A stretch of DNA of 64,000 nucleotides from an uncultured Verrucomicrobiota bacterium (lineage in GTDB: Bacteria > Verrucomicrobiota > Verrucomicrobiia > Limisphaerales > J093): positions 932 through 64,931 of the forward strand of contig CAZMOZ010000024.1 of the NCBI GenBank assembly GCA_964568145.1, read 5' to 3'. The position numbers were made by a program, and so were the translations under genes. Below are positions 1-64,000 of the stretch, piece by piece; the stretch's first letter is position 1; each line of letters begins with the position of its first letter. Under the pieces are notes generated by a model. The model was not told the origin of the DNA, did no database searches, and saw nothing but the letters and a program-made list of their open reading frames with translations.

Positions 1-1087
1 CCAGGGTCATGTCCGCCGGGTAGTCCTTGGGGTAGAGCTTCTTGACCGTGTCCAGCCACTGGTTGGCCTCGCGGTAACGCTGGTGGACGAAGTAGAAGTA
101 CACGGCGTCCAGCAGCGCGTTCCGGTGGGCGCGGGCGATGTGTTCCCGCATCTCGGGATCCTCGGCCATCATCTCCTCATAGGCGGCGTGTGTGCGCGGG
201 AAGATGTCCAGGTTCTCGCCGAAGATGATGGATTCGCCCGGCTTGAGGCGGATGATGCGGCCGCGGTGGAAGGCCAGGAAGAGCGATTGGTAAATGATCC
301 GGCGCAGCTTGATGAGCTGGTCCTTGGTCCTGGCCATCTGCCGGCCGAGGTTCGCCCAGTAGATGGCGTGCGACTCCGGCAGCCGCCATTCGAGGGGGCC
401 GTAGCGGTCGTCGGTCTCCTTCATTTTGGCTGGATCGAGCTTGTAGCGCTTGCGGAGGATGGCGACCTGTTTCCTGGCTTCCTCGGTCTGGGGATTGAGC
501 AACTCATCCCAGTTGGTCCGGCCGCCGCCGAGGAGTTTGTCCATTTCAGTGGCCCAGGCGGTTTTGAAGTACAGGTGGGCGTCGTCGAGGTTGTGCCCCA
601 GCTTGTGCTGGAAATGCCAGGCCAGCTCCCGGTACAGCTCCACCTCGTAGGGGTTGTACTTCAGCGCCTCGTCGCGGAGCAGCTCGATGCCGCGCTGCAC
701 CCAGGACCAGCGGTCCTTCGGGTTGCTGAACTTGATCGAGATGTTGTAGGACATGTTCCACGCCATCACGACCCAGACGGTCGGGATGCGCGGCTGCAAT
801 TTGGTGATCCAGTCCGCCAACTGGACCATCTCGAAGAACCGGTCCTGGTCCTGCAACTCCATGGCGCGCACCCAGAGTGCGTTCGCGATCAGGCCGCGGA
901 AGCCGCCGAGCACTACCGTGGTGAAGACCAGCACCGGCGGGGCGTTCTGGAGCGGCTCGACGCGCGTCAGGCCCAGGTCGGCCCGCAGGCGGTTGAGCTG
1001 GCGCTGGCTGAACGACACGCTGACCAGCAGCGCCGCGGCCAGGAGCAGCAACGCGAGTTTTCGTAGCAGGCTTTGGGCGCGGGTCAT
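1..1087 (-). CDS. conserved hypothetical protein with N-terminal membrane anchor; 3' end lies beyond the window start
   Basis: Not in the ORF track because it runs off the edge. Hand translation from the ATG (rc of 1085-1087) gives MTRAQSLLRKLALLLLLAAALLVSVSF...WVRAMELQDQDRFFEMVQLADWITKLQP... with no stop down to position 2. It starts 4 nt after the stop of the upstream permease. The 83-1066 + ORF is its antisense shadow. Confidence 0.6.
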   Translation of the reverse strand, partial: MTRAQSLLRKLALLLLAAALLVSVSFSQRQLNRLRADLGLTRVEPLQNAPPVLVFTTVVLGGFRGLIANALWVRAMELQDQDRFFEMVQLADWITKLQPRIPTVWVVMAWNMSYNISIKFSNPKDRWSWVQRGIELLRDEALKYNPYEVELYRELAWHFQHKLGHNLDDAHLYFKTAWATEMDKLLGGGRTNWDELLNPQTEEARKQVAILRKRYKLDPAKMKETDDRYGPLEWRLPESHAIYWANLGRQMARTKDQLIKLRRIIYQSLFLAFHRGRIIRLKPGESIIFGENLDIFPRTHAAYEEMMAEDPEMREHIARAHRNALLDAVYFYFVHQRYREANQWLDTVKKLYPKDYPADMTL

Positions 1088-1091
1088 GGCG

Positions 1092-2471
1092 TCATGCTTT
1101 GGCCCCGGCGGTGGCCAGCTCGCGCCGGTTGAAAATCGTCATCCCCACGACCGCGAAGAGCCCGCCCATCAGCACCACGATCTGCGCCACCGCGCGGGCC
1201 AGCGTGCCCCAGGAAACGCTGCGCCCGGTGCTCAAGGCGTCCACCGGCGCGAAGTCCCTGGCCAGGTTCACGAAGCCCAGCAGGCCCTTGAACAGGAGCA
1301 CGGTCGCGCGGTCGAACAGGTTCGGCGTGTCAATCAACCCGGTGTTGGGATTCACCGGCCGCACACCGCCCTGCTCGACGATGGTGCTCATCGTGCCGGT
1401 GGAAAACGCCACCACCAGCAGGGCCAGCGACACAAACGCCGCCACCGGAAACGAGAGCAGGCTCGCCGCCGCCAGGCCGATGGCCGCCAGCAACGCCAGC
1501 CAGCACAGCAAGATGCTCACGCCGCGGAAATAATTCAGGGTGAAACCGCCCTCGCGGTACAGCACCTCGAAGCCGTCCTCGAGCGGGAAGAGCACGGCCG
1601 TTTCGTTGGTGTTGATGAAATGCACGTGCAACACGCCCCGGTCGTCGAGCAGATTGGGCGGCAGTTCGATCTCGTAGAAGGTCTCCGCCGCCTGGCTGCG
1701 CACCGTCCGCTGCCGGTTCGGCGAATCCGGCGGGCCCACGTCCCAGATGGCGGTGTAGGTGCCCGACGCGGACTTCTCGTTCACAAAAAACTTCACCCGG
1801 ATGTACACCGGCTGGTCCCGCAGCGACGCGGCCACGGCGCTGAGGTCCATGGCCCAGGCGCGGACAAACCCCGGCGGCACCACCTGGAGCTCGGCCTTGA
1901 CCTGCTCGCGAATGATGCGCGCCAGTTCGTTGCGGTCCATCGCCGCGAGCTGTTCCTCCTTCAACCGCTCCTGCAAACGCCGCTGCACCTCCGGCTCGAG
2001 GTCCGGCATCGGTTCGCGGACGGAGCCGCGCGCGACGAAAATCTCGTTGCGCAACACCTGCTGCTGTTCGGGCGGCAGCCGCTGCGCGCGCCAGAGCATC
2101 TGCGCAAACACCACGCCGGCGGAAACACCGAGCAGGAGCAGGTTCACCAGCATGATGCCAGCCCATTTGCCCAGCCAGATCTGCCAGCGGGCCACCGGCT
2201 TGACCGCCACGGTCTGGATGGTGCAGTCGTCAATGTCGCGGGCCAGCGTGCCGCAGGCCAGCCAGAGCGTGGTGAGGCCCAGCACCGCGGTGATCAACCC
2301 CAACGTGTACGTGAGCACGATCTGGGTGAGGCCCCGCGCCGTGCCGTCATCCTTGATGACCGCCGGCAGCAGGAACACCGACCCGATCAGCATCACCGCC
2401 AGCAAGGGCACCAAGCGGAAGCGGAAGGCCGCCTTGAACGTCAACCGGGCGATGGCCAGGAAAGCCTGCAT
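1092..2471 (-). CDS. ABC-2 type transporter permease
   Basis: 459-aa ORF with multiple hydrophobic segments at both ends and a large soluble loop. It lies directly downstream of an ABC ATPase on the same strand. Confidence 0.65.
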   Translation of the reverse strand: MQAFLAIARLTFKAAFRFRLVPLLAVMLIGSVFLLPAVIKDDGTARGLTQIVLTYTLGLITAVLGLTTLWLACGTLARDIDDCTIQTVAVKPVARWQIWLGKWAGIMLVNLLLLGVSAGVVFAQMLWRAQRLPPEQQQVLRNEIFVARGSVREPMPDLEPEVQRRLQERLKEEQLAAMDRNELARIIREQVKAELQVVPPGFVRAWAMDLSAVAASLRDQPVYIRVKFFVNEKSASGTYTAIWDVGPPDSPNRQRTVRSQAAETFYEIELPPNLLDDRGVLHVHFINTNETAVLFPLEDGFEVLYREGGFTLNYFRGVSILLCWLALLAAIGLAAASLLSFPVAAFVSLALLVVAFSTGTMSTIVEQGGVRPVNPNTGLIDTPNLFDRATVLLFKGLLGFVNLARDFAPVDALSTGRSVSWGTLARAVAQIVVLMGGLFAVVGMTIFNRRELATAGAKA

Positions 2472-2721
2472 GGTCAGCCATTTCGGGCGCGCAGCTCAGT
2501 TATTTGCCGGCGCTGGAGAAGCCTGGGTGCCTTGGGGCTGTGACGGTCGCATCTCGCCGCCCGCCAAGCAGGGCTCGACGGAGTCTCGCCCCACCAGCAT
2601 CGGTTCCCCGTCGCAAACCGCCGCCGGGCGGAAAGCCCGGCTCGACGGCAGGCACGGATGCCTGCCGCTACCACGTCAACCCGGTCTGTGGCATGAAACT
2701 CAGTTGCAGCGCATGTCATGG

Positions 2722-3930
2722 TCAGGGCTTGCCGCCGAGCAAATCCGCCAGCTTCTTGTCCGCCTTTTCCAAGTCAGCCGCCGGCGCAGGTTCAGCGGGC
2801 GGCTTGGCGGGCACCGGGATTGGTGGCGGCTGCTCGATCAGGGCCTTGAGGCGCGCTTCATCCACCGCCGGTTCCGGCACGGCGACAGCCGGGGCGGTCG
2901 GTTTCGGCTCCGAAGGCAGGGCGAGCCGCGAGAGCAGCCGTTCGGCTTGGGATTCGGTCGTGTCCGCTCCGCCGCGCAAATAAGCCGCCACCCGGGCTCC
3001 GGAGGTGGCTCCCGAGGTTTCCTCGGTCTGCTTGGCGCGCTCGACCACCCGCAGGAAGAAGCTCTCGAGGTTCTGGGTTGGATTCTCGATCCGCACCTGG
3101 TCGGGCGGGGTCTCCGTGCGGAGGATTTCGAGCACGCGCTCGAGGGCGGGCCGGGACAGGACCGGCGTGGTGATGCGCAGCCGGTCCGGCGTGGTGAGCA
3201 GTTCCTTGAGCGAACCCATGGCCTGGATGCGCCCGCCGTAATAGATCACCACCCGGTCGCACACGTCTTCCACGTCCGCCAGCAGGTGGCTGCTCAGGAT
3301 CACCGTCTTGCCGCGGCGAGCCAGCGCCAGAATCAGGTCCTTGACCTCGCGGCAGCCGATGGGGTCGAGCCCGGAGGTGGGCTCGTCCAGGATGACCAGG
3401 TCGGGGTCGTTGATGAGCGCCTGCGCGAGGCCGATGCGCCGCTGCATGCCCTTCGAGAACTCGCCCACCGTGCGGCGGCGGACCTGGTTCAGGCCCACCA
3501 TTTCCAGCAACTGGGCCGTGCGCGCGTGCCGTTCGTCCGGCCGCAGATGGAACAGGTTCCCGAAGAAATCAAGCGTCTCGCCCGAGTCGAGGTAGCGGTA
3601 CAGGTAGGATTCCTCCGGCAGGTAGCCGATGCGCTGTTTCGTGGCCACATGGGTGGGCGCCCGGCCGAACACCTCGATCAGGCCCTTGGTGGGTCGCAGC
3701 AGGCCGAGGATCAATTTGACGGTGGTGGACTTGCCCGAGCCGTTCGGGCCGAGCAGGCCGAAGACCTCGCCCCGCCGCACGGTGAACTCGACGTTGTCCA
3801 CCGCGCGCGCCTTGGGCCGGCCCCAGAAATCCTTGAAGACCTTGGTGAGGCCGCGCACCACGACGACCGGCTCGCCGTCGCGCGCGGTGGCGGGCGGCGA
3901 GACACGGGACTCGGCTCGGATGACAGACAT
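2722..3930 (-). CDS. ABC transporter ATP-binding protein with long Pro/Ala-rich C-terminal tail
   Basis: Walker A GPNGSGKST, signature FSKGMQRRIGLAQAL and Walker B LVILDEPTSGLD are present. The start was moved to ATG at 3930 (MSVIRAE...); the upstream extension to 4101 has no support. Confidence 0.9.
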   Translation of the reverse strand: MSVIRAESRVSPPATARDGEPVVVVRGLTKVFKDFWGRPKARAVDNVEFTVRRGEVFGLLGPNGSGKSTTVKLILGLLRPTKGLIEVFGRAPTHVATKQRIGYLPEESYLYRYLDSGETLDFFGNLFHLRPDERHARTAQLLEMVGLNQVRRRTVGEFSKGMQRRIGLAQALINDPDLVILDEPTSGLDPIGCREVKDLILALARRGKTVILSSHLLADVEDVCDRVVIYYGGRIQAMGSLKELLTTPDRLRITTPVLSRPALERVLEILRTETPPDQVRIENPTQNLESFFLRVVERAKQTEETSGATSGARVAAYLRGGADTTESQAERLLSRLALPSEPKPTAPAVAVPEPAVDEARLKALIEQPPPIPVPAKPPAEPAPAADLEKADKKLADLLGGKP

Positions 3931-4149
3931 AAACACTTCGGAGCGCCGTCGGGCCGGGTTGCTCCCGGCCGGCACGACGCAATGGCTTAACACACATCCC
4001 GGTGCTGCAAGGCGCGAAAAGCTAGCAAAGCCTGCCGCGCGGAACAACTGCGCATTCCGCCGCCCAGGGGCACTTCCGCCGAAAGCGAAGCCGCCCGGCA
4101 TCGCACCGGGCGGCTCTTGGCTGGTCGGCGGCGAACCGCGGTTTCGCCG

Positions 4150-4488
4150 TCAGACCTCAAAGGAATGGCCGCAACCACACGACTGGCGGGCGTTGGGATT
4201 GCGAATCTTGAATCCCCCGCCGGTCAGGCTCTCGTCAAAATCCACCACCACCCCCTGCAGGAACTTCGCGCTGAAGGCATCCACCAGCACGGGCAGGCCG
4301 AAATGCTCACTCACCAGATCACCCTCGCGCCGCTCGTCAAACACCATCCCGTACTGGAGCCCCGAGCAGCCGCCTTTCTCGACGTACAGCCGCAGATGCC
4401 GGCCCGGCGGTTCCTTGGCCAGCAGGTGCTTCACCTCGTTGGCGGCCGCCTCGGTCAACTGGACGATGTCTGTATCGGCAACGGTCAT
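4150..4488 (-). CDS. erpA: iron-sulfur cluster insertion protein, ErpA/IscA (HesB) family
   Basis: 112 aa with the GGCSGLQYGM motif and a C-terminal CGCGHSF cysteine triad, typical of A-type Fe-S carriers. Confidence 0.85.
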   Translation of the reverse strand: MTVADTDIVQLTEAAANEVKHLLAKEPPGRHLRLYVEKGGCSGLQYGMVFDERREGDLVSEHFGLPVLVDAFSAKFLQGVVVDFDESLTGGGFKIRNPNARQSCGCGHSFEV

Positions 4489-4554
4489 GGCTCAACGCAC
4501 GGTTGAAGCTACGGAGCCGGTCCGGCCCTGTCAAACCACGACGTGGTCTTGTTT

Positions 4555-4890
4555 CACCGCGGGGCGCATCTCAATTTCATGCACGGCGTTCGTGGGACCG
4601 GGCTGGTGCGGCGGGGAACTCCCTGACCCCCTTGGCCCACCGGCCGAACGGCACTCCCGTTCCCCTCACCCCGGCCCACTCCCAGCGGGATAGGGAGAGC
4701 CGGCATCCACGCTGGGTTGACCCGCTGGCGCCGGGGTTCGCGAACGGCGCCCGGGGAACTGCCCTCTCCCCAAGGGAGAGGGTCAGGGGGAGGGGGAAGC
4801 GGGCCAACGCAGGCCCTCCGACGGGCGGAGGGCCGTCCGTTGCCGGCGCCGGGAGAAACTCCCGGCAAGAAGTGAGATGCGCCCCTCATT
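4555..4890. repeat. composite GC-rich palindromic repeat element (family C), bounded by inverted repeats ggggcgcatctca / tgagatgcgcccc
   Basis: Shares long blocks with 51190-51500: ttcatgcaNggcgttcgtgggac, cccgttcccctcaccccggccc, cgctgggttgacc and ctgccctctcccc. It contains nested palindromes, for example ccctctcccc..gggagaggg. Terminal inverted repeats sit at 4561-4573 and 4873-4885. Confidence 0.6.
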
Positions 4891-7740
4891 TCACCGCGTC
4901 CCGGTCGAAACGGCGGCCACACGACGCAGGTCCTCGATCTTCCGTTCGAGACGGGTCTTCAAAGGCGGCAGCTCGGTGATCAGCCGCTGGTAAAGACCGA
5001 TGGCGGCATCCCATTGCCGCAGGGACTCGGCCAGTTCCGCAGCCTCGAGCCCAGCCTGCCGCACCCAAGGCGGGTCGGGCGCCTCGCCCGGATGCAGATT
5101 CCGGCCGTACAGGACGTTCAGGAAATGCGTCATCGCCGCGTCGTAGAGCGCCGGCTGCTCGACCGGTGGTTTGAGCGCCGCCTGTTTCTTCAGCACCAAC
5201 CCCAACCCCACCTCCGCCATGCTGCGCAAGCCCGGACCGGCGGACGACTCGATGACTTTGCGGTAGGCCTCGGCTGCGGCGTCGTACCGCTTGGGATCGG
5301 CGGTGGCGAGCTGAAGGTTGCAGTCGCCGATGCGGCCCCAGGCGCGCGGCGCCAGTTCGTTCGTGGGAAAACGCTCGGCCACCTTGGCGAAGGCGTTGAT
5401 CGCCTCCGCGTAACCGGCCAGCGGATCGCTGCCCGGTGGCTTGGACTCCAGCATGAAGAGGTCGCCTCGGAAGATGTATGCCTCGGCCACCACGGACACC
5501 GGCACGCGCGACGACACCACGCTCAGCGGGCCGTTGGTGATGAGCCAGTCGAAGTGCTCGCGGGCGCTTTGCCAGCCCGAACGGTACACCGCGCACTTGC
5601 CGGCCATGAGCCGGGCGCGGAACGGCAGTTCGTCCCCCGGTCGGGCGCGCGCCGGGTCGAGCAGTTTGTCCTGGAATGCCAGCTCGGCGGGGGCGAAATC
5701 GCCCTGGTTGAACAGTTGCTCGGCCGCGAGGTACTGGGCCAGCGGCGCGTTCGGATCGTCCGGGAATCGCGCGATGAAATTCGTCAGCAGCGTCAGCGAC
5801 TCGGACCCGGGGTCCACCCGATGCGTGACCCGCGCCAGATCGAAGGTGGCCTGGGCCACCAGGCCGGTGGCGGTGGGTTGATTCGTGAAGTTGGCCAGCC
5901 ATGAGGCGTAGGCGGACAAGGCCGCGCCGTTGTCGCCGCGTTGCTCGAAGGTGCGGGCGATGGCCAGGCGCACCTCCGGTGTGCGGGGCGAGTCCGGATG
6001 CCGCTGCAAGAAGGCCTCGTACTGGGCGCGCGCCTGCTCCGGTTGACCGGTCCGGCTGTACGCCTCCGCGAGCAGGATGTCCGCGCGCTCCGACACCTCC
6101 GTCGCGCCTTCCATCTTGACCAGGCGGTCCGCCGCGGCGGCCGCCGCCACCAGGTCACCCGCCGCGATGCCGGTCCGCACCACGCCGAACAAGCCCTGGC
6201 TGCGCAGCGTCGGCGGAATCCCCGCGTCCATGTAGTTGGTCGCGACGAGCCAGAAATTGGTCAGCGCGCCGACCCATTCGCCCGAGCGGAACTCGCATTC
6301 CGCCCAGTGCAACCGCGCGGTGGCTTGATCCACGGAAGGCGCCAGCCGGCCGGTGGCGTTGCGGAAGGCGGCGAGCGCGTCCGCCAGCCGGGGCGCGCCT
6401 TCCTCCCAGAGCGTCCACGCCCGGGCCAGTTCGGCCTGCGGCGCGAGCGGACTGGCCGCGTGATTGGCCAGGATCAACTCAAACTGCGTCCGCGCCTGTT
6501 GCAGCCGGATCGTGCGGGCGGCGGCCGTCTCGGGTGTGACTGGCGTGGCCGGGTCGCTGAGGCGGTAAAACTCGCGCAACAGCGCCTGCCCGAGCGCGAA
6601 CCGCGCCAGGTCCAGCAGTTCATCCTGCGGGAACCGTTCTATGAAACCCTGCAGCCGCGCCACCGCCTGATCGGGCACAGACTGGCGGGTGATCTCGATC
6701 ACCTTATCGAGCGCGAAGCGGCGTTGCGCCGGCGGGGTATTCGTGGCCAGCCCGCGTTCGTAGGCTTGCAGCGCGGGAACGTATTGTTTCAGCCCCTCGA
6801 ACGCCCGGCCTTCCAGCGCCGCCGCCTCGGCCACTAGCGCGGGCGGCAGGCTGTTCGTCACCGCCGTCCAGAGGTTCGTGGTCTGTCCCACGGCCTCCGC
6901 CAGCCGGCCCGCGGTGAATTCCGCGCGCGCGAGCACCAGACGCCGTTCCCATTCCAACGGCGGCGGCAACGGTTGCCGGGCCATCTCGGTCAATGCCTGG
7001 CGGGCGCCTTCCACGTCGTTCAGACTCACCTGCAACTGCGCCAGCAACAACCAGCCGCGTTGCGCCCACAGACTGGCGGAATTCGCCCTGGCCGCCGTTT
7101 GGAACGGCCCGTTGGGATCGCGCAAGCGCGCGCTGGCTTGCGCGGGGTCGCCCGCCCGGCTGCGGGCCAGCGCTTCCTGCACGGCCGCCTCGAGGCTGCG
7201 CGGCGACTCGGGATGCCGCGCCGCCAGCGCGGAGAAGCCTTCGGCGGCAGGGGCGAAATCGCCTTTGCGAAACCGGGCCTCGGCCGCCCAAAACGCGTAC
7301 TCGGCGGCCAGCGGGCCGGCGTTGGCTGCACCGGACTCGAGCAGCTTCACCGCGTCGTCGTACCGGCCCAGCGCCAGCCGCGCTTGCGCCTGGAGCAGCA
7401 CCACCTCGGCCAGGTTGGTCGAATTGGGAAACTGGCTGGCGAAGGCTGCGGCGTCGCGCTCCACATACTCGTGGAGGCCGTCTTGAAACATCTTCACCAA
7501 CGCCTCGCGGGCGCGCGCCTCGTCCACCCCGGCCGCGGCCAGCCGGCCCGGCAACAGCACGGCCAGCAGGCACACGCCAAGCAGGCGCAGGACCAGACCC
7601 GAAAGCCGAAGTTGGCCGTAGCGCAGCGCGTCCCGCCCGCCCAACTCCGGTTTTCGGGCCCAAGGGAACCGAAGCCCCGCGGGCCGGCGCGCGCGCGCGC
7701 TTACGAATTCCGGGTCACGGCTTGAACCCCACAATTGCAT
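4891..7740 (-). CDS. large TPR-repeat protein with predicted signal peptide
   Basis: 949-aa ORF with Ala/Leu-rich helical repeats and recurrent A..Y..A/F..FP motifs. The hydrophobic stretch LVLRLLGVCLLAVLLPG lies near the N-terminus. The true start is uncertain because codons ~27-47 are a family-A repeat element. Confidence 0.7.
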   Translation of the reverse strand: MQLWGSSRDPEFVSARARRPAGLRFPWARKPELGGRDALRYGQLRLSGLVLRLLGVCLLAVLLPGRLAAAGVDEARAREALVKMFQDGLHEYVERDAAAFASQFPNSTNLAEVVLLQAQARLALGRYDDAVKLLESGAANAGPLAAEYAFWAAEARFRKGDFAPAAEGFSALAARHPESPRSLEAAVQEALARSRAGDPAQASARLRDPNGPFQTAARANSASLWAQRGWLLLAQLQVSLNDVEGARQALTEMARQPLPPPLEWERRLVLARAEFTAGRLAEAVGQTTNLWTAVTNSLPPALVAEAAALEGRAFEGLKQYVPALQAYERGLATNTPPAQRRFALDKVIEITRQSVPDQAVARLQGFIERFPQDELLDLARFALGQALLREFYRLSDPATPVTPETAAARTIRLQQARTQFELILANHAASPLAPQAELARAWTLWEEGAPRLADALAAFRNATGRLAPSVDQATARLHWAECEFRSGEWVGALTNFWLVATNYMDAGIPPTLRSQGLFGVVRTGIAAGDLVAAAAAADRLVKMEGATEVSERADILLAEAYSRTGQPEQARAQYEAFLQRHPDSPRTPEVRLAIARTFEQRGDNGAALSAYASWLANFTNQPTATGLVAQATFDLARVTHRVDPGSESLTLLTNFIARFPDDPNAPLAQYLAAEQLFNQGDFAPAELAFQDKLLDPARARPGDELPFRARLMAGKCAVYRSGWQSAREHFDWLITNGPLSVVSSRVPVSVVAEAYIFRGDLFMLESKPPGSDPLAGYAEAINAFAKVAERFPTNELAPRAWGRIGDCNLQLATADPKRYDAAAEAYRKVIESSAGPGLRSMAEVGLGLVLKKQAALKPPVEQPALYDAAMTHFLNVLYGRNLHPGEAPDPPWVRQAGLEAAELAESLRQWDAAIGLYQRLITELPPLKTRLERKIEDLRRVAAVSTGTR
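7598..7660. repeat. family-A hairpin repeat element (ccgaaagccgaagttgg...cccaactccggttttcgg)
   Basis: Imperfect inverted arms surround the core gcgcagcgcgtcccgcc. Related copies lie at 14686-14760, 31714-31775, 32924-32988, 49972-50035 and 51285-51349. Confidence 0.7.
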
Positions 7741-7768
7741 GAACGCTGCAACACTGCCACGCGCGCGG

Positions 7769-10816
<3,048 letters not shown>

Positions 10817-10963
10817 GCCGCCACGTGCCCGCCAAACGGGCAAACGCTCACGCTAACGGCCGCTTCGCGCCGCCGCAAGCGGCGCGCCCCGGCGAGCGAA
10901 ACTCCGAGCCGAAACTCGTAAACTCAAAAATTTGGAAAGCCGGAAGGCAGGAAGGTGAAACTT

Positions 10964-11084
10964 GAAATCCGAAAACCGAAATCCGAAGTCTGAAGCCCGA
11001 ATCCGCACTGGTGGGGCGACACTATGTCGCGCCCTGCTGGTTTGGATACTTGGTACTTGGCACTTGGTTTGTGGTTCGTGGTCG
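10964..11084. repeat. two different heptamer arrays flanking a short hairpin, in the uvrA/copA divergent intergenic region
   Basis: 10964-11005 reads gaaatcc gaaaacc gaaatcc gaagtct gaagccc gaatccg. About 11042-11084 reads ttggNac-type units x6. A central hairpin gcgacactatgtcgc lies between them. Confidence 0.7.
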
Positions 11085-11239
11085 CGGCCCTCGACCTTTG
11101 CCCTTGAGGCCCCGTCAAGCCCCACCACCCGCGTTTCTGCCGCCTCACCGCGCTTGACGCGGCAACGTGAGCCGTGATCTTCCGCTCGGAGCCGCAGGTC
11201 CCAGCCGGACCGGCGGACCGTTTTGTTCAGCCTGCGAAA

Positions 11240-13576
11240 ATGAGCGTCACCGCCGCCCAAGCCGCGCCGGAGCCCATGCGGTTCCGCGTCACCGGCATGA
11301 CCTGCCAGGGTTGCGCGCGCCTCGCCACGCAGACGCTCCTGGCCCTACCCGGCGTGGCCGCCGCCGAGGTGGACCTCGCCTCCCAGCGCGCCACAGTGCG
11401 CTGGGAGGCTGGCGCGACGCCCGATCCGCAGGCCGCGATCGAGGCCTTGCGGCGCGAGGCCGGCTTCCAGGCAGAGGTGCTGGAACCGGGCCGGGCTGAG
11501 CCGCCCGCCCGGCCGTGGTCGCCGCTGGAAGGCTGGCGGTTCAACGTGGTCTTCGGCTCGGCGGTCACGGTGCCGTTGATGCTGGGCGAATGGGTCTTCC
11601 ACCTCGGCATGGAAGGCTGGTTCCGCTGGCTGGCCTTTGCGCTGACACTGCCGGTGCAGGCGGTGTGCGGCGCGCGGTTTTATCGCGGCGCGCTGGCGCA
11701 ACTGCGGGTCCGCTCGGCCAACATGGACACGCTGGTGGCGCTGGGCTCGACGACGGCGTTTGCTTACAGCGCGGCGGCGCTTTTCGCCGGCTGGCCGGGG
11801 CATCTCTATTTCATGGAGGCCGCCGCCATCATCACGCTCATCAGCGTGGGCCACTGGCTGGAGGCCCGGGCCAGCGAGCGCGCGGCCGGCGCGTTGAAGG
11901 CGTTGTTGCAACTCGCCCCGCCCACCGCCCGCTGGCTCAGCGCGGCGGGCGTCGAAACCGAAGTGCCGGTCGCGAACCTGGCCGTGGACGACCGCGTGCT
12001 GCTCAAGCCCGGCGACCGGGTGCCCATGGACGGCGTCGTGCTCGAAGGCCAGTCCGCCGTGGACGAGGCGATGCTCACGGGGGAGTCGCTCCCGGTGGAA
12101 AAAGCGCCGGGCAGCCCGGCGTACGCCGGCACCGTGAACCTGAACGGCCGGCTGATCCTGCGCGTGACCGCCACGGGCGAAGGCACGGCCTTGCGGCAGA
12201 TCATCGCCGCCGTCCAGCGCGCGCAAAACAGCCGCGCGCAAATCCAGCGGCTCGCGGACCGGGTGAGCAACGTCTTCGTGCCGGTCGTCCTGGTCGTGGC
12301 GCTGGCCACGGCCATCGGGTGGGGCTGGCGCTACGACGCGGCGCGGGCCGCGCACGAGCGCCTGGCGCCACGTTTGTGGCACGCGGTGGTGCCGGACACG
12401 CCGCGGGCCGCCGCCGCCGTGCATGCCGCCGCGGTGCTCATCGTGGCCTGTCCGTGCGCGATGGGGCTGGCCACGCCCATCGCCATCCTGGTCGCCGCCA
12501 ACGTGGCGGCCCGGCGCGGCATCCTGATCCGCGACGGCGAAGCGCTGGAGAAGTCCGGCCGGCTCACGGCGGTGGTCTTCGACAAGACCGGCACGCTCAC
12601 ACAAGGCAAGGTCGAGGTGGCTGCGATTGAAGACCTCCGGTCAGCCGCCGACCGCGGGATGCCGCTTGAACATCTGGCGGCACGACTTGCCGCACCATCG
12701 AACCACCCGCTCAGCCAGGCGGTGGCACGCATGGCTGAAAAGCGGCCGGAGCGGCGGCAAATCGCGTCTGCCGCTTCGCCATCACCCGCGTCGGCCGATG
12801 CCGCGACGGCGCTGAATCCAGCCATCGAAGACTGGCAGGAAGTTCGCGGCAAGGGCGTCGAGGCATCGCTCGGCGGCCGGCGGCTGCGGCTCGGTTCGCT
12901 GGCGTGGTTGCGCGAATGCGGCGTGGGGGTGTCGCCGTTGCCCAAGTTCGCGGACAACTGGGCCGACAAAGGCGCCACGGTCATCGGCCTCGCGGCGGAT
13001 CGCACGTTGCTGGGCTTGCTGGCGTTGCGCGACGTGGTCAAGCCGGCGGTCGAGTCGGTTGTTCGCCAGCTCGCCGCGCAGGGCCGGCGCAGTTACCTGG
13101 TAACCGGCGACACCCCCCGCACCGCCGCCGCCGTGGCCCAGATCGCGGGCATCCCGCCGGATCGCGTCTTTGCGGAGGTTTCGCCGACGCGCAAAGCGGA
13201 GATCATCGCCGCACTCCAGCGGGAGGGCCAGCGTGTGGCGTTTGTCGGCGACGGCATCAACGACGCGCCGGCGTTGAAGCAGGCCGACCTGGGGGTGGCG
13301 GTCAGCCGCGCCAGTGACGTGGCGCGCGAGGCGGCGGACCTCTTGTTGCTGCGCTCGGACATCGAGGCCATCCCGGAGGCGCTGGGCCTGGCGCAAGCCT
13401 CGCTGCGCACGATCAAGCAGAACCTGTTCTGGGCCTTCTTCTACAACGCCGCCGCCATGCCGCTGGCCGCGCTCGGGTTTTTGAGCCCGGTGGTCTGCGC
13501 CGCGGCGATGGGCTTGTCCGATTTGCTGGTCATCGGCAACGCGCTCCGGCTCCGCCGCTGGCAGCGACGGCCGTGA
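11240..13576 (+). CDS. copA: copper-translocating P-type ATPase
   Basis: N-terminal HMA domain with GMTCQGC, membrane CPC motif (VACPCAMGLATP), phosphorylation site DKTGTLT and hinge GDGINDAP. ATG 11240 is preferred over the upstream 11174 start. Confidence 0.9.
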   Translation: MSVTAAQAAPEPMRFRVTGMTCQGCARLATQTLLALPGVAAAEVDLASQRATVRWEAGATPDPQAAIEALRREAGFQAEVLEPGRAEPPARPWSPLEGWRFNVVFGSAVTVPLMLGEWVFHLGMEGWFRWLAFALTLPVQAVCGARFYRGALAQLRVRSANMDTLVALGSTTAFAYSAAALFAGWPGHLYFMEAAAIITLISVGHWLEARASERAAGALKALLQLAPPTARWLSAAGVETEVPVANLAVDDRVLLKPGDRVPMDGVVLEGQSAVDEAMLTGESLPVEKAPGSPAYAGTVNLNGRLILRVTATGEGTALRQIIAAVQRAQNSRAQIQRLADRVSNVFVPVVLVVALATAIGWGWRYDAARAAHERLAPRLWHAVVPDTPRAAAAVHAAAVLIVACPCAMGLATPIAILVAANVAARRGILIRDGEALEKSGRLTAVVFDKTGTLTQGKVEVAAIEDLRSAADRGMPLEHLAARLAAPSNHPLSQAVARMAEKRPERRQIASAASPSPASADAATALNPAIEDWQEVRGKGVEASLGGRRLRLGSLAWLRECGVGVSPLPKFADNWADKGATVIGLAADRTLLGLLALRDVVKPAVESVVRQLAAQGRRSYLVTGDTPRTAAAVAQIAGIPPDRVFAEVSPTRKAEIIAALQREGQRVAFVGDGINDAPALKQADLGVAVSRASDVAREAADLLLLRSDIEAIPEALGLAQASLRTIKQNLFWAFFYNAAAMPLAALGFLSPVVCAAAMGLSDLLVIGNALRLRRWQRRP

Positions 13577-13620
13577 GCCGGAATTCGACAGAACAGCGCG
13601 AATCCAACCGCAAAGCCATC

Positions 13621-14613
13621 ATGAACATGATCCCCTCCCACCGCGGCGAATCCAATCGCAATGCAACGCCCACCGCCGGCACAGCCAGATTGAGCCGGCG
13701 CGAATTCATCCCGGCCTGTCTCGGCCTCGGATTGAGCGGATTGGCCCTGCCATTCTGGAACGCGCATTCGGCATCGCCGGCCGAGGCCGGCGCGTGGCAG
13801 ATTGGTTGTTATACGCGGCCATTTGACGCGCACGATCTGCGTACCGCGCTGGATGGCATCGCCGAGGCGGGCTTCCGCCATTGCGGCATCATGACCGCCA
13901 AAGGCAAATCGTGGGTCGTCATCACCGCGGACACCACCCCCGAGGAGGCGGCGCAGGTGGGCGCGGAAATCCGGCAGCGCGGGCTGAAGTGCCTTTCAGT
14001 GTACGGCGACTACGCGGTCAAGCCGGCGGTGGCGGAGAACATTCGGGCCTTGCAACGGCTCGTCAAGCACTGCGCGGCGTGCGGTTCGCCAGACCTGTTG
14101 CTGGGCGGCGTGACCGAGGATTCCTTGCAGACGCCGTATTACGAGGCGATCCGTGAGGTGTGCGACTTCGCGGCCAGTTGCGGCGTGCGGCTGACCCTCA
14201 AACCGCATGGCGGCCAGATCGCCACCGGTCCGCAGTGCCGGCAGAAGATCGAGCAGGTCGGCCACCGCAACTTCCGGCTGTGGTACGACCCCGGCAACAT
14301 CTTTTACTACTCGGACGGCGCGCGGAATCCGGTCGAGGACGCGGCCACGGTGGACGGCTTGGTGGTGGGGATGAGCGCCAAGGATTTCCGCCCGCCCAAG
14401 GATGTGATGGTGACGCCGGGGCAGGGCCGGGTGGATTTCGCGCGGGTGTTTGCGCAGTTGCGGCAGGGCGGGTTTACCCGCGGGCCCGTGATGGTGGAAA
14501 CCGTGGTTCAAGGCGACCTCAAGCAGGTCGTGGCCGAGGTGCACAAAGCCCGGGAATTCCTGGAGGTGCTGGTGCGTGGCGAGCCAGCCGCCGGTCCAGG
14601 CCCGGTGCGTTGA
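13621..14613 (+). CDS. sugar phosphate isomerase/epimerase (xylose-isomerase-like TIM barrel) with Tat-type signal
   Basis: Twin-arginine signal SRREFIPACLGLGLSGLALP is followed by TIM-barrel-like sequence (RLTLKPHGG, WYDPGNIFYY). An alternative GTG start at 13573 overlaps the copA stop. Confidence 0.75.
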   Translation: MNMIPSHRGESNRNATPTAGTARLSRREFIPACLGLGLSGLALPFWNAHSASPAEAGAWQIGCYTRPFDAHDLRTALDGIAEAGFRHCGIMTAKGKSWVVITADTTPEEAAQVGAEIRQRGLKCLSVYGDYAVKPAVAENIRALQRLVKHCAACGSPDLLLGGVTEDSLQTPYYEAIREVCDFAASCGVRLTLKPHGGQIATGPQCRQKIEQVGHRNFRLWYDPGNIFYYSDGARNPVEDAATVDGLVVGMSAKDFRPPKDVMVTPGQGRVDFARVFAQLRQGGFTRGPVMVETVVQGDLKQVVAEVHKAREFLEVLVRGEPAAGPGPVR

Positions 14614-14685
14614 GCCGGGCCAGCGGACCTGTTCAAGCTGAAGACCGGGCGTGGCGGGCATGATTCCCGCGACCAGGCGCGAATC

Positions 14686-14760
14686 CGTTTTCGGCTTCAA
14701 ACCGAGCCGAAGTTGGGCAGGCGGGACACGCTCCGCTGCGGCCAACTTCGGCTTTCGGCC
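14686..14760. repeat. family-A hairpin repeat element (opposite orientation)
   Basis: cgttttcggcttcaaaccgagccgaagttgggcaggcgggacacgctccgctgcggccaacttcggctttcgg. Confidence 0.7.
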
Positions 14761-15591
14761 TCAATCGAGCCATCGGCTCAAGGTATCCGCCAGCGCGTGG
14801 CCGTGCGGCAACGGGCTGACTTCGCCGCCTTGGCGCCGGACCTGCTCGCGCACCTCGGGGATGGCGTTGGCGGGGCACACCAGCCAGCGGGCGACTTCGC
14901 GACGCAGCATGGGCAGGTCGTTGAGGTGATCGCCCGCCGCGAAGACCTGCGTGGCGGTGAGGCCGCGCCGGCGGGTCAGTTCGGCCAGCGCCGTGCCCTT
15001 GCTGTAAGCCTCGTGGCTGAAGCGGGCATAGACGTCGTTACGCACCACCGTCAGTCCGGGGACCTGCCGACAATACGCCTCGAGGTGGCGGCAGATGGCG
15101 TCGGCGTCGGCCGGCCGGTAGGCGATCAGGCAGAACGGCGACCAGGCGTCGGCGTACACTGCCGCGTTGAAGCGTTCGTTGACCCAGGCGGTCAGCCGCG
15201 GCACGTCGGGCTGGACGCGCGCAAACAGCTCGGCGTGGTCGGCGGCGCAGCGCTGGTTCCAGTCCTCGACCGGCACGTACTGCACGCCGTCGTGGGCGTA
15301 AAGTTCCCGCTCGACGAGGACGAGGAAATCCGGCTGGACGCGCACGCCGGCGCGACCCAGAGCTTCCATGAGGCTGCTGAGGTCGCGGCCGGTGTTGATG
15401 ACCCATTGAGCGCCGCGTGCCTGAAGCGCGGCGACGGCGGCCTGGAAGGCTTCCGGCACCGGTGGATTCTCAAATTCCGCAAAGATGGTGCCGTCGAAAT
15501 CGGTGGCGATCAGACGCGGCGCCGAGTTCGTTGAAATTCCCGGGTCCATGCCGGCCGTCTGGGCGCGCGCTTTCGTGGTGACCGGGTTCAC
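14761..15591 (-). CDS. HAD-superfamily hydrolase (Cof/IIB-like)
   Basis: Motif I is ATDFDGT. GDHLNDLPML (motif IV) lies near the C-terminus, with a cap-domain-sized insert between them. Confidence 0.7.
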   Translation of the reverse strand: MNPVTTKARAQTAGMDPGISTNSAPRLIATDFDGTIFAEFENPPVPEAFQAAVAALQARGAQWVINTGRDLSSLMEALGRAGVRVQPDFLVLVERELYAHDGVQYVPVEDWNQRCAADHAELFARVQPDVPRLTAWVNERFNAAVYADAWSPFCLIAYRPADADAICRHLEAYCRQVPGLTVVRNDVYARFSHEAYSKGTALAELTRRRGLTATQVFAAGDHLNDLPMLRREVARWLVCPANAIPEVREQVRRQGGEVSPLPHGHALADTLSRWLD

Positions 15592-16700
15592 GGTTGGCGC
15601 CGGCGCGTCACCCAGAGCGCGAACATGCCCAGCGCCAGCAGGGCGAGCCGGCCGAGTTCCGGCACCGGCACCCAGGCCACGGCGCGGGTCACGCCGGCCG
15701 CATCCTGCGCGAAACCGACAATGATCCCCTGATCGTTGATATCGTAGGCGGAGCTGTACAGCCCGCCCAGTGTCCCGAGATCGGTCATGGTGGCGCCGTC
15801 CCAGACAAAGGCGTGGTACGTTTCATCCTCCCTCCCCGCCCAGCCGACGACGAATCCATGGTTGTTCAAGCCATAGGCCCAGCTTTCGGTGCCTCCGAAA
15901 GTTCCCAACGGGATCACCGGATCCTGGAAATCCCCGCTCCACAAAGCCGCGCGGTTCGCGGGCGCGTCCGCCGGCTTGCCCCAGAGGATGATCTGGCCTT
16001 GGTCATTGATGCCGCGGGCGGTTGTCCAGTTGCCTTCGGAAAGGGCTCCCAAATCCACCGGTACATCATCCTCCCAAACAACCGCCCGCTCCCGATTTGT
16101 GCCGTCCAACGCGCTGCCCACCACGAGGCCGCTCGAGTTGATGTCGTAGGCGACGCTGTAAGAACCGCCCAACGCGCCCAGGTCTTTGACGCCGCCGTTG
16201 CCCCACAGCGTGGCGTGGAAGTCACCGGCGGCGGTCTCGGCATTCCCCACCGCGAAACCGGCGTCATTCAGGCCCCAAGCTGCGCCCTGATTGCCACCCA
16301 AGGTGGGCAATTCCCTCACTGTCGCGCCCTGCCAGAGCACCGGCCGCGCGTAACCACCGCCGTCTTGCGCCCAGCCGGCAATGGTACCCTGGCTGTTGAT
16401 GTCCACCGCCCGGCTGTTCAGCCCTCCCAGTGTGCCCAAGTCAGACACTCCGCCACCGTTCCAGACAGTGGCCCGCTGCGCCTCGGCTCCCGCCAGGTTG
16501 AGCAAGCTCATGCCCACCACCTGACCGTGCTCACTGACGGCGCGGGCCTGAGCGAAAAGCCCGGCCGGATCGCCGAGATCAACAATGGAATAAATACCGC
16601 CGGTAACTGTGGCGGTTCCCCCCCCCACACACGCGCCGGCCAGCATGAGCGCATAAACGGCTCGTGTCGCCACGCCAATCCAAGATGATGAACGGCGCAT
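15588..16700 (-). CDS. HAF-family extracellular repeat protein with PEP-CTERM anchor
   Basis: Repeated units ...DLGTLGG..S.A.DINS.G.IVG...., including YHAFVWDGATMTDLGTLGG. The C-terminus VPVPELGRLALLALGMFALWVTRRRQP is a PEP-CTERM sorting signal. The start could be 16700 or 16730. Confidence 0.8.
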   Translation of the reverse strand: MRRSSSWIGVATRAVYALMLAGACVGGGTATVTGGIYSIVDLGDPAGLFAQARAVSEHGQVVGMSLLNLAGAEAQRATVWNGGGVSDLGTLGGLNSRAVDINSQGTIAGWAQDGGGYARPVLWQGATVRELPTLGGNQGAAWGLNDAGFAVGNAETAAGDFHATLWGNGGVKDLGALGGSYSVAYDINSSGLVVGSALDGTNRERAVVWEDDVPVDLGALSEGNWTTARGINDQGQIILWGKPADAPANRAALWSGDFQDPVIPLGTFGGTESWAYGLNNHGFVVGWAGREDETYHAFVWDGATMTDLGTLGGLYSSAYDINDQGIIVGFAQDAAGVTRAVAWVPVPELGRLALLALGMFALWVTRRRQP

Positions 16701-16841
16701 CAGGCGCCTTGCGTTCACAACACGTTCCATGGAAAACAAAAACCCTGAGTGGGTGTCAACGCAGGCCGGAAGCCCACATTGGTGCTGCACCCCTCAGGGT
16801 TTGATCAAGTCGTCTGGTCTTCCAGAGCGTAATCCCGGGGT

Positions 16842-17516
16842 TTACCGGGCATTGCGGCGCCGGCCCGCGAAACCGAGAAACGCCAGGCCAAAGAGTGCCA
16901 ACGCGCTCGTCGAAGGCTCTGGTACCGGCACGAGGTTGCCGGTCACGCTGAACGCCAGGCTGTCGAGGAGGAATCCTCGCTGGGCTTCAGGCGTAATCAC
17001 CAAGTACAGTGCGCCGGGAACGGACAATTGCTCCCAAGCGTAAACGCCCTCAACCCAAGTACCTTGGACGGTGTTCTCGATCCCAGTCTGACTTACCAAC
17101 TGGACGCCGGGAATCGAAAAGGTGACGTTTTGCGAGTACGGGAAATTCTGCGGTGACACGAAATACGTGAGGGTCAACGTATAATTTAGCTTTGTGTCTG
17201 GCGCCGCCGGCATCAAGTCCACGTCAAGTTTCACGTCTCCGTTGAGGATGTCCCAGAGCCCGGTTTGAGTGCCGTAATCGTTGGTGGGTTCTCCCAGCGG
17301 CTCGAACTTGCCAGGAAAGTAACCCAATCCCACGCCGGCGTTAACGGTTACCGTTCCGGTACCACCGGCTGGATTGGACTCCTGCGGAGGTTTTACCGTG
17401 GCCGGGTTGTCCGGTGTGCTGAACTCCCAAACCATTGTGGTGACCGGTTCCGCCGCCATCGCGACCCCAGCCCACAGGAGAGCCGTTAAACTAGCTACAG
17501 TCTGCTTGGGTTTCAT
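16842..17516 (-). CDS. PEP-CTERM-anchored secreted protein
   Basis: Signal peptide MKPKQTVASLTALLWAGVAMAAEP. The C-terminus VPVPEPSTSALALFGLAFLGFAGRRRNAR is a PEP-CTERM signal. Confidence 0.7.
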   Translation of the reverse strand: MKPKQTVASLTALLWAGVAMAAEPVTTMVWEFSTPDNPATVKPPQESNPAGGTGTVTVNAGVGLGYFPGKFEPLGEPTNDYGTQTGLWDILNGDVKLDVDLMPAAPDTKLNYTLTLTYFVSPQNFPYSQNVTFSIPGVQLVSQTGIENTVQGTWVEGVYAWEQLSVPGALYLVITPEAQRGFLLDSLAFSVTGNLVPVPEPSTSALALFGLAFLGFAGRRRNAR

Positions 17517-17664
17517 GGGTATGATGAGTTTCAGTTGGTTTTGAATCTACAGGTTCTCCGCCGGATTGCCAGCCTTATCTTCAAATTTTCTTAGAATATT
17601 CCGGCAGGAACATCCGTGGGTGAAGGGGGAGCCGTTTTCGCGGCTCCCCCTCGAAGACCGATCA

Positions 17665-20600
17665 CTACGGCTTGCCGTCTACGCCAAGGTCGCCGATGGC
17701 GCCGAAGTTGTTCTGCAACAGGGTGTAGTCAACGATGTTGACCGCGCCACTGCCGTCAAAATCCGCCCGCGGATCCGTGGTACCGTAGGTTTGTTGGAGG
17801 ACGTTGAAGTCGCTCAGGTTCACGATGTTGTCGCCGTTCACGTCGCCAGCTCGCAGATTGTTGTTAACGATGGGCTGTACGTTGGCGCCGTTGACGAAGT
17901 TGGCCACACCATTGGGCTTCGCGCCGCCCACCGGAGGATCCAGCGGGGCGACCGTTTCACGCAGGTTCCAACTGGTCTTGGCGCTGACCAGCGTGGTGCC
18001 TTCCGGCACGTCAATCAGGGTGAAGGCCGCGAGCGTCCGTGCCCGAGTGATCTCGGGATATGCCGCTTCGAGGTCGGACCGCCGGATGACGCCGCCATCG
18101 AGCACCTTGTTGAGATCAGCCACCAGCAGCGGCTCCAGAGCCTGCTGATTGGGCTTGTTGGGAGTGGCGGCGAACGTCGCCAGCGCCGCGGCGGTTGCCG
18201 GTGTCAGCGGGCCGCTTGTGTAGTTCAAGAGCCCCAAGGAGGCCGCGAAGCCGTCCTCAAGCAGCAACCGGTTGAGCAGCACTAGATCGCTGCCTGCGAC
18301 CGGCGGGACTTGCAGGATCAAGTTCGCGGTCTGTTGCCGCAGCGGAATCCCGAGGAAACGTTGCTCGGTGTAGAGCGACGGAGCGCCCCACAGTCCGGCG
18401 CTGGACGGCTGGGTGAGCCGGTCGAAGTCCAGCAGCAGTAATCCGGCCAACGTGGCGTTGTCACCTCCGGTGTAAGTCACCAGCGCTTGGGCAGTCTGGG
18501 CCTTGAGCGCGCCGCTCACGTAGCCGGAGGACAGCCCGCCATTCGGGCGCGGGTAAGCGTCCTCAAGCAGGTAACGGTTGAACTGGATCAGATCATCTCC
18601 CTTCGGCGTCGGATTCGGCGGCAGCCAGCCCTGAATCCGCGGATCCGTCTTCACCAGCGGCACCGATTGGAACCGCAGCGGGTCGTAGATGCTCGGCCCG
18701 AGGGCGATAGACGTGAAGTCGTTCAGCAATCCGTTCTCCAAGGCGGCAATCTGAGCCTGGCTCGGGTTGCTCGACGGATAGTTATTCAAGGCCTGGATCG
18801 TCGAAGGCGACAAGCGCGCCAGGATGTAGGCATCAATCGAACGAGTGGGCGATTTCAACTTCGCCGCCATGTCGTTCAGCGTCGTCAGGTCGGTGACGTA
18901 CCCGAACAGCAGGTCGCGCATGTACGAGGCGAACCCGTCGGTGCCCAGCAGCAACCGGTTGGCGAGCGCGTCCAAGTCCGCAATGGCGCCGTAGCGCAGG
19001 TAGATGGACATTGGAACGGCGTTCTTAGGTGCCAGCAACTCGTTGGCCAACGCCGGGAGGTCGCGGAAGCCGCCGGCCTGCATGAACTTGCTTTCGGTGA
19101 ACGCCAGTTCCAGCGTCCGCGTCTGCCTGATGGCCGCGCCATCGCCGAGCGCGAAGGTCACCCGGCGCGTGCTGCTCCGGAGCGCTTCGACTTCGACCAC
19201 ACCCTTCACCTCGTTCTTGTTGACGTGGATGTAGAAGTTGTCAGTGGTGCTCTTGCCCAGCATGTCGGTGGCTGTCACGACAGCGTTCCATCGGCCGTTT
19301 TCAGTGCCCCCATCCACCGCCAGGGTGTATAGGAAGTCACCGTCGTTGGCGCCGGAAGTCTTGCCCTCGGCGTTCACGATCTGACCGGACGGTCCGGTGA
19401 ATTTCACGGTGGGCGCGCCGTTCAAGCCGACGCCCGGCAAATCCTTGGCGTTGACGGTGATGTTCACCGTACCGCGGACTGCGCTGGGCCGGGCAGGATC
19501 GGAGCCAGGACCACCGTTCTTGATGTTCAGGGTCTCCCCGTATTGCACCTGGGTGACCGCGACGGAGTTGATCACCGGCGCCTTGTCGTCCACGACGATC
19601 GTGATGTCATCCGTCGGCACCCGTGCCGGCAGGACCACGCTGCCACCACCACCGCTCAATTGCGTGCCGCCAGTGATTCCACCCGGCATGACCTGGGTGT
19701 CACCGCGGAACACCACGCGACTCTTGCCGGTGGTGGTCCGGGTGGGAGTCAGCGTGATCAGGGCCACGGTGCCGTCGGCGGTCGTGCCCAACGGAGCGGT
19801 GAAGCTCAACCCGATGACCGTGTCGAGATCACCACCGGCGTTCCACATCCGGTAGATCACGTTGTCCCAGACACCGCCACCGGCGGCGACCACCGGAGCG
19901 CCGGCGCCGGTCTGGTTGGCGTTAAAGTGCGCCGAGCTGAAGTTGATGAACGCCTGCGCGCCAAACACCGGCTGCTGGAGGTTGGCAACCTTCAGGGCGA
20001 TGGTCACCGGCTCCTGCGGAACGATGCTGGTCTTGCTGGGCTCCAAGTAGAGCACGTCCAAGTCGCTGGTCCGGACGTAACCCAGAAGGGCCGGGACGTC
20101 CGTCTCAAGCTGTGGTTTGGGCGTGAAGGTGAGCCGGATTTCCTTCGGATCCGCCTCCGGCCACTGTTCGATGCCGAAGGTGCCTCCGAAAGTCGGGTTG
20201 GCGAAGAAACCGCTCCCCTGCCACACCAGATTGAACTTGTTGGCGGCAAAGCCGCTGATGCTTTCCGCCTGGGCGATCTTCCACACGTACGGACGAGACG
20301 GATCAAACTTGGACATCGAACCCGCCGAGTTCTGGCCGCGGACGAGTGTCGTCAGGAAGATCGTGAACTTGTTCTGCTCGGTGGCGCCGATGGTCAGCAC
20401 GCCGCCCGCGCCCTGCTGGGTCTTCTTGACGTGAAGCAGCTTCCAACCCGGATCGCTGCCAGCGTTGCCGCCGTTGGCCTGGTTGATGGTCCATGAGAAG
20501 CTTCCGCCGCCGCCCCAAGTCTCATTGCCTTCGATGGTGATGGTCGCGATGCCCTTGGTGATGACCAGCGAGCCGGACACATAAGTGATCGGACCATACT

Positions 20601-23334
20601 TGTCGCTGGTCAGATCCGAGGTCGCCACGCTGATTTCATACACACCAGCGGCGGTGGCGATAAGCGCCGGGCCGGTGAACTTCACGCTGCCGCCGGTGGA
20701 GTTGGCGAAAGTGTCCCCCGCCACGAAGTTGCCAGTGGCCGTGTACGGGCCGGGGAAAACGGCTCCGTCTTCGACCTTGGACTTGTTTTCGGCGGTGACG
20801 GTCAGCGGCCGCTTCACGATGGTCAGGGTGCTGATCACCGTGCCGTAGGTGATGGCGTAGTTCGAATCCGCCGCTGTCTTGAGCACCTCGAACTGGTACG
20901 CACCGGGCAGACTTGTCGCCGTCGGCGCGGAAACGCTTTGATTGTTGAGCTTCCAGTTGCCCACGGTGGCCGGAGTCTGCGGGGCCGACTGCCCCGCGAT
21001 CAAGCCGTCGTAAACAATCAACGCGGGAACGGCGTCGCCGTAGAATTTCTGGGGGTTCAGCACCGCGCTGATGTTGAGCGCCTTCGGGTTGATCACAAAG
21101 TTCAGCGGTTGCTGCAGGGGCAGATTGTAGTTGGCCGTCTTGTCAACGTCCTTGCCGTCAATCACCCGCACGATCTTCACATCGCCCATGTTCACAGGAT
21201 AATTGCCCGCGTTTTCGCCGGCCTCCCGCTTCAGCTTGCCCCTCGGCTCATCGCCCAAGACCAGCGCCGGAGTAAACGAGGGATTCAAATCCGGATCGTT
21301 CTGTCCATAGGTCTTGCTCTGGGAACCGGCCGCCAGGCCCACGATGACGTTCTTCCGGTTGATCCGGAAGGTCGCGGGTGTGTAGTTAATGGTGTAGTTG
21401 TCGTCGCGACCGGTGGCGGTCGAGACGATCTTCAAAGTCCCCTGGTTGATGGGGTAGTCCGCCACGTCCTCGCCCGCAGGCCGTTGGAGCACGCCTTGGA
21501 ACTGGTCGCTGGCCACGGGAAGCACCACCGGCGTGGTCGTGTAGTTGAATGCCGCGGGATCTGCCTCGCCGTAGGTCTTGCCCGATGACACCGCGACCAC
21601 GGAAACAGGCCTGGGCGTGATAGTCAGCGTCCGGCCGCCGGTGAACACCAACTCATAGTTCGCCGGCAGGCTCAACGTGCCTTGGGTGATGGGATAATTA
21701 CCCACCTGTTCACCCAGACGGGATGTGTTTTCCGTTCCCGCCAGCGTGCGGGTCAGATTCCCGGAAAATCCATCGCCGCCGATCAACTGGGGCGAATACG
21801 TATAGGTCAAAGCCGGGTCCGCGTTCGCGTAAACCTTGGTCTTGTTGTCGGGCGTCACGGTGATCTTCAGCCGCTCCACCGTCAGCCCATCCGCCACGGT
21901 CGTCGTAGAACTGGCCAAGCTGATGCCGCCGGCGTAATCCACCCTCACCTCATACGTGCCGGCCGGCAGGGCGGAAGTGTCGAAGGCCACGCTGTACGAG
22001 CCGTTCCCGCCCGCCGTCGTGGTGTTGAGGATGGCCACGGTGGCCGGCGGATTGGCCCGTCGAATGGTGACGGTGACGGCTTCACCGTCCACGGCGTTGT
22101 TGCCGAACTCGCCACCGTCCACCTTGCCGGAAATATTCACCGAAGGCGTGCCGTAGGTGACCTTGGCCTTGGTCACCTGCACTGCGGAGTCAAATTTGTC
22201 ACCAAGGGTCAACAGACCAGTGCCCGCAAAGTAAACATCGCTCCTGAACGTGGCCGAACTGGTGGCGGAACCGTAAGTGCCCGGATTCTGCTGGGCCGTG
22301 GTGCCTAAGGTGAGCAACCGCGCGGTGGAGGCGTTTCCGGCGAGGGTGAGCCGGCCACTGGAGATCACCAAGCGACCATCCACAAACAAGCCCGTGGTTG
22401 GCGCGGTGGCGCCGGCACCGTTGCTGAGCGTCAGGTTCGCATAACGACCCGCGCCGCTGAGGCTCTGGGCGGCGGTACCCGCCAGGACAACCCGCCCGGC
22501 GCCGGTCTGGGTGCCGTTGTTGGCGATGTTGCCCCGCGCGGTCAGGTCCTTGCCATCGTTGTTCAGCGTGCAGCCCGCATCAATGGTCAGCGCCCCGTTG
22601 AGCGCTTTGCTGCTGTCGAGCTTGACCGTCCGGCTCGCCACCCCGTTGGGCTTGGTAATGGTCACCGAAACCGGCATGGGGGCGGGCCATTCCAAGCCCG
22701 TGGTGGTCTGGTCGCCGCTGCCGTTGTACTCGAGGCTCGCGAGCCCTCCATAGGTCACTGGGAATGACCCGGCCACCGTGGCGGTGCCCTGGATGGAGAG
22801 CTTGCCCTGCACGGTAACGCCATTCTGCAAGGTCTTGGCGCCACTGCCGGCGAGGGTGAGATCCTTGTACTGGATGGTGGTCGCCCCGATCTTGGCGGTC
22901 ACCGTCTGGGCGGCGCCATTATAGACCACCACTCCCAAGCCGCTGTTGAAGGCGCCGGCACCGGAAGGCAGGAAATCCCCGCTCACCCGGAGCGTATGCA
23001 CGGCCGTGCCGGACGACATGTTCAACTGGTTCCCGGGATTGGAACCAAACTGCACATTCTTGACGGTCAGGATCCGCGAGGTGCTGTCGAACAGCAACGA
23101 CCCGGCGGTGGTGCCATCACCGATCGTGATCGTGTCCGCAGTGGCGTTGCTGACGTCCACGTACAGGACTCCACCGTCGGTGATGGTGATGGTATCGGAC
23201 GCCGTGGGCTGGGGACTGAGCGCACTCCACAACACCGTGACGTTTTGGATCGGGTAGTCCCTGGCCATGACCTGTCCAGTCAGGCCCAGGGCAAGCCCCG
23301 CCATGCACACCAAGTAGCCGAACGACTTCTTCAT
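17665..23334 (-). CDS. giant secreted surface protein: beta-helix-type repeats, MBG-type repeats, cohesin-like module, C-terminal dockerin-type repeat pair
   Basis: Start set at ATG 23334 (MKKSFGYLVCMAGLALGLTGQVMA). At least four units of the type KxYGxxDPxLxY....GNYPIxxG....NYxIxxxxGxLTI are present. The C-terminus is GDVNGDNIVNLSDFNVLQQTYG...DFDGSGAVNIVDYTLLQNNFG. Confidence 0.85.
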   Translation of the reverse strand: MKKSFGYLVCMAGLALGLTGQVMARDYPIQNVTVLWSALSPQPTASDTITITDGGVLYVDVSNATADTITIGDGTTAGSLLFDSTSRILTVKNVQFGSNPGNQLNMSSGTAVHTLRVSGDFLPSGAGAFNSGLGVVVYNGAAQTVTAKIGATTIQYKDLTLAGSGAKTLQNGVTVQGKLSIQGTATVAGSFPVTYGGLASLEYNGSGDQTTTGLEWPAPMPVSVTITKPNGVASRTVKLDSSKALNGALTIDAGCTLNNDGKDLTARGNIANNGTQTGAGRVVLAGTAAQSLSGAGRYANLTLSNGAGATAPTTGLFVDGRLVISSGRLTLAGNASTARLLTLGTTAQQNPGTYGSATSSATFRSDVYFAGTGLLTLGDKFDSAVQVTKAKVTYGTPSVNISGKVDGGEFGNNAVDGEAVTVTIRRANPPATVAILNTTTAGGNGSYSVAFDTSALPAGTYEVRVDYAGGISLASSTTTVADGLTVERLKITVTPDNKTKVYANADPALTYTYSPQLIGGDGFSGNLTRTLAGTENTSRLGEQVGNYPITQGTLSLPANYELVFTGGRTLTITPRPVSVVAVSSGKTYGEADPAAFNYTTTPVVLPVASDQFQGVLQRPAGEDVADYPINQGTLKIVSTATGRDDNYTINYTPATFRINRKNVIVGLAAGSQSKTYGQNDPDLNPSFTPALVLGDEPRGKLKREAGENAGNYPVNMGDVKIVRVIDGKDVDKTANYNLPLQQPLNFVINPKALNISAVLNPQKFYGDAVPALIVYDGLIAGQSAPQTPATVGNWKLNNQSVSAPTATSLPGAYQFEVLKTAADSNYAITYGTVISTLTIVKRPLTVTAENKSKVEDGAVFPGPYTATGNFVAGDTFANSTGGSVKFTGPALIATAAGVYEISVATSDLTSDKYGPITYVSGSLVITKGIATITIEGNETWGGGGSFSWTINQANGGNAGSDPGWKLLHVKKTQQGAGGVLTIGATEQNKFTIFLTTLVRGQNSAGSMSKFDPSRPYVWKIAQAESISGFAANKFNLVWQGSGFFANPTFGGTFGIEQWPEADPKEIRLTFTPKPQLETDVPALLGYVRTSDLDVLYLEPSKTSIVPQEPVTIALKVANLQQPVFGAQAFINFSSAHFNANQTGAGAPVVAAGGGVWDNVIYRMWNAGGDLDTVIGLSFTAPLGTTADGTVALITLTPTRTTTGKSRVVFRGDTQVMPGGITGGTQLSGGGGSVVLPARVPTDDITIVVDDKAPVINSVAVTQVQYGETLNIKNGGPGSDPARPSAVRGTVNITVNAKDLPGVGLNGAPTVKFTGPSGQIVNAEGKTSGANDGDFLYTLAVDGGTENGRWNAVVTATDMLGKSTTDNFYIHVNKNEVKGVVEVEALRSSTRRVTFALGDGAAIRQTRTLELAFTESKFMQAGGFRDLPALANELLAPKNAVPMSIYLRYGAIADLDALANRLLLGTDGFASYMRDLLFGYVTDLTTLNDMAAKLKSPTRSIDAYILARLSPSTIQALNNYPSSNPSQAQIAALENGLLNDFTSIALGPSIYDPLRFQSVPLVKTDPRIQGWLPPNPTPKGDDLIQFNRYLLEDAYPRPNGGLSSGYVSGALKAQTAQALVTYTGGDNATLAGLLLLDFDRLTQPSSAGLWGAPSLYTEQRFLGIPLRQQTANLILQVPPVAGSDLVLLNRLLLEDGFAASLGLLNYTSGPLTPATAAALATFAATPNKPNQQALEPLLVADLNKVLDGGVIRRSDLEAAYPEITRARTLAAFTLIDVPEGTTLVSAKTSWNLRETVAPLDPPVGGAKPNGVANFVNGANVQPIVNNNLRAGDVNGDNIVNLSDFNVLQQTYGTTDPRADFDGSGAVNIVDYTLLQNNFGAIGDLGVDGKP

Positions 23335-23984
23335 AGGTTTTTTTTGTTCTCTGACACTCGACCGCGAGGGCGTCATCAAAGCGGTGGGCTTTGGTGGCCG
23401 CCAAGTGTTGGTTTGGGTTTGGGTTTTCATATAAACGGGTTGGTTGCGCCTTGCTTAATGGTTTGCAGCACGTGTCTGGAAAAAATCGGTTCGGCGATGG
23501 TAATCCGTCACAGGGCGTAGGAAATTACGCGATTGAGCGCGCTGGTGCTCGGTTGGGTGAATAGAATCGCACAAGTTGTTTAGATGAGCCGCACGTCCCG
23601 CGAGCGCCTCCCGGCCCTCGGCAACAGCCGGGTAGCCCCTAGCAGGAGTAAGCCCGATTTGACGCGCTCTCATCTTATGCCTGAGTGATCTTGGGGCGGA
23701 CCCCGCTAAATCGTCAAGGAGATTTTGAAGTTTTTTTCATGTCAGACCAAAGTTTCAAGTCCCACAAAACAAGCAGCTTGCGCATGAAGACACCGTGAAC
23801 GACCTGTTCTTCACGACACTCATCAGGCCGCCGAAGCACGCTTCGGTCAAATCGGCAATCGCTTGAAAACCAAGTTACTGCGCAGATTCAAGCGCCCGCT
23901 CTTGGGTTGTCTGCTGGTCCACATTAGCTTGGCGGTGTCGAAGGATCGGGAATTTTAGCACTTCAATGTCCCGGTTGTCGGCCG

Positions 23985-24542
23985 ATGGGCGAACAATACT
24001 CGCTGTTTGTGGCGCTTGCAGCCCCGGCCTTGTGCGGTACCCTCGGTTGTCACGTCATGGTTTCAGCGCAGGAACAATACGACGAGGCGATGCACGCCTT
24101 CAGTCGGGGCGAGTACGCCAGCGCAGCAGCGCAGATCGAGGCGCTGCTGGCGGCCGAGCCGGACCACTTCGACGCCCGGCTTTCGCTCGGCATGGCGTAC
24201 TACCGGTTGGGGGATTTCCAGCGCGCGATTGCCGAAGGCCACAAGGCGGAGCGCATGCGGCCCAACGAGCAGCTTGTCCACACCAACCTCTCGCTCTTTT
24301 ATTTGAAGGCGGGCGACAAGGCGCAGGCGGAACACCACGGTCTGCAAGCCCGCATCGCCTCCTGGCGGGGCAACCTGGCACCGCCAAAGGCCCGGGCCGG
24401 TGGCGAGGCGGAGCTGCGAATGGCCCAAACCCCACCCCCCGCCGTCCAAGTTCCCGACCAGTTTCCGGAAATGCCGTGGAAGAAAAAACCACCAGCCCCG
24501 GCCCCGCCAGCACCACCCACGCCGGACAGTCGCAGCCATTGA
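23985..24542 (+). CDS. small TPR-repeat protein with Pro-rich tail
   Basis: Two to three TPR-like units (YDEAMHAFSRGEYASAAAQIEALLAAEPDHFDARLSLGMAYYRLGDFQRAI...). The start could be 23985 or 24057. Confidence 0.55.
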   Translation: MGEQYSLFVALAAPALCGTLGCHVMVSAQEQYDEAMHAFSRGEYASAAAQIEALLAAEPDHFDARLSLGMAYYRLGDFQRAIAEGHKAERMRPNEQLVHTNLSLFYLKAGDKAQAEHHGLQARIASWRGNLAPPKARAGGEAELRMAQTPPPAVQVPDQFPEMPWKKKPPAPAPPAPPTPDSRSH

Positions 24543-24571
24543 AATCCGACAAGAACTTCAAGACCCAACGA

Positions 24572-24853
24572 ATGAAAACCGCCTACGAACTGGCAATGGA
24601 GCGGCTCGCCAAGCAGGGACCGGTCGTCACGCTCACTGACGACCAGAAGCGCGAGATCGCGGAACTCGAGTCGCGTTTCAAGGCGCGCCTGGCCGAGCGG
24701 GAAATCGCCGCCCAAGGCGAGATTGCCAACGCCGAGGCGGCCGGTGACTTCGAAGCCGCGGACAAGGCCCGGCAGGCTCTGGCCGCCGACCGCCGGAAGT
24801 TGCAGCAAGAACTCGAACGTAAAAAGGACGAGGTCCGCCAGCGCAAGGCCTGA
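24572..24853 (+). CDS. small charged coiled-coil protein (hypothetical)
   Basis: The ATG at 24572 within the 23966-24853 frame gives 93 aa, MKTAYELAMERLAKQG...KKDEVRQRKA. No family was recognised. Confidence 0.45.
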   Translation: MKTAYELAMERLAKQGPVVTLTDDQKREIAELESRFKARLAEREIAAQGEIANAEAAGDFEAADKARQALAADRRKLQQELERKKDEVRQRKA

Positions 24854-24859
24854 ACCGCG

Positions 24860-27800
24860 TCAGCGGCTGGCAAAGGAATACCGCCCGGGCGCGGCCTCAA
24901 GGACCACGCCCCGCGCATCCGTTCCGAGATGCCGCAGCCCGGCAGCCGTGACCGCGGGCTTGCCGCCTTCAGTGATGATCTTCAACGGCCCGGCTGGAAT
25001 GTGCAGGGTGGCGGTCGTGTTTGGAGGCACCGTCACGTCCCAAAGAAAAGTCGAAAAGCGGATTGCAGTGTGTGAAACGCCAGCTTGATCCACTTGGCGC
25101 GTTTCTCGCGGCAGAGGATCGCGCTCGATCCGCCAGTGGCTGGTGATGAGTCCGTACGGCGAGCAATGGGTGGCCCGGACGTGCGTGAGGTCGCCCACCG
25201 GCGTCGGTCGCATGAGGATGTGTTTGAAGCCGGGCCGCGCGGGGTCAGCCTGGATGCCGGCGAGGTTTTCGTACATCCAGATCAACAGGTCGCCCACCAG
25301 CATCACGTGGTTGCCGGAGTTCATCGCCGGGTCCGCGGTGTCGCCATTCCACAATTCCCAGATCGTCGTCGCGCCTTTTTCGATCATGTAACCCCAACTC
25401 GGGTACGTGCGGTTCGTGGCCAGGGTGTAAGCCAGGTCCGCGCGGTCGTGCGCGCTCAGCGTGCGCATCAGCCACTGGCCGCCGATCAGGCCGGTGCCGA
25501 TGTGGTTCCGGGTTTCGCCGGTGATCTTGCCGACCAGGTGCTCGAACAGCCGAAGCTGCCGGCCTTCGGGCGCCAGGCCCAACGCCAGCGGCAGGACGCA
25601 CGAGGTCTGCGAGCCGTTGTCGTAATGGCCTTTGGCGGGGTCGAAAAACTTTGCGTTCAGCGCCGCCTTCAGGCGCCCGGACAGGTCGCGGTAACGCCGC
25701 GCATCGTCCGCCTGCCCCAGATGCTCCGCGTAGCCGGCCAGGAGGCCCAGGCAGTGCGCAAAGCAAGTCGTCCCCAGAATGGTGCCGTGCGTCTTGCGCG
25801 CGGGGTCTTGGGAGTGGATGAGCTTGGGGTCTTCCGGCGGCACGCACCAGTCGCCGTAGGTGTCGCGCGGCATCAGGTCGTCCCGGATGAAGCCGGCCAT
25901 GTGCTCCACCCACCGCTTCATGCTGGGGTAATGCCGTTCGATCACCGCGCGGTCACCGAACTGGCTCAGCAGATGCCCCGGAATGATGACGGTGCTGCTG
26001 GGCCAGGTGGCGTTGTCCGAGTAAAGGGGCCAGTATGGCGGGCACACGTCCGGCACGCTGCCGTTCTCCTTCTGGGCGTCGGCGAAGTCCTGCACCCACT
26101 TGGCGTACAGCGGCGCCGTGTTAAACAGGAACGCCTCGCCCTTGGATTCCTCGGAGCGGTCGCCCAGCCAGCCCTGGCGTTCGTCCCGTTGCGGGCAGTC
26201 GGTGGGCAGGCTGCGGTAATTGCCGCGCACGCCCCAGTAGATGTTTTGGTAAAGCTGGTTCAACAACGGGTGCGAGCTGGACCACTCGCCCGCCCGCTCG
26301 AGGTCGTCCTGCACGACACACGCCGTCAGGGTGTCCGCCTTGGGCTGGCCGGGAAAGCCGCGCAACTCGACGTAACGAAACCCATGGTACGTGAAGCGCG
26401 GCTCGTAAACCTCCGCGCCCTTGCCGGCCAGCATGTACGTGTCCGTGACCCGCGCCCCGCGCAGATTGTCAAGGTACAGCGCGCCGTCCGGCCGCAACGT
26501 CTCCGCGTGGCGCAGCGTGACAACCGCGCCTTCCCTGCCGCGAACCTTCAGCCGGCACCAGCCCACCAGATTCTGCCCGAAATCGTAAATCCACGTGCCC
26601 GGCGCGATTTCCCGGAACGACACCGGCTTGACCGTCTCGACCACCCGGATGGGCGGCATCATTTGCGCGACCAACCGCCCGCCCGGCGGCGACACCACCT
26701 GCGCCCGGCCCCAGGCCCCGTCGTCGAAGCCCGCCTCCGCCCAGCCGGGCATGTCGCGACGCGCGTCGTATTCCTCGCCATCATACTCGTTGTTGGCGCG
26801 AATCGGGCCTTCGGCGGTGAGCCGCCAGGAATCGTTGCTCACCACCTCCGTGGTCGTGCCGTCCGTGTGTTCGACGCGCAGTTGAAACAGCAGCTTGGGA
26901 AAGCCGTAGGTGCGGGTCTCGGTGGGCACCCGCAGCCGCGGCGCGAAATACCGGCCGTTGCCCAGCCACACCGCCGCGCAATTGCTGCCGCGCCGCAGTT
27001 CCCGTGTGACGTCGTAGGTCACGTAAAACACCCGTGTGGGGTAATCCGTCAGGCCCGGCGACAGGACATGGTCGCCGACCTTCCGGCCATTGAGGTAAAG
27101 CTCCGACAATCCCAGCCCGGAGAGGTAAGCCGTGGCGCGGCGCACCGACTTCTCCAGGTTGAACTCGCGGCGCAACTGCCGCGCCGGCAGCCGGCGGTCC
27201 TCCGGGCCGGTCACCTCGCCCCACGGCGCCATGCCCACCGGGCCGAGCACCTTGGCCGGCACCCAGCCGCCGGCGTTGAACTCGGTCCGCTCCCAGCCGG
27301 TGACGCCGATTCGCGAGGCGCGCCATTCCTCGTCCGTGGCGATCACCGTCCGGCCGCCCGGGCTCACGGTCAGTTCCAGCCGCGCGAGCAGGCCGGCCGG
27401 GTTGTCGGTCTCGCCGGCGTTCTTCACCGCGATGGCCAGGACGTTGTCGCCGGCTTTCAACCGGCCGGTCAGGTCGAACTCCACCGCCGCTTTGTAACTG
27501 GCGCCAGTGCCGAGCCGCGCGCCATTGACGTGCAGCTCGAATTCGTTGTCGGCCGCGACCAACAGCCGCGCCGCTTCCACGCGCGACTTCTCCGGGATGG
27601 GCACCCGCCGCCGGAAATAGCGCGTGCCGACGGGCGCGGACGCGGCCGGGTTGCCTTCGGGAAACCAGATCCAGGACGTGCCGGTGAGCGTGCTGGGCGC
27701 TTCGGTTTCGTCGCGGCCAATCCACACTCCGCGCCAGTCCGCGGGCTGCAACAAACCCATGCTCCAAAAGGCTGGCGCGCTCCAGGCGCTGGCCTGGCCG

Positions 27801-28162
27801 CGCTCGTCCCAGACCCGCACCTTCCAGAAACACGCCTGGCCGGAAGCCAGCGCGCGGCCTGCGTACCGGACATGGATGGATTGATCCGACTCCACGCGAC
27901 CGCTGTCCCAGAGGTCGGCGCGCCCGGCGGCCAGGTTGGCCGCAGCACTCGCGACCAGGACTTGATACGCGGTCTGCCGCTGACCGCGCGCCCGCGGCTG
28001 GACCGCCTCGAACTGCCAGCTCAGCCGCGGCTGCGGGGTGTCAATGCCCAGCGGGTCGCGCAGGTATTCGCAGCGCAACTCGACGGGCCGCACGGAGGCG
28101 TCCGCGTGAGCAGTCCACACGACAAGGCAAAGCAGACTGAACGAGCTGAAGAACGCTTTCAT
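24860..28162 (-). CDS. alpha-L-rhamnosidase (GH78 family)
   Basis: Start set at ATG 28162 (MKAFFSSFSLLCLVVWTAHA signal). The N-terminal LRCEYLRDPLGIDTPQPRLSWQ motif, the length and the overall pattern are typical of GH78 rhamnosidases. The ORF extension to 28396 runs through a repeat array. Confidence 0.8.
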   Translation of the reverse strand: MKAFFSSFSLLCLVVWTAHADASVRPVELRCEYLRDPLGIDTPQPRLSWQFEAVQPRARGQRQTAYQVLVASAAANLAAGRADLWDSGRVESDQSIHVRYAGRALASGQACFWKVRVWDERGQASAWSAPAFWSMGLLQPADWRGVWIGRDETEAPSTLTGTSWIWFPEGNPAASAPVGTRYFRRRVPIPEKSRVEAARLLVAADNEFELHVNGARLGTGASYKAAVEFDLTGRLKAGDNVLAIAVKNAGETDNPAGLLARLELTVSPGGRTVIATDEEWRASRIGVTGWERTEFNAGGWVPAKVLGPVGMAPWGEVTGPEDRRLPARQLRREFNLEKSVRRATAYLSGLGLSELYLNGRKVGDHVLSPGLTDYPTRVFYVTYDVTRELRRGSNCAAVWLGNGRYFAPRLRVPTETRTYGFPKLLFQLRVEHTDGTTTEVVSNDSWRLTAEGPIRANNEYDGEEYDARRDMPGWAEAGFDDGAWGRAQVVSPPGGRLVAQMMPPIRVVETVKPVSFREIAPGTWIYDFGQNLVGWCRLKVRGREGAVVTLRHAETLRPDGALYLDNLRGARVTDTYMLAGKGAEVYEPRFTYHGFRYVELRGFPGQPKADTLTACVVQDDLERAGEWSSSHPLLNQLYQNIYWGVRGNYRSLPTDCPQRDERQGWLGDRSEESKGEAFLFNTAPLYAKWVQDFADAQKENGSVPDVCPPYWPLYSDNATWPSSTVIIPGHLLSQFGDRAVIERHYPSMKRWVEHMAGFIRDDLMPRDTYGDWCVPPEDPKLIHSQDPARKTHGTILGTTCFAHCLGLLAGYAEHLGQADDARRYRDLSGRLKAALNAKFFDPAKGHYDNGSQTSCVLPLALGLAPEGRQLRLFEHLVGKITGETRNHIGTGLIGGQWLMRTLSAHDRADLAYTLATNRTYPSWGYMIEKGATTIWELWNGDTADPAMNSGNHVMLVGDLLIWMYENLAGIQADPARPGFKHILMRPTPVGDLTHVRATHCSPYGLITSHWRIERDPLPRETRQVDQAGVSHTAIRFSTFLWDVTVPPNTTATLHIPAGPLKIITEGGKPAVTAAGLRHLGTDARGVVLEAAPGRYSFASR

Positions 28163-28242
28163 GGCCACGGGGGCCAGTGAAGCGCGACGCCGGCGACTCC
28201 GCCAGACCGAAAAGCGGCCGGCGCTCGCCCGCCTCGCCGGGA

Positions 28243-28385
28243 TTGGTACTTGGTTCTTGGTTCGTGGAAAACAGATGCCAGATACCGGATACCAGATGCC
28301 GGCCTTTGACCTTCGACTTGGAACTTGGAACTTGGGTCTCGAACACTGACTTCGGATTTCAGATCTCGGATTTCTCTCCTCGGAT
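28243..28385. repeat. concatenated heptanucleotide tandem arrays
   Basis: Units read ttggtac ttggttc ttggttc, then gatgcca gataccg gatacca gatgccg, then cttcgac ttggaac ttggaac ttgg, then ttcggat ttcagat ctcggat. The module order is the reverse complement of the arrays at 48133-48234 and 49753-49880. Confidence 0.75.
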
Positions 28386-28436
28386 CGCCTTGCCAAAGGC
28401 GGCGGGAGGCGGTTTGCTGCTGCGCGGCCACAGCCC

Positions 28437-28512
<76 letters not shown>

Positions 28513-28644
28513 ATTTGCCCCACGCCCGCCTCCCCGTGAATTTCAAGCCGCAAGACTGCGTCGGGTTTCGGCCAGGGAATTCCGCGCGAAGATCGCGAAG
28601 ACGGCGAAGGAAGTCCGGCTGGTTCGCGCGATGACCGGACACGG

Positions 28645-29079
28645 TCAGATCTCAAGCCACCGACGTTGTTCGTCTGTCAGCCTGGGCTCACGTTCCAACC
28701 CGGCGTGAAAGCGGTCGGCGTCCCAGATCTCGAACGAGTCGAGCACGCCCAGCAAAACAACCTGCCTGGTCAGCCCCGCCGCTTCGGCCAGCACCCCGGG
28801 AAGGACCAGCCGGCCGCGCGGGTCCAACTCCACCCGGCACAAGCCGGCCGCGAGCCGGCGACCCAGGACTTCGCCGGCAGCATGGTCGAGCCCGGTGTGG
28901 GAACGCAGTCGGTCCAACAGCCCGCGGAATTGCTCGTCGCTGAGCGCCCGGATGCGCTCGGCACGGCCGTATGGCCACGGCAGCAGGTAAAGCACGGAAG
29001 CGACCGCGCCGGCCCGCCGCCAGTGCGCGGGCAGTTGCACGCGGCGGGCGGCATCCATGCTGTGCAAGTACTGCCCCAC
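28645..29079 (-). CDS. mraZ: transcriptional regulator MraZ
   Basis: Two MraZ/SpoVT-AbrB half-domains: MDAARRVQLPAHWRR and LDPRGRLVLPGVLAEAAGL...VVLLGVLDSFEIWDADRF. The GTG at 29079 gives a canonical N-terminus (M)GQYLHSMD and about 144 aa. The track ORF extends to 29196. Confidence 0.75.
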   Translation of the reverse strand: MGQYLHSMDAARRVQLPAHWRRAGAVASVLYLLPWPYGRAERIRALSDEQFRGLLDRLRSHTGLDHAAGEVLGRRLAAGLCRVELDPRGRLVLPGVLAEAAGLTRQVVLLGVLDSFEIWDADRFHAGLEREPRLTDEQRRWLEI

Positions 29080-29379
29080 GTAAAGCGGCTGGTCCGCGCC
29101 TTCCGAACCGCCCCGCCGGCCAGCCGCGCCGCCGGCCGGGTCTGACTTGCGGCTGTTGTTGCCAGCGGAACGATCGCCAGGCGGTTTTGCGCTCACGCCG
29201 CAGAGGTGTGCCCGGCTGACCGGGCGGTGTAAACCCGAAAACGGGGCACCTCCGCCGCGGACGTTGCGCGCGACGGTGAGTTGCCGCCCATTCCCGGGCG
29301 CGGAACCGATCTTTGCCAGGCGTTTAGCGGGTCGGTTTCGACGTTTACTTTACCCCCGCCGCGGGCGTACGCTCCGGGC

Positions 29380-29859
29380 ATGATCCATGTGGGCATTGGC
29401 TACGACGTTCACCGCCTGGTGGCCGGCCGCCGGCTTTTCCTGGGCGGTGTGGAAATCTCCCACTCCAAGGGCCTCGAAGGCCACTCGGACGCGGATGTGC
29501 TCATCCACGCGATTTGCGACGCCCTGTTCGGGGCCATGGGCGAGGGCGACATCGGCCATTTCTTCCCCAACACCGACCCGCGCTGGCACGGGGCGTCAAG
29601 CCTGGTTTTCCTGCGCGAAGCCATCCGCATGTTGAGCCTGCACAGCGGGCGGGTGGTGAACGTGGACTGCACCCTTGTGGCGCAGGAGCCCAAGCTTGCC
29701 CCGCACATCCGGCCCATGAAGCACAAGCTCTCCGAGACGCTCGAAATCCACCCCGCGCGGGTGGGCATCAAGGCCACCACCAACGAGGGGCTGGGGTTCA
29801 TCGGCCGCGGCGAGGGCATCGCTGCGATGGCTGTGGCCTGCGTGGACCTGCCCCGCTAG
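29380..29859 (+). CDS. ispF: 2-C-methyl-D-erythritol 2,4-cyclodiphosphate synthase
   Basis: IGYDVHRL...GHSDADVLIHAICDALFGA...DIG..FP is diagnostic IspF sequence. The ATG at 29380 gives 159 aa. Confidence 0.95.
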   Translation: MIHVGIGYDVHRLVAGRRLFLGGVEISHSKGLEGHSDADVLIHAICDALFGAMGEGDIGHFFPNTDPRWHGASSLVFLREAIRMLSLHSGRVVNVDCTLVAQEPKLAPHIRPMKHKLSETLEIHPARVGIKATTNEGLGFIGRGEGIAAMAVACVDLPR

Positions 29860-29885
29860 GCCCGGCCCCGCCGGCTTGGCCCGAG

Positions 29886-30158
29886 ATGTCCGCAAAGGCT
29901 GAAATCGGCTGGAAAGGCCGCACCCCGGAGGGCGAGCGCCGCGAAGTGTACGCCCGGCACGTCGGCGTCGAATGGCGGTTCTTTGTGCGCGCCCGCCGTT
30001 TCGAGGTCTGGCAGCCGCTGCCCGAGCCCACGCTGGAGGACTGGCTGACCTTGCTGGAGGCGGTGGAGCGCCGCGCCCGGCGCCGCCTGATCCGCCCCGA
30101 GGAACCTGCCCGCATCCGCCAGACCATCCGCGCGCGGTTTCCGGAGGCGGAGGTGTAG
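29886..30158 (+). CDS. small hypothetical protein (90 aa)
   Basis: The ATG at 29886 gives MSAKAEIGWKGRTPEGERREVYARHVGVEWRFFVRARRFEVWQPL.... It lies 27 nt after ispF on the same strand. No family was recognised. Confidence 0.4.
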   Translation: MSAKAEIGWKGRTPEGERREVYARHVGVEWRFFVRARRFEVWQPLPEPTLEDWLTLLEAVERRARRRLIRPEEPARIRQTIRARFPEAEV

Positions 30159-30510
30159 CGGCGCCGGTGCGACGGGCACCCGCAGTATCCTTGTCAGTAC
30201 CCTTGTTGAAGTATGGGGCTCGTGATGCTGCTGGCACGCAACGCAACGTTTTTGACGGCGAAAGACAACTCCGTGATGAGTCACGGCACGGCGAGAAACC
30301 GGTTTTCCAAGACCTGATTCAAACCCGGCCGCAGCGCTACATGTTTGCCAGGGTGCGGCAAATATCGGCGTACGATGCCCTGCCACCCAACATGCCCCGG
30401 TCTCGCGGATGGGATGTCTCAACCGATCGCCGGATAGTCTTCCCGGGTCAAGGATGCACTTGGCCGCGCACCAGTCGTTGCCGTTTGCCGCAGTGGACTC
30501 GACGACGCAA

Positions 30511-31224
30511 TTATGACGCGCCGGCCGGAGTGGAGTCGTCGGCAGTCGCACCGCCGGCCGAGACCGTCGGTGGCGGTGTTGGCCGTGGAAAGACCGAACG
30601 TAGGCCGTCAATGTGTTCGTGGAGGTCCTCGCGAATGCTCCCCCACATGGGGTCCAAGATGAAATCAATCCCTTCCCGGCGGGCCAGCTTGGCTGCAGGA
30701 ACAAAATCACTGTCGCCCGCGACGAGAATCATTTGGTCCGCCTGCTTCTTGAACGCCAACGAGGCGATGTCGAGGCCGATGCGCATATCCACGCCTTTCT
30801 GCGGTGCGGAATAGAGCACATCACCCTCAGTGAGGTCCTTGACCGCGATCTTGCCGGCCAGAAGCTCCTTGAGCTTCTCGGGGCGAACGACCCAATGACC
30901 GATGCGCTCGTTCAAGTAGCCCAAGCGCAGGGCCACCTTGCGCAGTTTCCGAAGCTCGTTGTGAAACGCCAGTCTCCAGGTGGCGGTGGACGTCTTGGCA
31001 AAATCAACTGCTTTGCCGGTAATCGGATGGTGTTCTTTCTTCCTCAAGGGCGGGCAGTCGTAAAAGAAAATGCGGTACAGGGCTCGCTTGCCGTCAGCCT
31101 GTTTCAAGTGCTCGCGGCACATCCAATGCAGGTCGGTGGCCACCTTCTGTGCGCTTTGGTTGCCGACCAGAAAACGGTAGCGTCGGATGAAAAAGTCGCC
31201 ATCGATGAGAACTGCAGTAGCCAT
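30511..31224 (-). CDS. NYN/LabA-like (PIN-fold) domain protein
   Basis: The N-terminus is AVLIDGDFF. Later QKGVDMRIGLDIASLA and ILVAGDSDFVPAAKLARREG give the acidic-residue pattern of NYN ribonuclease-like domains. Confidence 0.7.
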   Translation of the reverse strand: MATAVLIDGDFFIRRYRFLVGNQSAQKVATDLHWMCREHLKQADGKRALYRIFFYDCPPLRKKEHHPITGKAVDFAKTSTATWRLAFHNELRKLRKVALRLGYLNERIGHWVVRPEKLKELLAGKIAVKDLTEGDVLYSAPQKGVDMRIGLDIASLAFKKQADQMILVAGDSDFVPAAKLARREGIDFILDPMWGSIREDLHEHIDGLRSVFPRPTPPPTVSAGGATADDSTPAGAS

Positions 31225-31536
31225 AAGCGGAAACAAGTAGCCCCCCGGGCTCAGCTACCCCGCCATGGACGGGGGTGCTTACTGCCAGGGGGCTGTTTAG
31301 CTCGTTGGAGCATTGAGCTCCGAAATCTGGAATAACTATAGGCTGAAATCGGTCCGTGCCAAGCCAGTTTTAGGAGTCAGCAGTTGGCCGCAGTTCTTGC
31401 TCGGTGGTGCCGATTTTGACCGTTGTCGTCTTCCGGCGACAACGGCCTGTCCGTTCACGGGCGGATCTCCCGGCGTGGTGGATTTGATTTCCCAGCCGAA
31501 GAGGTCCAACGGAGCAGCCTGGCTGGCATGCAAGAG

Positions 31537-31610
31537 TGGCTGTCCGACTAGGATTCGAACCTAGACTAAGGGCTCCAAAGACCCCTGTGCTACCATTACA
31601 CCATCGGACA
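31537..31610 (-). tRNA. tRNA-Gln (TTG)
   Basis: The reverse complement reads tgtccga-tg-gtgtaatggtagcac-a-ggggt-cTTTGga-gccct-tagt-ctaggttcgaatcctag-tcggaca-g-cca. The U1:A72 pair and G73 discriminator are typical of bacterial tRNA-Gln. Confidence 0.9.
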
Positions 31611-31713
31611 TTTCCGTGGCGAAAAAGGTACCGGGCCACCGGCAGCGCGCAAAGGCAAAACCACGCCGCGTCTCGGCTCGAACCGCCTGGACGGACAGCC
31701 CGCACACTTCAAT

Positions 31714-31775
31714 CAGAAAACCAAAGTTGGCCGTGGCACATTACGTCTCGCCCGCCTAACTTCAGCTTTCGGGTC
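31714..31775. repeat. degenerate family-A hairpin repeat
   Basis: cagaaaaccaaagttggccgtggcacattacgtctcgcccgcctaacttcagctttcgggtc. Confidence 0.5.
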
Positions 31776-32023
31776 GAATCTGAATCCCCAAAGCAATCCC
31801 CGCCACCACCGGGAAAAGGCGCCAATACCAGCCGGCTCCAACTGAACGGGTCGGGGAACTTCCGTCCGGGCAGCCCGGGCAAAACCCGCTCAATCCTGTC
31901 GTCGCGCGTTTGGGGGTGTCTGGCCGGCAACATCAGTCCCCGGTTTCAAATCTCGTTTCGATCGCGTTGACGCCTCACAACCCCGGCTGGACACCGCCGG
32001 GAAAGCGGTGTCCACTCACCACC

Positions 32024-32923
32024 ATGATCTCTTCGCGCGCCCTGGCCGTCGCTGGCGGGCTGGTTTGCGCCCTGCTGGCCGGCTGCGGCCGGGACCAGCC
32101 CACGCCGCCGGCCGGCAATCCCTCCCCGCCGGGCGCCGCCGCAGCCCCCGCGCTTCAGCCCCAGCAGATCGCGGCCAACCCGGAGCGGCTGCACGCGTTG
32201 CTGCGCGCGCGCAACCCGTATTACCAGGGCGAGGGACGGTTCCAGTTGGACCCCGCGCTCGGCCTGGTGGGCGAACTGGTGGAATGCGCCGTGGTGGATT
32301 TGTCGCCCTTGCGCGGCATCGCCTTCGCGGCGCTGGACCTCCGCGCCACGCCGGTTTCCGATCTCAGCCCGCTGGCCGGCATGCCGCTGAAACTGCTCGC
32401 GCTGGAGAACACGCGGGTGACGAACCTCGCCCCGCTGGCCGGCCTGAAGCTCGAGAAGCTGTACCTGAACCAGACCTCGGTCCGGGATTTGCGGCCGCTC
32501 GCCGGCATGCCGCTGGTGGAATTGATGCTGGTGGGCGCGCCGGTTGAAGACCTCGAGCCGCTGCGCGGCACGCCGTTGACCGGGCTCTGGCTCAACCAGA
32601 CCCCCGTCACCAGCATCGCCGCCCTGGCCGCCTGTCCGCTGCTGACACTCACCCTGGAGGACACGCGGGTCGCGGACCTCCGGCCCCTGGCAGGCATGGC
32701 GACCTTGCGCCGGCTGCACGTCGGCGGCACGCCGGTGCGCGATCTCGCGCCGCTGGCGGACCTGCGACTGACCCGCCTGGTCTTCACGCCGGTGAACGTC
32801 ACGAACGGCCTCGAGGTGGTGAGGCAGATGGCCACGTTGGAAGAACTCGGCACAAGTCTGGAAGACCTGCGGCCGCCGGCGGAATTCTGGCGGGAACTGG
32901 ACGCCGGCGGTGGTGTGCGCTGA
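32024..32923 (+). CDS. leucine-rich-repeat lipoprotein
   Basis: Lipobox LLAGC follows MISSRALAVAGGLVCA. About nine ~22-aa LRR units of the form L.L..T.V.DL.PLAGMPL follow. Confidence 0.75.
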   Translation: MISSRALAVAGGLVCALLAGCGRDQPTPPAGNPSPPGAAAAPALQPQQIAANPERLHALLRARNPYYQGEGRFQLDPALGLVGELVECAVVDLSPLRGIAFAALDLRATPVSDLSPLAGMPLKLLALENTRVTNLAPLAGLKLEKLYLNQTSVRDLRPLAGMPLVELMLVGAPVEDLEPLRGTPLTGLWLNQTPVTSIAALAACPLLTLTLEDTRVADLRPLAGMATLRRLHVGGTPVRDLAPLADLRLTRLVFTPVNVTNGLEVVRQMATLEELGTSLEDLRPPAEFWRELDAGGGVR

Positions 32924-32988
32924 ACCCGAAAACCGAGTTGGGCAGGCGGGACGCACTGCGCTGCTACGGCCAACTTCGGTTTTCGGGC
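32924..32988. repeat. family-A hairpin repeat element
   Basis: acccgaaaaccgagttgggcaggcgggacgcactgcgctgctacggccaacttcggttttcgggct. Confidence 0.7.
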
Positions 32989-33013
32989 TGAAGCTTTTTC
33001 AGTGCGGGCAGCG

Positions 33014-34774
33014 TCAGCCCAGGAAAACCAGCACCAGCAACTGCGCGCTCACCACCCGCAGCAGCATGGTGAGCGGGTACACCGTGGCGTACGAAATCGA
33101 GGGCGCGTCCGAGGCGGCGAGCGAGTTCGCGAAGGCCAGCGCGGGCGGATCGGTCATGCTGCCGGCGAGCACGCCGCAGAGCGTCATGAAATTGACCCGG
33201 TAGAACAGCCGCGCGATCACGCCCACGACCAGCAGCGGCAGCAGTGTGATCAGCGCGGCGCAGGCCATCCAGTACAACCCCGGCCCGTGCGCCAGCGTGG
33301 CCACGAACTGGTCGCCGGCCTTCAAGCCCACGCAGGCCAGGAACAGCGTGATGCCCACCTCGCGCAACATGAAATTCGCGCTCAGCGGCATGTAGTAGAT
33401 CAACGGCCCGAGCCGCCCGAGCCGGCTGAGCAGGATGGCCACCAGCAGCGGACCACCAGCCAGGCCCAGCTTCACCGGGGCGGGCATCTGGCCGATGGTG
33501 AACGGCCAGGAGCCCACCAGCACGCCCAGCGCGATGCCCACGAAGATGGGCATGATCTGCGGGTGGTTGAGCTGCTTGGGCGAGTTGCCCAGCAGCCGGG
33601 CCGCCTGCTCGATCGCCTCCGGCTCGCCCACCAGCAGGAGTGTGTCCGCGAACTCGACCCGGAAGTTCGGATTGGGGGTGAACTCGATTTCGGCGCGGCT
33701 CACCCGCGTGACCGTCACGTCGTACAGGTCGTGCAGGTTCAGCTCGTCCAGCGTCTTGCCGAGCACCTCCTTGTGCGTTACCACCACCCGGCGGGTGGTG
33801 AGCCGGCTGGGCAGCGCCTTGAGGTCCACCTCGGTCGGCGAGCCGATGACGATCTGCATGTCCTTGAGCTTCGCGAGCGGGCCCACCAGCAGGATGACGT
33901 CGCCGGTGTTCAGCACGGTGTCCGGCGTGGCGTTGTCAATCTCGCCGCCCCCGCCTTTGCGGATGCGCGAGACCACCACCCCGGAGGCCTTCAAGCCGGG
34001 GATGTCGGCGACCCGCAGGCCGTTGAGGTTGGCGTTTTGGACGATGAGGTTCAGCGTGGTGACGGTGGATTCAGCGCTGCGCAGAAGCCGGTTGAACGCC
34101 GCCGCCTCCTCGGCCGGCTTGATGCGGAACAGCACGCGCACCAGGCCCATCACAAGAATGATGCCCAGAATGCCGAACGGATACGCCACGGCGTAGCCCA
34201 GGCCCGGCCGCTTGAGCAGGGCGTCCCGCGCGGCCGCGGCGTCGGCCGACAGGCCGGCCAGTTCGGGGACGCGGCCGGCGGCGGCCTGCAGCGTCTCGGC
34301 CGGCAGGTTTTGCAGGGCCTGCTGCGCGGCGCCGAGCGCCGGCGTGTTGGTGGTGCCCCCGGCAAACAACCCCACCGCCACGGTCAGGTCAATTCCCAGC
34401 AGGTACACCGCCCCCAAGGTCACCAGCACGCCGAGCAACACCACCGTCGTCGCCAGCACGTTCAAGGGCAGGCCCTGCCGGCGCAGCGACGCCACAAAGC
34501 CCGGGCCCACCTGCATGCCGATGGTGTACACGAACAGGATCAGCCCGAACTCCCGCACAAACTGCATCACGTCCGGGTCCACCTTGAAGCCGAAATGCCC
34601 GAACAACAGCCCGGCAAAGAGCACGCCCGCCACGCCCAGACCCACGCCGCGCACCTTGAAGCTGCCGAGGAAATGCCCGAGCGCGGCCACCAGGCTGAGC
34701 ACCAGGAGGGTCTGGGCCACGGTGGCGTGGCCGGTCGCGGCGTCCCGCGCAAACAATTCTGCAAGCCAGTGCAT
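33014..34774 (-). CDS. YidE/YbjL-family putative transporter (duplicated membrane domain with two central TrkA-C/RCK_C domains)
   Basis: 586 aa with hydrophobic N- and C-terminal halves. Two soluble modules (GLRVADIPGLKASGVVVSRIRKGG; GKTLDELNLHDLYDVTVTRVSR) lie between them. Confidence 0.75.
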   Translation of the reverse strand: MHWLAELFARDAATGHATVAQTLLVLSLVAALGHFLGSFKVRGVGLGVAGVLFAGLLFGHFGFKVDPDVMQFVREFGLILFVYTIGMQVGPGFVASLRRQGLPLNVLATTVVLLGVLVTLGAVYLLGIDLTVAVGLFAGGTTNTPALGAAQQALQNLPAETLQAAAGRVPELAGLSADAAAARDALLKRPGLGYAVAYPFGILGIILVMGLVRVLFRIKPAEEAAAFNRLLRSAESTVTTLNLIVQNANLNGLRVADIPGLKASGVVVSRIRKGGGGEIDNATPDTVLNTGDVILLVGPLAKLKDMQIVIGSPTEVDLKALPSRLTTRRVVVTHKEVLGKTLDELNLHDLYDVTVTRVSRAEIEFTPNPNFRVEFADTLLLVGEPEAIEQAARLLGNSPKQLNHPQIMPIFVGIALGVLVGSWPFTIGQMPAPVKLGLAGGPLLVAILLSRLGRLGPLIYYMPLSANFMLREVGITLFLACVGLKAGDQFVATLAHGPGLYWMACAALITLLPLLVVGVIARLFYRVNFMTLCGVLAGSMTDPPALAFANSLAASDAPSISYATVYPLTMLLRVVSAQLLVLVFLG

Positions 34775-35182
34775 ATCGCGACCGCCCGGCGAGTCGCCCG
34801 GTCCACGCCGCCCGGGAAGGCATCACGACCAGCGGGATGGGCCAGGTCTGAAGGCGGGATGGGAACGCGGGGCGGTGGGGCGTCCCCTCACGGACGCGGC
34901 TTCAATAACCAGTTCGCCCGTGGCCGGCAAGCCCGATCGCGGAAAGCTGATCCCACGCTGCGGCTCATTTCGCGCGGCAAAAACGCCCCGACGGGAAAGC
35001 TGCGCCAAAGACACTTCACCGCTCAGCCAAGCGGCCGGCTTCCCGCGTCAACCCGGTCCGGCGCCGGCCGGGGCGCCTCCCAGAAGCGGCCGCTTTCCCG
35101 CCGGGTGGACCCGGCGGGAAAGCCCAGACTCAGAAACTCAAATAGGAGAGGTGGGCAGTGGGCGAGGATTCGGCATCGGGTA

Positions 35183-35238
35183 GCCGGCCCCTGGCCCAGG
35201 GACCGGACCCGTCGCCCCTCAGCGAGGGGCGACCCACC
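35183..35238. repeat. double-hairpin repeat (family E)
   Basis: gccggcccctggcccagggaccgg followed by gtcgcccctcagcgaggggcgac. A near-identical copy lies at 61781-61838. Confidence 0.65.
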
Positions 35239-35359
35239 CCTGCTGGCGGGAAGACGCGCTCCCTTTTACTCAGGCGCGTGCCCCCCGGAACTTCCGGCCG
35301 TTTCCGCGCCTGCAAAAAGTGAAATGCGCCCCCGGCCGGGGCGTGGCGGGCTGGTGAAC

Positions 35360-35387
35360 TTGACGCGATTTCGACTGACGGTATGCT
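35360..35387 (+). promoter_or_regulatory. candidate sigma-70-type promoter for the rpmH operon
   Basis: TTGACG (35360-35365), a 16-nt spacer, then TATGCT (35382-35387), about 90 nt upstream of the rpmH ATG. This is a pattern match only. Confidence 0.35.
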
Positions 35388-35474
35388 CGGCGCTTCTGTT
35401 GTTAGGGTGCGCGACCCCCGGGCTCACGGCGACCTTGCCGCGGCGTGTCGCGCCGCGCGGCTCAATTTACAGGC

Positions 35475-35612
35475 ATGAAACGTACGTATCAGCCATCCAA
35501 AATCCGCCGGAAACGCCAGCATGGGTTTCGGGCCCGGATGTCCACCCGGGGCGGCCGCGCCGTCCTGAAAAACCGCCGTCGCGTCGGCCGCAAGCGCCTG
35601 ACGCCAGTCTGA
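35475..35612 (+). CDS. rpmH: 50S ribosomal protein L34
   Basis: Below the ORF-track size cutoff and found by eye. It reads [45 protein letters not shown]. Confidence 0.95.
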
Positions 35613-35625
35613 GCGTCCCGGCGCC

Positions 35626-36000
35626 ATGGCCGCGCCTTCTCCTTTGCGCTGGCGGCTGCCCCGCGAGGCCCGGCTGCAGCGCCCCGCCGACTTCGCCCGC
35701 GTGCGCCGTCTGGGCCGCCGGGCGGTGCGCGGTTGTCTCATCGTGAACTGGCTGGCCCGTCCGCCCGGTGAACGCTGCCGGCTGGGCGTGGTCACCGCCC
35801 GCACGGTGGGGTCCGCCGTGGCGCGCAGCCGCGCCCGCCGACTGCTGCGCGAAGTCTTCCGCCGCCACCAGCACGAACTCGACCCGCTGGACGTGGTGCT
35901 CGTGGCCCGGCCTTCCATTGCCGGCCAGGGCCGCGCCGAGGTGGAACGGGATTTCCTGGCCGTGGCGCGGAACCACGCGTTGATCCGGTCCTCGCCATGA
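35626..36000 (+). CDS. rnpA: ribonuclease P protein component
   Basis: 124-aa basic protein immediately after rpmH, carrying the RLRRPADF...R motif region. The synteny is canonical. Confidence 0.9.
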
Positions 36001-36293
36001 ACGTCGCCCAACGCCTGTTGATCGCCGGCCTGCGGTTGTACCGGGTGACGATTTCCCCGCTGCTGGCGGCTCTGATCGGACCTGGCGCCGGCTGCCGCTT
36101 TCAGCCGACGTGTTCCGTTTATGCCATTGAGGCGGTGCAACGTCATGGCGCCTGCCGCGGCGCCTGGCTCGCGTTGCGGCGTCTCGGTCGCTGCCAGCCT
36201 TGGGGCGGGTGCGGACACGATCCGGTGCCGCCGCCCCGGCCTCCCACCCCGCCGCCCGCCCTGCCGCTGCGCGCCGCGCCGCGCGCGCCCTGA
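35997..36293 (+). CDS. yidD: membrane protein insertion efficiency factor YidD (with Pro-rich tail)
   Basis: [17 protein letters not shown]....[19 protein letters not shown] is the YidD signature. It overlaps the rnpA stop by 4 nt. Confidence 0.9.
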
Positions 36294-36301
36294 TTTCACG
36301 C

Positions 36302-38125
36302 ATGGATCGCAAGGCCATTCTCATTCTGATCGGCTGCTTCGCGCTGATGCTGTTCTGGCCGGCGCTGGTGGATCGCATTTTCCCGCCTCCACCCAAACCG
36401 CCTCCGGGTACCAACCGGCTGGCGCAGGCCGGCACGCTGGCGACCAACCTGGTCGCAAGCACGAATGTGACCACGTCCCCGGCCAGCCCGCCGGTCATCA
36501 GCGCGCCGGCTTCGCCCACCGTGGCCTGGGTGCCGCCGGCCGGACCGGAGGAGCTGCTAGTCTTCGAGACGGAGGAGGCGCGGTACACGTTCACCAGCCA
36601 CGGCGGCGGCTTGAAGCTGGTGGAATTGAAAGGCTATCCCGCCACCGTGGCCTGCGGACGCAAGGCGCGCACCGGCGAGGTGGAACTGGCCACGCTCAAC
36701 GCCGGAGCGCCAGTGCCGGCGCTGGCGCTGTTCGGAGGCGCCGCGCTGGAAGACAGCGTTCCGTTCAAGCTCACACGCACCGCCCAAGGCGTGCGGGCCG
36801 AGAAGGCGCTGGGCAGCGGTGTGCGGATCGTGAAGGAGTTCGTGGCCGGCACGAACAACTTGCTCGCCGCCAGCGTGCGGCTGGAGAACGCGGGCGGTTC
36901 GCCGGTCGCGTTGCCCCCGCAGGAGCTGGTCATCGGCACAGCCACGCCCATCAACCGGCGCGACGACGGGCATTTGCTCGGTCTGCAATGGTACGACGGC
37001 GAGCGGGCGCAGTTCATTGACAACACCTGGTTCCTGAATGCCCCCGCCTGGGGTTGCGGCTGCGTGCCCGGCACGCCCCGCGCCGAGTTCCTCAGCGCCG
37101 GTGTGAGCAACGTGGTCTGGGCGGCGGCGCACAACCAGTTCTTCGTGATGATCGCCGCGCCGCGGACCAACGCCCCGGCGGTGGTGGCCCGCAAGATCCA
37201 TCTGCCCCCGCCGTCCGCCGCGGAAACGGCCGAGGACCGCCGCGTGGTGGCCCAGCCATTCGGCATCCAGACCGCCTTCGTTTATCCCACGGCCACGCTG
37301 GCGCCGGGGCAGACTGTGGAATGGGTCCTCGACGTGTTTGCCGGCCCCAAGGAGTACCACACGCTGGCCAAGCTGAGCCGCAACCAGGATCAGGCGATGC
37401 GCTTCACCACGTTCTTTGGCTGGTTTGCGCGGGCCTTGCTCCTGGGCATGAACGGCCTGCACGGCCTGGGCCTGTCCTACGGCCTGGCCATCATCGTCAT
37501 CACCATCATCGTCAAACTGCTGTTCTGGCCGCTCACCCAGGCCAGCTCGCGCTCGATGAAGCGCATGGCGGCGCTCCAGCCGCAGATGAAGGAGATCCAG
37601 GAGAAGTACAAGGACGACCCGAAGAAGATGAACCAGAAGCTCATGGAGTTCATGAAGGAGCACAAGGTCAGCCCGCTGGGCGGCTGCCTGCCCATCCTGC
37701 TCCAGATTCCGGTCTTCATCGGCTTTTACCAGATGCTCCAGAGCGCCATCGAGCTGCGCGGCGCCCGCTTCCTCTGGGCCTGCGACCTGTCCCAGCCGGA
37801 CACCGTGGCGGTGATCTTCGGCTTCCCCATCAACCCGCTGCCCCTGATCATGGGCGCCACGCAATTCTGGCAGGCCCGGCTCACCCCGGTCTCGCCCGGC
37901 GTGGACCCGGTCCAACAGAAGATGATGCAGTACATGCCGCTCATCTTCATCTTCATCCTGTACAACTTCTCCGCCGGGCTGGCCCTGTACTGGACGGTGC
38001 AAAACCTGCTCAGCATCCTCCAGATGAAACTCATCAAGAACCTGAACGACCCGGCCGCCAAGCCGCCCGCGCCGCCCGCCCCGGGCAAGCCGCTTCGGCC
38101 CGGCGGCCCGGCGCGCAAGAAGTAG
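36302..38125 (+). CDS. yidC: membrane protein insertase YidC
   Basis: Start at ATG 36302 (MDRKAILILIGCFALMLFWP). The C-terminal core is GLAIIVITIIVKLLFWPLT...MKRMAALQPQMKEIQEKYKDDPKKMNQKLMEFMKEHKVSPLGGCLPILLQIPVFIGFY. Confidence 0.95.
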   Translation: MDRKAILILIGCFALMLFWPALVDRIFPPPPKPPPGTNRLAQAGTLATNLVASTNVTTSPASPPVISAPASPTVAWVPPAGPEELLVFETEEARYTFTSHGGGLKLVELKGYPATVACGRKARTGEVELATLNAGAPVPALALFGGAALEDSVPFKLTRTAQGVRAEKALGSGVRIVKEFVAGTNNLLAASVRLENAGGSPVALPPQELVIGTATPINRRDDGHLLGLQWYDGERAQFIDNTWFLNAPAWGCGCVPGTPRAEFLSAGVSNVVWAAAHNQFFVMIAAPRTNAPAVVARKIHLPPPSAAETAEDRRVVAQPFGIQTAFVYPTATLAPGQTVEWVLDVFAGPKEYHTLAKLSRNQDQAMRFTTFFGWFARALLLGMNGLHGLGLSYGLAIIVITIIVKLLFWPLTQASSRSMKRMAALQPQMKEIQEKYKDDPKKMNQKLMEFMKEHKVSPLGGCLPILLQIPVFIGFYQMLQSAIELRGARFLWACDLSQPDTVAVIFGFPINPLPLIMGATQFWQARLTPVSPGVDPVQQKMMQYMPLIFIFILYNFSAGLALYWTVQNLLSILQMKLIKNLNDPAAKPPAPPAPGKPLRPGGPARKK

Positions 38126-38172
38126 CAAGAAGTAATCCGCGCGGCACCCCCCTCCACCCCCAACTCATCGCC

Positions 38173-38631
38173 ATGCCCGCCGACCCCAAAGCTCTGACCG
38201 CGGAGTTCCTCCGGCTCCTCGGCTTCCCCGACCTCACCATCGAAGAGCACGCCGACGAGGAGGGCGTGACGCTCGCCATCCAGGGCGAGGACGCCGCGCG
38301 CCTGATCGGCCGCCAGGGCCAGACGCTCGCCGAGCTCCAATACCTGATCAACCGCATGATCTACCAGGCCGACCCGGCCGCGCCGAAGGTGAGCCTGGAC
38401 GTGGCCAATTACCGCAGCGCCGCCCGCGAAGCCCTCGTGGCCAAGGCGCGCGCCGCCGCCGAAAAGGTGCGTCGCTGGGGCGACATCCTGGAACTGGAGC
38501 CCATGAACGCCTACGACCGCTACGTCGTCCACCAGACGCTCAAGGACGATCCCGAGGTCGAGACCCACAGCGTGCCCGTGGACGGCAGCACCAAAAAGGT
38601 CATTGTGCTCCGGCCGCGGCGCGCGGCCTGA
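38173..38631 (+). CDS. jag: Jag/KhpB-type RNA-binding protein (KH + R3H domains)
   Basis: The ATG at 38173 gives a KH-like IGRQGQTLAELQYL motif and R3H-like LEPMNAYDRYVVHQTLKD. The position after yidC is canonical. Confidence 0.85.
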   Translation: MPADPKALTAEFLRLLGFPDLTIEEHADEEGVTLAIQGEDAARLIGRQGQTLAELQYLINRMIYQADPAAPKVSLDVANYRSAAREALVAKARAAAEKVRRWGDILELEPMNAYDRYVVHQTLKDDPEVETHSVPVDGSTKKVIVLRPRRAA

Positions 38632-38667
38632 GAAACGAGTTTGGGGAACGCGCCCGCCTCGGTCGTG

Positions 38668-38696
38668 GCCGGACGCGCCGCGCGTCCGGCTTCGTT
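38668..38696. terminator. candidate bidirectional terminator hairpin between convergent jag and vsr
   Basis: gccggacgcg-ccg-cgcgtccggc forms a perfect 10-bp stem and is followed by ttcgtt. Confidence 0.4.
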
Positions 38697-38737
38697 GAAA
38701 CTCCGCCGCGCTTCCCCCCGATTCGAAGGAATACCTT

Positions 38738-39328
38738 TCAAAGACGCGAAGGCACGCCTGACTTAAAGCCGGCAAGAAGGAACTTCGCGGAGCTTTCGCG
38801 CCGGGTGAGGCAGTTGCAGCGGATTCTTTCCTTTCGCGTGGCTTGGCGTGTTTGGTGGCCAGTACCGGTTTCCAAGTTCAAGACCCCGCTCTCCAGCGCG
38901 CGCCGCAGCCGCGCCACGAGTCGTGCTTCCCGCCGACGCGCCAGTTCATGTTCCCAGATGCGGAGCACCCGCCAGCCGGCGCGCCGCAACGCCCGGTTCA
39001 CCGCCCGGTCGCGGGTCCGATTGCCCTCGATTTTCCGCCGCCACCACGCCGCCCGGTGCGCCGGCCACGTCGCGTGTTTGGGACAGCCGTGCCAGAAACA
39101 GCCGTCCACGAACACCGCCAGTTGCAGCTTGGGGAACACGAAATCAGGCCGGACGCGGAAACTTCGGCCTCCGGCCTTCGCGCTTCGGACTTCCCATTGC
39201 TTCCGCCAGCCCGTGATGCCGTGCCGCCGGAACAACCTTGCCAGCGCCGCTTCCGTGTCCCGGTTCCCCCGCGAACGGATGCGCGCCATCACCTCCGACC
39301 GTTTGGCTTGGGTGAAAACGTCAGGCAT
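38738..39328 (-). CDS. vsr: very-short-patch repair endonuclease
   Basis: RSEVMARIRSRGNRDTE...RPDFVFPKLQLAVFVDGCFWHGC....W..KI..N..RD is the Vsr signature. ATG 39328 is preferred over the TTG at 39334. Confidence 0.85.
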   Translation of the reverse strand: MPDVFTQAKRSEVMARIRSRGNRDTEAALARLFRRHGITGWRKQWEVRSAKAGGRSFRVRPDFVFPKLQLAVFVDGCFWHGCPKHATWPAHRAAWWRRKIEGNRTRDRAVNRALRRAGWRVLRIWEHELARRREARLVARLRRALESGVLNLETGTGHQTRQATRKERIRCNCLTRRESSAKFLLAGFKSGVPSRL

Positions 39329-39377
39329 GGTCAACTTCGAGATGCCCGAAGCACACTCAACGGTCTGAAGGCCACCC

Positions 39378-40874
39378 CTATCCCTGCGCCGCGATGGCGA
39401 ACATCTCCACCAGCGCGCGAATTTTCTTCAAGCCCAGCCCCGGCCGCTGCCGCAACTGCTCCCACGTCAGCACCGCGTAGGAGGACACCATGTCCCGCCG
39501 GCGCGTGCGCACCCACTCGCGCCCCGTGAATGCCTCCAAGCCTTCGATGGTGCGGGCGTCCCCCAGGAACTTGGGCCGGAGTTGTTCCCAGGTCGCTGCC
39601 AGCGCCTCCTCTTCGGAACGGGGTGCAATGAACGGCGCCGCCGCCAGTTCCGCCTGCCAGTCGCCCGGCAGCGCGATCTCCTTTTGCCGAAACGCCTCCC
39701 AGCACTCCGCCTTCTTCGACGCCTCCCCCACGTTGCCCTGCTGGTGGTTGAGATGTTCCCACGCTTCCTTGCAGACCGTTTTCAATGCCTCGCACAACGC
39801 CGGCGACAGCCGCTGCTCCGTCCAGATGCGGTTCAAATCAATCCGCCGCCCGGACTTCTCCGCCAGCCACGCCACCGCGTAGGCCACGCTGTTGGCCCGG
39901 TAGCCTTCCAGGTCCAGCGTGTCGAACAGCTTCTCCGCCGTGTGCCACAGAATCGCCCTGGCCACGGCGTGCCGGAAATAGTCCAGATTCACCTCCGGCT
40001 CGCCCTCGTCCTCCATGCGCTCGGCGAAGCGGACAAAGTTCTTCTCCGCGCCAAAGCACACCCAGTGCGGCAGCCCCAGCCAAGCGTGCTCGTATTTGGC
40101 GAGGTCGGTCTTGGTGAACTTCTGGTGCTTGGGATTCTGGACCTCCCACTCCCGCCGCCGGGCCGGCGTGCCCTGGCGCGCCTTGTCATCCAGATAGGAA
40201 CCGCGCGCCCGTTCGTAATACCAGTGCGTCCCGCGCGCCAGCCCGCCCACCGCCGGCGCCCAGACGCTCCGGGACAACTGCTCCAACTGATGATGAAACG
40301 GCCCGTTGGCCGCCAGGTCGGCCGCGTTGACCTTGTTCTGGCTGTTGGCGAAGCGGGCAATCAGCGGCACCAACTCACCGATCCGCTCCGGCTCGTTCAG
40401 CACCGTCAACTTGACCTGCACCACGACTTCACCCACGTCCAACCGCTCCTTCTTCTGCGCGTGGTAAATGCTGGCCGTGGTCTGCCCGCCGTTGACGATT
40501 TGGAAGTCCCGCGCCCACGCCAGCCCGATCTGGCCATCCCGGCGCTTCTCCAGTCGCACCTCCGCCGCGGTGCAGCACAGCCCGTTGTTGTAGGCCAGGA
40601 AGCGGTGTGGTTCCTCGCGCAGCGTCTGCTGGAGACCCTTGTTCACCTTGCCCTTCACCTGCAGGAACGCCCGGACGTTCCGCTCCAGCAGCCGTTGCCC
40701 ATGCTCGCCGTAGATGCGCGCCAGCGTCTTGCCGGGCATGAACGCCAGATAGGTTTGATACTCTCTCGAATTCTCCATCCCGGCCAGGCAGGGAATGGCC
40801 CCGCCGAAATCGCGCTCGAAATCCAGCTCGATCACCTCGCGCTGGCCAACGCGAAGCTGGCTGAGCTTCTTCAA
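39378..40874 (-). CDS. AIPR (abortive-infection phage resistance) family protein, C-terminal fragment with extra ~70-aa tail domain
   Basis: FLAYNNGLCCTA...IVNGGQTTASIY...ARFANSQNKVNAADLAANGPFH is a pattern characteristic of the Pfam AIPR family. This is the same reading frame as 40911-41438, separated only by a TAG. Confidence 0.8.
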   Translation of the reverse strand: MKKLSQLRVGQREVIELDFERDFGGAIPCLAGMENSREYQTYLAFMPGKTLARIYGEHGQRLLERNVRAFLQVKGKVNKGLQQTLREEPHRFLAYNNGLCCTAAEVRLEKRRDGQIGLAWARDFQIVNGGQTTASIYHAQKKERLDVGEVVVQVKLTVLNEPERIGELVPLIARFANSQNKVNAADLAANGPFHHQLEQLSRSVWAPAVGGLARGTHWYYERARGSYLDDKARQGTPARRREWEVQNPKHQKFTKTDLAKYEHAWLGLPHWVCFGAEKNFVRFAERMEDEGEPEVNLDYFRHAVARAILWHTAEKLFDTLDLEGYRANSVAYAVAWLAEKSGRRIDLNRIWTEQRLSPALCEALKTVCKEAWEHLNHQQGNVGEASKKAECWEAFRQKEIALPGDWQAELAAAPFIAPRSEEEALAATWEQLRPKFLGDARTIEGLEAFTGREWVRTRRRDMVSSYAVLTWEQLRQRPGLGLKKIRALVEMFAIAAQG

Positions 40875-40910
40875 GTCCCAGAGGACGTAGCGCAGCTCCA
40901 GCCCGGCCAG

Positions 40911-41438
40911 CTATTCCTCCTCGATGTCCTCGGCGCGCGCCACCCCGTCGGTGAGGTAGAACAGCCGGACCGTGGTCAGCGCGTCCCTGGCCTCGTGGAT
41001 GGCGCGCGCGATTTCGAAAGCATCATTCCGACTGCCCCCGGCCTGAGTGTGAAAACCCTCGCGTGCCCGGCGCAGAAAGCCCAGGAGCAGCTTGAACTGT
41101 TTTCGGGTCTCGGTGACCCCGACCTTTTGCACGCCCGGCGCGCCGTGGTAAAGCGTGACGAACAAGTCCAGCGTCGCGCCATCGCCGGACAACGCCCACG
41201 CATTCAGCTTCGCGGCCGGCCAGCGACCGCGACTCTCGGCTCGGAATGGCCGATCCGGCAGAACGTCGGCGTTGTCCGCCTCATTGTGGCCGGCCAGTTC
41301 CTCGAGACACCATTCGGTGAAGCCGCGCTCCAGTTCATCGGCGGGTGCGTTCTCGGCGCAGCGCAACCGCACCTCCTCCCGCACGTCCTGCGCGAACTGT
41401 TCGAGCGGGCTTAAGGGAGCAGTGTTCTCTTCAGGCAT
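40911..41438 (-). CDS. N-terminal fragment of the AIPR gene (175 aa), ending at an in-frame TAG
   Basis: ATG at 41438 and stop TAG at 40911-40913. The next 12 codons (LAGLELRYVLWD) run in frame into the AIPR core ORF. Confidence 0.6.
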   Translation of the reverse strand: MPEENTAPLSPLEQFAQDVREEVRLRCAENAPADELERGFTEWCLEELAGHNEADNADVLPDRPFRAESRGRWPAAKLNAWALSGDGATLDLFVTLYHGAPGVQKVGVTETRKQFKLLLGFLRRAREGFHTQAGGSRNDAFEIARAIHEARDALTTVRLFYLTDGVARAEDIEEE

Positions 41439-41504
41439 GGTGAACCTCCATCAACGTTGGTGGGGCAGACTTTCGTGTCGGACGATGTGCCGGGCGTCCG
41501 GTTC

Positions 41505-41655
41505 GTAGCGCAGGTTTCCAACCTGCTGTATCGCTGGCTTCCAGCCGGCCGGCCGTCGAAAGGCAGACGAGCTTGGAACATTCGGAGCGTGCAGTCGGTC
41601 CGGAGGCTCTGCGGATTGGAAATCCGCGATACGGCAGACTGGAAGTCTGCGCTAC
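41505..41655. mobile_element. MITE-like repeat unit, copy 1 (151 bp, ~30-bp imperfect terminal inverted repeats)
   Basis: The left end is gtagcgcaggtttccaacctgctgtatcgc. The reverse complement of the right end is gtagcgcagacttccagtctgccgtatcgc, matching at 25 of 30 positions. An internal palindrome gcggattggaaatccgc is present. Confidence 0.7.
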
Positions 41656-41693
41656 GACCGGCGGCGCTGCGGCCTGCGGCGGCCACTGCCACC

Positions 41694-41843
41694 GTAGCGC
41701 AGGTTTCCAACCTGCTGTATCGCCGGCTTCCAGCCGGCCGGCCGTCGAAAGGCAGACGCGCTTGGAACATTCGAAGCGTGCAGTCGGTCCGCAAGCTCTG
41801 CGGATTGGAAATCCGCGATACAGCAGACTGGAATCTGCGCTAC
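41694..41843. mobile_element. MITE-like repeat unit, copy 2 (150 bp)
   Basis: Near-identical to copy 1, in the same orientation, and separated from it by a 38-bp GC-rich spacer. Confidence 0.7.
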
Positions 41844-41856
41844 CCGGTTGACCATG

Positions 41857-43965
41857 TCAGTCATCGCGTCCTTGGAGCGCCGCCTCCAGCAGGCCAAGGA
41901 GGCCCTCCCGCTTCGCGGTGCTCAGACCCGCGCCCTTCAGCTTGTCCCAGGAAAGCCTGGCGTAATCGCTGACCTTCTCCTTGCGCCGCGAGCGGTCCCA
42001 CTCATGGCCGGTTGCCGCCTCCAGCTCGCCCAGCGGCCGATCGTCTTTGATGAACTTCTGGCGCACCTCTTCCCAGCGATCTGGCATCGCGCCACGCCAC
42101 CCGGAGGAGGGGAGCACAGGCGACTCGCCTGTTCCGTCCGGCGACCCGCCGGACGGCACGGCCCCGGCGTGCCGAGCCGATGAGGATGGTTTGTTCCCGG
42201 ATTGGCCTCCGGTCTTTCCGGTCGGCGGGTCGCCGACCGGGGCGGGCGGGTCGCCCGCGCTACCCATTCCGCGGCCGCCCTTCTTCCCCTTGGGCCGCCG
42301 TTCGGGCAACGCGGCCAACCGGTCCAGTCGCTCCGCCACCCGCGCCCGCACCGGCGCATCCTTGTCCGGCTTCCACTTGGCCGCCTGCTCCAGAAAATTC
42401 TCGTCGCCCAGGTCCGTGTAGATCAGGTCCTCGTCCATCTTGATCCGCACCAGCAGCGGGAACCGCACCGCCTGTCCGCTAATGATCCCCTGACCCGGCC
42501 CGAAGCCCGGCAGCATCCGCGCGTCCTGGTCGCTCAGGTTCTCCATGATCTGCTTCACGAAATTTTGGTCGCGCGGGTTCACCAGCCGGAGAATCAGGAA
42601 CGAGTTGCACTGCGAGAGAATCGTCTCGTCCACCCGGCTGGGCCTCTGGCTGATCAGCATCAAGCCCGTGCCAAACTTGCGGCCCTCCGTGATGAGCTTG
42701 CGGATCGTCTCCAGCGACGGCACGTCCGCCGTGCCCTCGCGCGACGACGGGATGAACGTGTGCGCCTCCTCGATCACCGCGAGGAAGGGCGGAATCCGGT
42801 TCGACAGGTTGGCGCGGTGCTCGTAAAGCGCTTCCAGCAGAATCGAGGCGATGGTCGTCTGCGTCATATGGTCGTAGCCGCCGAGGTAGAGGATGGAAAC
42901 GGTCTTGGGCGCAACGATGCCCTCCGGGCGGCCCTGCGGATCGGGCATTTGATCAAACTGAAGCTGCTTCAACCGCTGCCGCATCCGCTCGTTGGTCAGC
43001 TCCATCCGCTCCAGCCGCGTCTCCACCACGCCCAGTTGGCGGCGGCAGACCGACAACGTCGGCAGCTTGCGCTTGTCACCGGCCTGGCCGGCTTTCTTCG
43101 CCAAGGAATCGCGCAGCCGCTTGATGTAGCGCAGCACCGACTCGCCCTCCACGGGATCCACCTCCGACAATGACTCACCCAGCACTTCCCGCTGCGGCTC
43201 GCTTAGTCCCTCCGTCATCTTGTTGATGAGGATTTCCACGATGTGCCGGTTCTGCTCCGTCATCGCGATGTGCGGATACAGCAGCCGCACGGTCGTGCCG
43301 GCAAAAACCTCGCGCTTCTGCCACAGCCCGAGGTAGTCCCCGTGCGGGTCCAGGATCAAGAGCGGGTAGCCCCGGTCAATCAGCTCCCGCAGAATCCGCC
43401 GGGCCGCCACCGTCTTGCCGCCGCCGGTCATCGCCAGAATGGCGATGTGCCGGGCCACCACGCGGTCGGCCGAAATGGCGATGTCCACGTCCCCCCGAGC
43501 GATGAGCGTGCCGATGTGCAGGGGCGTATGGCCGGGAATCCCACCCGCCAGCAGTTCCTTGATGGCCGCCGCCGGGGGATACAGCACCTCCGCCGCTGGC
43601 TGCACCGGATACGTCAGCGGATGGAGGTTCTTGAAACCGCCGTCCGCCGGCGTCCAGCCCAGAATCAGCACGCCCGCCTCCAACTGGTCCCGGCTGTTCG
43701 AGAGGATCGTGTCCTGCAACGACAGCCCCTCGTTCGACAATTCCTGCGCGGCCTCGTAAGGGAAGAACGGGTTGTAGCGGTTGATGCTGACCACCCGGCC
43801 CCAGACGTAAATCCCCTGCGTCCCGGCCCGCGCCTCGTCAGGCACCTCCATCCGCACCGCTACGAGGTCGCCCACACGCGAGTTGAAGCCACCCGTGTTG
43901 AAACCGAACTGAAACTCTCGACTCCACAGCACCAGCCCGACTCGTGGCCATCGTTCAAGCGGCAT
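41857..43965 (-). CDS. HerA-like (DUF87/FtsK-HerA superfamily) ATPase with disordered linker and ~73-aa C-terminal tail domain
   Basis: Walker A AILAMTGGGKT, Walker B FLAVIEEAH, then LISQRPSRVDETILSQCNSFLILRLVNPRDQNFV. The N-terminus is barrel-like, and a Gly/Pro/Ser-rich linker precedes the tail. Confidence 0.85.
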   Translation of the reverse strand: MPLERWPRVGLVLWSREFQFGFNTGGFNSRVGDLVAVRMEVPDEARAGTQGIYVWGRVVSINRYNPFFPYEAAQELSNEGLSLQDTILSNSRDQLEAGVLILGWTPADGGFKNLHPLTYPVQPAAEVLYPPAAAIKELLAGGIPGHTPLHIGTLIARGDVDIAISADRVVARHIAILAMTGGGKTVAARRILRELIDRGYPLLILDPHGDYLGLWQKREVFAGTTVRLLYPHIAMTEQNRHIVEILINKMTEGLSEPQREVLGESLSEVDPVEGESVLRYIKRLRDSLAKKAGQAGDKRKLPTLSVCRRQLGVVETRLERMELTNERMRQRLKQLQFDQMPDPQGRPEGIVAPKTVSILYLGGYDHMTQTTIASILLEALYEHRANLSNRIPPFLAVIEEAHTFIPSSREGTADVPSLETIRKLITEGRKFGTGLMLISQRPSRVDETILSQCNSFLILRLVNPRDQNFVKQIMENLSDQDARMLPGFGPGQGIISGQAVRFPLLVRIKMDEDLIYTDLGDENFLEQAAKWKPDKDAPVRARVAERLDRLAALPERRPKGKKGGRGMGSAGDPPAPVGDPPTGKTGGQSGNKPSSSARHAGAVPSGGSPDGTGESPVLPSSGWRGAMPDRWEEVRQKFIKDDRPLGELEAATGHEWDRSRRKEKVSDYARLSWDKLKGAGLSTAKREGLLGLLEAALQGRDD

Positions 43966-43971
43966 AAGCGA

Positions 43972-43988
43972 TGTGCTAAACTAGCACA
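43972..43988. promoter_or_regulatory. candidate operator palindrome in the 58-bp HerA / XRE divergent intergenic region
   Basis: tgtgcta-aac-tagcaca has perfect 7-bp inverted arms and is the only strong symmetry in the spacer. Confidence 0.4.
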
Positions 43989-44023
43989 CTTCCGGCGGCG
44001 CAGTCACGTAAAGTGGCTGAAAA

Positions 44024-44266
44024 ATGCCGCGAAAACAACGAGTCAACCTGGTCGGTGAACGTGTTAAAATAGCACGTCAGCGTCGCAACCCGCCGCTCAC
44101 GCAGGACGACCTTTCGGGCCAGCTCGCCGCCTACGGCATCCAACTAGATCGCATCGCCATCTCCCGAATCGAAGGCGGCAGCCGTTACGTGACGGATACG
44201 GAGGTGCGGGCCTTTTCCAAGGTTCTCGCCGTTTCGCCGGCGTGGCTCCTCGGCATGGAGAAGTAG
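44024..44266 (+). CDS. XRE-family helix-turn-helix transcriptional regulator
   Basis: An 80-aa protein. GERVKIARQRRNPPLTQDDLSGQL......IAISRIEGGSRYVTDTEVRAFSKVLAVSPAWLL is an HTH_3 pattern. Confidence 0.85.
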   Translation: MPRKQRVNLVGERVKIARQRRNPPLTQDDLSGQLAAYGIQLDRIAISRIEGGSRYVTDTEVRAFSKVLAVSPAWLLGMEK

Positions 44267-44269
44267 GCC

Positions 44270-46303
44270 ATGCCAGCCTTCTACCGGGCAACCGTTGCTG
44301 GTTTTCTGGACGCCGACCCGGCGGCAGTGATCGGTGAGTTGAACCTGCAAAGCCGGCACGCCGTTTCCAGCCTCCGCCTCACGACCGTTATTTCCTGGGA
44401 GCGGACAGTCGCGGTGCTGCGGGCAGCACTGCACGAGGTAACTGCGAAATTGCCAGCGGCGGTTGAGTGGGGCGTGCTACTGGAATACGAGGTGCCACGG
44501 CGGGATTGCCGGATTGACTGCGTGCTCCTCGCCGGCCAGTTGATAATCGTCCTGGAGTTCAAGACCGGCACACCGGAGAGCCGTTCGGCGGCGAAGCGGC
44601 AGGTCGAGCACTATGCAATTGAGCTTCGCGATTTTCACCAGGAGAGCCGGAACAAGCCTATTGTGCCAATTGCAGTGCTTGCCGCAGGGGTCGAATTCCT
44701 GCCCAACCTCGCTCAAGAACTGCCCGACCCTGTTCGTCCGGTTCAAGTCACCGGAGACACCATGCTCTCCACAGCGTTGCTCCAGGTCACGCAAGCACAC
44801 GCCGTTGACGTGGCCAGCGGCCAGATCGGGTTGGCGGCATGGGATGGCTCTGCGTATGCGCCGATTCCGAACATCGTGGAAGCCGCCCAGATGCTCTTCG
44901 CCCATCAAAGCGTGCGCGAGATTTCCCATGCCCACACGGAAGCCTTCAATCTGACCAAGACCACGGACGTTTTGGTCGAGGCGGTTCGGCGCGCGCAGCG
45001 AGAACGGCGCAAGCTCGTCTGTTTCGTGACGGGCGTTCCCGGGGCGGGCAAGACCTTGGCAGGCCTCAACGCGGTCCACAGCCCGGATTTAGTCCGCGAC
45101 GGGCGACCTGCGGGCGCGTTCCTCTCCGGCAACGGGCCGCTGGTCAAGGTAGTCACTGAGGCGCTGGCGCAGGACCATCATCGTCGGACGGGGGACAGCT
45201 TGGCCGAGTCTCGGCGTCGGATTCGGACGTTCATCCAAAGTGTCCAAAGCTTCCTGAAAGAATACCGGCCCGCGGATCGTTTGCCGCCGGAGCGAGTGGT
45301 GGTTTTCGATGAAGCCCAGCGGGCCTGGGACGCCGTGAAAGTCCGCAAGGAACTGCTTCGCCGTGCCACATCCGAGGAGCGCGGCCTGCTTGACTCGGCC
45401 AATTCCGAGCCAGCGCTCATGCTGAGCATCATGGACCGGCTTCCTGACTGGGCGGTCATCGTCGCGCTGGTTGGCGGCGGGCAGGAAATCCACGATGGCG
45501 AGGCAGGCTTGGCGGAGTGGGGCCGAGCGGTGCGCGAACAGTATCCGCACTGGGAGGTTGTGGCATCGCCAGAAGCCTTGGAGGGCGGCTCCAGTGTCGC
45601 AGGCAGTCGGCTCTTTTCCAGCAGTGGCTTTGGCCCTGTCACGGTCCGCCGGGAAGCCCACCTGCACCTGCCGGTGGCAGTCCGGTCGTTCCGGGCGCAA
45701 GCCGTGGCTGACTGGGTCAACGCCGTTGTGAATGGCAATGCACAGGAAGCAGCCCGCGTTGCCGGGCAGGTTACCAGCTTCCCAATCAGGCTCACGCGCT
45801 CCGTGGACGAAGCCCGCCGCTGGTTACGCCAACAAACGCGCGGCTTCAGGCGGTGCGGTTTGCTGGCGAGTTCTGGTGCATTGCGACTGCGAGCGCATGG
45901 AATCGAAGTCTCGTCTGGGTTCCGTGACGGCTTTCCGTTCGAGGAATGGTTTCTAGCCGGGCCGGATGATGTCCGCTCGTCGAACCGGCTGGAGGTCGCG
46001 CTGACCGAGTTCGAATGCCAGGGGCTGGAACTCGATTGGGTTGGCGTCTGCTGGGGATCTGATTTTGCCTGGGACCAGGATGGGTGGCGGTTCCGTCAGT
46101 TCAAAGGGACTTCCTGGCAGTCCGTGCAAAAGGCTGCGACGCGCGAGTTCATTCGCAACAAATACCGAGTTCTCCTGACACGGGCGCGGGAGGGCCTCGT
46201 CATCTGGGTTCCCGAAGGAAGCGTCGAAGATGAAACCCGCCCGCCTGCATGGTTCGATTTGACTGCCGATTTCCTGGCACGGTCTGGCGCTGCGGCACTT
46301 TGA
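44270..46303 (+). CDS. DUF2075-type (Schlafen-helicase-like) P-loop NTPase with N-terminal PD-(D/E)xK-like nuclease module
   Basis: The N-terminus LLEYEVPRRDCRIDCVLLAGQLIIVLEFK gives an E...D...ExK pattern. Walker A is VTGVPGAGKT, a DEAQ-type box is VVVFDEAQRAW, and an SF1-like end is YRVLLTRAREGLVIW. It starts 3 nt after the XRE stop. Confidence 0.75.
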   Translation: MPAFYRATVAGFLDADPAAVIGELNLQSRHAVSSLRLTTVISWERTVAVLRAALHEVTAKLPAAVEWGVLLEYEVPRRDCRIDCVLLAGQLIIVLEFKTGTPESRSAAKRQVEHYAIELRDFHQESRNKPIVPIAVLAAGVEFLPNLAQELPDPVRPVQVTGDTMLSTALLQVTQAHAVDVASGQIGLAAWDGSAYAPIPNIVEAAQMLFAHQSVREISHAHTEAFNLTKTTDVLVEAVRRAQRERRKLVCFVTGVPGAGKTLAGLNAVHSPDLVRDGRPAGAFLSGNGPLVKVVTEALAQDHHRRTGDSLAESRRRIRTFIQSVQSFLKEYRPADRLPPERVVVFDEAQRAWDAVKVRKELLRRATSEERGLLDSANSEPALMLSIMDRLPDWAVIVALVGGGQEIHDGEAGLAEWGRAVREQYPHWEVVASPEALEGGSSVAGSRLFSSSGFGPVTVRREAHLHLPVAVRSFRAQAVADWVNAVVNGNAQEAARVAGQVTSFPIRLTRSVDEARRWLRQQTRGFRRCGLLASSGALRLRAHGIEVSSGFRDGFPFEEWFLAGPDDVRSSNRLEVALTEFECQGLELDWVGVCWGSDFAWDQDGWRFRQFKGTSWQSVQKAATREFIRNKYRVLLTRAREGLVIWVPEGSVEDETRPPAWFDLTADFLARSGAAAL

Positions 46304-47564
46304 GCAGCGGCGGGACGGCGTTGCCGATGAGGCGGAGTTGGTGGGTGCGGGCGACGGGGAACTCGAACCAGTCGGGGAAGCTTTGCACACGGGCCGCTTC
46401 GCGGGGCGTGAGCGAGCGGCTTTGCGTGGGGTGGATGAACATCAGCCCGTCCTTGCTCAGGTGCGCGACGATGGTGGAACAGAGCCGGTGCCGGTGCTGC
46501 CGCGTGTAGCGGTCCTTGAAATGGTCCTTCGAATAGGGCCACTCGAACTCCACACCCCGGCGCATGGCGGCGGCGGAGCTTTCGCCCTCGTTCAGCCGGG
46601 CGAAGTCGCGCAGGTCGCGGTCGCTGTGCGGGCGGGCGACGTGGGCGGTGAGCCGACGGGCGCGGTGGATTTCCAGCACCTCCTCAAGGTAGCGGCCGCC
46701 GTAGCGGGCGAGGTGGTCGCGGCGGCGTTCCAAGTCGTAGTCGGTTTCCTCTTCGCCTTCGCCAGCGGCCAGCGGGGGCAGGTCGCCGATGGCTTCCCAG
46801 AGGGTAACCGCGGGTTCGAGCGTTTCCCAGAGATCGTCGTCGGGCGCGGCGAACTGCGGCGGCATGAAACGCAGGGCGGTGAAGATGGGCAGTTCGCGCC
46901 GGGTGCCGATGATGAGCTGGCGGATGCGTTTCTGGGGCACGCCGTAGTGCCAGGCGCGGACCTCCTCGCCATGCACGCGGTAGCCCAGCGCCCGCGCCTC
47001 GGCCTGCACGCGCGTGAAGAACTCGCCCCCGGCGGCGGTCTTGATACCAAGGACGTTCTCCATGACAAATACCCGCGGCTCGAAGTAGGCCACGTAGGCG
47101 AGGAATTCCTGGTAGAGGTAGCGGCGGGGGTCTTCCTTGAGCTTCGCGCCGTGGTTGGAGCCGTCGCGCCGGCGGGCGTTCGAGAATCCCTGGCAGGGCG
47201 GCCCGCCGACGATCACGTCCACGCGCGGGGCCGCCCCCTCACCCCGGCCCTCTCCCCCGGCGGGGGAGAGGGTGCCCGCAGGGCGGGTGAGGGAGTCGTG
47301 AAGCAGGTCGTCGAGGTGTTCTGGGTGGAACTCGGTGAGGTCTTGTTCGAGGACGAGCGGGATGTGGGGCAGGTTGCGCCGGAGCACGGCGATGGCCTCC
47401 GGGTTGGAGTCAATGGCCGCCAAGGTGCGGAAGCCGGCGCGCTCCATGCCGAGGGTGAAGCCGCCGCAGCCGCAGAAGAGGTCCAGGCAGGTCAACTTCG
47501 AGGGGCTGCCGTTGCTCCGGCTGGTGCGCCAGGGCGACGCCGAGCAGGATCGGGCGCCGCTCAT
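46200..47564 (-). CDS. dcm: DNA (cytosine-5)-methyltransferase
   Basis: Motif I DLFCGCGG, motif IV GGPPCQGFS, motif VI ENV, motif VIII QKRIR, then TPREAARVQSFPDWF and motif X GNAVPP. Confidence 0.9.
   Translation of the reverse strand: MSGARSCSASPWRTSRSNGSPSKLTCLDLFCGCGGFTLGMERAGFRTLAAIDSNPEAIAVLRRNLPHIPLVLEQDLTEFHPEHLDDLLHDSLTRPAGTLSPAGGEGRGEGAAPRVDVIVGGPPCQGFSNARRRDGSNHGAKLKEDPRRYLYQEFLAYVAYFEPRVFVMENVLGIKTAAGGEFFTRVQAEARALGYRVHGEEVRAWHYGVPQKRIRQLIIGTRRELPIFTALRFMPPQFAAPDDDLWETLEPAVTLWEAIGDLPPLAAGEGEEETDYDLERRRDHLARYGGRYLEEVLEIHRARRLTAHVARPHSDRDLRDFARLNEGESSAAAMRRGVEFEWPYSKDHFKDRYTRQHRHRLCSTIVAHLSKDGLMFIHPTQSRSLTPREAARVQSFPDWFEFPVARTHQLRLIGNAVPPLLKVPQRQTVPGNRQSNRTMQAGGFHLRRFLREPR
47236..47293. 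repeat. family-C palindromic repeat embedded in frame in dcm
   Basis: ccctcaccccggccctctcccccggcgggggagagggtgcccgcagggcgggtgaggg has nested inverted repeats and encodes ...LTRPAGTLSPAGGEGRGEGAA.... The same sequence family occurs intergenically at 4662-4800 and 51360-51490. Confidence 0.7.
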
Positions 47565-47788
47565 CAGTCCACCCCCTCCACCAGCTTGGCCGTTGGGATG
47601 CCCAAGGCCCGGGCCAGGCGGACGACATTCTTGATGCCGGGGTTGCGCGTGCCGCGCTCGATGTCGCTGATGTAGGTGCGGTCGAGGTCGGCCTTTTCGG
47701 CGAGTGTCTCCTGCGTGAAGTCACGGGCTTCCCGAAGTTCGCGCACCTTCTGCCCGAAGGTGGCGAGGATCGAATCACGCTTTGGCAT
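47564..47788 (-). CDS. XRE-family HTH regulator (controller-protein-like), translationally coupled to dcm
   Basis: A 74-aa protein. FGQKVRELREARDFTQETLAEKADLDRTYISDIERGTRNP is an HTH_3 pattern. Its TGA overlaps the dcm ATG by 1 nt (TGATG). Confidence 0.85.
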   Translation of the reverse strand: MPKRDSILATFGQKVRELREARDFTQETLAEKADLDRTYISDIERGTRNPGIKNVVRLARALGIPTAKLVEGVD

Positions 47789-48132
47789 GACCGATAGAAC
47801 ACTCCCGTGTCGGCAATGAGTCTATCGGCGATGAGTGACAATGTGCGAAATCCGCACACCGGCGCCGGGATGCGCCGCCAAGGGCGGAGGCCCATTCAAG
47901 CCAGCGGCGGCGCTTGTTCTCCGGTGGTTTGTCTTCCACAGGCCCGGACCGGGATGTGCTGATTCAGTACTGCCCGCCGTGGTCGCAATGGAGCCGCGAC
48001 CCGGCTGTGTTGCTGGGGCGAGGCAGGTCGGCGCACGCCGGAACGGTGGCTGCGCCGGTGGCGGCGTCGGCTGGCTTGCCCGAGCCGGATTCGCGCCGCG
48101 GACTCACGTCCGCAGCCACGGAAGCTTTGGAG

Positions 48133-48234
48133 GGCCGAAGGCCGAAATCGGAAGTTCCAAGTCCCAAGTTCAAAGTCGAAAGTCGAAAGTCGAAGGTCGA
48201 AGGTCGAAAGCCGGCATCTGGCATCTGCCATCCG
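48133..48234. repeat. concatenated heptanucleotide tandem arrays
   Basis: Units read ccaagt-type x3, then gtcgaaa gtcgaaa gtcgaag gtcgaag gtcgaaa, then ggcatct ggcatct gccatcc. Confidence 0.75.
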
Positions 48235-48257
48235 CGCCCCACCACGCGGCGACGCCC

Positions 48258-49685
48258 TTACCCGCCGTTCTTTTCCGCCGCGAGGAGCTTGCGCCAGCGG
48301 GCCAGTTGGCGGCGCACCTGGCGCGGACCGGGCGCGCCCACCCGCTCGCGGCGGCGCATCGCGCGGTCCAGATCGAACAGCTCGAGCGCGTCCGCCTCGA
48401 AGCGGCACTGGATGGCCTGGAGCTCGGCCAGGGTCAGTTCGTTCAGGCGCTTGCCGGCCTTTTCCGCGGCGGCCACGGCCAGGCCCACCGCGTGGTGCGC
48501 CTGCCGGAACGGCACGCCGCGCCGCACCAGGTAGTCCGCGAGGTCCGTGGCCAGCAGGGCGGGGTCGGCGGCGGCGGCGGCGCAGGCGGCGGCGTTCACC
48601 GTGGTGTGCGCCAGCATGGCGGCGGTGACCTCCACGCAGGCGCGCACGGTGTCGGCGGTGTCGAAGAGCCGCTCCTTGTCCTCCTGCAGGTCGCGGTTGT
48701 AGGTGAGCGGGAGTCCTTTGAGCAGCGCGAGCAGCGCCGCGAGGTTGCCGATCACCCGGCCGGACTTGCCGCGGGTGAGCTCGGCCACGTCGGGGTTGCG
48801 TTTTTGCGGCAGGAGCGACGAGCCGGTGGTGAAGGCGTCGGCGAGGCGGATGAAGCCGAATTCGGCGCTGGACCACAGCACCAGGTCCTCGGCCAGACGC
48901 GACAGGTGAACGGCAATCAACGCCGCCGCCGCGCAGAATTCGACGACGAAGTCGCGGTCGCTGACGGCGTCCATCGAGTTCTGGCAGACGCGCGGGCGGC
49001 CTTGCTGGTCCACAAAGCCGAGCAGCGTGGCGACCAGTTCGCGGTCGAGCGGCAGGGTGCTGCCGGCCAGGGCGCCGGCGCCCAGCGGGCAGACGTTTAC
49101 GCGGTCGAAGCAGTCCGCCAGGCGGGCGCGGTCGCGCGCGAACATCTCCACGTAGGCCAGCAGGTGGTGGGCGAACGACACCGGCTGGGCGCGCTGCAAG
49201 TGCGTGTAGCCGGGCAGCAGCACCGCGGCGTGGCGCCCGCCGAGGTCCACGAGGACGGTCTGCAAGCGCCGCAGCGCGGTCCGCAACGCGCCGAGTTCGT
49301 CGCGCACCCACAGGCGCAGGTCGAGCGCGACCTGGTCGTTGCGCGAGCGGCCGGTGTGGAGCTTGGCGCCGGCGGGCACGCGGCGGGTGAGTTCCGCCTC
49401 GAGGTTCATGTGCACGTCCTCGAGTTCGGGGCGCCACACGAACCGGCCGGCGGCGATGTCCCGGCCGATGGCCTCGAGGCCGGCCACGATCGCCTTGTGC
49501 TCGGCGGGGGTGAGGACGCCGATCTTGCTGAGCATCGTGGCGTGGACCATCGAGCCCAGGATGTCGTGCTTCCACAGGCGCCAGTCGAAGCTCACCGACT
49601 CGGTGAAGGCGGCGACGGCGGCGGCGGGGGCGTCCGCGAACCGGCCGGAGCGGGCCGGGGGCGAGGTTGTTTTCTTCATTGGCAA
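48258..49685 (-). CDS. argH: argininosuccinate lyase
   Basis: [16 protein letters not shown]....L and [14 protein letters not shown] match the fumarate-lyase signature region. The length is 475 aa. Confidence 0.95.
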
Positions 49686-49752
49686 AGGCGCGGACTCTGG
49701 GGTGCCGGCGGCGAAAAGTCACGCGCGTTGGGGCGGGGGTGGGGGGCTGAAG

Positions 49753-49880
49753 GCCCAAGTTCCAGGTTCAAAATTCCAGGTTCAAAGTCCCAAGTCGAAG
49801 GTCGAAGTCCGAAATTTCAAGGCCGGCATCTGGCATCCGCACTCCTCCAACCCAGAACCCAGCACCCAGAGCCCAATCAA
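49753..49880. repeat. concatenated heptanucleotide tandem arrays
   Basis: Units read ccaagtt ccaggtt caaaatt ccaggtt caaagtc ccaagtc gaaggtc gaagtcc, then ggcatct ggcatcc, then cccagaa cccagca cccagag. The orientation and module order match 48133-48234. Confidence 0.75.
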
Positions 49881-49971
49881 CAGTGCTCGACGGAGTCTCA
49901 TCCCACCGGCATGGGGTCCAAGGTCTGGGGCTCCGGCTTTCCGGCTTTCCCAATTTCACAACCCGTAAGCC

Positions 49972-50035
49972 GCAGGTTGCCGTGGCGCAGCGCGTCCCGC
50001 CTGCTTGACTTTGGGTTTCGGCTTCAGGCCTTGAG
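49972..50035. repeat. family-A hairpin repeat element (overlaps the 3' end of the next CDS)
   Basis: cccgtaagccgcaggttgccgtggcgcagcgcgtcccgcctgcttgactttgggtttcggcttcagg. Confidence 0.6.
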
Positions 50036-51127
50036 GCCCAAGCCGATGACTTCCTTGCAGTACTTGAGGCTCCGCTCGAGTTCGGCCTTCTGGTATTCGC
50101 GTTCGGCTTGCTGGCGGTCCTGGCCGTCAGCGGGCTTGAAGGTCGGGATGGCGCGGCCCTTTCGGGCCAGGGCGAGGAACTTCGCGAAGTCGGCGGCGCG
50201 CGCCTTCGGCCACACGTCCCAGAACCCGGGCTTGAGGTACGGGAACTCGATGTTGAAGCCGGAGATGATCTCCGCATGCACGGCCACGCCGGGGCACAGT
50301 TCGGCCAGCGCGGCAAAGAAGGCCTTCGCGTCCGTGCAGCCCTCGCCGATGGCGGTCCACGCCACGCGCGCGCCGTCCTCGGTCTCCCAGATCATCGAGT
50401 CGCGGATGTGCGTGCAGGCCACGTACGGGGCGAGCTTGGCGAGGCTGTCCACCGGGTCTTCGAGCGTCCAGGTGACGTTGCCGGAGTCGAAGGTGACGCC
50501 CACGTAGTCCTTGCCCGCGGCCTCGACGAGTGTGATCAATTCCCAGGCCTGCATGTCGCCGGCGTGGTTTTCGATGGCGATCTTCACGCCGGCGTCCAAC
50601 GCCTGGCTGCGCGCGGCGCGGCAGATCTTCACGGTGTCCTCGATCCGCTTTTCGATGCCGCCGTCGGTCTTGCGGTCCTCGCGGGTGCCGAGCACGCAGC
50701 GGAACACCGGCGAGCCCAGCGCCTTCGCCAGCCGGAGGCCCAGGCGCAGGTGCTCCTCGGCGGTGCCGTAGTTGTTGCGAAACGCCTTCGAGGTGGGGCA
50801 GATGCTCCAGGAGCCGAGCAGCAGGTCCACGCCTCGGTCCCGCGCGCGCGCCTTCACCTCGGCCAGGTAGGCGTCGTCGAACTTCTCGAGCGCGTCGAGG
50901 TTGGTGATGAACAGCGAGTCGAGCTGCTGCGCGGCGGCGTAGTCAATGAGTTGCGGCGCCTTCCAGCCGAAGGCGCGGAGCGAGAAGTTGTCGAAGCCCA
51001 GCTTGGTCTTGCGCGGGGCGCCCTGGGCCAGCGCCGGCAAACCGGCGGCGGCGAGGGCGGCGCCGGCCACGGCGGTGGTCTTCAGAAAGTCGCGGCGATT
51101 GGGGGCGAAACGGGTGCTCATGTTCAT
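50024..51127 (-). CDS. sugar phosphate isomerase/epimerase (xylose-isomerase-like TIM barrel) with Tat signal
   Basis: Start at ATG 51127 (MNMSTRFAPNRRDFLKTTAVAGAALAAAGLPALAQG). IAIENHAG and TFDSGN motifs are present. The ORF extension to 51271 is repeat sequence. Confidence 0.8.
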   Translation of the reverse strand: MNMSTRFAPNRRDFLKTTAVAGAALAAAGLPALAQGAPRKTKLGFDNFSLRAFGWKAPQLIDYAAAQQLDSLFITNLDALEKFDDAYLAEVKARARDRGVDLLLGSWSICPTSKAFRNNYGTAEEHLRLGLRLAKALGSPVFRCVLGTREDRKTDGGIEKRIEDTVKICRAARSQALDAGVKIAIENHAGDMQAWELITLVEAAGKDYVGVTFDSGNVTWTLEDPVDSLAKLAPYVACTHIRDSMIWETEDGARVAWTAIGEGCTDAKAFFAALAELCPGVAVHAEIISGFNIEFPYLKPGFWDVWPKARAADFAKFLALARKGRAIPTFKPADGQDRQQAEREYQKAELERSLKYCKEVIGLGLKA

Positions 51128-51189
51128 GCGGCAACGGCGGAACGTTGTCGCAGGAACCGGCGCCGAAGCAAGCCGGTTTGGCACTTGGC

Positions 51190-51500
51190 ACCCCGGCGGG
51201 ATGCATTCCGGTTTCATGCAGGGCGTTCGTGGGACTGGGTTGGTGTGGTTGGGAACTTGCTGAACTCCCACGGCTCACCAGCGGAACCCGAAAACCGAAG
51301 CTGGCCGTGGCGCAGTGCGTCCCGCCTGCCCAACTTTGATTTTCGGGCTCAGCGGCACCCCCGTTCCCCTCACCCCGGCCCTCTCCCAGCGGGAGAGGGA
51401 GGACCGTCATCCGCGCTGGGTTGACCGAAGGCGCCGGGGTGCGCGCGCCGGGTCTGGGAATCTGCCCTCTCCCCGAGGCAGAAGGTCAGGCTCTCAACGT
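51190..51500. repeat. family-C composite repeat with a family-A hairpin (51285-51349) nested inside
   Basis: Collinear with 4555-4890 except for the inserted family-A unit, which is flanked on both sides by cagcgg. Confidence 0.6.
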
Positions 51501-51577
51501 CCCGAGTGCATCTGGGGGCCCTGGTGGTGCAGGCGTCCCCGCTTGCGGCAGCCGCGCGGGCGACCCATCCGGAGCCG

Positions 51578-52132
51578 TCACGGCTGGCGGCGGAGCCACC
51601 AGGCGAAGCCGGCCAGACCCAGCGCCGCCAGCCCGGCCCCTTGACCGGGTTCGGGCACGAGGATGACGTTGTCCAGGTGCGCGGTCTCCACCACGCCGTT
51701 CTGAAATTCGCCGATGATGTACAGCGCCGTCAGCGAGCCCAGCACAGCCTGGAACTCGGCCGGTGAAGTTTCGGCGCCGGTGGGCGTGTTCTTGCGCCAG
51801 CCGGATTCGGTGAACACCACGCTGAAGGTCCGCCAGTCCGGACCGGGATTCAGGCCGGCCTCGCGCACCACGGTTTGCCCGCCGCCCACGAGCACCAGGT
51901 CCACGCCCTCCTCGAAGTCGAAAATCCCCTCGAGCCGCAGATCGAACTGGAGCGCGTTCCCGTACGCGGCCGACTGATCGCCAAGGAACTTCGCCGGCGC
52001 GGCGAAGAAAAACGAGTTGATCGAGGGATCGGTGGCCGAGATGTGCCCGCCCGGATTGCCCCCGGCCGCGTGGTACGTAACCGCGAGCGTGGCCAGCGGC
52101 GGGTCGTAAGGACCAAACGACGCGAGGTCCAC
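51578..52132 (-). CDS. PEP-CTERM-anchored protein (5' end unresolved)
   Basis: The C-terminus LVPEPGQGAGLAALGLAGFAWWLRRQP is a PEP-CTERM signal. The frame stays open upstream to ~52297 and encodes a signal-like ALLALACATTLETRAALA, but the only ATG (52262) is in another frame. Confidence 0.6.
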   Translation of the reverse strand: MDLASFGPYDPPLATLAVTYHAAGGNPGGHISATDPSINSFFFAAPAKFLGDQSAAYGNALQFDLRLEGIFDFEEGVDLVLVGGGQTVVREAGLNPGPDWRTFSVVFTESGWRKNTPTGAETSPAEFQAVLGSLTALYIIGEFQNGVVETAHLDNVILVPEPGQGAGLAALGLAGFAWWLRRQP

Positions 52133-52359
52133 AAACGTCCAGCCGTCGGCGTCGGCGTCGAACGTGCTGACGGCCAGTGCGGCCCGGGTCTCGAGGGTGG
52201 TGGCGCAGGCGAGGGCCAGCAGGGCGGCCGGCCCGGCGCGGAAGCAGCGAGGTGAGGCGCATGGCGCGAGGGGTTGAATGGTTCGTTGGTTTCCCGATCA
52301 AGTTTCGCCGGGAAAGTAGCCGACCAACCGGCGGATTCAAACCGGCCGCCGCCCCGGCT

Positions 52360-53469
52360 TCAAAACGGCACCGTGATGTACAGCGCGCCAAAACGCGTGG
52401 CGCGCTGCTGGCCCTCGAATTCTTTGCCCCAGCACACGTACGAGCCGGTCACCTCGAACCAGCGCGTCCAGACCGAAAGCCCGACCTCGCCCGCCAGGAA
52501 GAACGGCTTCTTGTCCACGCGGGGGCTGTCCTCGAAGGTGCTGCCGTCCAGGCTCAGGTTGCGGGCCACGGCCACGCCGCTGCCGCTGGCGAAGAGGTAG
52601 ATGCCCCACCGGGGCGGGCTTTCCCCACCGCCCGCGGACAAGCCGTTGGGCAGCGTGCCGAGGCCACGCATGAGCGTGGTGCCGAAATCGTCGGGCAGAT
52701 GGTAGCCGAACCGCATCTGCGCGCCGGCCTGGGCCTGGATGAGCACGTTGCCCAGCATGGCGCCGAACACGGGCAGGACTTCCACACCCCACTCCGAGTC
52801 CGCGGGCAGCAGCGCGTAGCGGCGCCGGTGCTCGTACACCAGATTGAAGATCGGTTCGTTGTCGAGCTGGTACGCCCAGCCCTGGGCCTGCTGGTTGCCG
52901 ATCAGTTCGTGAAACCACGCCTGGACTTCGTCCGCCTGCGATGCCGGGCCCACCACGCCGGTCACGAATTTCAGGCCGTGAAACAGGTTGCCTTTGCGCA
53001 TCTGCGTGGAGAGGCCGAAGGCTAGCATGCCCACATAAGGCCGGTCCTCGGGGTCCGGGACGGGCCGGCTCGTGTCCATCGGCGTGATCATGATCTGGCC
53101 CACGTCGTAACTGCTGTACAACGTGTGGTCCTCGGCGCCGAACCAGCCCCAGAGGCCGCCCAGCCAGCCTTTCCCGGAATGAGTGTAGGCGAGCGAAATG
53201 CCGTTCGAGTAGTTCTCGTCGGTCTCGGCCAGGGCGTCGTTCTCCCAGCGCAACGACACGGCGCGCGCGGCCGGCAGCCGGGCCAAAGCCCGCAGCGTGT
53301 CGGCGGGCGGCTGGGCGGCCAGCGCGCGCACCACCACCGCCGCCGCCAACCAGGCGGTCAGGTAAACCCGATCGGCGCCGCGACCGGGCCTTGGCAGGTG
53401 GCGGACGCCGGATCGGGACACGTAGGGCACGCAAGACAGCGCGCCCCTCAAGAGCGATTGTCTCGTCAT
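52360..53469 (-). CDS. LpxR-family (DUF2219) outer-membrane lipid A deacylase-like protein
   Basis: WENDALAETDENYSNGISLAY matches the WxNDxxxxxDxxYTnG family motif. The pattern is beta-barrel-like with a C-terminal aromatic residue (TVPF). Confidence 0.65.
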   Translation of the reverse strand: MTRQSLLRGALSCVPYVSRSGVRHLPRPGRGADRVYLTAWLAAAVVVRALAAQPPADTLRALARLPAARAVSLRWENDALAETDENYSNGISLAYTHSGKGWLGGLWGWFGAEDHTLYSSYDVGQIMITPMDTSRPVPDPEDRPYVGMLAFGLSTQMRKGNLFHGLKFVTGVVGPASQADEVQAWFHELIGNQQAQGWAYQLDNEPIFNLVYEHRRRYALLPADSEWGVEVLPVFGAMLGNVLIQAQAGAQMRFGYHLPDDFGTTLMRGLGTLPNGLSAGGGESPPRWGIYLFASGSGVAVARNLSLDGSTFEDSPRVDKKPFFLAGEVGLSVWTRWFEVTGSYVCWGKEFEGQQRATRFGALYITVPF

Positions 53470-53618
53470 ACCGGGCGGCGACTTCGAGCAGCCGGCATCG
53501 CCGGGGAAAACCCACGACCACGGCCAGCCGGCTGCTGGCTTCCGAGCCCGGCGACTGGCGGAAGGTTACACGCGAGGCGCGGGACCGCAAAAAGCAGCCG
53601 GCTCTGGAACGCCAGGCG

Positions 53619-54491
53619 TTATGCGGAGGCAACCGTCGCGGGCGGGGAGACGGGCGGCCGGCCAGAATGGTCGTGGGGTTCGCCCTGCGCGTGCCCGAAC
53701 CGGATGATGAGCAGCGCAACCGCCAGGCCGGCCAGCAGGGCAACCGTGAGCACGATGCGGTCGTGCCGGTGGAACTGGAGTTCGGGCAGCAGGTCGGCGC
53801 AGGCGATGGACAGGAACGTGCCGGCGCAGAAGGCCAGCGCCGCGCCCAGCCAGGCCGCGTGCTGGACTTCGACGAACCCCACGCCGAGGAAGAACAGCAA
53901 CGCGCCGACCGGCGTGACCAGCGCGAAGGCCACGTTCACGAGGTGGCGCATTTTGCGCGGGCTGCCACCCGCCGTCATCAGCGTGGTGATGGCCAGGGCG
54001 CTGAACGGCTTGTGCAGGATCACGGCCAGCGCGGTGCCCAGCCCGAGCGCGCCGCTCTCGCTGTGTTCGCCCGAGGCCACGGCGGCGGCCATGGCCACGC
54101 CGTCGAAGATCGAGTGCAGCGAGAGCCCCAGCGCCACGCCCAGCCAGCTCAGCGTGCGGGCGGAGCGTTCGGCCAGCGAATGCGTGTGGCCGCACGGCTC
54201 CAGCGGGCTGCCTTCGGCCACGTCGTGGTGGTGGAACGGCAGGAAGCGTTGCAGAAAAAACAGGGTTAGAAACCCGCCCAGCAGCCAGGCTGCGCCGCGC
54301 TCGGTCGAGTCGCCCAGCAGATGGGTGCCATGCGGCAGCAGCCCCAGCACCGCCAGGCCCAGCATCAGCCCCGCGACGAAGCTGATGGCCGCCTGCAGGC
54401 GGGGGTGGGTGAGCTTGATGAGCGTGGGCAGGGCGCCGCCCGCCAGGGCGGCCACAAACGCCAGACCGCAGTAAAGCCAGAGCGTGGTCAC
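53619..54491 (-). CDS. ZIP-family divalent metal transporter
   Basis: About eight TM segments, a His-rich loop FHHHDVAEG...CGHTH, and the conserved HSIFDGVAMA / ILHKPFSA motifs. Confidence 0.8.
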   Translation of the reverse strand: MTTLWLYCGLAFVAALAGGALPTLIKLTHPRLQAAISFVAGLMLGLAVLGLLPHGTHLLGDSTERGAAWLLGGFLTLFFLQRFLPFHHHDVAEGSPLEPCGHTHSLAERSARTLSWLGVALGLSLHSIFDGVAMAAAVASGEHSESGALGLGTALAVILHKPFSALAITTLMTAGGSPRKMRHLVNVAFALVTPVGALLFFLGVGFVEVQHAAWLGAALAFCAGTFLSIACADLLPELQFHRHDRIVLTVALLAGLAVALLIIRFGHAQGEPHDHSGRPPVSPPATVASA

Positions 54492-54687
54492 GCGCGCATC
54501 ATCCGGTTCGCGCCGCCGCTTTCAAGCCCGACGGCGGCGCGGCGGGCTGCTGGCTTCCCGGAATTGCGCCGCCAGCTTCCCGCCTCAGCTCATTTCCCTG
54601 CCTCCATTCCTTTGCCAGGAAGTTTCGCCCGCCGCCGCCGGAATTCGGTTTGCCTCGCGCGGCGTTCTCTGGCATTGAGCCGCGCGG

Positions 54688-56226
54688 ATGAAGCGCATCG
54701 TTTTCGCGGTTTTCCTCGCTGTTCTGGCCGCCGGTTGCGGTTCGCGCCCGGATGCGGCCGGCAGCGCGGACGCGGCGGACCTGTTGATCCGCTGGCACTT
54801 CGCCGGCGCCACGCAACTGGCCGGCGACACCAACGCCACCGCCTTGCGCGCCGTGCTGGCCCAGCCGGCCACGCAGGCGCTTTTGTCGGAAACGCTGGAG
54901 CGCCTGGCCGCCGCGCCGGTCACCAAACCGCTCGGCCCGCTGCTGCGCGACCTGCTCGACGCCGAATCGTACGTGGAGGCGCGCGGGGACGTCGCCAGGC
55001 CCGATTGGACGTTTGCGCTGCGGCTGCCGCCCGAACGCGCGGCGGTGTGGCTGAGCACCTGGAGCAACGCCGCCCCGGCGTGGGAGCGGTCCAAGGCGCA
55101 GGCCGCGCAGGCCGGCGGCTGGGTCGTGGCCGGGGTGGGCGGCGAGCCCCTGGCCGGTTTCGACGCGGTGCGGCAACGGCTGGCCAGGAGCGGCCGGCCG
55201 GGGGTGCGTCACGAACCGGGCGCCTGGCTCGAAGTCGAGGCCAACCTCGCCCGCCTGGCGCCGGGGCTGGGCCTGCCCACCAACATCACCTGGCCGCGCG
55301 CGCACCTGGCCCTGGCCGGCCGCGGGCCAAACGTCCGCACCGTGGGCCGCCTCACTTGCGAGCGGCCGCTGGATTTGCCGCTCGAAGCCTGGCGCGTGCC
55401 CACCAACACCATCCGCGAGCCGTTGCTGAGCTTCCTCGCCGCGCAAGGCATGCGGCCGTGGCTGGCGGCGCAGCCGCTGTTGCGCGAGCTCGACCTGCCC
55501 GCGCCCAACCAGGTGTTCGGCTGGGCGCAGTCGCAGGTGCCGTTCCAGACCCAGTTCGCCTGGGAGTTGCCCGATGTCACGAACCGCCTCCTGGCCCTGA
55601 AGGCCAAACTGCCGGACGCGCTCCGGGCGCGCCTGTCGTGGCTGGATTTCGGCGAACTGCAGTTCGTGCCCGGCCTGACCCGGCTGGCGTGGACCGGCTT
55701 TCCCATTATCGTGCCGTTCATGAACCCGGCGCCGGACCCGGGCTTTGTCGTCGCCGGCATCTTTCCGGTCAACGAGGAGGGGGCCCCGGCCCCGCCGGAG
55801 TTGTACGCGCAATTGCTGGGCCGGACTAATCTGGTGCTGTACCATTGGGAGCTCACCCAGCCCCGGCTGGCGGACTGGCACGAGTTGCGCATCGTGCATG
55901 ACATGGCGGCCGGCTACGCGCCCCCGCCCACCAACACCGTGGTGGTGCGCTGGCTGAAAGACACGAACGTCACGAGCCACCTGGGCAACGCCGTGACCGA
56001 AGTCACCCGTGTCGCGCCGCGCGAGCTGGCGCTGGTGCGCAGTTCCGCCCTCGGCCTGACCGCCTTTGAAATCCACTGGATCACGCGCTGGCTGGACGGC
56101 CGGCGGTTCCCGCACTTGAGCCCGCCCGTGCGGCTCATCGGCGGCTCGAAGCCGGCCGCGCCGCCGCCCGTCACCAACGCCCCGCCCGCCTCCCCCGCCA
56201 GCGGTCATGCTCAAACTGGGCGTTAA
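54688..56226 (+). CDS. hypothetical lipoprotein
   Basis: A lipobox (LAAGC) follows MKRIVFAVFLAV. The ORF is 512 aa and no family was recognised. Its 3' end overlaps the pdxJ start by 20 nt. Confidence 0.55.
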   Translation: MKRIVFAVFLAVLAAGCGSRPDAAGSADAADLLIRWHFAGATQLAGDTNATALRAVLAQPATQALLSETLERLAAAPVTKPLGPLLRDLLDAESYVEARGDVARPDWTFALRLPPERAAVWLSTWSNAAPAWERSKAQAAQAGGWVVAGVGGEPLAGFDAVRQRLARSGRPGVRHEPGAWLEVEANLARLAPGLGLPTNITWPRAHLALAGRGPNVRTVGRLTCERPLDLPLEAWRVPTNTIREPLLSFLAAQGMRPWLAAQPLLRELDLPAPNQVFGWAQSQVPFQTQFAWELPDVTNRLLALKAKLPDALRARLSWLDFGELQFVPGLTRLAWTGFPIIVPFMNPAPDPGFVVAGIFPVNEEGAPAPPELYAQLLGRTNLVLYHWELTQPRLADWHELRIVHDMAAGYAPPPTNTVVVRWLKDTNVTSHLGNAVTEVTRVAPRELALVRSSALGLTAFEIHWITRWLDGRRFPHLSPPVRLIGGSKPAAPPPVTNAPPASPASGHAQTGR

Positions 56227-56947
56227 CATTGACCACGTGGCCACCGTGCGGGAGGCGCGGTATCGCGGCCGGCCCGCCGGCGAGCCCGATCCCGTGGAAG
56301 CCGCCCGCGTGTGCGAGGCCGCGGGCGCGCACGGCATCACCTGCCATCTGCGCGAAGACCGCCGCCACATCGTGGACCGCGACGTCTGGCGGTTGCGCGA
56401 GGTGGTGCGCACCCGGCTCAACCTCGAGATGGCCAACTCGCCCGAAATCCTCGCCATCGCCATGCGCCTGCGGCCGGACATCGTCTGTCTGGTGCCGGAA
56501 CGCCGCCAGGAGGTCACCACCGAGGGCGGTCTGGACGTGGCGGCCCAGTGCGCGCCGCTCACCGAAACCCGCTGCCGGCTCAACGACGCCGGCATCGAAG
56601 TCAGCCTGTTCATCGCGCCGGACGCCGCGCAGGTCGAGGCTGCGGCGCGAACCGGCGCCCAGTTCATCGAACTGCACACCGGCAGTTTCGCGGAGCACTT
56701 CGCCGACCCGGCCGCGCGGCAGCGGGAACGGGACCGGCTGGCGGCCGCGGCGCGCCAGGCCCGCGGGCTCGGCCTGCGGGTGAACGCCGGGCACGGCCTG
56801 AATTACGTGAACCTGCCGGCGCTCTGGGCGGTGCCGCACCTGGTCGAGCTCAACATCGGGCACAGCATCGTCAGCCGCGCCGTGTTCACCGGTCTGGCGC
56901 GCGCGGTGCAGGACATGCTGGCCGTGATGGCCGGCTATCCCGGCTGA
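56207..56947 (+). CDS. pdxJ: pyridoxine 5'-phosphate synthase
   Basis: LGVNIDHVATVREAR....PDPV.AA..CE.AGA.GIT.HLREDRRHI is the PdxJ signature. Confidence 0.95.
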   Translation: MLKLGVNIDHVATVREARYRGRPAGEPDPVEAARVCEAAGAHGITCHLREDRRHIVDRDVWRLREVVRTRLNLEMANSPEILAIAMRLRPDIVCLVPERRQEVTTEGGLDVAAQCAPLTETRCRLNDAGIEVSLFIAPDAAQVEAAARTGAQFIELHTGSFAEHFADPAARQRERDRLAAAARQARGLGLRVNAGHGLNYVNLPALWAVPHLVELNIGHSIVSRAVFTGLARAVQDMLAVMAGYPG

Positions 56948-56952
56948 TCGTC

Positions 56953-57333
56953 ATGATCCGCGGCGTGGGCGTGGACATCATCGAAGTAGCGCGCATCCGC
57001 GGCGCGGTGGAACGCTTCGGCGAACGCTTCCTGCAACGCATTCTCCGGCCGGCCGAGATCGCGTACTGCCAGTCCTTCAAGGATCCGGCGCCGCACCTGG
57101 CCGCGCGGTTCGCCGCCAAGGAGGCGGTGTCGAAGGCCTTTGGCACGGGCATCGGCGCCGCGCTGGGCTGGCAGGACATGGAGCTGGCCCACCACCCGGG
57201 CGGCCAGCCGTACCTGATCTTGCACGACGGCGGGCGTGAACTGCTCGCGGCGCGGGGCGGCGGCGAGGTTCAACTCAGCCTGAGCCACACCGCCAATTAC
57301 GGCGCCGCGGTGGCGGTCTGGGACGCCCCGTGA
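56953..57333 (+). CDS. acpS: holo-[acyl-carrier-protein] synthase
   Basis: The ATG at 56953 gives MIRGVGVDIIEVARI...RFAAKEAVSKAFGTG...SLSHT. The position after pdxJ is canonical. Confidence 0.9.
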   Translation: MIRGVGVDIIEVARIRGAVERFGERFLQRILRPAEIAYCQSFKDPAPHLAARFAAKEAVSKAFGTGIGAALGWQDMELAHHPGGQPYLILHDGGRELLAARGGGEVQLSLSHTANYGAAVAVWDAP

Positions 57334-57842
57334 GCGCGGAAACACCCCGCCGGCCGGCCAGCCGCTGGTTGGTCATCGGCTACGGCAATCCGCTGCGCGG
57401 CGACGACGCCGCCGGACCGCTGCTGGCCGGGCGCGTGGCTGCGTGGGAACTGCCCGGTGTAACCGCAGTGGCGGTTCATCAACTCACTCCCGAACTCGCG
57501 GCGCAGTTGGCGGAATGCGACCGCGCGGTATTCCTCGACGCCCGTCAAGGCGGCGGTGAAATCGGCCTGCGCCAACTCGCGCCGGCCGAAACACACGCCG
57601 GTCTGGAACACGCCAGCGATCCGGCGCGGTTGCTGGCCCTGACGCGGGACTTGTTCGGCAGTTCGCCCGAAGCCTGGCTGCTGACGCTGCCCGGTGTGGA
57701 GTTTGGTTTCGGCACGGGTTTGTCGGCACCCACCGCTCGGGCCCTGGAGGAGGCGGCTGGATTGCTTGGGGGGGTGCTGGGCGCGGAGGGCGCAGCCCAG
57801 TCTTTTGCTGCCGATCGAAACGGCCAGACGCCGCAGGTGTAG
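57330..57842 (+). CDS. hydrogenase maturation protease family protein (HyaD/HybD-like)
   Basis: VIGYGNPLRGDDAAGPLLA, a later FLDA, and a conserved His (LEHASDP) are present. The GTG start overlaps the acpS stop (GTGA). Confidence 0.7.
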   Translation: MSAETPRRPASRWLVIGYGNPLRGDDAAGPLLAGRVAAWELPGVTAVAVHQLTPELAAQLAECDRAVFLDARQGGGEIGLRQLAPAETHAGLEHASDPARLLALTRDLFGSSPEAWLLTLPGVEFGFGTGLSAPTARALEEAAGLLGGVLGAEGAAQSFAADRNGQTPQV

Positions 57843-58161
57843 CGGCAGCCATCCCCGGCTGCTGTAGAGGGCGGCATCTTGCCGCCCGGAACCCGCCAGA
57901 AAAACCACCGCTCCAGCCGTCTGCCGGCCGGGCTCCGCCGGGCTGGAAGCCTAGCTCACCGTCAGGCTGGAAGCCTGCCGCTACCGAGGTGGGAAGCGGG
58001 GCGCCTCCCGCAACGCCAGGGGCGGGCGTGATCCCCACTTACGGGCTGAATCGTGCCGGCCTGACGTGAGGCGGCCCGCCTACAAACAACGCTGCACCAG
58101 GGCGTGGACCGTAAAATGTAACGCGCTTGTCATCCGTTGGTCACTTTCCCAACATGCCGGG

Positions 58162-58863
58162 ATGTTACCCAAAGCCCGCGTGAAAGCGAAAATCCTGGTG
58201 GTGGACGACGAGCCGGACGCGCTGGAGCTAATCGGCTTCAACCTCAAGTCCGCGGGCTTCGACGTGCTGACGGCCGACGACGGCGAGGCCGCCCTGCAAC
58301 TGGCCCGGACGCATCAGCCCGATCTGGTGCTGCTCGACCTGATGCTGCCGGAGGTGGACGGCCTGGAGGTCTGCAAAATCCTGCGCCGCGACCCCGCCAC
58401 CTCGGCCGTCCCGATCATCATGGTCACCGCCAAGGCGGCCGAGATGGACCGCGTGCTCGGGCTGGAGCTGGGCGCCGACGACTACGTCACCAAACCCTTC
58501 AGCCCGCGCGAGCTGGTGCTGCGGGTCAAGAACCTGCTCCGCCGCCGGCACGCGGCCGAGGCCAAGAGCGACCGGATCGCCGTGGGCGACCTGGTGATTG
58601 ACGTGCCACGGCACCAGGTGACCGTGCAGGGCAAGGCCGTGGAGCTCACCGCCACGGAATTCCGGCTGCTGAGCGTGCTGGCCCAGCGTCACGGCCGGGT
58701 GCAGTCGCGCGAGCAGTTGCTCCGCGACGTGTGGAATTACGAGAGCCTGATTGACACCCGCACGGTGGACACACACATGCGCCGCCTGCGCGAAAAGCTC
58801 GGCCCGGCCGCCCGCCACCTCGACACCGTGCGCGGCGTGGGTTATCGCTTCCTCGAAACCTGA
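58162..58863 (+). CDS. OmpR/PhoB-family response regulator
   Basis: Receiver domain ILVVDDEPD...DLVLLDLMLPEVDG...TAK. The winged-helix output domain is LTATEFRLLSVLAQRHGRVQSREQLL..VW......DTRTVDTHMRRLREKL...L.TVRGVGYRF. Confidence 0.85.
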   Translation: MLPKARVKAKILVVDDEPDALELIGFNLKSAGFDVLTADDGEAALQLARTHQPDLVLLDLMLPEVDGLEVCKILRRDPATSAVPIIMVTAKAAEMDRVLGLELGADDYVTKPFSPRELVLRVKNLLRRRHAAEAKSDRIAVGDLVIDVPRHQVTVQGKAVELTATEFRLLSVLAQRHGRVQSREQLLRDVWNYESLIDTRTVDTHMRRLREKLGPAARHLDTVRGVGYRFLET

Positions 58864-58890
58864 CCCGCCCGCCGGGCGGGCTTCCCGATC

Positions 58891-60105
58891 ATGGAGAGCG
58901 TGCTGGCCATCCTTGCGGCGCTCGGCGCTGGCGCGTTCGTCGTCTTGTGGTGGCGCCAGCGCGCCGCCGCGGCCGGCCTCGCCCGGCTGCTCGATCGCGA
59001 GCGCGCTGAAAAGGCCGCGCTGGCCGGCCGCCAGGAACAACTCGCGGCCGAAGCCCAGGCCCAGCGCGCCGCGCTCATCGAGAACATGGGCGAGGGCGTG
59101 CTGCTCCTGGACCGGCACGGCCGCGTGGAGCTGTTCAACCGCGCCTTCGTGCAGATGTTCCAGGTGCAGGATGACCTCCGCGGCCGCCCGGTGCTCGAGG
59201 CGCTGCGCTCGCACGAGCTGGACGAAGTGGTGCGCCGCACCCGCCAGGCCGGCCAGGTCCTCGGCGCGGAACTGGAATTGCGCGGCGCCGAACCCCGTTC
59301 GCTGCAAATCAACGCGGCGCTGCACGGCGCCGGCGCCGCGCGGGGGATGATCCTGGTCTTTCACGACCTCACCCGGCTGCGCCGGCTCGAAAACCTGCGG
59401 AAGGAATTTGTGGCCAACGTGAGCCACGAACTACGCACGCCGCTCTCACTGATCAAGGGCTACGCGGAAACCTTGCTGGACCACCCGCCCCGCGAGCCCG
59501 AGCAGGCACGGCGTTTTCTCCAGATCATCGTCCGGCACGCCGACCGCTTGACCTACCTCATCGAGGACCTGCTCACGCTTTCGAGCCTCGAGTCCGGCAC
59601 CGCCCTGCTCAATCCCACGACCGTGGCGCTGCGGAGCTTGGTGACGCGCGCGTTCGAGGACCTCGCCGCCCGCGCCGCCGAACGCGGCGCCACGCTGGTC
59701 AACGAGACGCCGGAAGACCTGGAGGCGTATGTGGACGCCGACCGCGTGCTTCAGGTGCTGTTCAACCTGGTGGACAACGCCATCAAGTACGGCCGGCCGC
59801 ACGGGCGGGTGGTCATCGGCGGGCGGGCGGCGGACGGGGAGTGGATCGAGTTGTGGGTGCGCGACGACGGCCCCGGCCTGCCGAGCGAGGCGCTGGGCCG
59901 CATCTTCGAGCGGTTCTACCGGGTGGACCGCAATCGCTCGCGCGAGCAGGGCGGCACCGGGCTGGGGCTGGCCATCGTGAAGCACATCGTCCAGAGCCAC
60001 GGCGGCGAGGTGTGCGTCGAAAGCGAGCCCGGCCAGGGCGCCACCTTTTACTTCACGCTGCCGCGCGAGCGCCGTCAGTCTTCCTCTTCGGGATTGTCGG
60101 ACTGA
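58891..60105 (+). CDS. PhoR-like sensor histidine kinase
   Basis: One N-terminal TM segment, a PAS-like region, the H-box FVANVSHELRTPLSLIKGY, the N-box NLVDNAIKY, and G-boxes DDGPGL and GGTGLGLAIV. Confidence 0.85.
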   Translation: MESVLAILAALGAGAFVVLWWRQRAAAAGLARLLDRERAEKAALAGRQEQLAAEAQAQRAALIENMGEGVLLLDRHGRVELFNRAFVQMFQVQDDLRGRPVLEALRSHELDEVVRRTRQAGQVLGAELELRGAEPRSLQINAALHGAGAARGMILVFHDLTRLRRLENLRKEFVANVSHELRTPLSLIKGYAETLLDHPPREPEQARRFLQIIVRHADRLTYLIEDLLTLSSLESGTALLNPTTVALRSLVTRAFEDLAARAAERGATLVNETPEDLEAYVDADRVLQVLFNLVDNAIKYGRPHGRVVIGGRAADGEWIELWVRDDGPGLPSEALGRIFERFYRVDRNRSREQGGTGLGLAIVKHIVQSHGGEVCVESEPGQGATFYFTLPRERRQSSSSGLSD

Positions 60106-60128
60106 CGGCGGTTCCTTATACCTCTCGG

Positions 60129-61769
60129 GTGCCTGAAGCCAATGGAACCAACGGCGCCCGCCCGCCGCGCCGCGTCATCGAAGTGGCGCGCGAACTCGGC
60201 CTCGACACCGAAGCAATCCTCCCCCACGGCCATTACATCGCCAAGGTCCCCATCCAGGAGCTGACCGCGCGGGCGGACCGGCCCGACGGCCGGCTCATCT
60301 TGGTCAGCGCCATGACGCCGACGCCGCAGGGTGAAGGCAAGACCACCGCGACCATCGGCCTGGCGGACGCGCTGCGCCGGCTGGGGCACCGGACGATGTT
60401 CTGCCTGCGCGAGCCTTCGCTGGGACCGTACTTCGGCGTGAAAGGCGGCGGCACCGGCGGCGGCCGCGCCCAGGTGGTGCCCGCCGAGGACATTAACCTC
60501 CACTTCGTCGGCGACATGTACGCGGTGGAAAAGGCCAACAACCTCCTGTGCGCGATGGTGGACAACCACCTCCAGCACGGCAACGAACTCGGCCTGGACC
60601 CGCGCCGGATCACCTTCCGGCGGGTGATTGATCTGAACGAACGCTCGCTGCGGGACATCATCATCGGCCTGGGCGGCCCCAAGCATGGCGTGCCGCGCCG
60701 CGACGGCTTCAACATCACGCCGGCCTCCGAGGTGATGGCCGTGCTGTGCCTGGCGCGCGATTTCACCGACCTCGGCGAGCGGCTGGCGCGGATGGTCGTG
60801 GGCTACAACTATCGCGGCGAGCCGGTCCGCGCCGACGCGCTCCAGACCGTGGGCGCCATGCAGGTGCTGTTGCGGGACGCCATCCACCCGAACCTCGTGC
60901 AGTCCCTCGAGGGCACGCCGGCCTTCGTCCACGCCGGGCCGTTCGCGAACATCGCCCAGGGCACGAACACCAGCATCGCCACGCGCCTGGCGTTGAAGCT
61001 GGCGGATTACGTGGTCACCGAGGCCGGCTTCGCCACCGACCTGGGCGCGGAGAAGTTCATTCACATCAAATGCCGCACGGCCGGGCTCAAGCCCGCGGCG
61101 GTGGTGATCGTGGCGACCGTGAAGGCCGTGGCCTGGCACGGCGGCTACACCGCCGGCGGCGGCCTCGGCAACCTGGCCAAGCACATCGAGAACGTCCGGC
61201 TCTTCGGGCTCGAGCCGGTGGTCTGCCTCAGCCATTTCCCCGGCGATCAGCCGGCGGACGTCGCGCGCATCCTCAAATTCTGCGCGCGGCAGGGCGTCGA
61301 GGCGGTGCGGTCGGAACATTTCGACCGGGGCGGCGAAGGCGCGCGGGCCCTGGCCGCGGCGGTCTTGCGCGTCATCGCCAAGAACGGTCGCCAGCGGCTG
61401 CGGTTCCTGTACTCGCTGGACGCGCCACTCGAGAAGAAGCTCACCACGCTGGCGCTGCAGATCTATGGCGCCGACGGCGTGGATTTCGACCGCGCGGCGC
61501 AAAGCCAGCTCGAGTTGCTCACCCGGCAGGGTTTCGCGAACCTGCCGGTCTGCGTGGCCAAGACCGCGATGTCACTCTCGGACGACCCCGAGCGGCGCGG
61601 CCGGCCGCGGGGGTTCCGGGTGACGGTCAATGAGCTGCGCCTGGCGGCGGGGGCGGGTTTTGTGGTGGCGATCTGCGGCAACATCGTGACCATGCCCGGC
61701 CTGCCGAAAACGCCCGCCGCGGCGCGCATCCGCATCCTGCCGGACGGCACGGCCACGGGGTTGAGCTGA
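60129..61769 (+). CDS. fhs: formate--tetrahydrofolate ligase
   Basis: LILVSAMTPTPQGEGKTTATIGLADAL...REPSLGPYFGVKGGGTGGG is the Fhs signature. The GTG at 60129 is the first plausible start after the kinase stop. Confidence 0.9.
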   Translation: MPEANGTNGARPPRRVIEVARELGLDTEAILPHGHYIAKVPIQELTARADRPDGRLILVSAMTPTPQGEGKTTATIGLADALRRLGHRTMFCLREPSLGPYFGVKGGGTGGGRAQVVPAEDINLHFVGDMYAVEKANNLLCAMVDNHLQHGNELGLDPRRITFRRVIDLNERSLRDIIIGLGGPKHGVPRRDGFNITPASEVMAVLCLARDFTDLGERLARMVVGYNYRGEPVRADALQTVGAMQVLLRDAIHPNLVQSLEGTPAFVHAGPFANIAQGTNTSIATRLALKLADYVVTEAGFATDLGAEKFIHIKCRTAGLKPAAVVIVATVKAVAWHGGYTAGGGLGNLAKHIENVRLFGLEPVVCLSHFPGDQPADVARILKFCARQGVEAVRSEHFDRGGEGARALAAAVLRVIAKNGRQRLRFLYSLDAPLEKKLTTLALQIYGADGVDFDRAAQSQLELLTRQGFANLPVCVAKTAMSLSDDPERRGRPRGFRVTVNELRLAAGAGFVVAICGNIVTMPGLPKTPAAARIRILPDGTATGLS

Positions 61770-61780
61770 GCGGTTTTGGT

Positions 61781-61838
61781 GGCCGGCCTCTGGCCCAGAG
61801 GCCGGAAGACGTCGCCCCTCAGCGAGGGGCGACCCACC
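61781..61838. repeat. double-hairpin repeat (family E) just downstream of fhs; possible terminator
   Basis: ggccggcctctggcccagaggccgg followed by gtcgcccctcagcgaggggcgac. A copy lies at 35183-35238. Confidence 0.6.
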
Positions 61839-61906
61839 TCCGGTGACCCAGCCGCATTACGTGGCCGCCCACACTCTGCCGGGCCGGGAAGCCCGCCGTC
61901 GCCCCT

Positions 61907-62650
61907 TCAGCCTTTGAGCAGCGCCACCGCGTAGTCGCGGTTCATGCGGGCGATGAAGTCCAGGCTGATGTTCTTGGGGCACACCGCCTCGCACGAGCCC
62001 GTCACGGTGCAGGCGCCGAAGCCTTCCCGGTCCATCTGTTCGACCATCGCCAGCACACGGCGGTGGCGTTCGGGCTGGCCCTGGGGCAGGAGGCCCAGGT
62101 GGGAGACCTTGGCCGCCACGAAGAGCATGGCGCTGGCGTTTTTGCAGGCGGCCACGCAGGCGCCGCAGCCGATGCATGCCGCGGCGTCCATGGCCCGGTC
62201 GGCGTTCGGTTTCGGCACGGGGATGGCGTTCGCGTCCGGCGCGCTGCCGGTGCGCACGCTGATGAAGCCGCCGGCGTGCATGATGCGGTCGAAGGCCTTG
62301 CGGTTGACGATCAAATCCTTGATGACGGGGAAGGGCCGGGCGCGGAACGGCTCGACGAGGATGGTGTCGCCGTCGCGGAAGCAGCGCAGATAGGTCTGGC
62401 AGGTGGCCACGCCGCGGTGGGGGCCGTGGGGTTTGCCGTTGATGACCAGCGAGCAGGTGCCGCAGATGCCTTCGCGGCAGTCGTGGTCGAAGGCGATGGG
62501 ATCGAGCCCGCGCGCGGTGAGGTCCTCGTTGACCACGTCGAGCATCTCGAGGAACGACATGTTTGGATTCAGCTCCGGCGTGTCGTAGGTCTCGAAGCGC
62601 CCGGGAGAGGCGGCATGGGGTTGGCGCCAAACTTTGAGCCGGACTTTCAT
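61907..62650 (-). CDS. sdhB: succinate dehydrogenase/fumarate reductase iron-sulfur subunit
   Basis: Cys clusters [20 protein letters not shown] and [12 protein letters not shown] correspond to 2Fe-2S, 4Fe-4S and 3Fe-4S ligands. Confidence 0.9.
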
Positions 62651-62655
62651 GGAGG

Positions 62656-62683
62656 ATTGACGGTTGACGATTGACGATTTACG
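62656..62683. repeat. heptamer array (attgacg-type x4), left flank of the four-helix-bundle gene
   Basis: The units read attgacg gttgacg attgacg atttacg. The array lies between the sdhB start and the 3' end of the inserted gene. Confidence 0.7.
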
Positions 62684-63038
62684 CCCGGTCGGAAGCGCGG
62701 GCGGTCTTGGCCGAAGCCACCACGATGGCGAGAATGGTATCGCCCTCGGACATCAAGCCGGCCAGGCGGCTGGCTTTGACCAATCCCGACTCCGCCAGAA
62801 TCTCCATCCAAAACCTGGCTTCGTCGCATTCTTCCTCGACGATCTTGAGCTTGTTGACGAAATCGGCCCGCGATTTGGCCCGGCAGGCGGCGCGGTAGTT
62901 GGCCCCAACTGACATGCCGGCCCGCAACAACTGCCTGCCGAGAATGTCGCCCACTCGGCTCCGCGGCAGTGCTTGTACCAGTTTCAGTACCCGGAGCGAA
63001 AAGGCCTTCGTCCGTTGCTTCATTTCATCGGGGCTCAT
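62679..63038 (-). CDS. four-helix-bundle protein (23S rRNA intervening-sequence protein family)
   Basis: Start at ATG 63038. [11 protein letters not shown]........[48 protein letters not shown] matches the family consensus as I recall it. Confidence 0.8.
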
Positions 63039-63116
63039 ACCGGCCTGGCTGGATTTCTCAGCAGACTGACGCTGGCAGGCTCCGGGCCTTGAGCGGCGCG
63101 TTCCGAGGCACAGCCA

Positions 63117-63136
63117 CGTCAATCGTCAATCGTCAA

Positions 63137-63137
<1 letters not shown>
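63117..63137. repeat. heptamer array (cgtcaat x3), right flank, inverted relative to 62656-62683
   Basis: cgtcaat cgtcaat cgtcaat is the reverse complement of attgacg. It abuts and overlaps the sdhA stop codon. Confidence 0.7.

Positions 63138-64000
<863 letters not shown>

Follow-up and report, generated by a model that had tools for sequence, protein, structure and literature searches.

An XRE-nuclease-helicase cassette inserted into a Dcm-led HerA-AIPR operon of an uncultured Verrucomicrobiota bacterium

Gene content of the locus

We analysed the surroundings of a 677-aa nuclease-helicase gene, hereafter S41, within a 64-kb stretch of DNA (the window) from an uncultured Verrucomicrobiota bacterium. 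The following features were delineated:

38738-39334, minus strand: Vsr-type T:G mismatch endonuclease (198 aa; Pfam Vsr, 3.6e-15)
39378-41438, minus strand: AIPR protein (MzaE-like), with an in-frame TAG at 40911-40913
41504-41833: a 141-nt repeat, itself containing inverted repeats, present twice between HerA and AIPR
41857-43965, minus strand: HerA/DUF87 ATPase (702 aa)
43972-43988, plus strand: operator-like palindrome TGTGCTAAACTAGCACA, with the core GTGCT-N5-AGCAC and its centre about 44 nt before the XRE ATG
44024-44266, plus strand: XRE (80 aa), separated from the S41 ATG by a 3-nt spacer (TAG GCC ATG)
44270-46303, plus strand: S41 (677-aa ORF), a Nhi-like nuclease-helicase of the PDC-S41 family
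44270-44869, plus strand: N-terminal PD-(D/E)xK nuclease of S41 (residues 1 to about 200; predicted catalytic E72, D83, E96 and K98)
S41 residues about 249-648, plus strand: DUF2075 SF1B helicase (Walker A 255-262, DEAQ 347-350, QGLELD/TRAR motifs)
46200-47564, minus strand: Dcm C5-cytosine methyltransferase (454 aa)
47564-47788, minus strand: C, controller HTH (74 aa), its TGA stop and the Dcm ATG overlapping by one base (TGATG)
47843-47857: symmetric palindrome variant GTGCG-N5-CGCAC, about 62 nt before the C ATG
47956-47970: one-mismatch copy of GTGCT-N5-AGCAC

The initial annotation, limited to XRE, S41, Dcm and C, had placed all four genes and their borders correctly, and its domain assignments were right for the PD-(D/E)xK-type N-terminus and the SF1 helicase of S41, for Dcm and for the controller-type HTH. 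It had described neither the 104-bp overlap between the 3' ends of the Dcm and S41 ORFs (46200-46303) nor the wider context of the minus strand, which carries C, Dcm, HerA, AIPR and Vsr. Its statement that the island holds no restriction endonuclease-like ORF proved wrong, as HerA, AIPR and Vsr adjoin on the Dcm strand.

Sequence and predicted structure of S41

S41 matched the PADLOC model PDC-S41 (PDLC05014) at 1.2e-227, residues 2-676 aligning with model positions 3-652 of 657, and Pfam PF09848 (SLFN-g3_helicase/DUF2075) at 2.8e-75. Alignments with 18-22 homologues sharing 50-78 % identity over the full length revealed that E72, D83, E96-F97-K98, Q111/Y115 and the Walker A motif GVPGAGKT (255-262) are invariant. 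The nuclease fold proposed for the N-terminal region is supported by a structural model (pLDDT 90.5), whose best structural matches were all PD-(D/E)xK nucleases at weak E-values (at least 1e-2), with McrC, Can2, Cdn1, Bax1, AdnA and Dna2 among the matches. The full-length model resembles SLFN14, Upf1, Dna2 and SETX, and neither Pfam nor the structural model revealed a recognisable 5mC-reader domain (SRA, PUA, DUF3427). S41 is under purifying selection (dN/dS 0.08-0.16). Its homologues form more than 8000 clusters of conserved length, and family members occur on plasmids and predicted (pro)viral contigs; the PDC-S41 model was also matched by relatives encoded on plasmids of Bacillus and Exiguobacterium and on contigs from IMG/VR.

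The Dcm-led operon and the insertion of the cassette

An intact, tight operon encoded on a single strand, (C)-Dcm-NurA-HerA-AIPR-(Vsr), was found in L087/L088, L199 and L200, with Dcm proteins of 571-650 aa and NurA proteins of 433-437 aa (many homologues of the latter bear PF09376 or are named NurA by NCBI). In the window, the exact nurA slot is occupied by the XRE+S41 cassette in inverted orientation, and comparison with the L087 operon revealed no nurA remnant. HerA, which follows nurA in the ancestral operon, here starts 58 nt from XRE and divergently from it; it shares 77 % identity with L087 HerA from residue 7 onwards, the homology beginning at 43950. At the opposite junction, the homology of Dcm to its relatives stops at 46302, i.e. 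two residues past GNAVPP and one base inside the S41 stop codon, and the final 34 Dcm codons (46200-46301) are antisense read-through of the S41 3' end. Close Dcm relatives reach about 540-570 aa with an extra C-terminal domain of about 140 aa, which was lost at the cassette junction and is absent from both the window and L002.

The cassette also stands out by its composition, XRE and S41 having a GC3 of 0.70-0.74 compared with 0.84-0.90 for their neighbours, alike in the window, L001 and L002; for the window itself the values are 0.70 for the cassette and 0.71 for S41, with 0.84-0.88 for adjacent genes. L199 shares the MazE-PIN-C-Dcm context of L002 but carries nurA instead of the cassette. 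A second nested insertion was found in L121, within a Mza-type operon, where it truncates Dcm (HMM positions 4-323 of 430) and leaves only the C-terminal half of DUF4420.

The window Dcm demonstrably belongs to the HerA-AIPR operon. It matches Pfam DNA_methylase (1.1e-55), retains motifs I-X, contains an in-frame REP-like hairpin insertion (about 47222-47272) and shows dN/dS values of 0.26-0.38 against L001, L002 and L087. HerA (dN/dS about 0.2) and AIPR evolved under purifying selection after the loss of nurA (0.10-0.21 between the window and L002). Since the truncated Dcm, HerA and the L002 AIPR have been under such selection since that loss, they may still work, possibly with S41. In the window, the AIPR TAG replaces a codon for Lys (L087) or Arg (L002); it is strain-specific and was confirmed in contigs from two independent runs, co-occurring strains having AAG or GAG at this position. 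The AIPR of L001 is split into two ORFs. Vsr, the last gene of the ancestral operon, is 53 % identical to its L087 counterpart. The 141-nt repeat (families D1 and I2-I6) resembles MITE/REP elements and is present in multiple copies, with a read depth of about 1200 against about 45 in the surrounding region.

Regulators and promoter palindromes

C matched Pfam HTH_3 (4e-18) and PADLOC Control_protein (2e-22), and is 73 % identical to the C protein heading the intact L087 operon. XRE gave only a weak match to HTH_31 (5.7e-5, under the curated cut-off) and one to Control_protein (2e-5); it shares 100 % and 89 % identity with the L001 and L002 counterparts, with dN/dS of at most 0.08.

The palindrome TGTGCTAAACTAGCACA sits in the 58-bp gap separating the divergent HerA and XRE starts and is the sole exact match within the window. 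The same motif lies upstream of XRE in L001 and L002, while L004, L006 and L008 carry GTTCT/GTTCC-N5 variants that co-vary with changes in helix 3 of XRE. XRE is presumably the autorepressor of the cassette, and we infer that it regulates its own gene. Exact copies of GTGCT-N5-AGCAC were also found upstream of C, at the same position, in L087 and L088 (both devoid of S41), L001 and L002; across 94 loci, 10 of the 13 exact matches fall in these promoters. The occurrence of one palindrome at both promoters, even in relatives without S41, hints at shared regulation.

Distribution and neighbourhoods of S41

Neighbourhoods were surveyed, as the initial annotation had suggested, at 188 loci representing 114 lineages. 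A C5-methylase was found within 1.5 kb of S41 in 13 of the 114 lineages, and methylase density reached 3.98 per 100 kb near S41 compared with 0.34 in distant flanks (about 12 times). The adjacency of S41 and Dcm is not random; a specific link does exist, and the C5-methylase is the sole recurrent neighbour family besides HTH proteins. Nevertheless, about 89 % of the S41 lineages have no methylase nearby, many of them carrying S41 among housekeeping genes, and no neighbour is conserved at most loci besides a small HTH gene, found immediately ahead of S41 in 23 of 104 lineages.

Within the 13 linked lineages, convergent, divergent and co-directional layouts were all observed, and six of these lineages combine an intact S41 with a truncated or frameshifted methylase. 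S41 was found intact beside a lost or broken Dcm in L006 (where Dcm is entirely gone and only C and Vsr fragments remain), L017, L121, L132/L137, L144, L195 and L091-L093. Two S41 lineages, sharing 43 % identity, have a tight MzaC-MzaD-MzaE-Dcm-S41 operon that co-diverged as a block.

Comparison with known systems

Among known systems, S41 belongs to the PADLOC candidate family PDC-S41, which the protein matches over its full length. PDC-S41 is a computational single-gene candidate, from which the window copy differs by its XRE partner and its nesting in a Dcm-led operon; no mention of it was found in the literature searched. To our knowledge, no member of the family has been tested experimentally.

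This nuclease-helicase architecture confers single-gene anti-phage defence in Nhi and Nhi-like proteins (bioRxiv 10.1101/776245; 10.1101/2022.05.11.491447). Like Nhi of S. epidermidis (SERP2475; Bari et al.) and the Nhi-like protein described by Millman et al. 2022, both validated as defences consisting of one gene, S41 combines an N-terminal PD-(D/E)xK nuclease with a DUF2075 SF1B helicase on a single polypeptide. S41 is larger, however (677 aa compared with 470 positions in the PADLOC Nhi model), and had no detectable match to that model, even at E-values up to 10; plasmid S41 relatives touch the model in the P-loop region only (1e-5 to 1e-6).

Three multi-gene types were also considered. 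Type II restriction-modification (R-M) systems controlled by C proteins include PvuII, Esp1396I and AhdI. The locus resembles them in having a controller-family HTH gene overlapping the next gene, a C5-methylase, a convergent nuclease gene and palindromic boxes ahead of the genes for the HTH proteins. It differs in that C is coupled to the methylase and not to the nuclease, that the nuclease is a 677-aa helicase fusion mostly found without methylase, and that the methylase derives from a separate multi-gene operon. Regarding Mza systems (MzaA-E: methylase/MutL-like/Z1/DUF4420/AIPR) with Dcm-Vsr, the window AIPR hits MzaE at 5e-83, the operon lies between Dcm and Vsr, and some S41 relatives lie inside true MzaC-MzaD-MzaE-Dcm operons; however, the intact relatives of the window type have NurA and HerA, not MutL-like, Z1 and DUF4420 proteins. 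Lastly, a HerA/DUF87 ATPase following a NurA-family gene, as in the intact operon, recalls the HerA-NurA end-resection pair and the SIR2-HerA and DUF4297-HerA systems; the window, however, has lost nurA, and its HerA carries a C-terminal domain of about 85 aa common to AIPR. The NurA of the intact operon had no PADLOC match.

Interpretation of the locus

The explanation that we favour, and consider probable, is that the locus comprises two defence units, an autonomous XRE+S41 cassette being nested in an older Dcm-led operon whose nuclease it replaced. The older unit, on the minus strand, would be a methylation-associated C-Dcm-NurA-HerA-AIPR-Vsr operon in which C controls the timing of transcription or restrains it, methylation by Dcm labels self DNA, Vsr corrects T:G mismatches arising from 5mC deamination, and NurA, HerA and AIPR form the presumed effector arm. 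The newer unit, on the plus strand, is the compact 2.3-kb cassette, inserted in inverted orientation directly 3' of dcm, with removal of nurA and the Dcm C-terminal domain. By analogy with Nhi, S41 is predicted to be a single-polypeptide PD-(D/E)xK nuclease and SF1B helicase that may load on phage or plasmid DNA or on replication intermediates, unwind it at the expense of ATP, and nick or degrade it. XRE would keep expression of the potentially toxic S41 low by binding the palindrome that lies 44 nt upstream of the XRE gene, and self-protection would not need Dcm. We read S41 as an autonomous Nhi-like defence gene. The genes present, the insertion with its breakpoints, the uninterrupted operon of relatives, the family census and the purifying selection on S41 are demonstrated by our data; the nuclease and helicase activities of S41, its defence role and its independence from methylation are inferred. 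The R-M-like look of the locus would mostly be a by-product of one defence system having landed inside another.

The initial annotation is only partly supported in this respect. It had proposed S41 as the restriction arm held in check by Dcm methylation, with a separate HTH regulator for each arm, or else S41 as a stand-alone defence gene beside an orphan Dcm. The stand-alone part of this fallback comes closer to our findings, but Dcm is no orphan, being the modification arm of the adjoining HerA-AIPR system. The restriction-arm proposal, under which S41 would be a methylation-sensitive, ATP-dependent enzyme and Dcm would shield the host genome from it, with regulation resembling that of C-controlled Type II R-M, appears unlikely to us. 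It draws on the recurrence of C5-methylases beside S41 in layouts matching classic C-regulated R-M systems, i.e. convergent (window, L004), divergent Dcm<- ->C-S41 (L130, L184) and co-directional Dcm->S41 (L097, L107, L174), on the resemblance of many upstream HTH proteins to controller proteins, on GACTnnnAGTC-type boxes upstream in L092/L093, on the palindrome common to the XRE and C promoters, and on the retained motifs and selective constraint of the window Dcm. Against it weigh the large majority of lineages without an adjacent methylase of any recurrent class, the persistence of S41 where the methylase is broken at the cassette boundary or, as in L006, gone, and the origin of the window Dcm in the invaded operon. 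Moreover, L004 has an unrelated C5-methylase beside a 69 %-identical S41, so that S41 would have to change specificity.

Two further explanations were considered. S41 may have taken over the role of NurA (or of MzaB in Mza-type operons) and supply the nuclease/motor module to a hybrid Dcm-S41-HerA-AIPR-Vsr system instead of acting as an independent defence, which we regard as distinctly unlikely. S41 always lies directly 3' of dcm, in the nurA slot of L087/L199 and the MutL-like ATPase slot of L086, HerA and AIPR stayed under purifying selection, and in L097, L107, L110 and L112 S41 is co-directional in operons with Z1, DUF4420, AIPR and Dcm that lack a MutL-like gene and have intergenic gaps of 10-28 nt; yet in the window and L121 the cassette is inverted, with its own regulator and a distinct GC3, AIPR was independently broken in the window (nonsense codon) and L001, and other relatives keep S41 without any HerA, AIPR or Z1. 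A functional link between S41 and Dcm is a minority reading that the shared palindrome and the Mza-Dcm-S41 operons of other lineages keep alive. Highly improbable, in our view, is a Type IV-like activity in which S41 would attack DNA carrying 5mC or other modifications and could persist only beside a resident dcm that is disrupted or of compatible specificity. This would explain why cassettes so often cut into dcm genes, with truncation exactly at the cassette boundary in six lineages; DUF2075 NTPases have been noted beside modification-dependent endonucleases (PMC6765204), and in L112 an HNH protein matching a Type IV methyl-directed restriction endonuclease model overlaps the S41 stop. However, no recognisable 5mC-reader domain was found in S41, intact Dcm->S41 operons occur in L097, L107, L110 and L112, and across substantial divergence the window lineage has maintained, beside S41, a Dcm ORF that is intact and has all its motifs.

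Gene content and junctions of the locus

The four ORFs of the initial annotation, i.e. an HTH protein (XRE), the 677-aa PDC-S41 protein (S41), a C5-cytosine methyltransferase (Dcm) and a controller-type HTH protein (C), were all recovered where it had placed them, with 3 nt between the XRE stop and the S41 ATG and a single base common to the C stop and the Dcm ATG. The S41 and Dcm ORFs are convergent and overlap by 104 bp. The Dcm strand continues, just past the annotated interval, into HerA, AIPR and Vsr genes, and the defence island is flanked by yidC and argH.

Genes of the XRE-S41/C-Dcm region in the window
38738-39334, - strand, Vsr
39378-41438, - strand, AIPR/MzaE-like gene
41857-43965, - strand, HerA/DUF87
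44024-44266, + strand, XRE, 80 aa, weak HTH_31 match (Pfam, 5.7e-5)
44270-46303, + strand, S41, 677 aa, SLFN-g3_helicase/DUF2075 (Pfam, PF09848, 2.8e-75)
46200-47564, - strand, Dcm, 454 aa, C-5 DNA_methylase (Pfam, 1.1e-55)
47564-47788, - strand, C, 74 aa, HTH_3 (Pfam, 4e-18) and Control_protein (PADLOC, 2e-22)

A 349-aa ORF at 37726-38775 (- strand) has a coding-like GC3 of 0.81, overlaps the yidC 3' end by 400 bp and gave no match in a Pfam search; as the syntenic relative L002 has in that space a KhpA/R3H gene on the opposite strand, this ORF is possibly spurious.

The S41 protein and its family

S41 matched the PDC-S41 model of PADLOC, a collection of defence-system models, at 1.2e-227 (residues 2-676 on model positions 3-652 of 657). 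The family is large: at least 7999 of 8000 scored candidates reached an E-value of 1e-10 or better, nearly all candidates being 660-690 aa long. Bacillus and Exiguobacterium plasmids carry further members, as do 22 contigs from IMG/VR, whose "viral" sequences may contain host islands.

The E..D..EFK and GVPGAGKT motifs previously noticed are real. Among homologues at 50-78% full-length identity, the nuclease residues (E72, D83, E96-x-K98, Q111..Y115) and the helicase motifs (Walker A, DEAQ, QGxExD, TRAR) are invariant. A Foldseek search with the full-length model retrieved SF1B helicases (SLFN14, Upf1, Dna2 and SETX; best E 9e-4, TM at most 0.26) and, this result being weak, the N-terminal 200 residues were re-modelled separately (pLDDT 90.5). 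Structural neighbours of this second model were uniformly PD-(D/E)xK nucleases (McrC, Can2, Cdn1, VC1899, Bax1, AdnA and Dna2), with weak matches (E 1e-2 or more, probability up to 0.84); together with the invariant motif they bear out the PD-(D/E)xK N-terminus that had been proposed. A Cas4 HMM also matched the N-terminus weakly (2e-3), and a profile search of PDB sequences with S41 gave P-loop-level matches only.

The same architecture, a PD-(D/E)xK nuclease followed by a DUF2075 SF1B helicase in one polypeptide, is that of Nhi; Nhi and a "Nhi-like" protein are validated single-gene anti-phage enzymes (bioRxiv 10.1101/776245; 10.1101/2022.05.11.491447). S41 has this architecture but gave no match to the PADLOC Nhi model (PDLC02372) at E-values up to 10; it was therefore treated as a predicted nuclease-helicase working like Nhi, outside the Nhi family. 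A literature search for PDC-S41 found nothing. By analogy with Nhi, PDC-S41 is a candidate single-gene defence with predicted activities.

An intact six-gene operon in relatives

Looking up the loci of close Dcm homologues uncovered, in the relatives L087/L088, a tightly packed operon on one strand encoding an HTH protein (74 aa), Dcm (571 aa), a NurA-family nuclease (437 aa), HerA (657 aa), AIPR (705 aa) and Vsr (205 aa). L199 (a Limisphaerales MAG) and L200 have this operon too, and the six-gene operon C-Dcm-NurA-HerA-AIPR-Vsr was defined here from L087, L199 and L200. Since its NurA has no PADLOC match, the intact operon escapes the PADLOC models queried.

The operon appears to be a HerA/NurA variation on the theme of Mza, the PADLOC MzaA-E system. 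The window carries the MzaE-like AIPR only; Z1 (MzaC) and DUF4420 (MzaD) were not found there, whereas both are present in the relatives L097, L107, L110 and L112. The window Dcm also matches the DrmMII models of class 2 DISARM (9e-76), yet the island has no DrmA, DrmB or DrmC; a Dcm homologue in the relative L089 heads a DISARM-like operon. Literature searches on AIPR/HerA/Vsr and on Mza returned nothing relevant.

Insertion of the XRE-S41 cassette

When the L087 proteins were searched against the window by tblastn, C was 73% identical, Dcm aligned over residues 25-415 (47537-46302) and stopped there, HerA aligned from residue 7 (at 43950), residues 1-685 of AIPR aligned in one frame, Vsr was 53% identical and NurA left no trace. 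The order C, Dcm, HerA, AIPR, Vsr is kept, at 53-77% identity to L087; nurA is absent, the C-terminal domain of Dcm is missing and a TAG stop codon stands in AIPR. The window locus is thus a disrupted derivative of the C-Dcm-NurA-HerA-AIPR-Vsr operon. From the tblastn end points and the absence of NurA, the XRE+S41 cassette (about 43966-46303) fills the nurA slot in inverted orientation.

GC3 is 0.70-0.74 in XRE and S41 versus 0.84-0.90 in the flanking genes, and likewise in the relatives L001 and L002. L002 shows synteny with the window (yidC ... argH) and has the same Dcm/S41 junction; L199 has the MazE-PIN-C-Dcm context of L002 with nurA still present, and so represents the "empty site". 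A secondary insertion is supported by the GC3 contrast, by the L002/L199 comparison and by the presence of the junction in independent assemblies. A chimeric assembly at the Dcm/S41 junction was excluded because L001 and L002, assembled independently, carry it as well. One joint in a single run, "43475->46556", was discarded as an artefact with an anchor of just 20 nt. A second clear nested insertion was found in L121, arranged Dcm-[HTH, S41 inverted]-DUF4420-AIPR-Vsr, where Dcm has lost motifs IX-X and only the C-terminal half of DUF4420 is left.

S41 has a dS of about 2.0 between the window (44270-46303) and L002 (10001-12034), that of the flanking HerA, AIPR and Dcm being 0.5-0.7; replacement of the cassette allele by recombination, or weaker codon constraint, could account for the higher value.

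State of the older operon

Homologues close to Dcm (65-80% identity) mostly measure 530-600 aa and include an additional C-terminal domain, about 140 aa long. In the window this domain is missing and the helix after motif X is replaced: the sequence diverges from its homologues two residues past motif X (GNAVPP), and the final 34 codons are antisense of the S41 3' end. Insertion of the inverted cassette also removed the Dcm C-terminal domain. Motifs I-X are nevertheless present, with a dN/dS of 0.26-0.38, and all genes have a dN/dS below 0.4 against L001, L002 and L087; decay of the older operon is accordingly recent and partial.

In AIPR, the codon at 40911-40913 is an in-frame TAG; relatives have Lys or Arg there. 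The TAG was seen in exact-strain contigs of two public metagenome runs, co-occurring strains having AAG or GAG, and is a recent, strain-level knockout. The public runs containing the window sequence comprise metagenomic DNA only. In L001, AIPR was broken independently and is split into ORFs of 343 and 347 aa.

Association of S41 with C5-methylases

The initial sample comprised 80 GTDB species loci of S41, in which a C5-methylase lay within 10 kb at 5 loci and a small HTH gene directly upstream was the only common neighbour. The set was then enlarged with IMG/VR and metagenome loci to 188 loci, i.e. 114 lineages after clustering at 70% identity. Each collection was sampled by its best 80 matches to the query alignment, so that the sample is biased; flanks were short on many metagenome contigs, and neighbours were called from six-frame ORFs and small custom HMMs, except in two Pfam censuses.

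A C5-methylase was present within 1.5 kb of S41 or of the HTH-S41 unit at 18 of the 188 loci (13 of 114 lineages), and its density of 3.98 per 100 kb around the unit versus 0.34 per 100 kb at 1.5-10 kb amounts to an about 12-fold local enrichment. Among the 185 nearest neighbours, which were classified with Pfam and of which many are housekeeping genes, PF00145 (7/185) was the sole family above three occurrences and no other methylase class recurred. An earlier view, that S41 has no real methylase link, was dropped once the IMG/VR and metagenome loci had been added and the densities near to and far from S41 compared. The co-occurrence survey called for by the initial annotation thus gave a divided answer: the link is specific in 13 of 114 lineages, and the remaining 101 have no methylase within 1.5 kb. 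It is real, C5-specific, restricted to a minority of lineages and mixed in nature.

Among the 13 linked lineages, the methylase is apparently intact in five, truncated or frameshifted in six and cut by the contig end in two. The breaks typically lie right at the cassette boundary, with S41 intact. The intact cases include tight co-directional MzaC(Z1)-MzaD(DUF4420)-MzaE(AIPR)-Dcm-S41 operons, found with two S41 lineages that are 43% identical to each other, the operons having co-diverged as blocks. Close relatives of the window S41 often have lost the methylase or have a different one: L006 retains an intact XRE-S41 surrounded only by C and Vsr fragments, L091-L093 have no Dcm at the S41 locus, and L004 carries an unrelated C5-methylase in the same position.

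On the IMG/VR contigs L112 (573-11923) and L107 (330-9959), and also L097 and L110, MzaC-MzaD-MzaE-Dcm-S41 share a strand and are separated by 10-28 nt; the MutL-like MzaB gene is absent from all four. In L112, the S41 stop is overlapped by the start of an HNH protein that fits a model of Type IV methyl-directed REases (3.5e-11), and a RhuM/PDC-S05 gene comes next.

Putative operators

The only exact GTGCT-N5-AGCAC site in the 64-kb window is the palindrome upstream of XRE. This site is also found upstream of XRE in L001 and L002, and about 63 nt upstream of C in L001, L002 and L087/L088, the last two without S41.

Palindromes and symmetric variants
Window 43972-43988, palindrome TGTGCTAAACTAGCACA, 44 nt upstream of XRE
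Window 47843-47857, symmetric variant GTGCG-N5-CGCAC, C promoter, at the position that the exact site has in the relatives
Window 47956-47970, one-mismatch copy of GTGCT-N5-AGCAC, upstream of C
L001 5103-5117 and 9166-9180, palindrome or symmetric variant
L002 9704-9718, 13605-13619 and 13717-13731, palindrome or symmetric variant
L087 7707-7721, palindrome or symmetric variant

Among 94 loci scanned, 10 of 13 exact matches fell in XRE or C promoters, and XRE relatives with a different helix 3 have GTTCT/GTTCC-N5 operators instead. This distribution fits binding of XRE to its own predicted operator and suggests that XRE and C share a putative one, raising the possibility of cross-talk with the C protein. 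In a search of 43700-48100 for sigma-70 promoters and terminators, no promoter was detected and no signal exceeded that of shuffled controls.

Interpretation as a probable composite locus

We consider it probable that the locus is composite, an autonomous, XRE-autoregulated Nhi-like cassette sitting in a C-Dcm-NurA-HerA-AIPR-Vsr operon of which Dcm is the modification arm. The initial annotation had instead proposed an R-M-like module, with S41 as the restriction arm kept in check by Dcm methylation. With respect to C-controlled Type II R-M systems, the C protein matches the controller family (Control_protein, 2e-22) and palindromes that are putative operators lie upstream. S41 does not have the obligatory nuclease-methylase linkage of such systems. 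As an obligatory relationship the R-M-like model is unsupported, since S41 persists intact where Dcm is broken (6 of 13 linked lineages) and most S41 genes (101 of 114 lineages) have no methylase nearby. For this particular lineage we judge an R-M-like dependence of S41 on Dcm unlikely. The non-random adjacency of S41 and methylases, the existence of Mza-Dcm-S41 operons, the operator palindrome common to the XRE and C promoters and the fact that HerA, AIPR and the truncated Dcm are still under purifying selection leave some room for such dependence and for two other minority accounts: a module swap, with S41 standing in for NurA or MzaB, which we judge quite unlikely, and a Type IV-like, modification-dependent S41, which appears very improbable.

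A broader reading, which as a whole we hold to be possible but doubtful, is that PDC-S41 proteins act as interchangeable modules (effectors or "cuckoos") that are specifically related to C5-cytosine methylation. S41 would home to the site directly 3' of dcm in HerA-NurA- or Mza-type Dcm-AIPR-Vsr operons, would displace resident nuclease or ATPase genes and would plug into the controller-protein circuit through the shared GTGCT-N5-AGCAC operator, and Dcm methylation or the C protein would gate its activity in hybrids.

Under the composite reading, what seemed to be an R-M system lacking its restriction enzyme becomes a concrete, testable picture of defence-island turnover, in which a PDC-S41 candidate defence has taken the place of the nuclease in a HerA-AIPR system led by a methylase. 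The methylase next to S41 is often cut at the cassette boundary and sometimes stands in a tidy operon with S41, and its 12-fold enrichment poses the question whether S41 ignores 5mC, is protected by it or is hostile to it. The palindrome common to both promoters offers a direct handle on regulatory cross-talk between two defence systems.

Additional domains and repeats

The C-terminal domain of the Dcm clade (about 140 aa) has conserved motifs FKRGW, LHPD, SGWPV and EAxRRF, was seen in the homologues P0122, P0128, P0134, P0139, P0148, P0172 and P0181 (Dcm alignment A2, columns about 500-680) and has no Pfam match. Methylases with this domain head the NurA-HerA-AIPR operon in L087 and an operon with HATPase_c_3 in L086, and in L089 one heads an operon for a DrmE-like protein, a DUF2075/ResIII helicase and proteins of the Helicase_C and MZB types. 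The domain may be an adaptor from methylase to effector arm.

A homologous domain of about 85 aa (34-44% identical, E 5e-9) is shared by the C-termini of HerA and AIPR, at 41857-42100 and 39378-39600 in the window and at residues 567-649 and 591-681, respectively, in L087. It suggests a docking or DNA-binding module common to these operon partners; compared with the Dcm C-terminal domain, it proved not to be the same.

Between HerA and AIPR lie two 141-nt direct repeats (41504-41644 and 41693-41833; 96% identical) with internal inverted repeats, whose read depth of about 1200x versus 45x points to a MITE/REP-like element highly multiplied in the population. A REP-like GC-rich hairpin (CCCTCTCCCCCGCCGGGGGAGAGGG..., about 47222-47272) lies in frame inside dcm between motifs I and IV and adds about 22 residues (..SPAGGEGRGEG..). 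Its depth of 120-650x versus about 45x elsewhere marks it as a multi-copy element, and similar peptide strings recur in other ORFs of the window, e.g. near 50943-51410.
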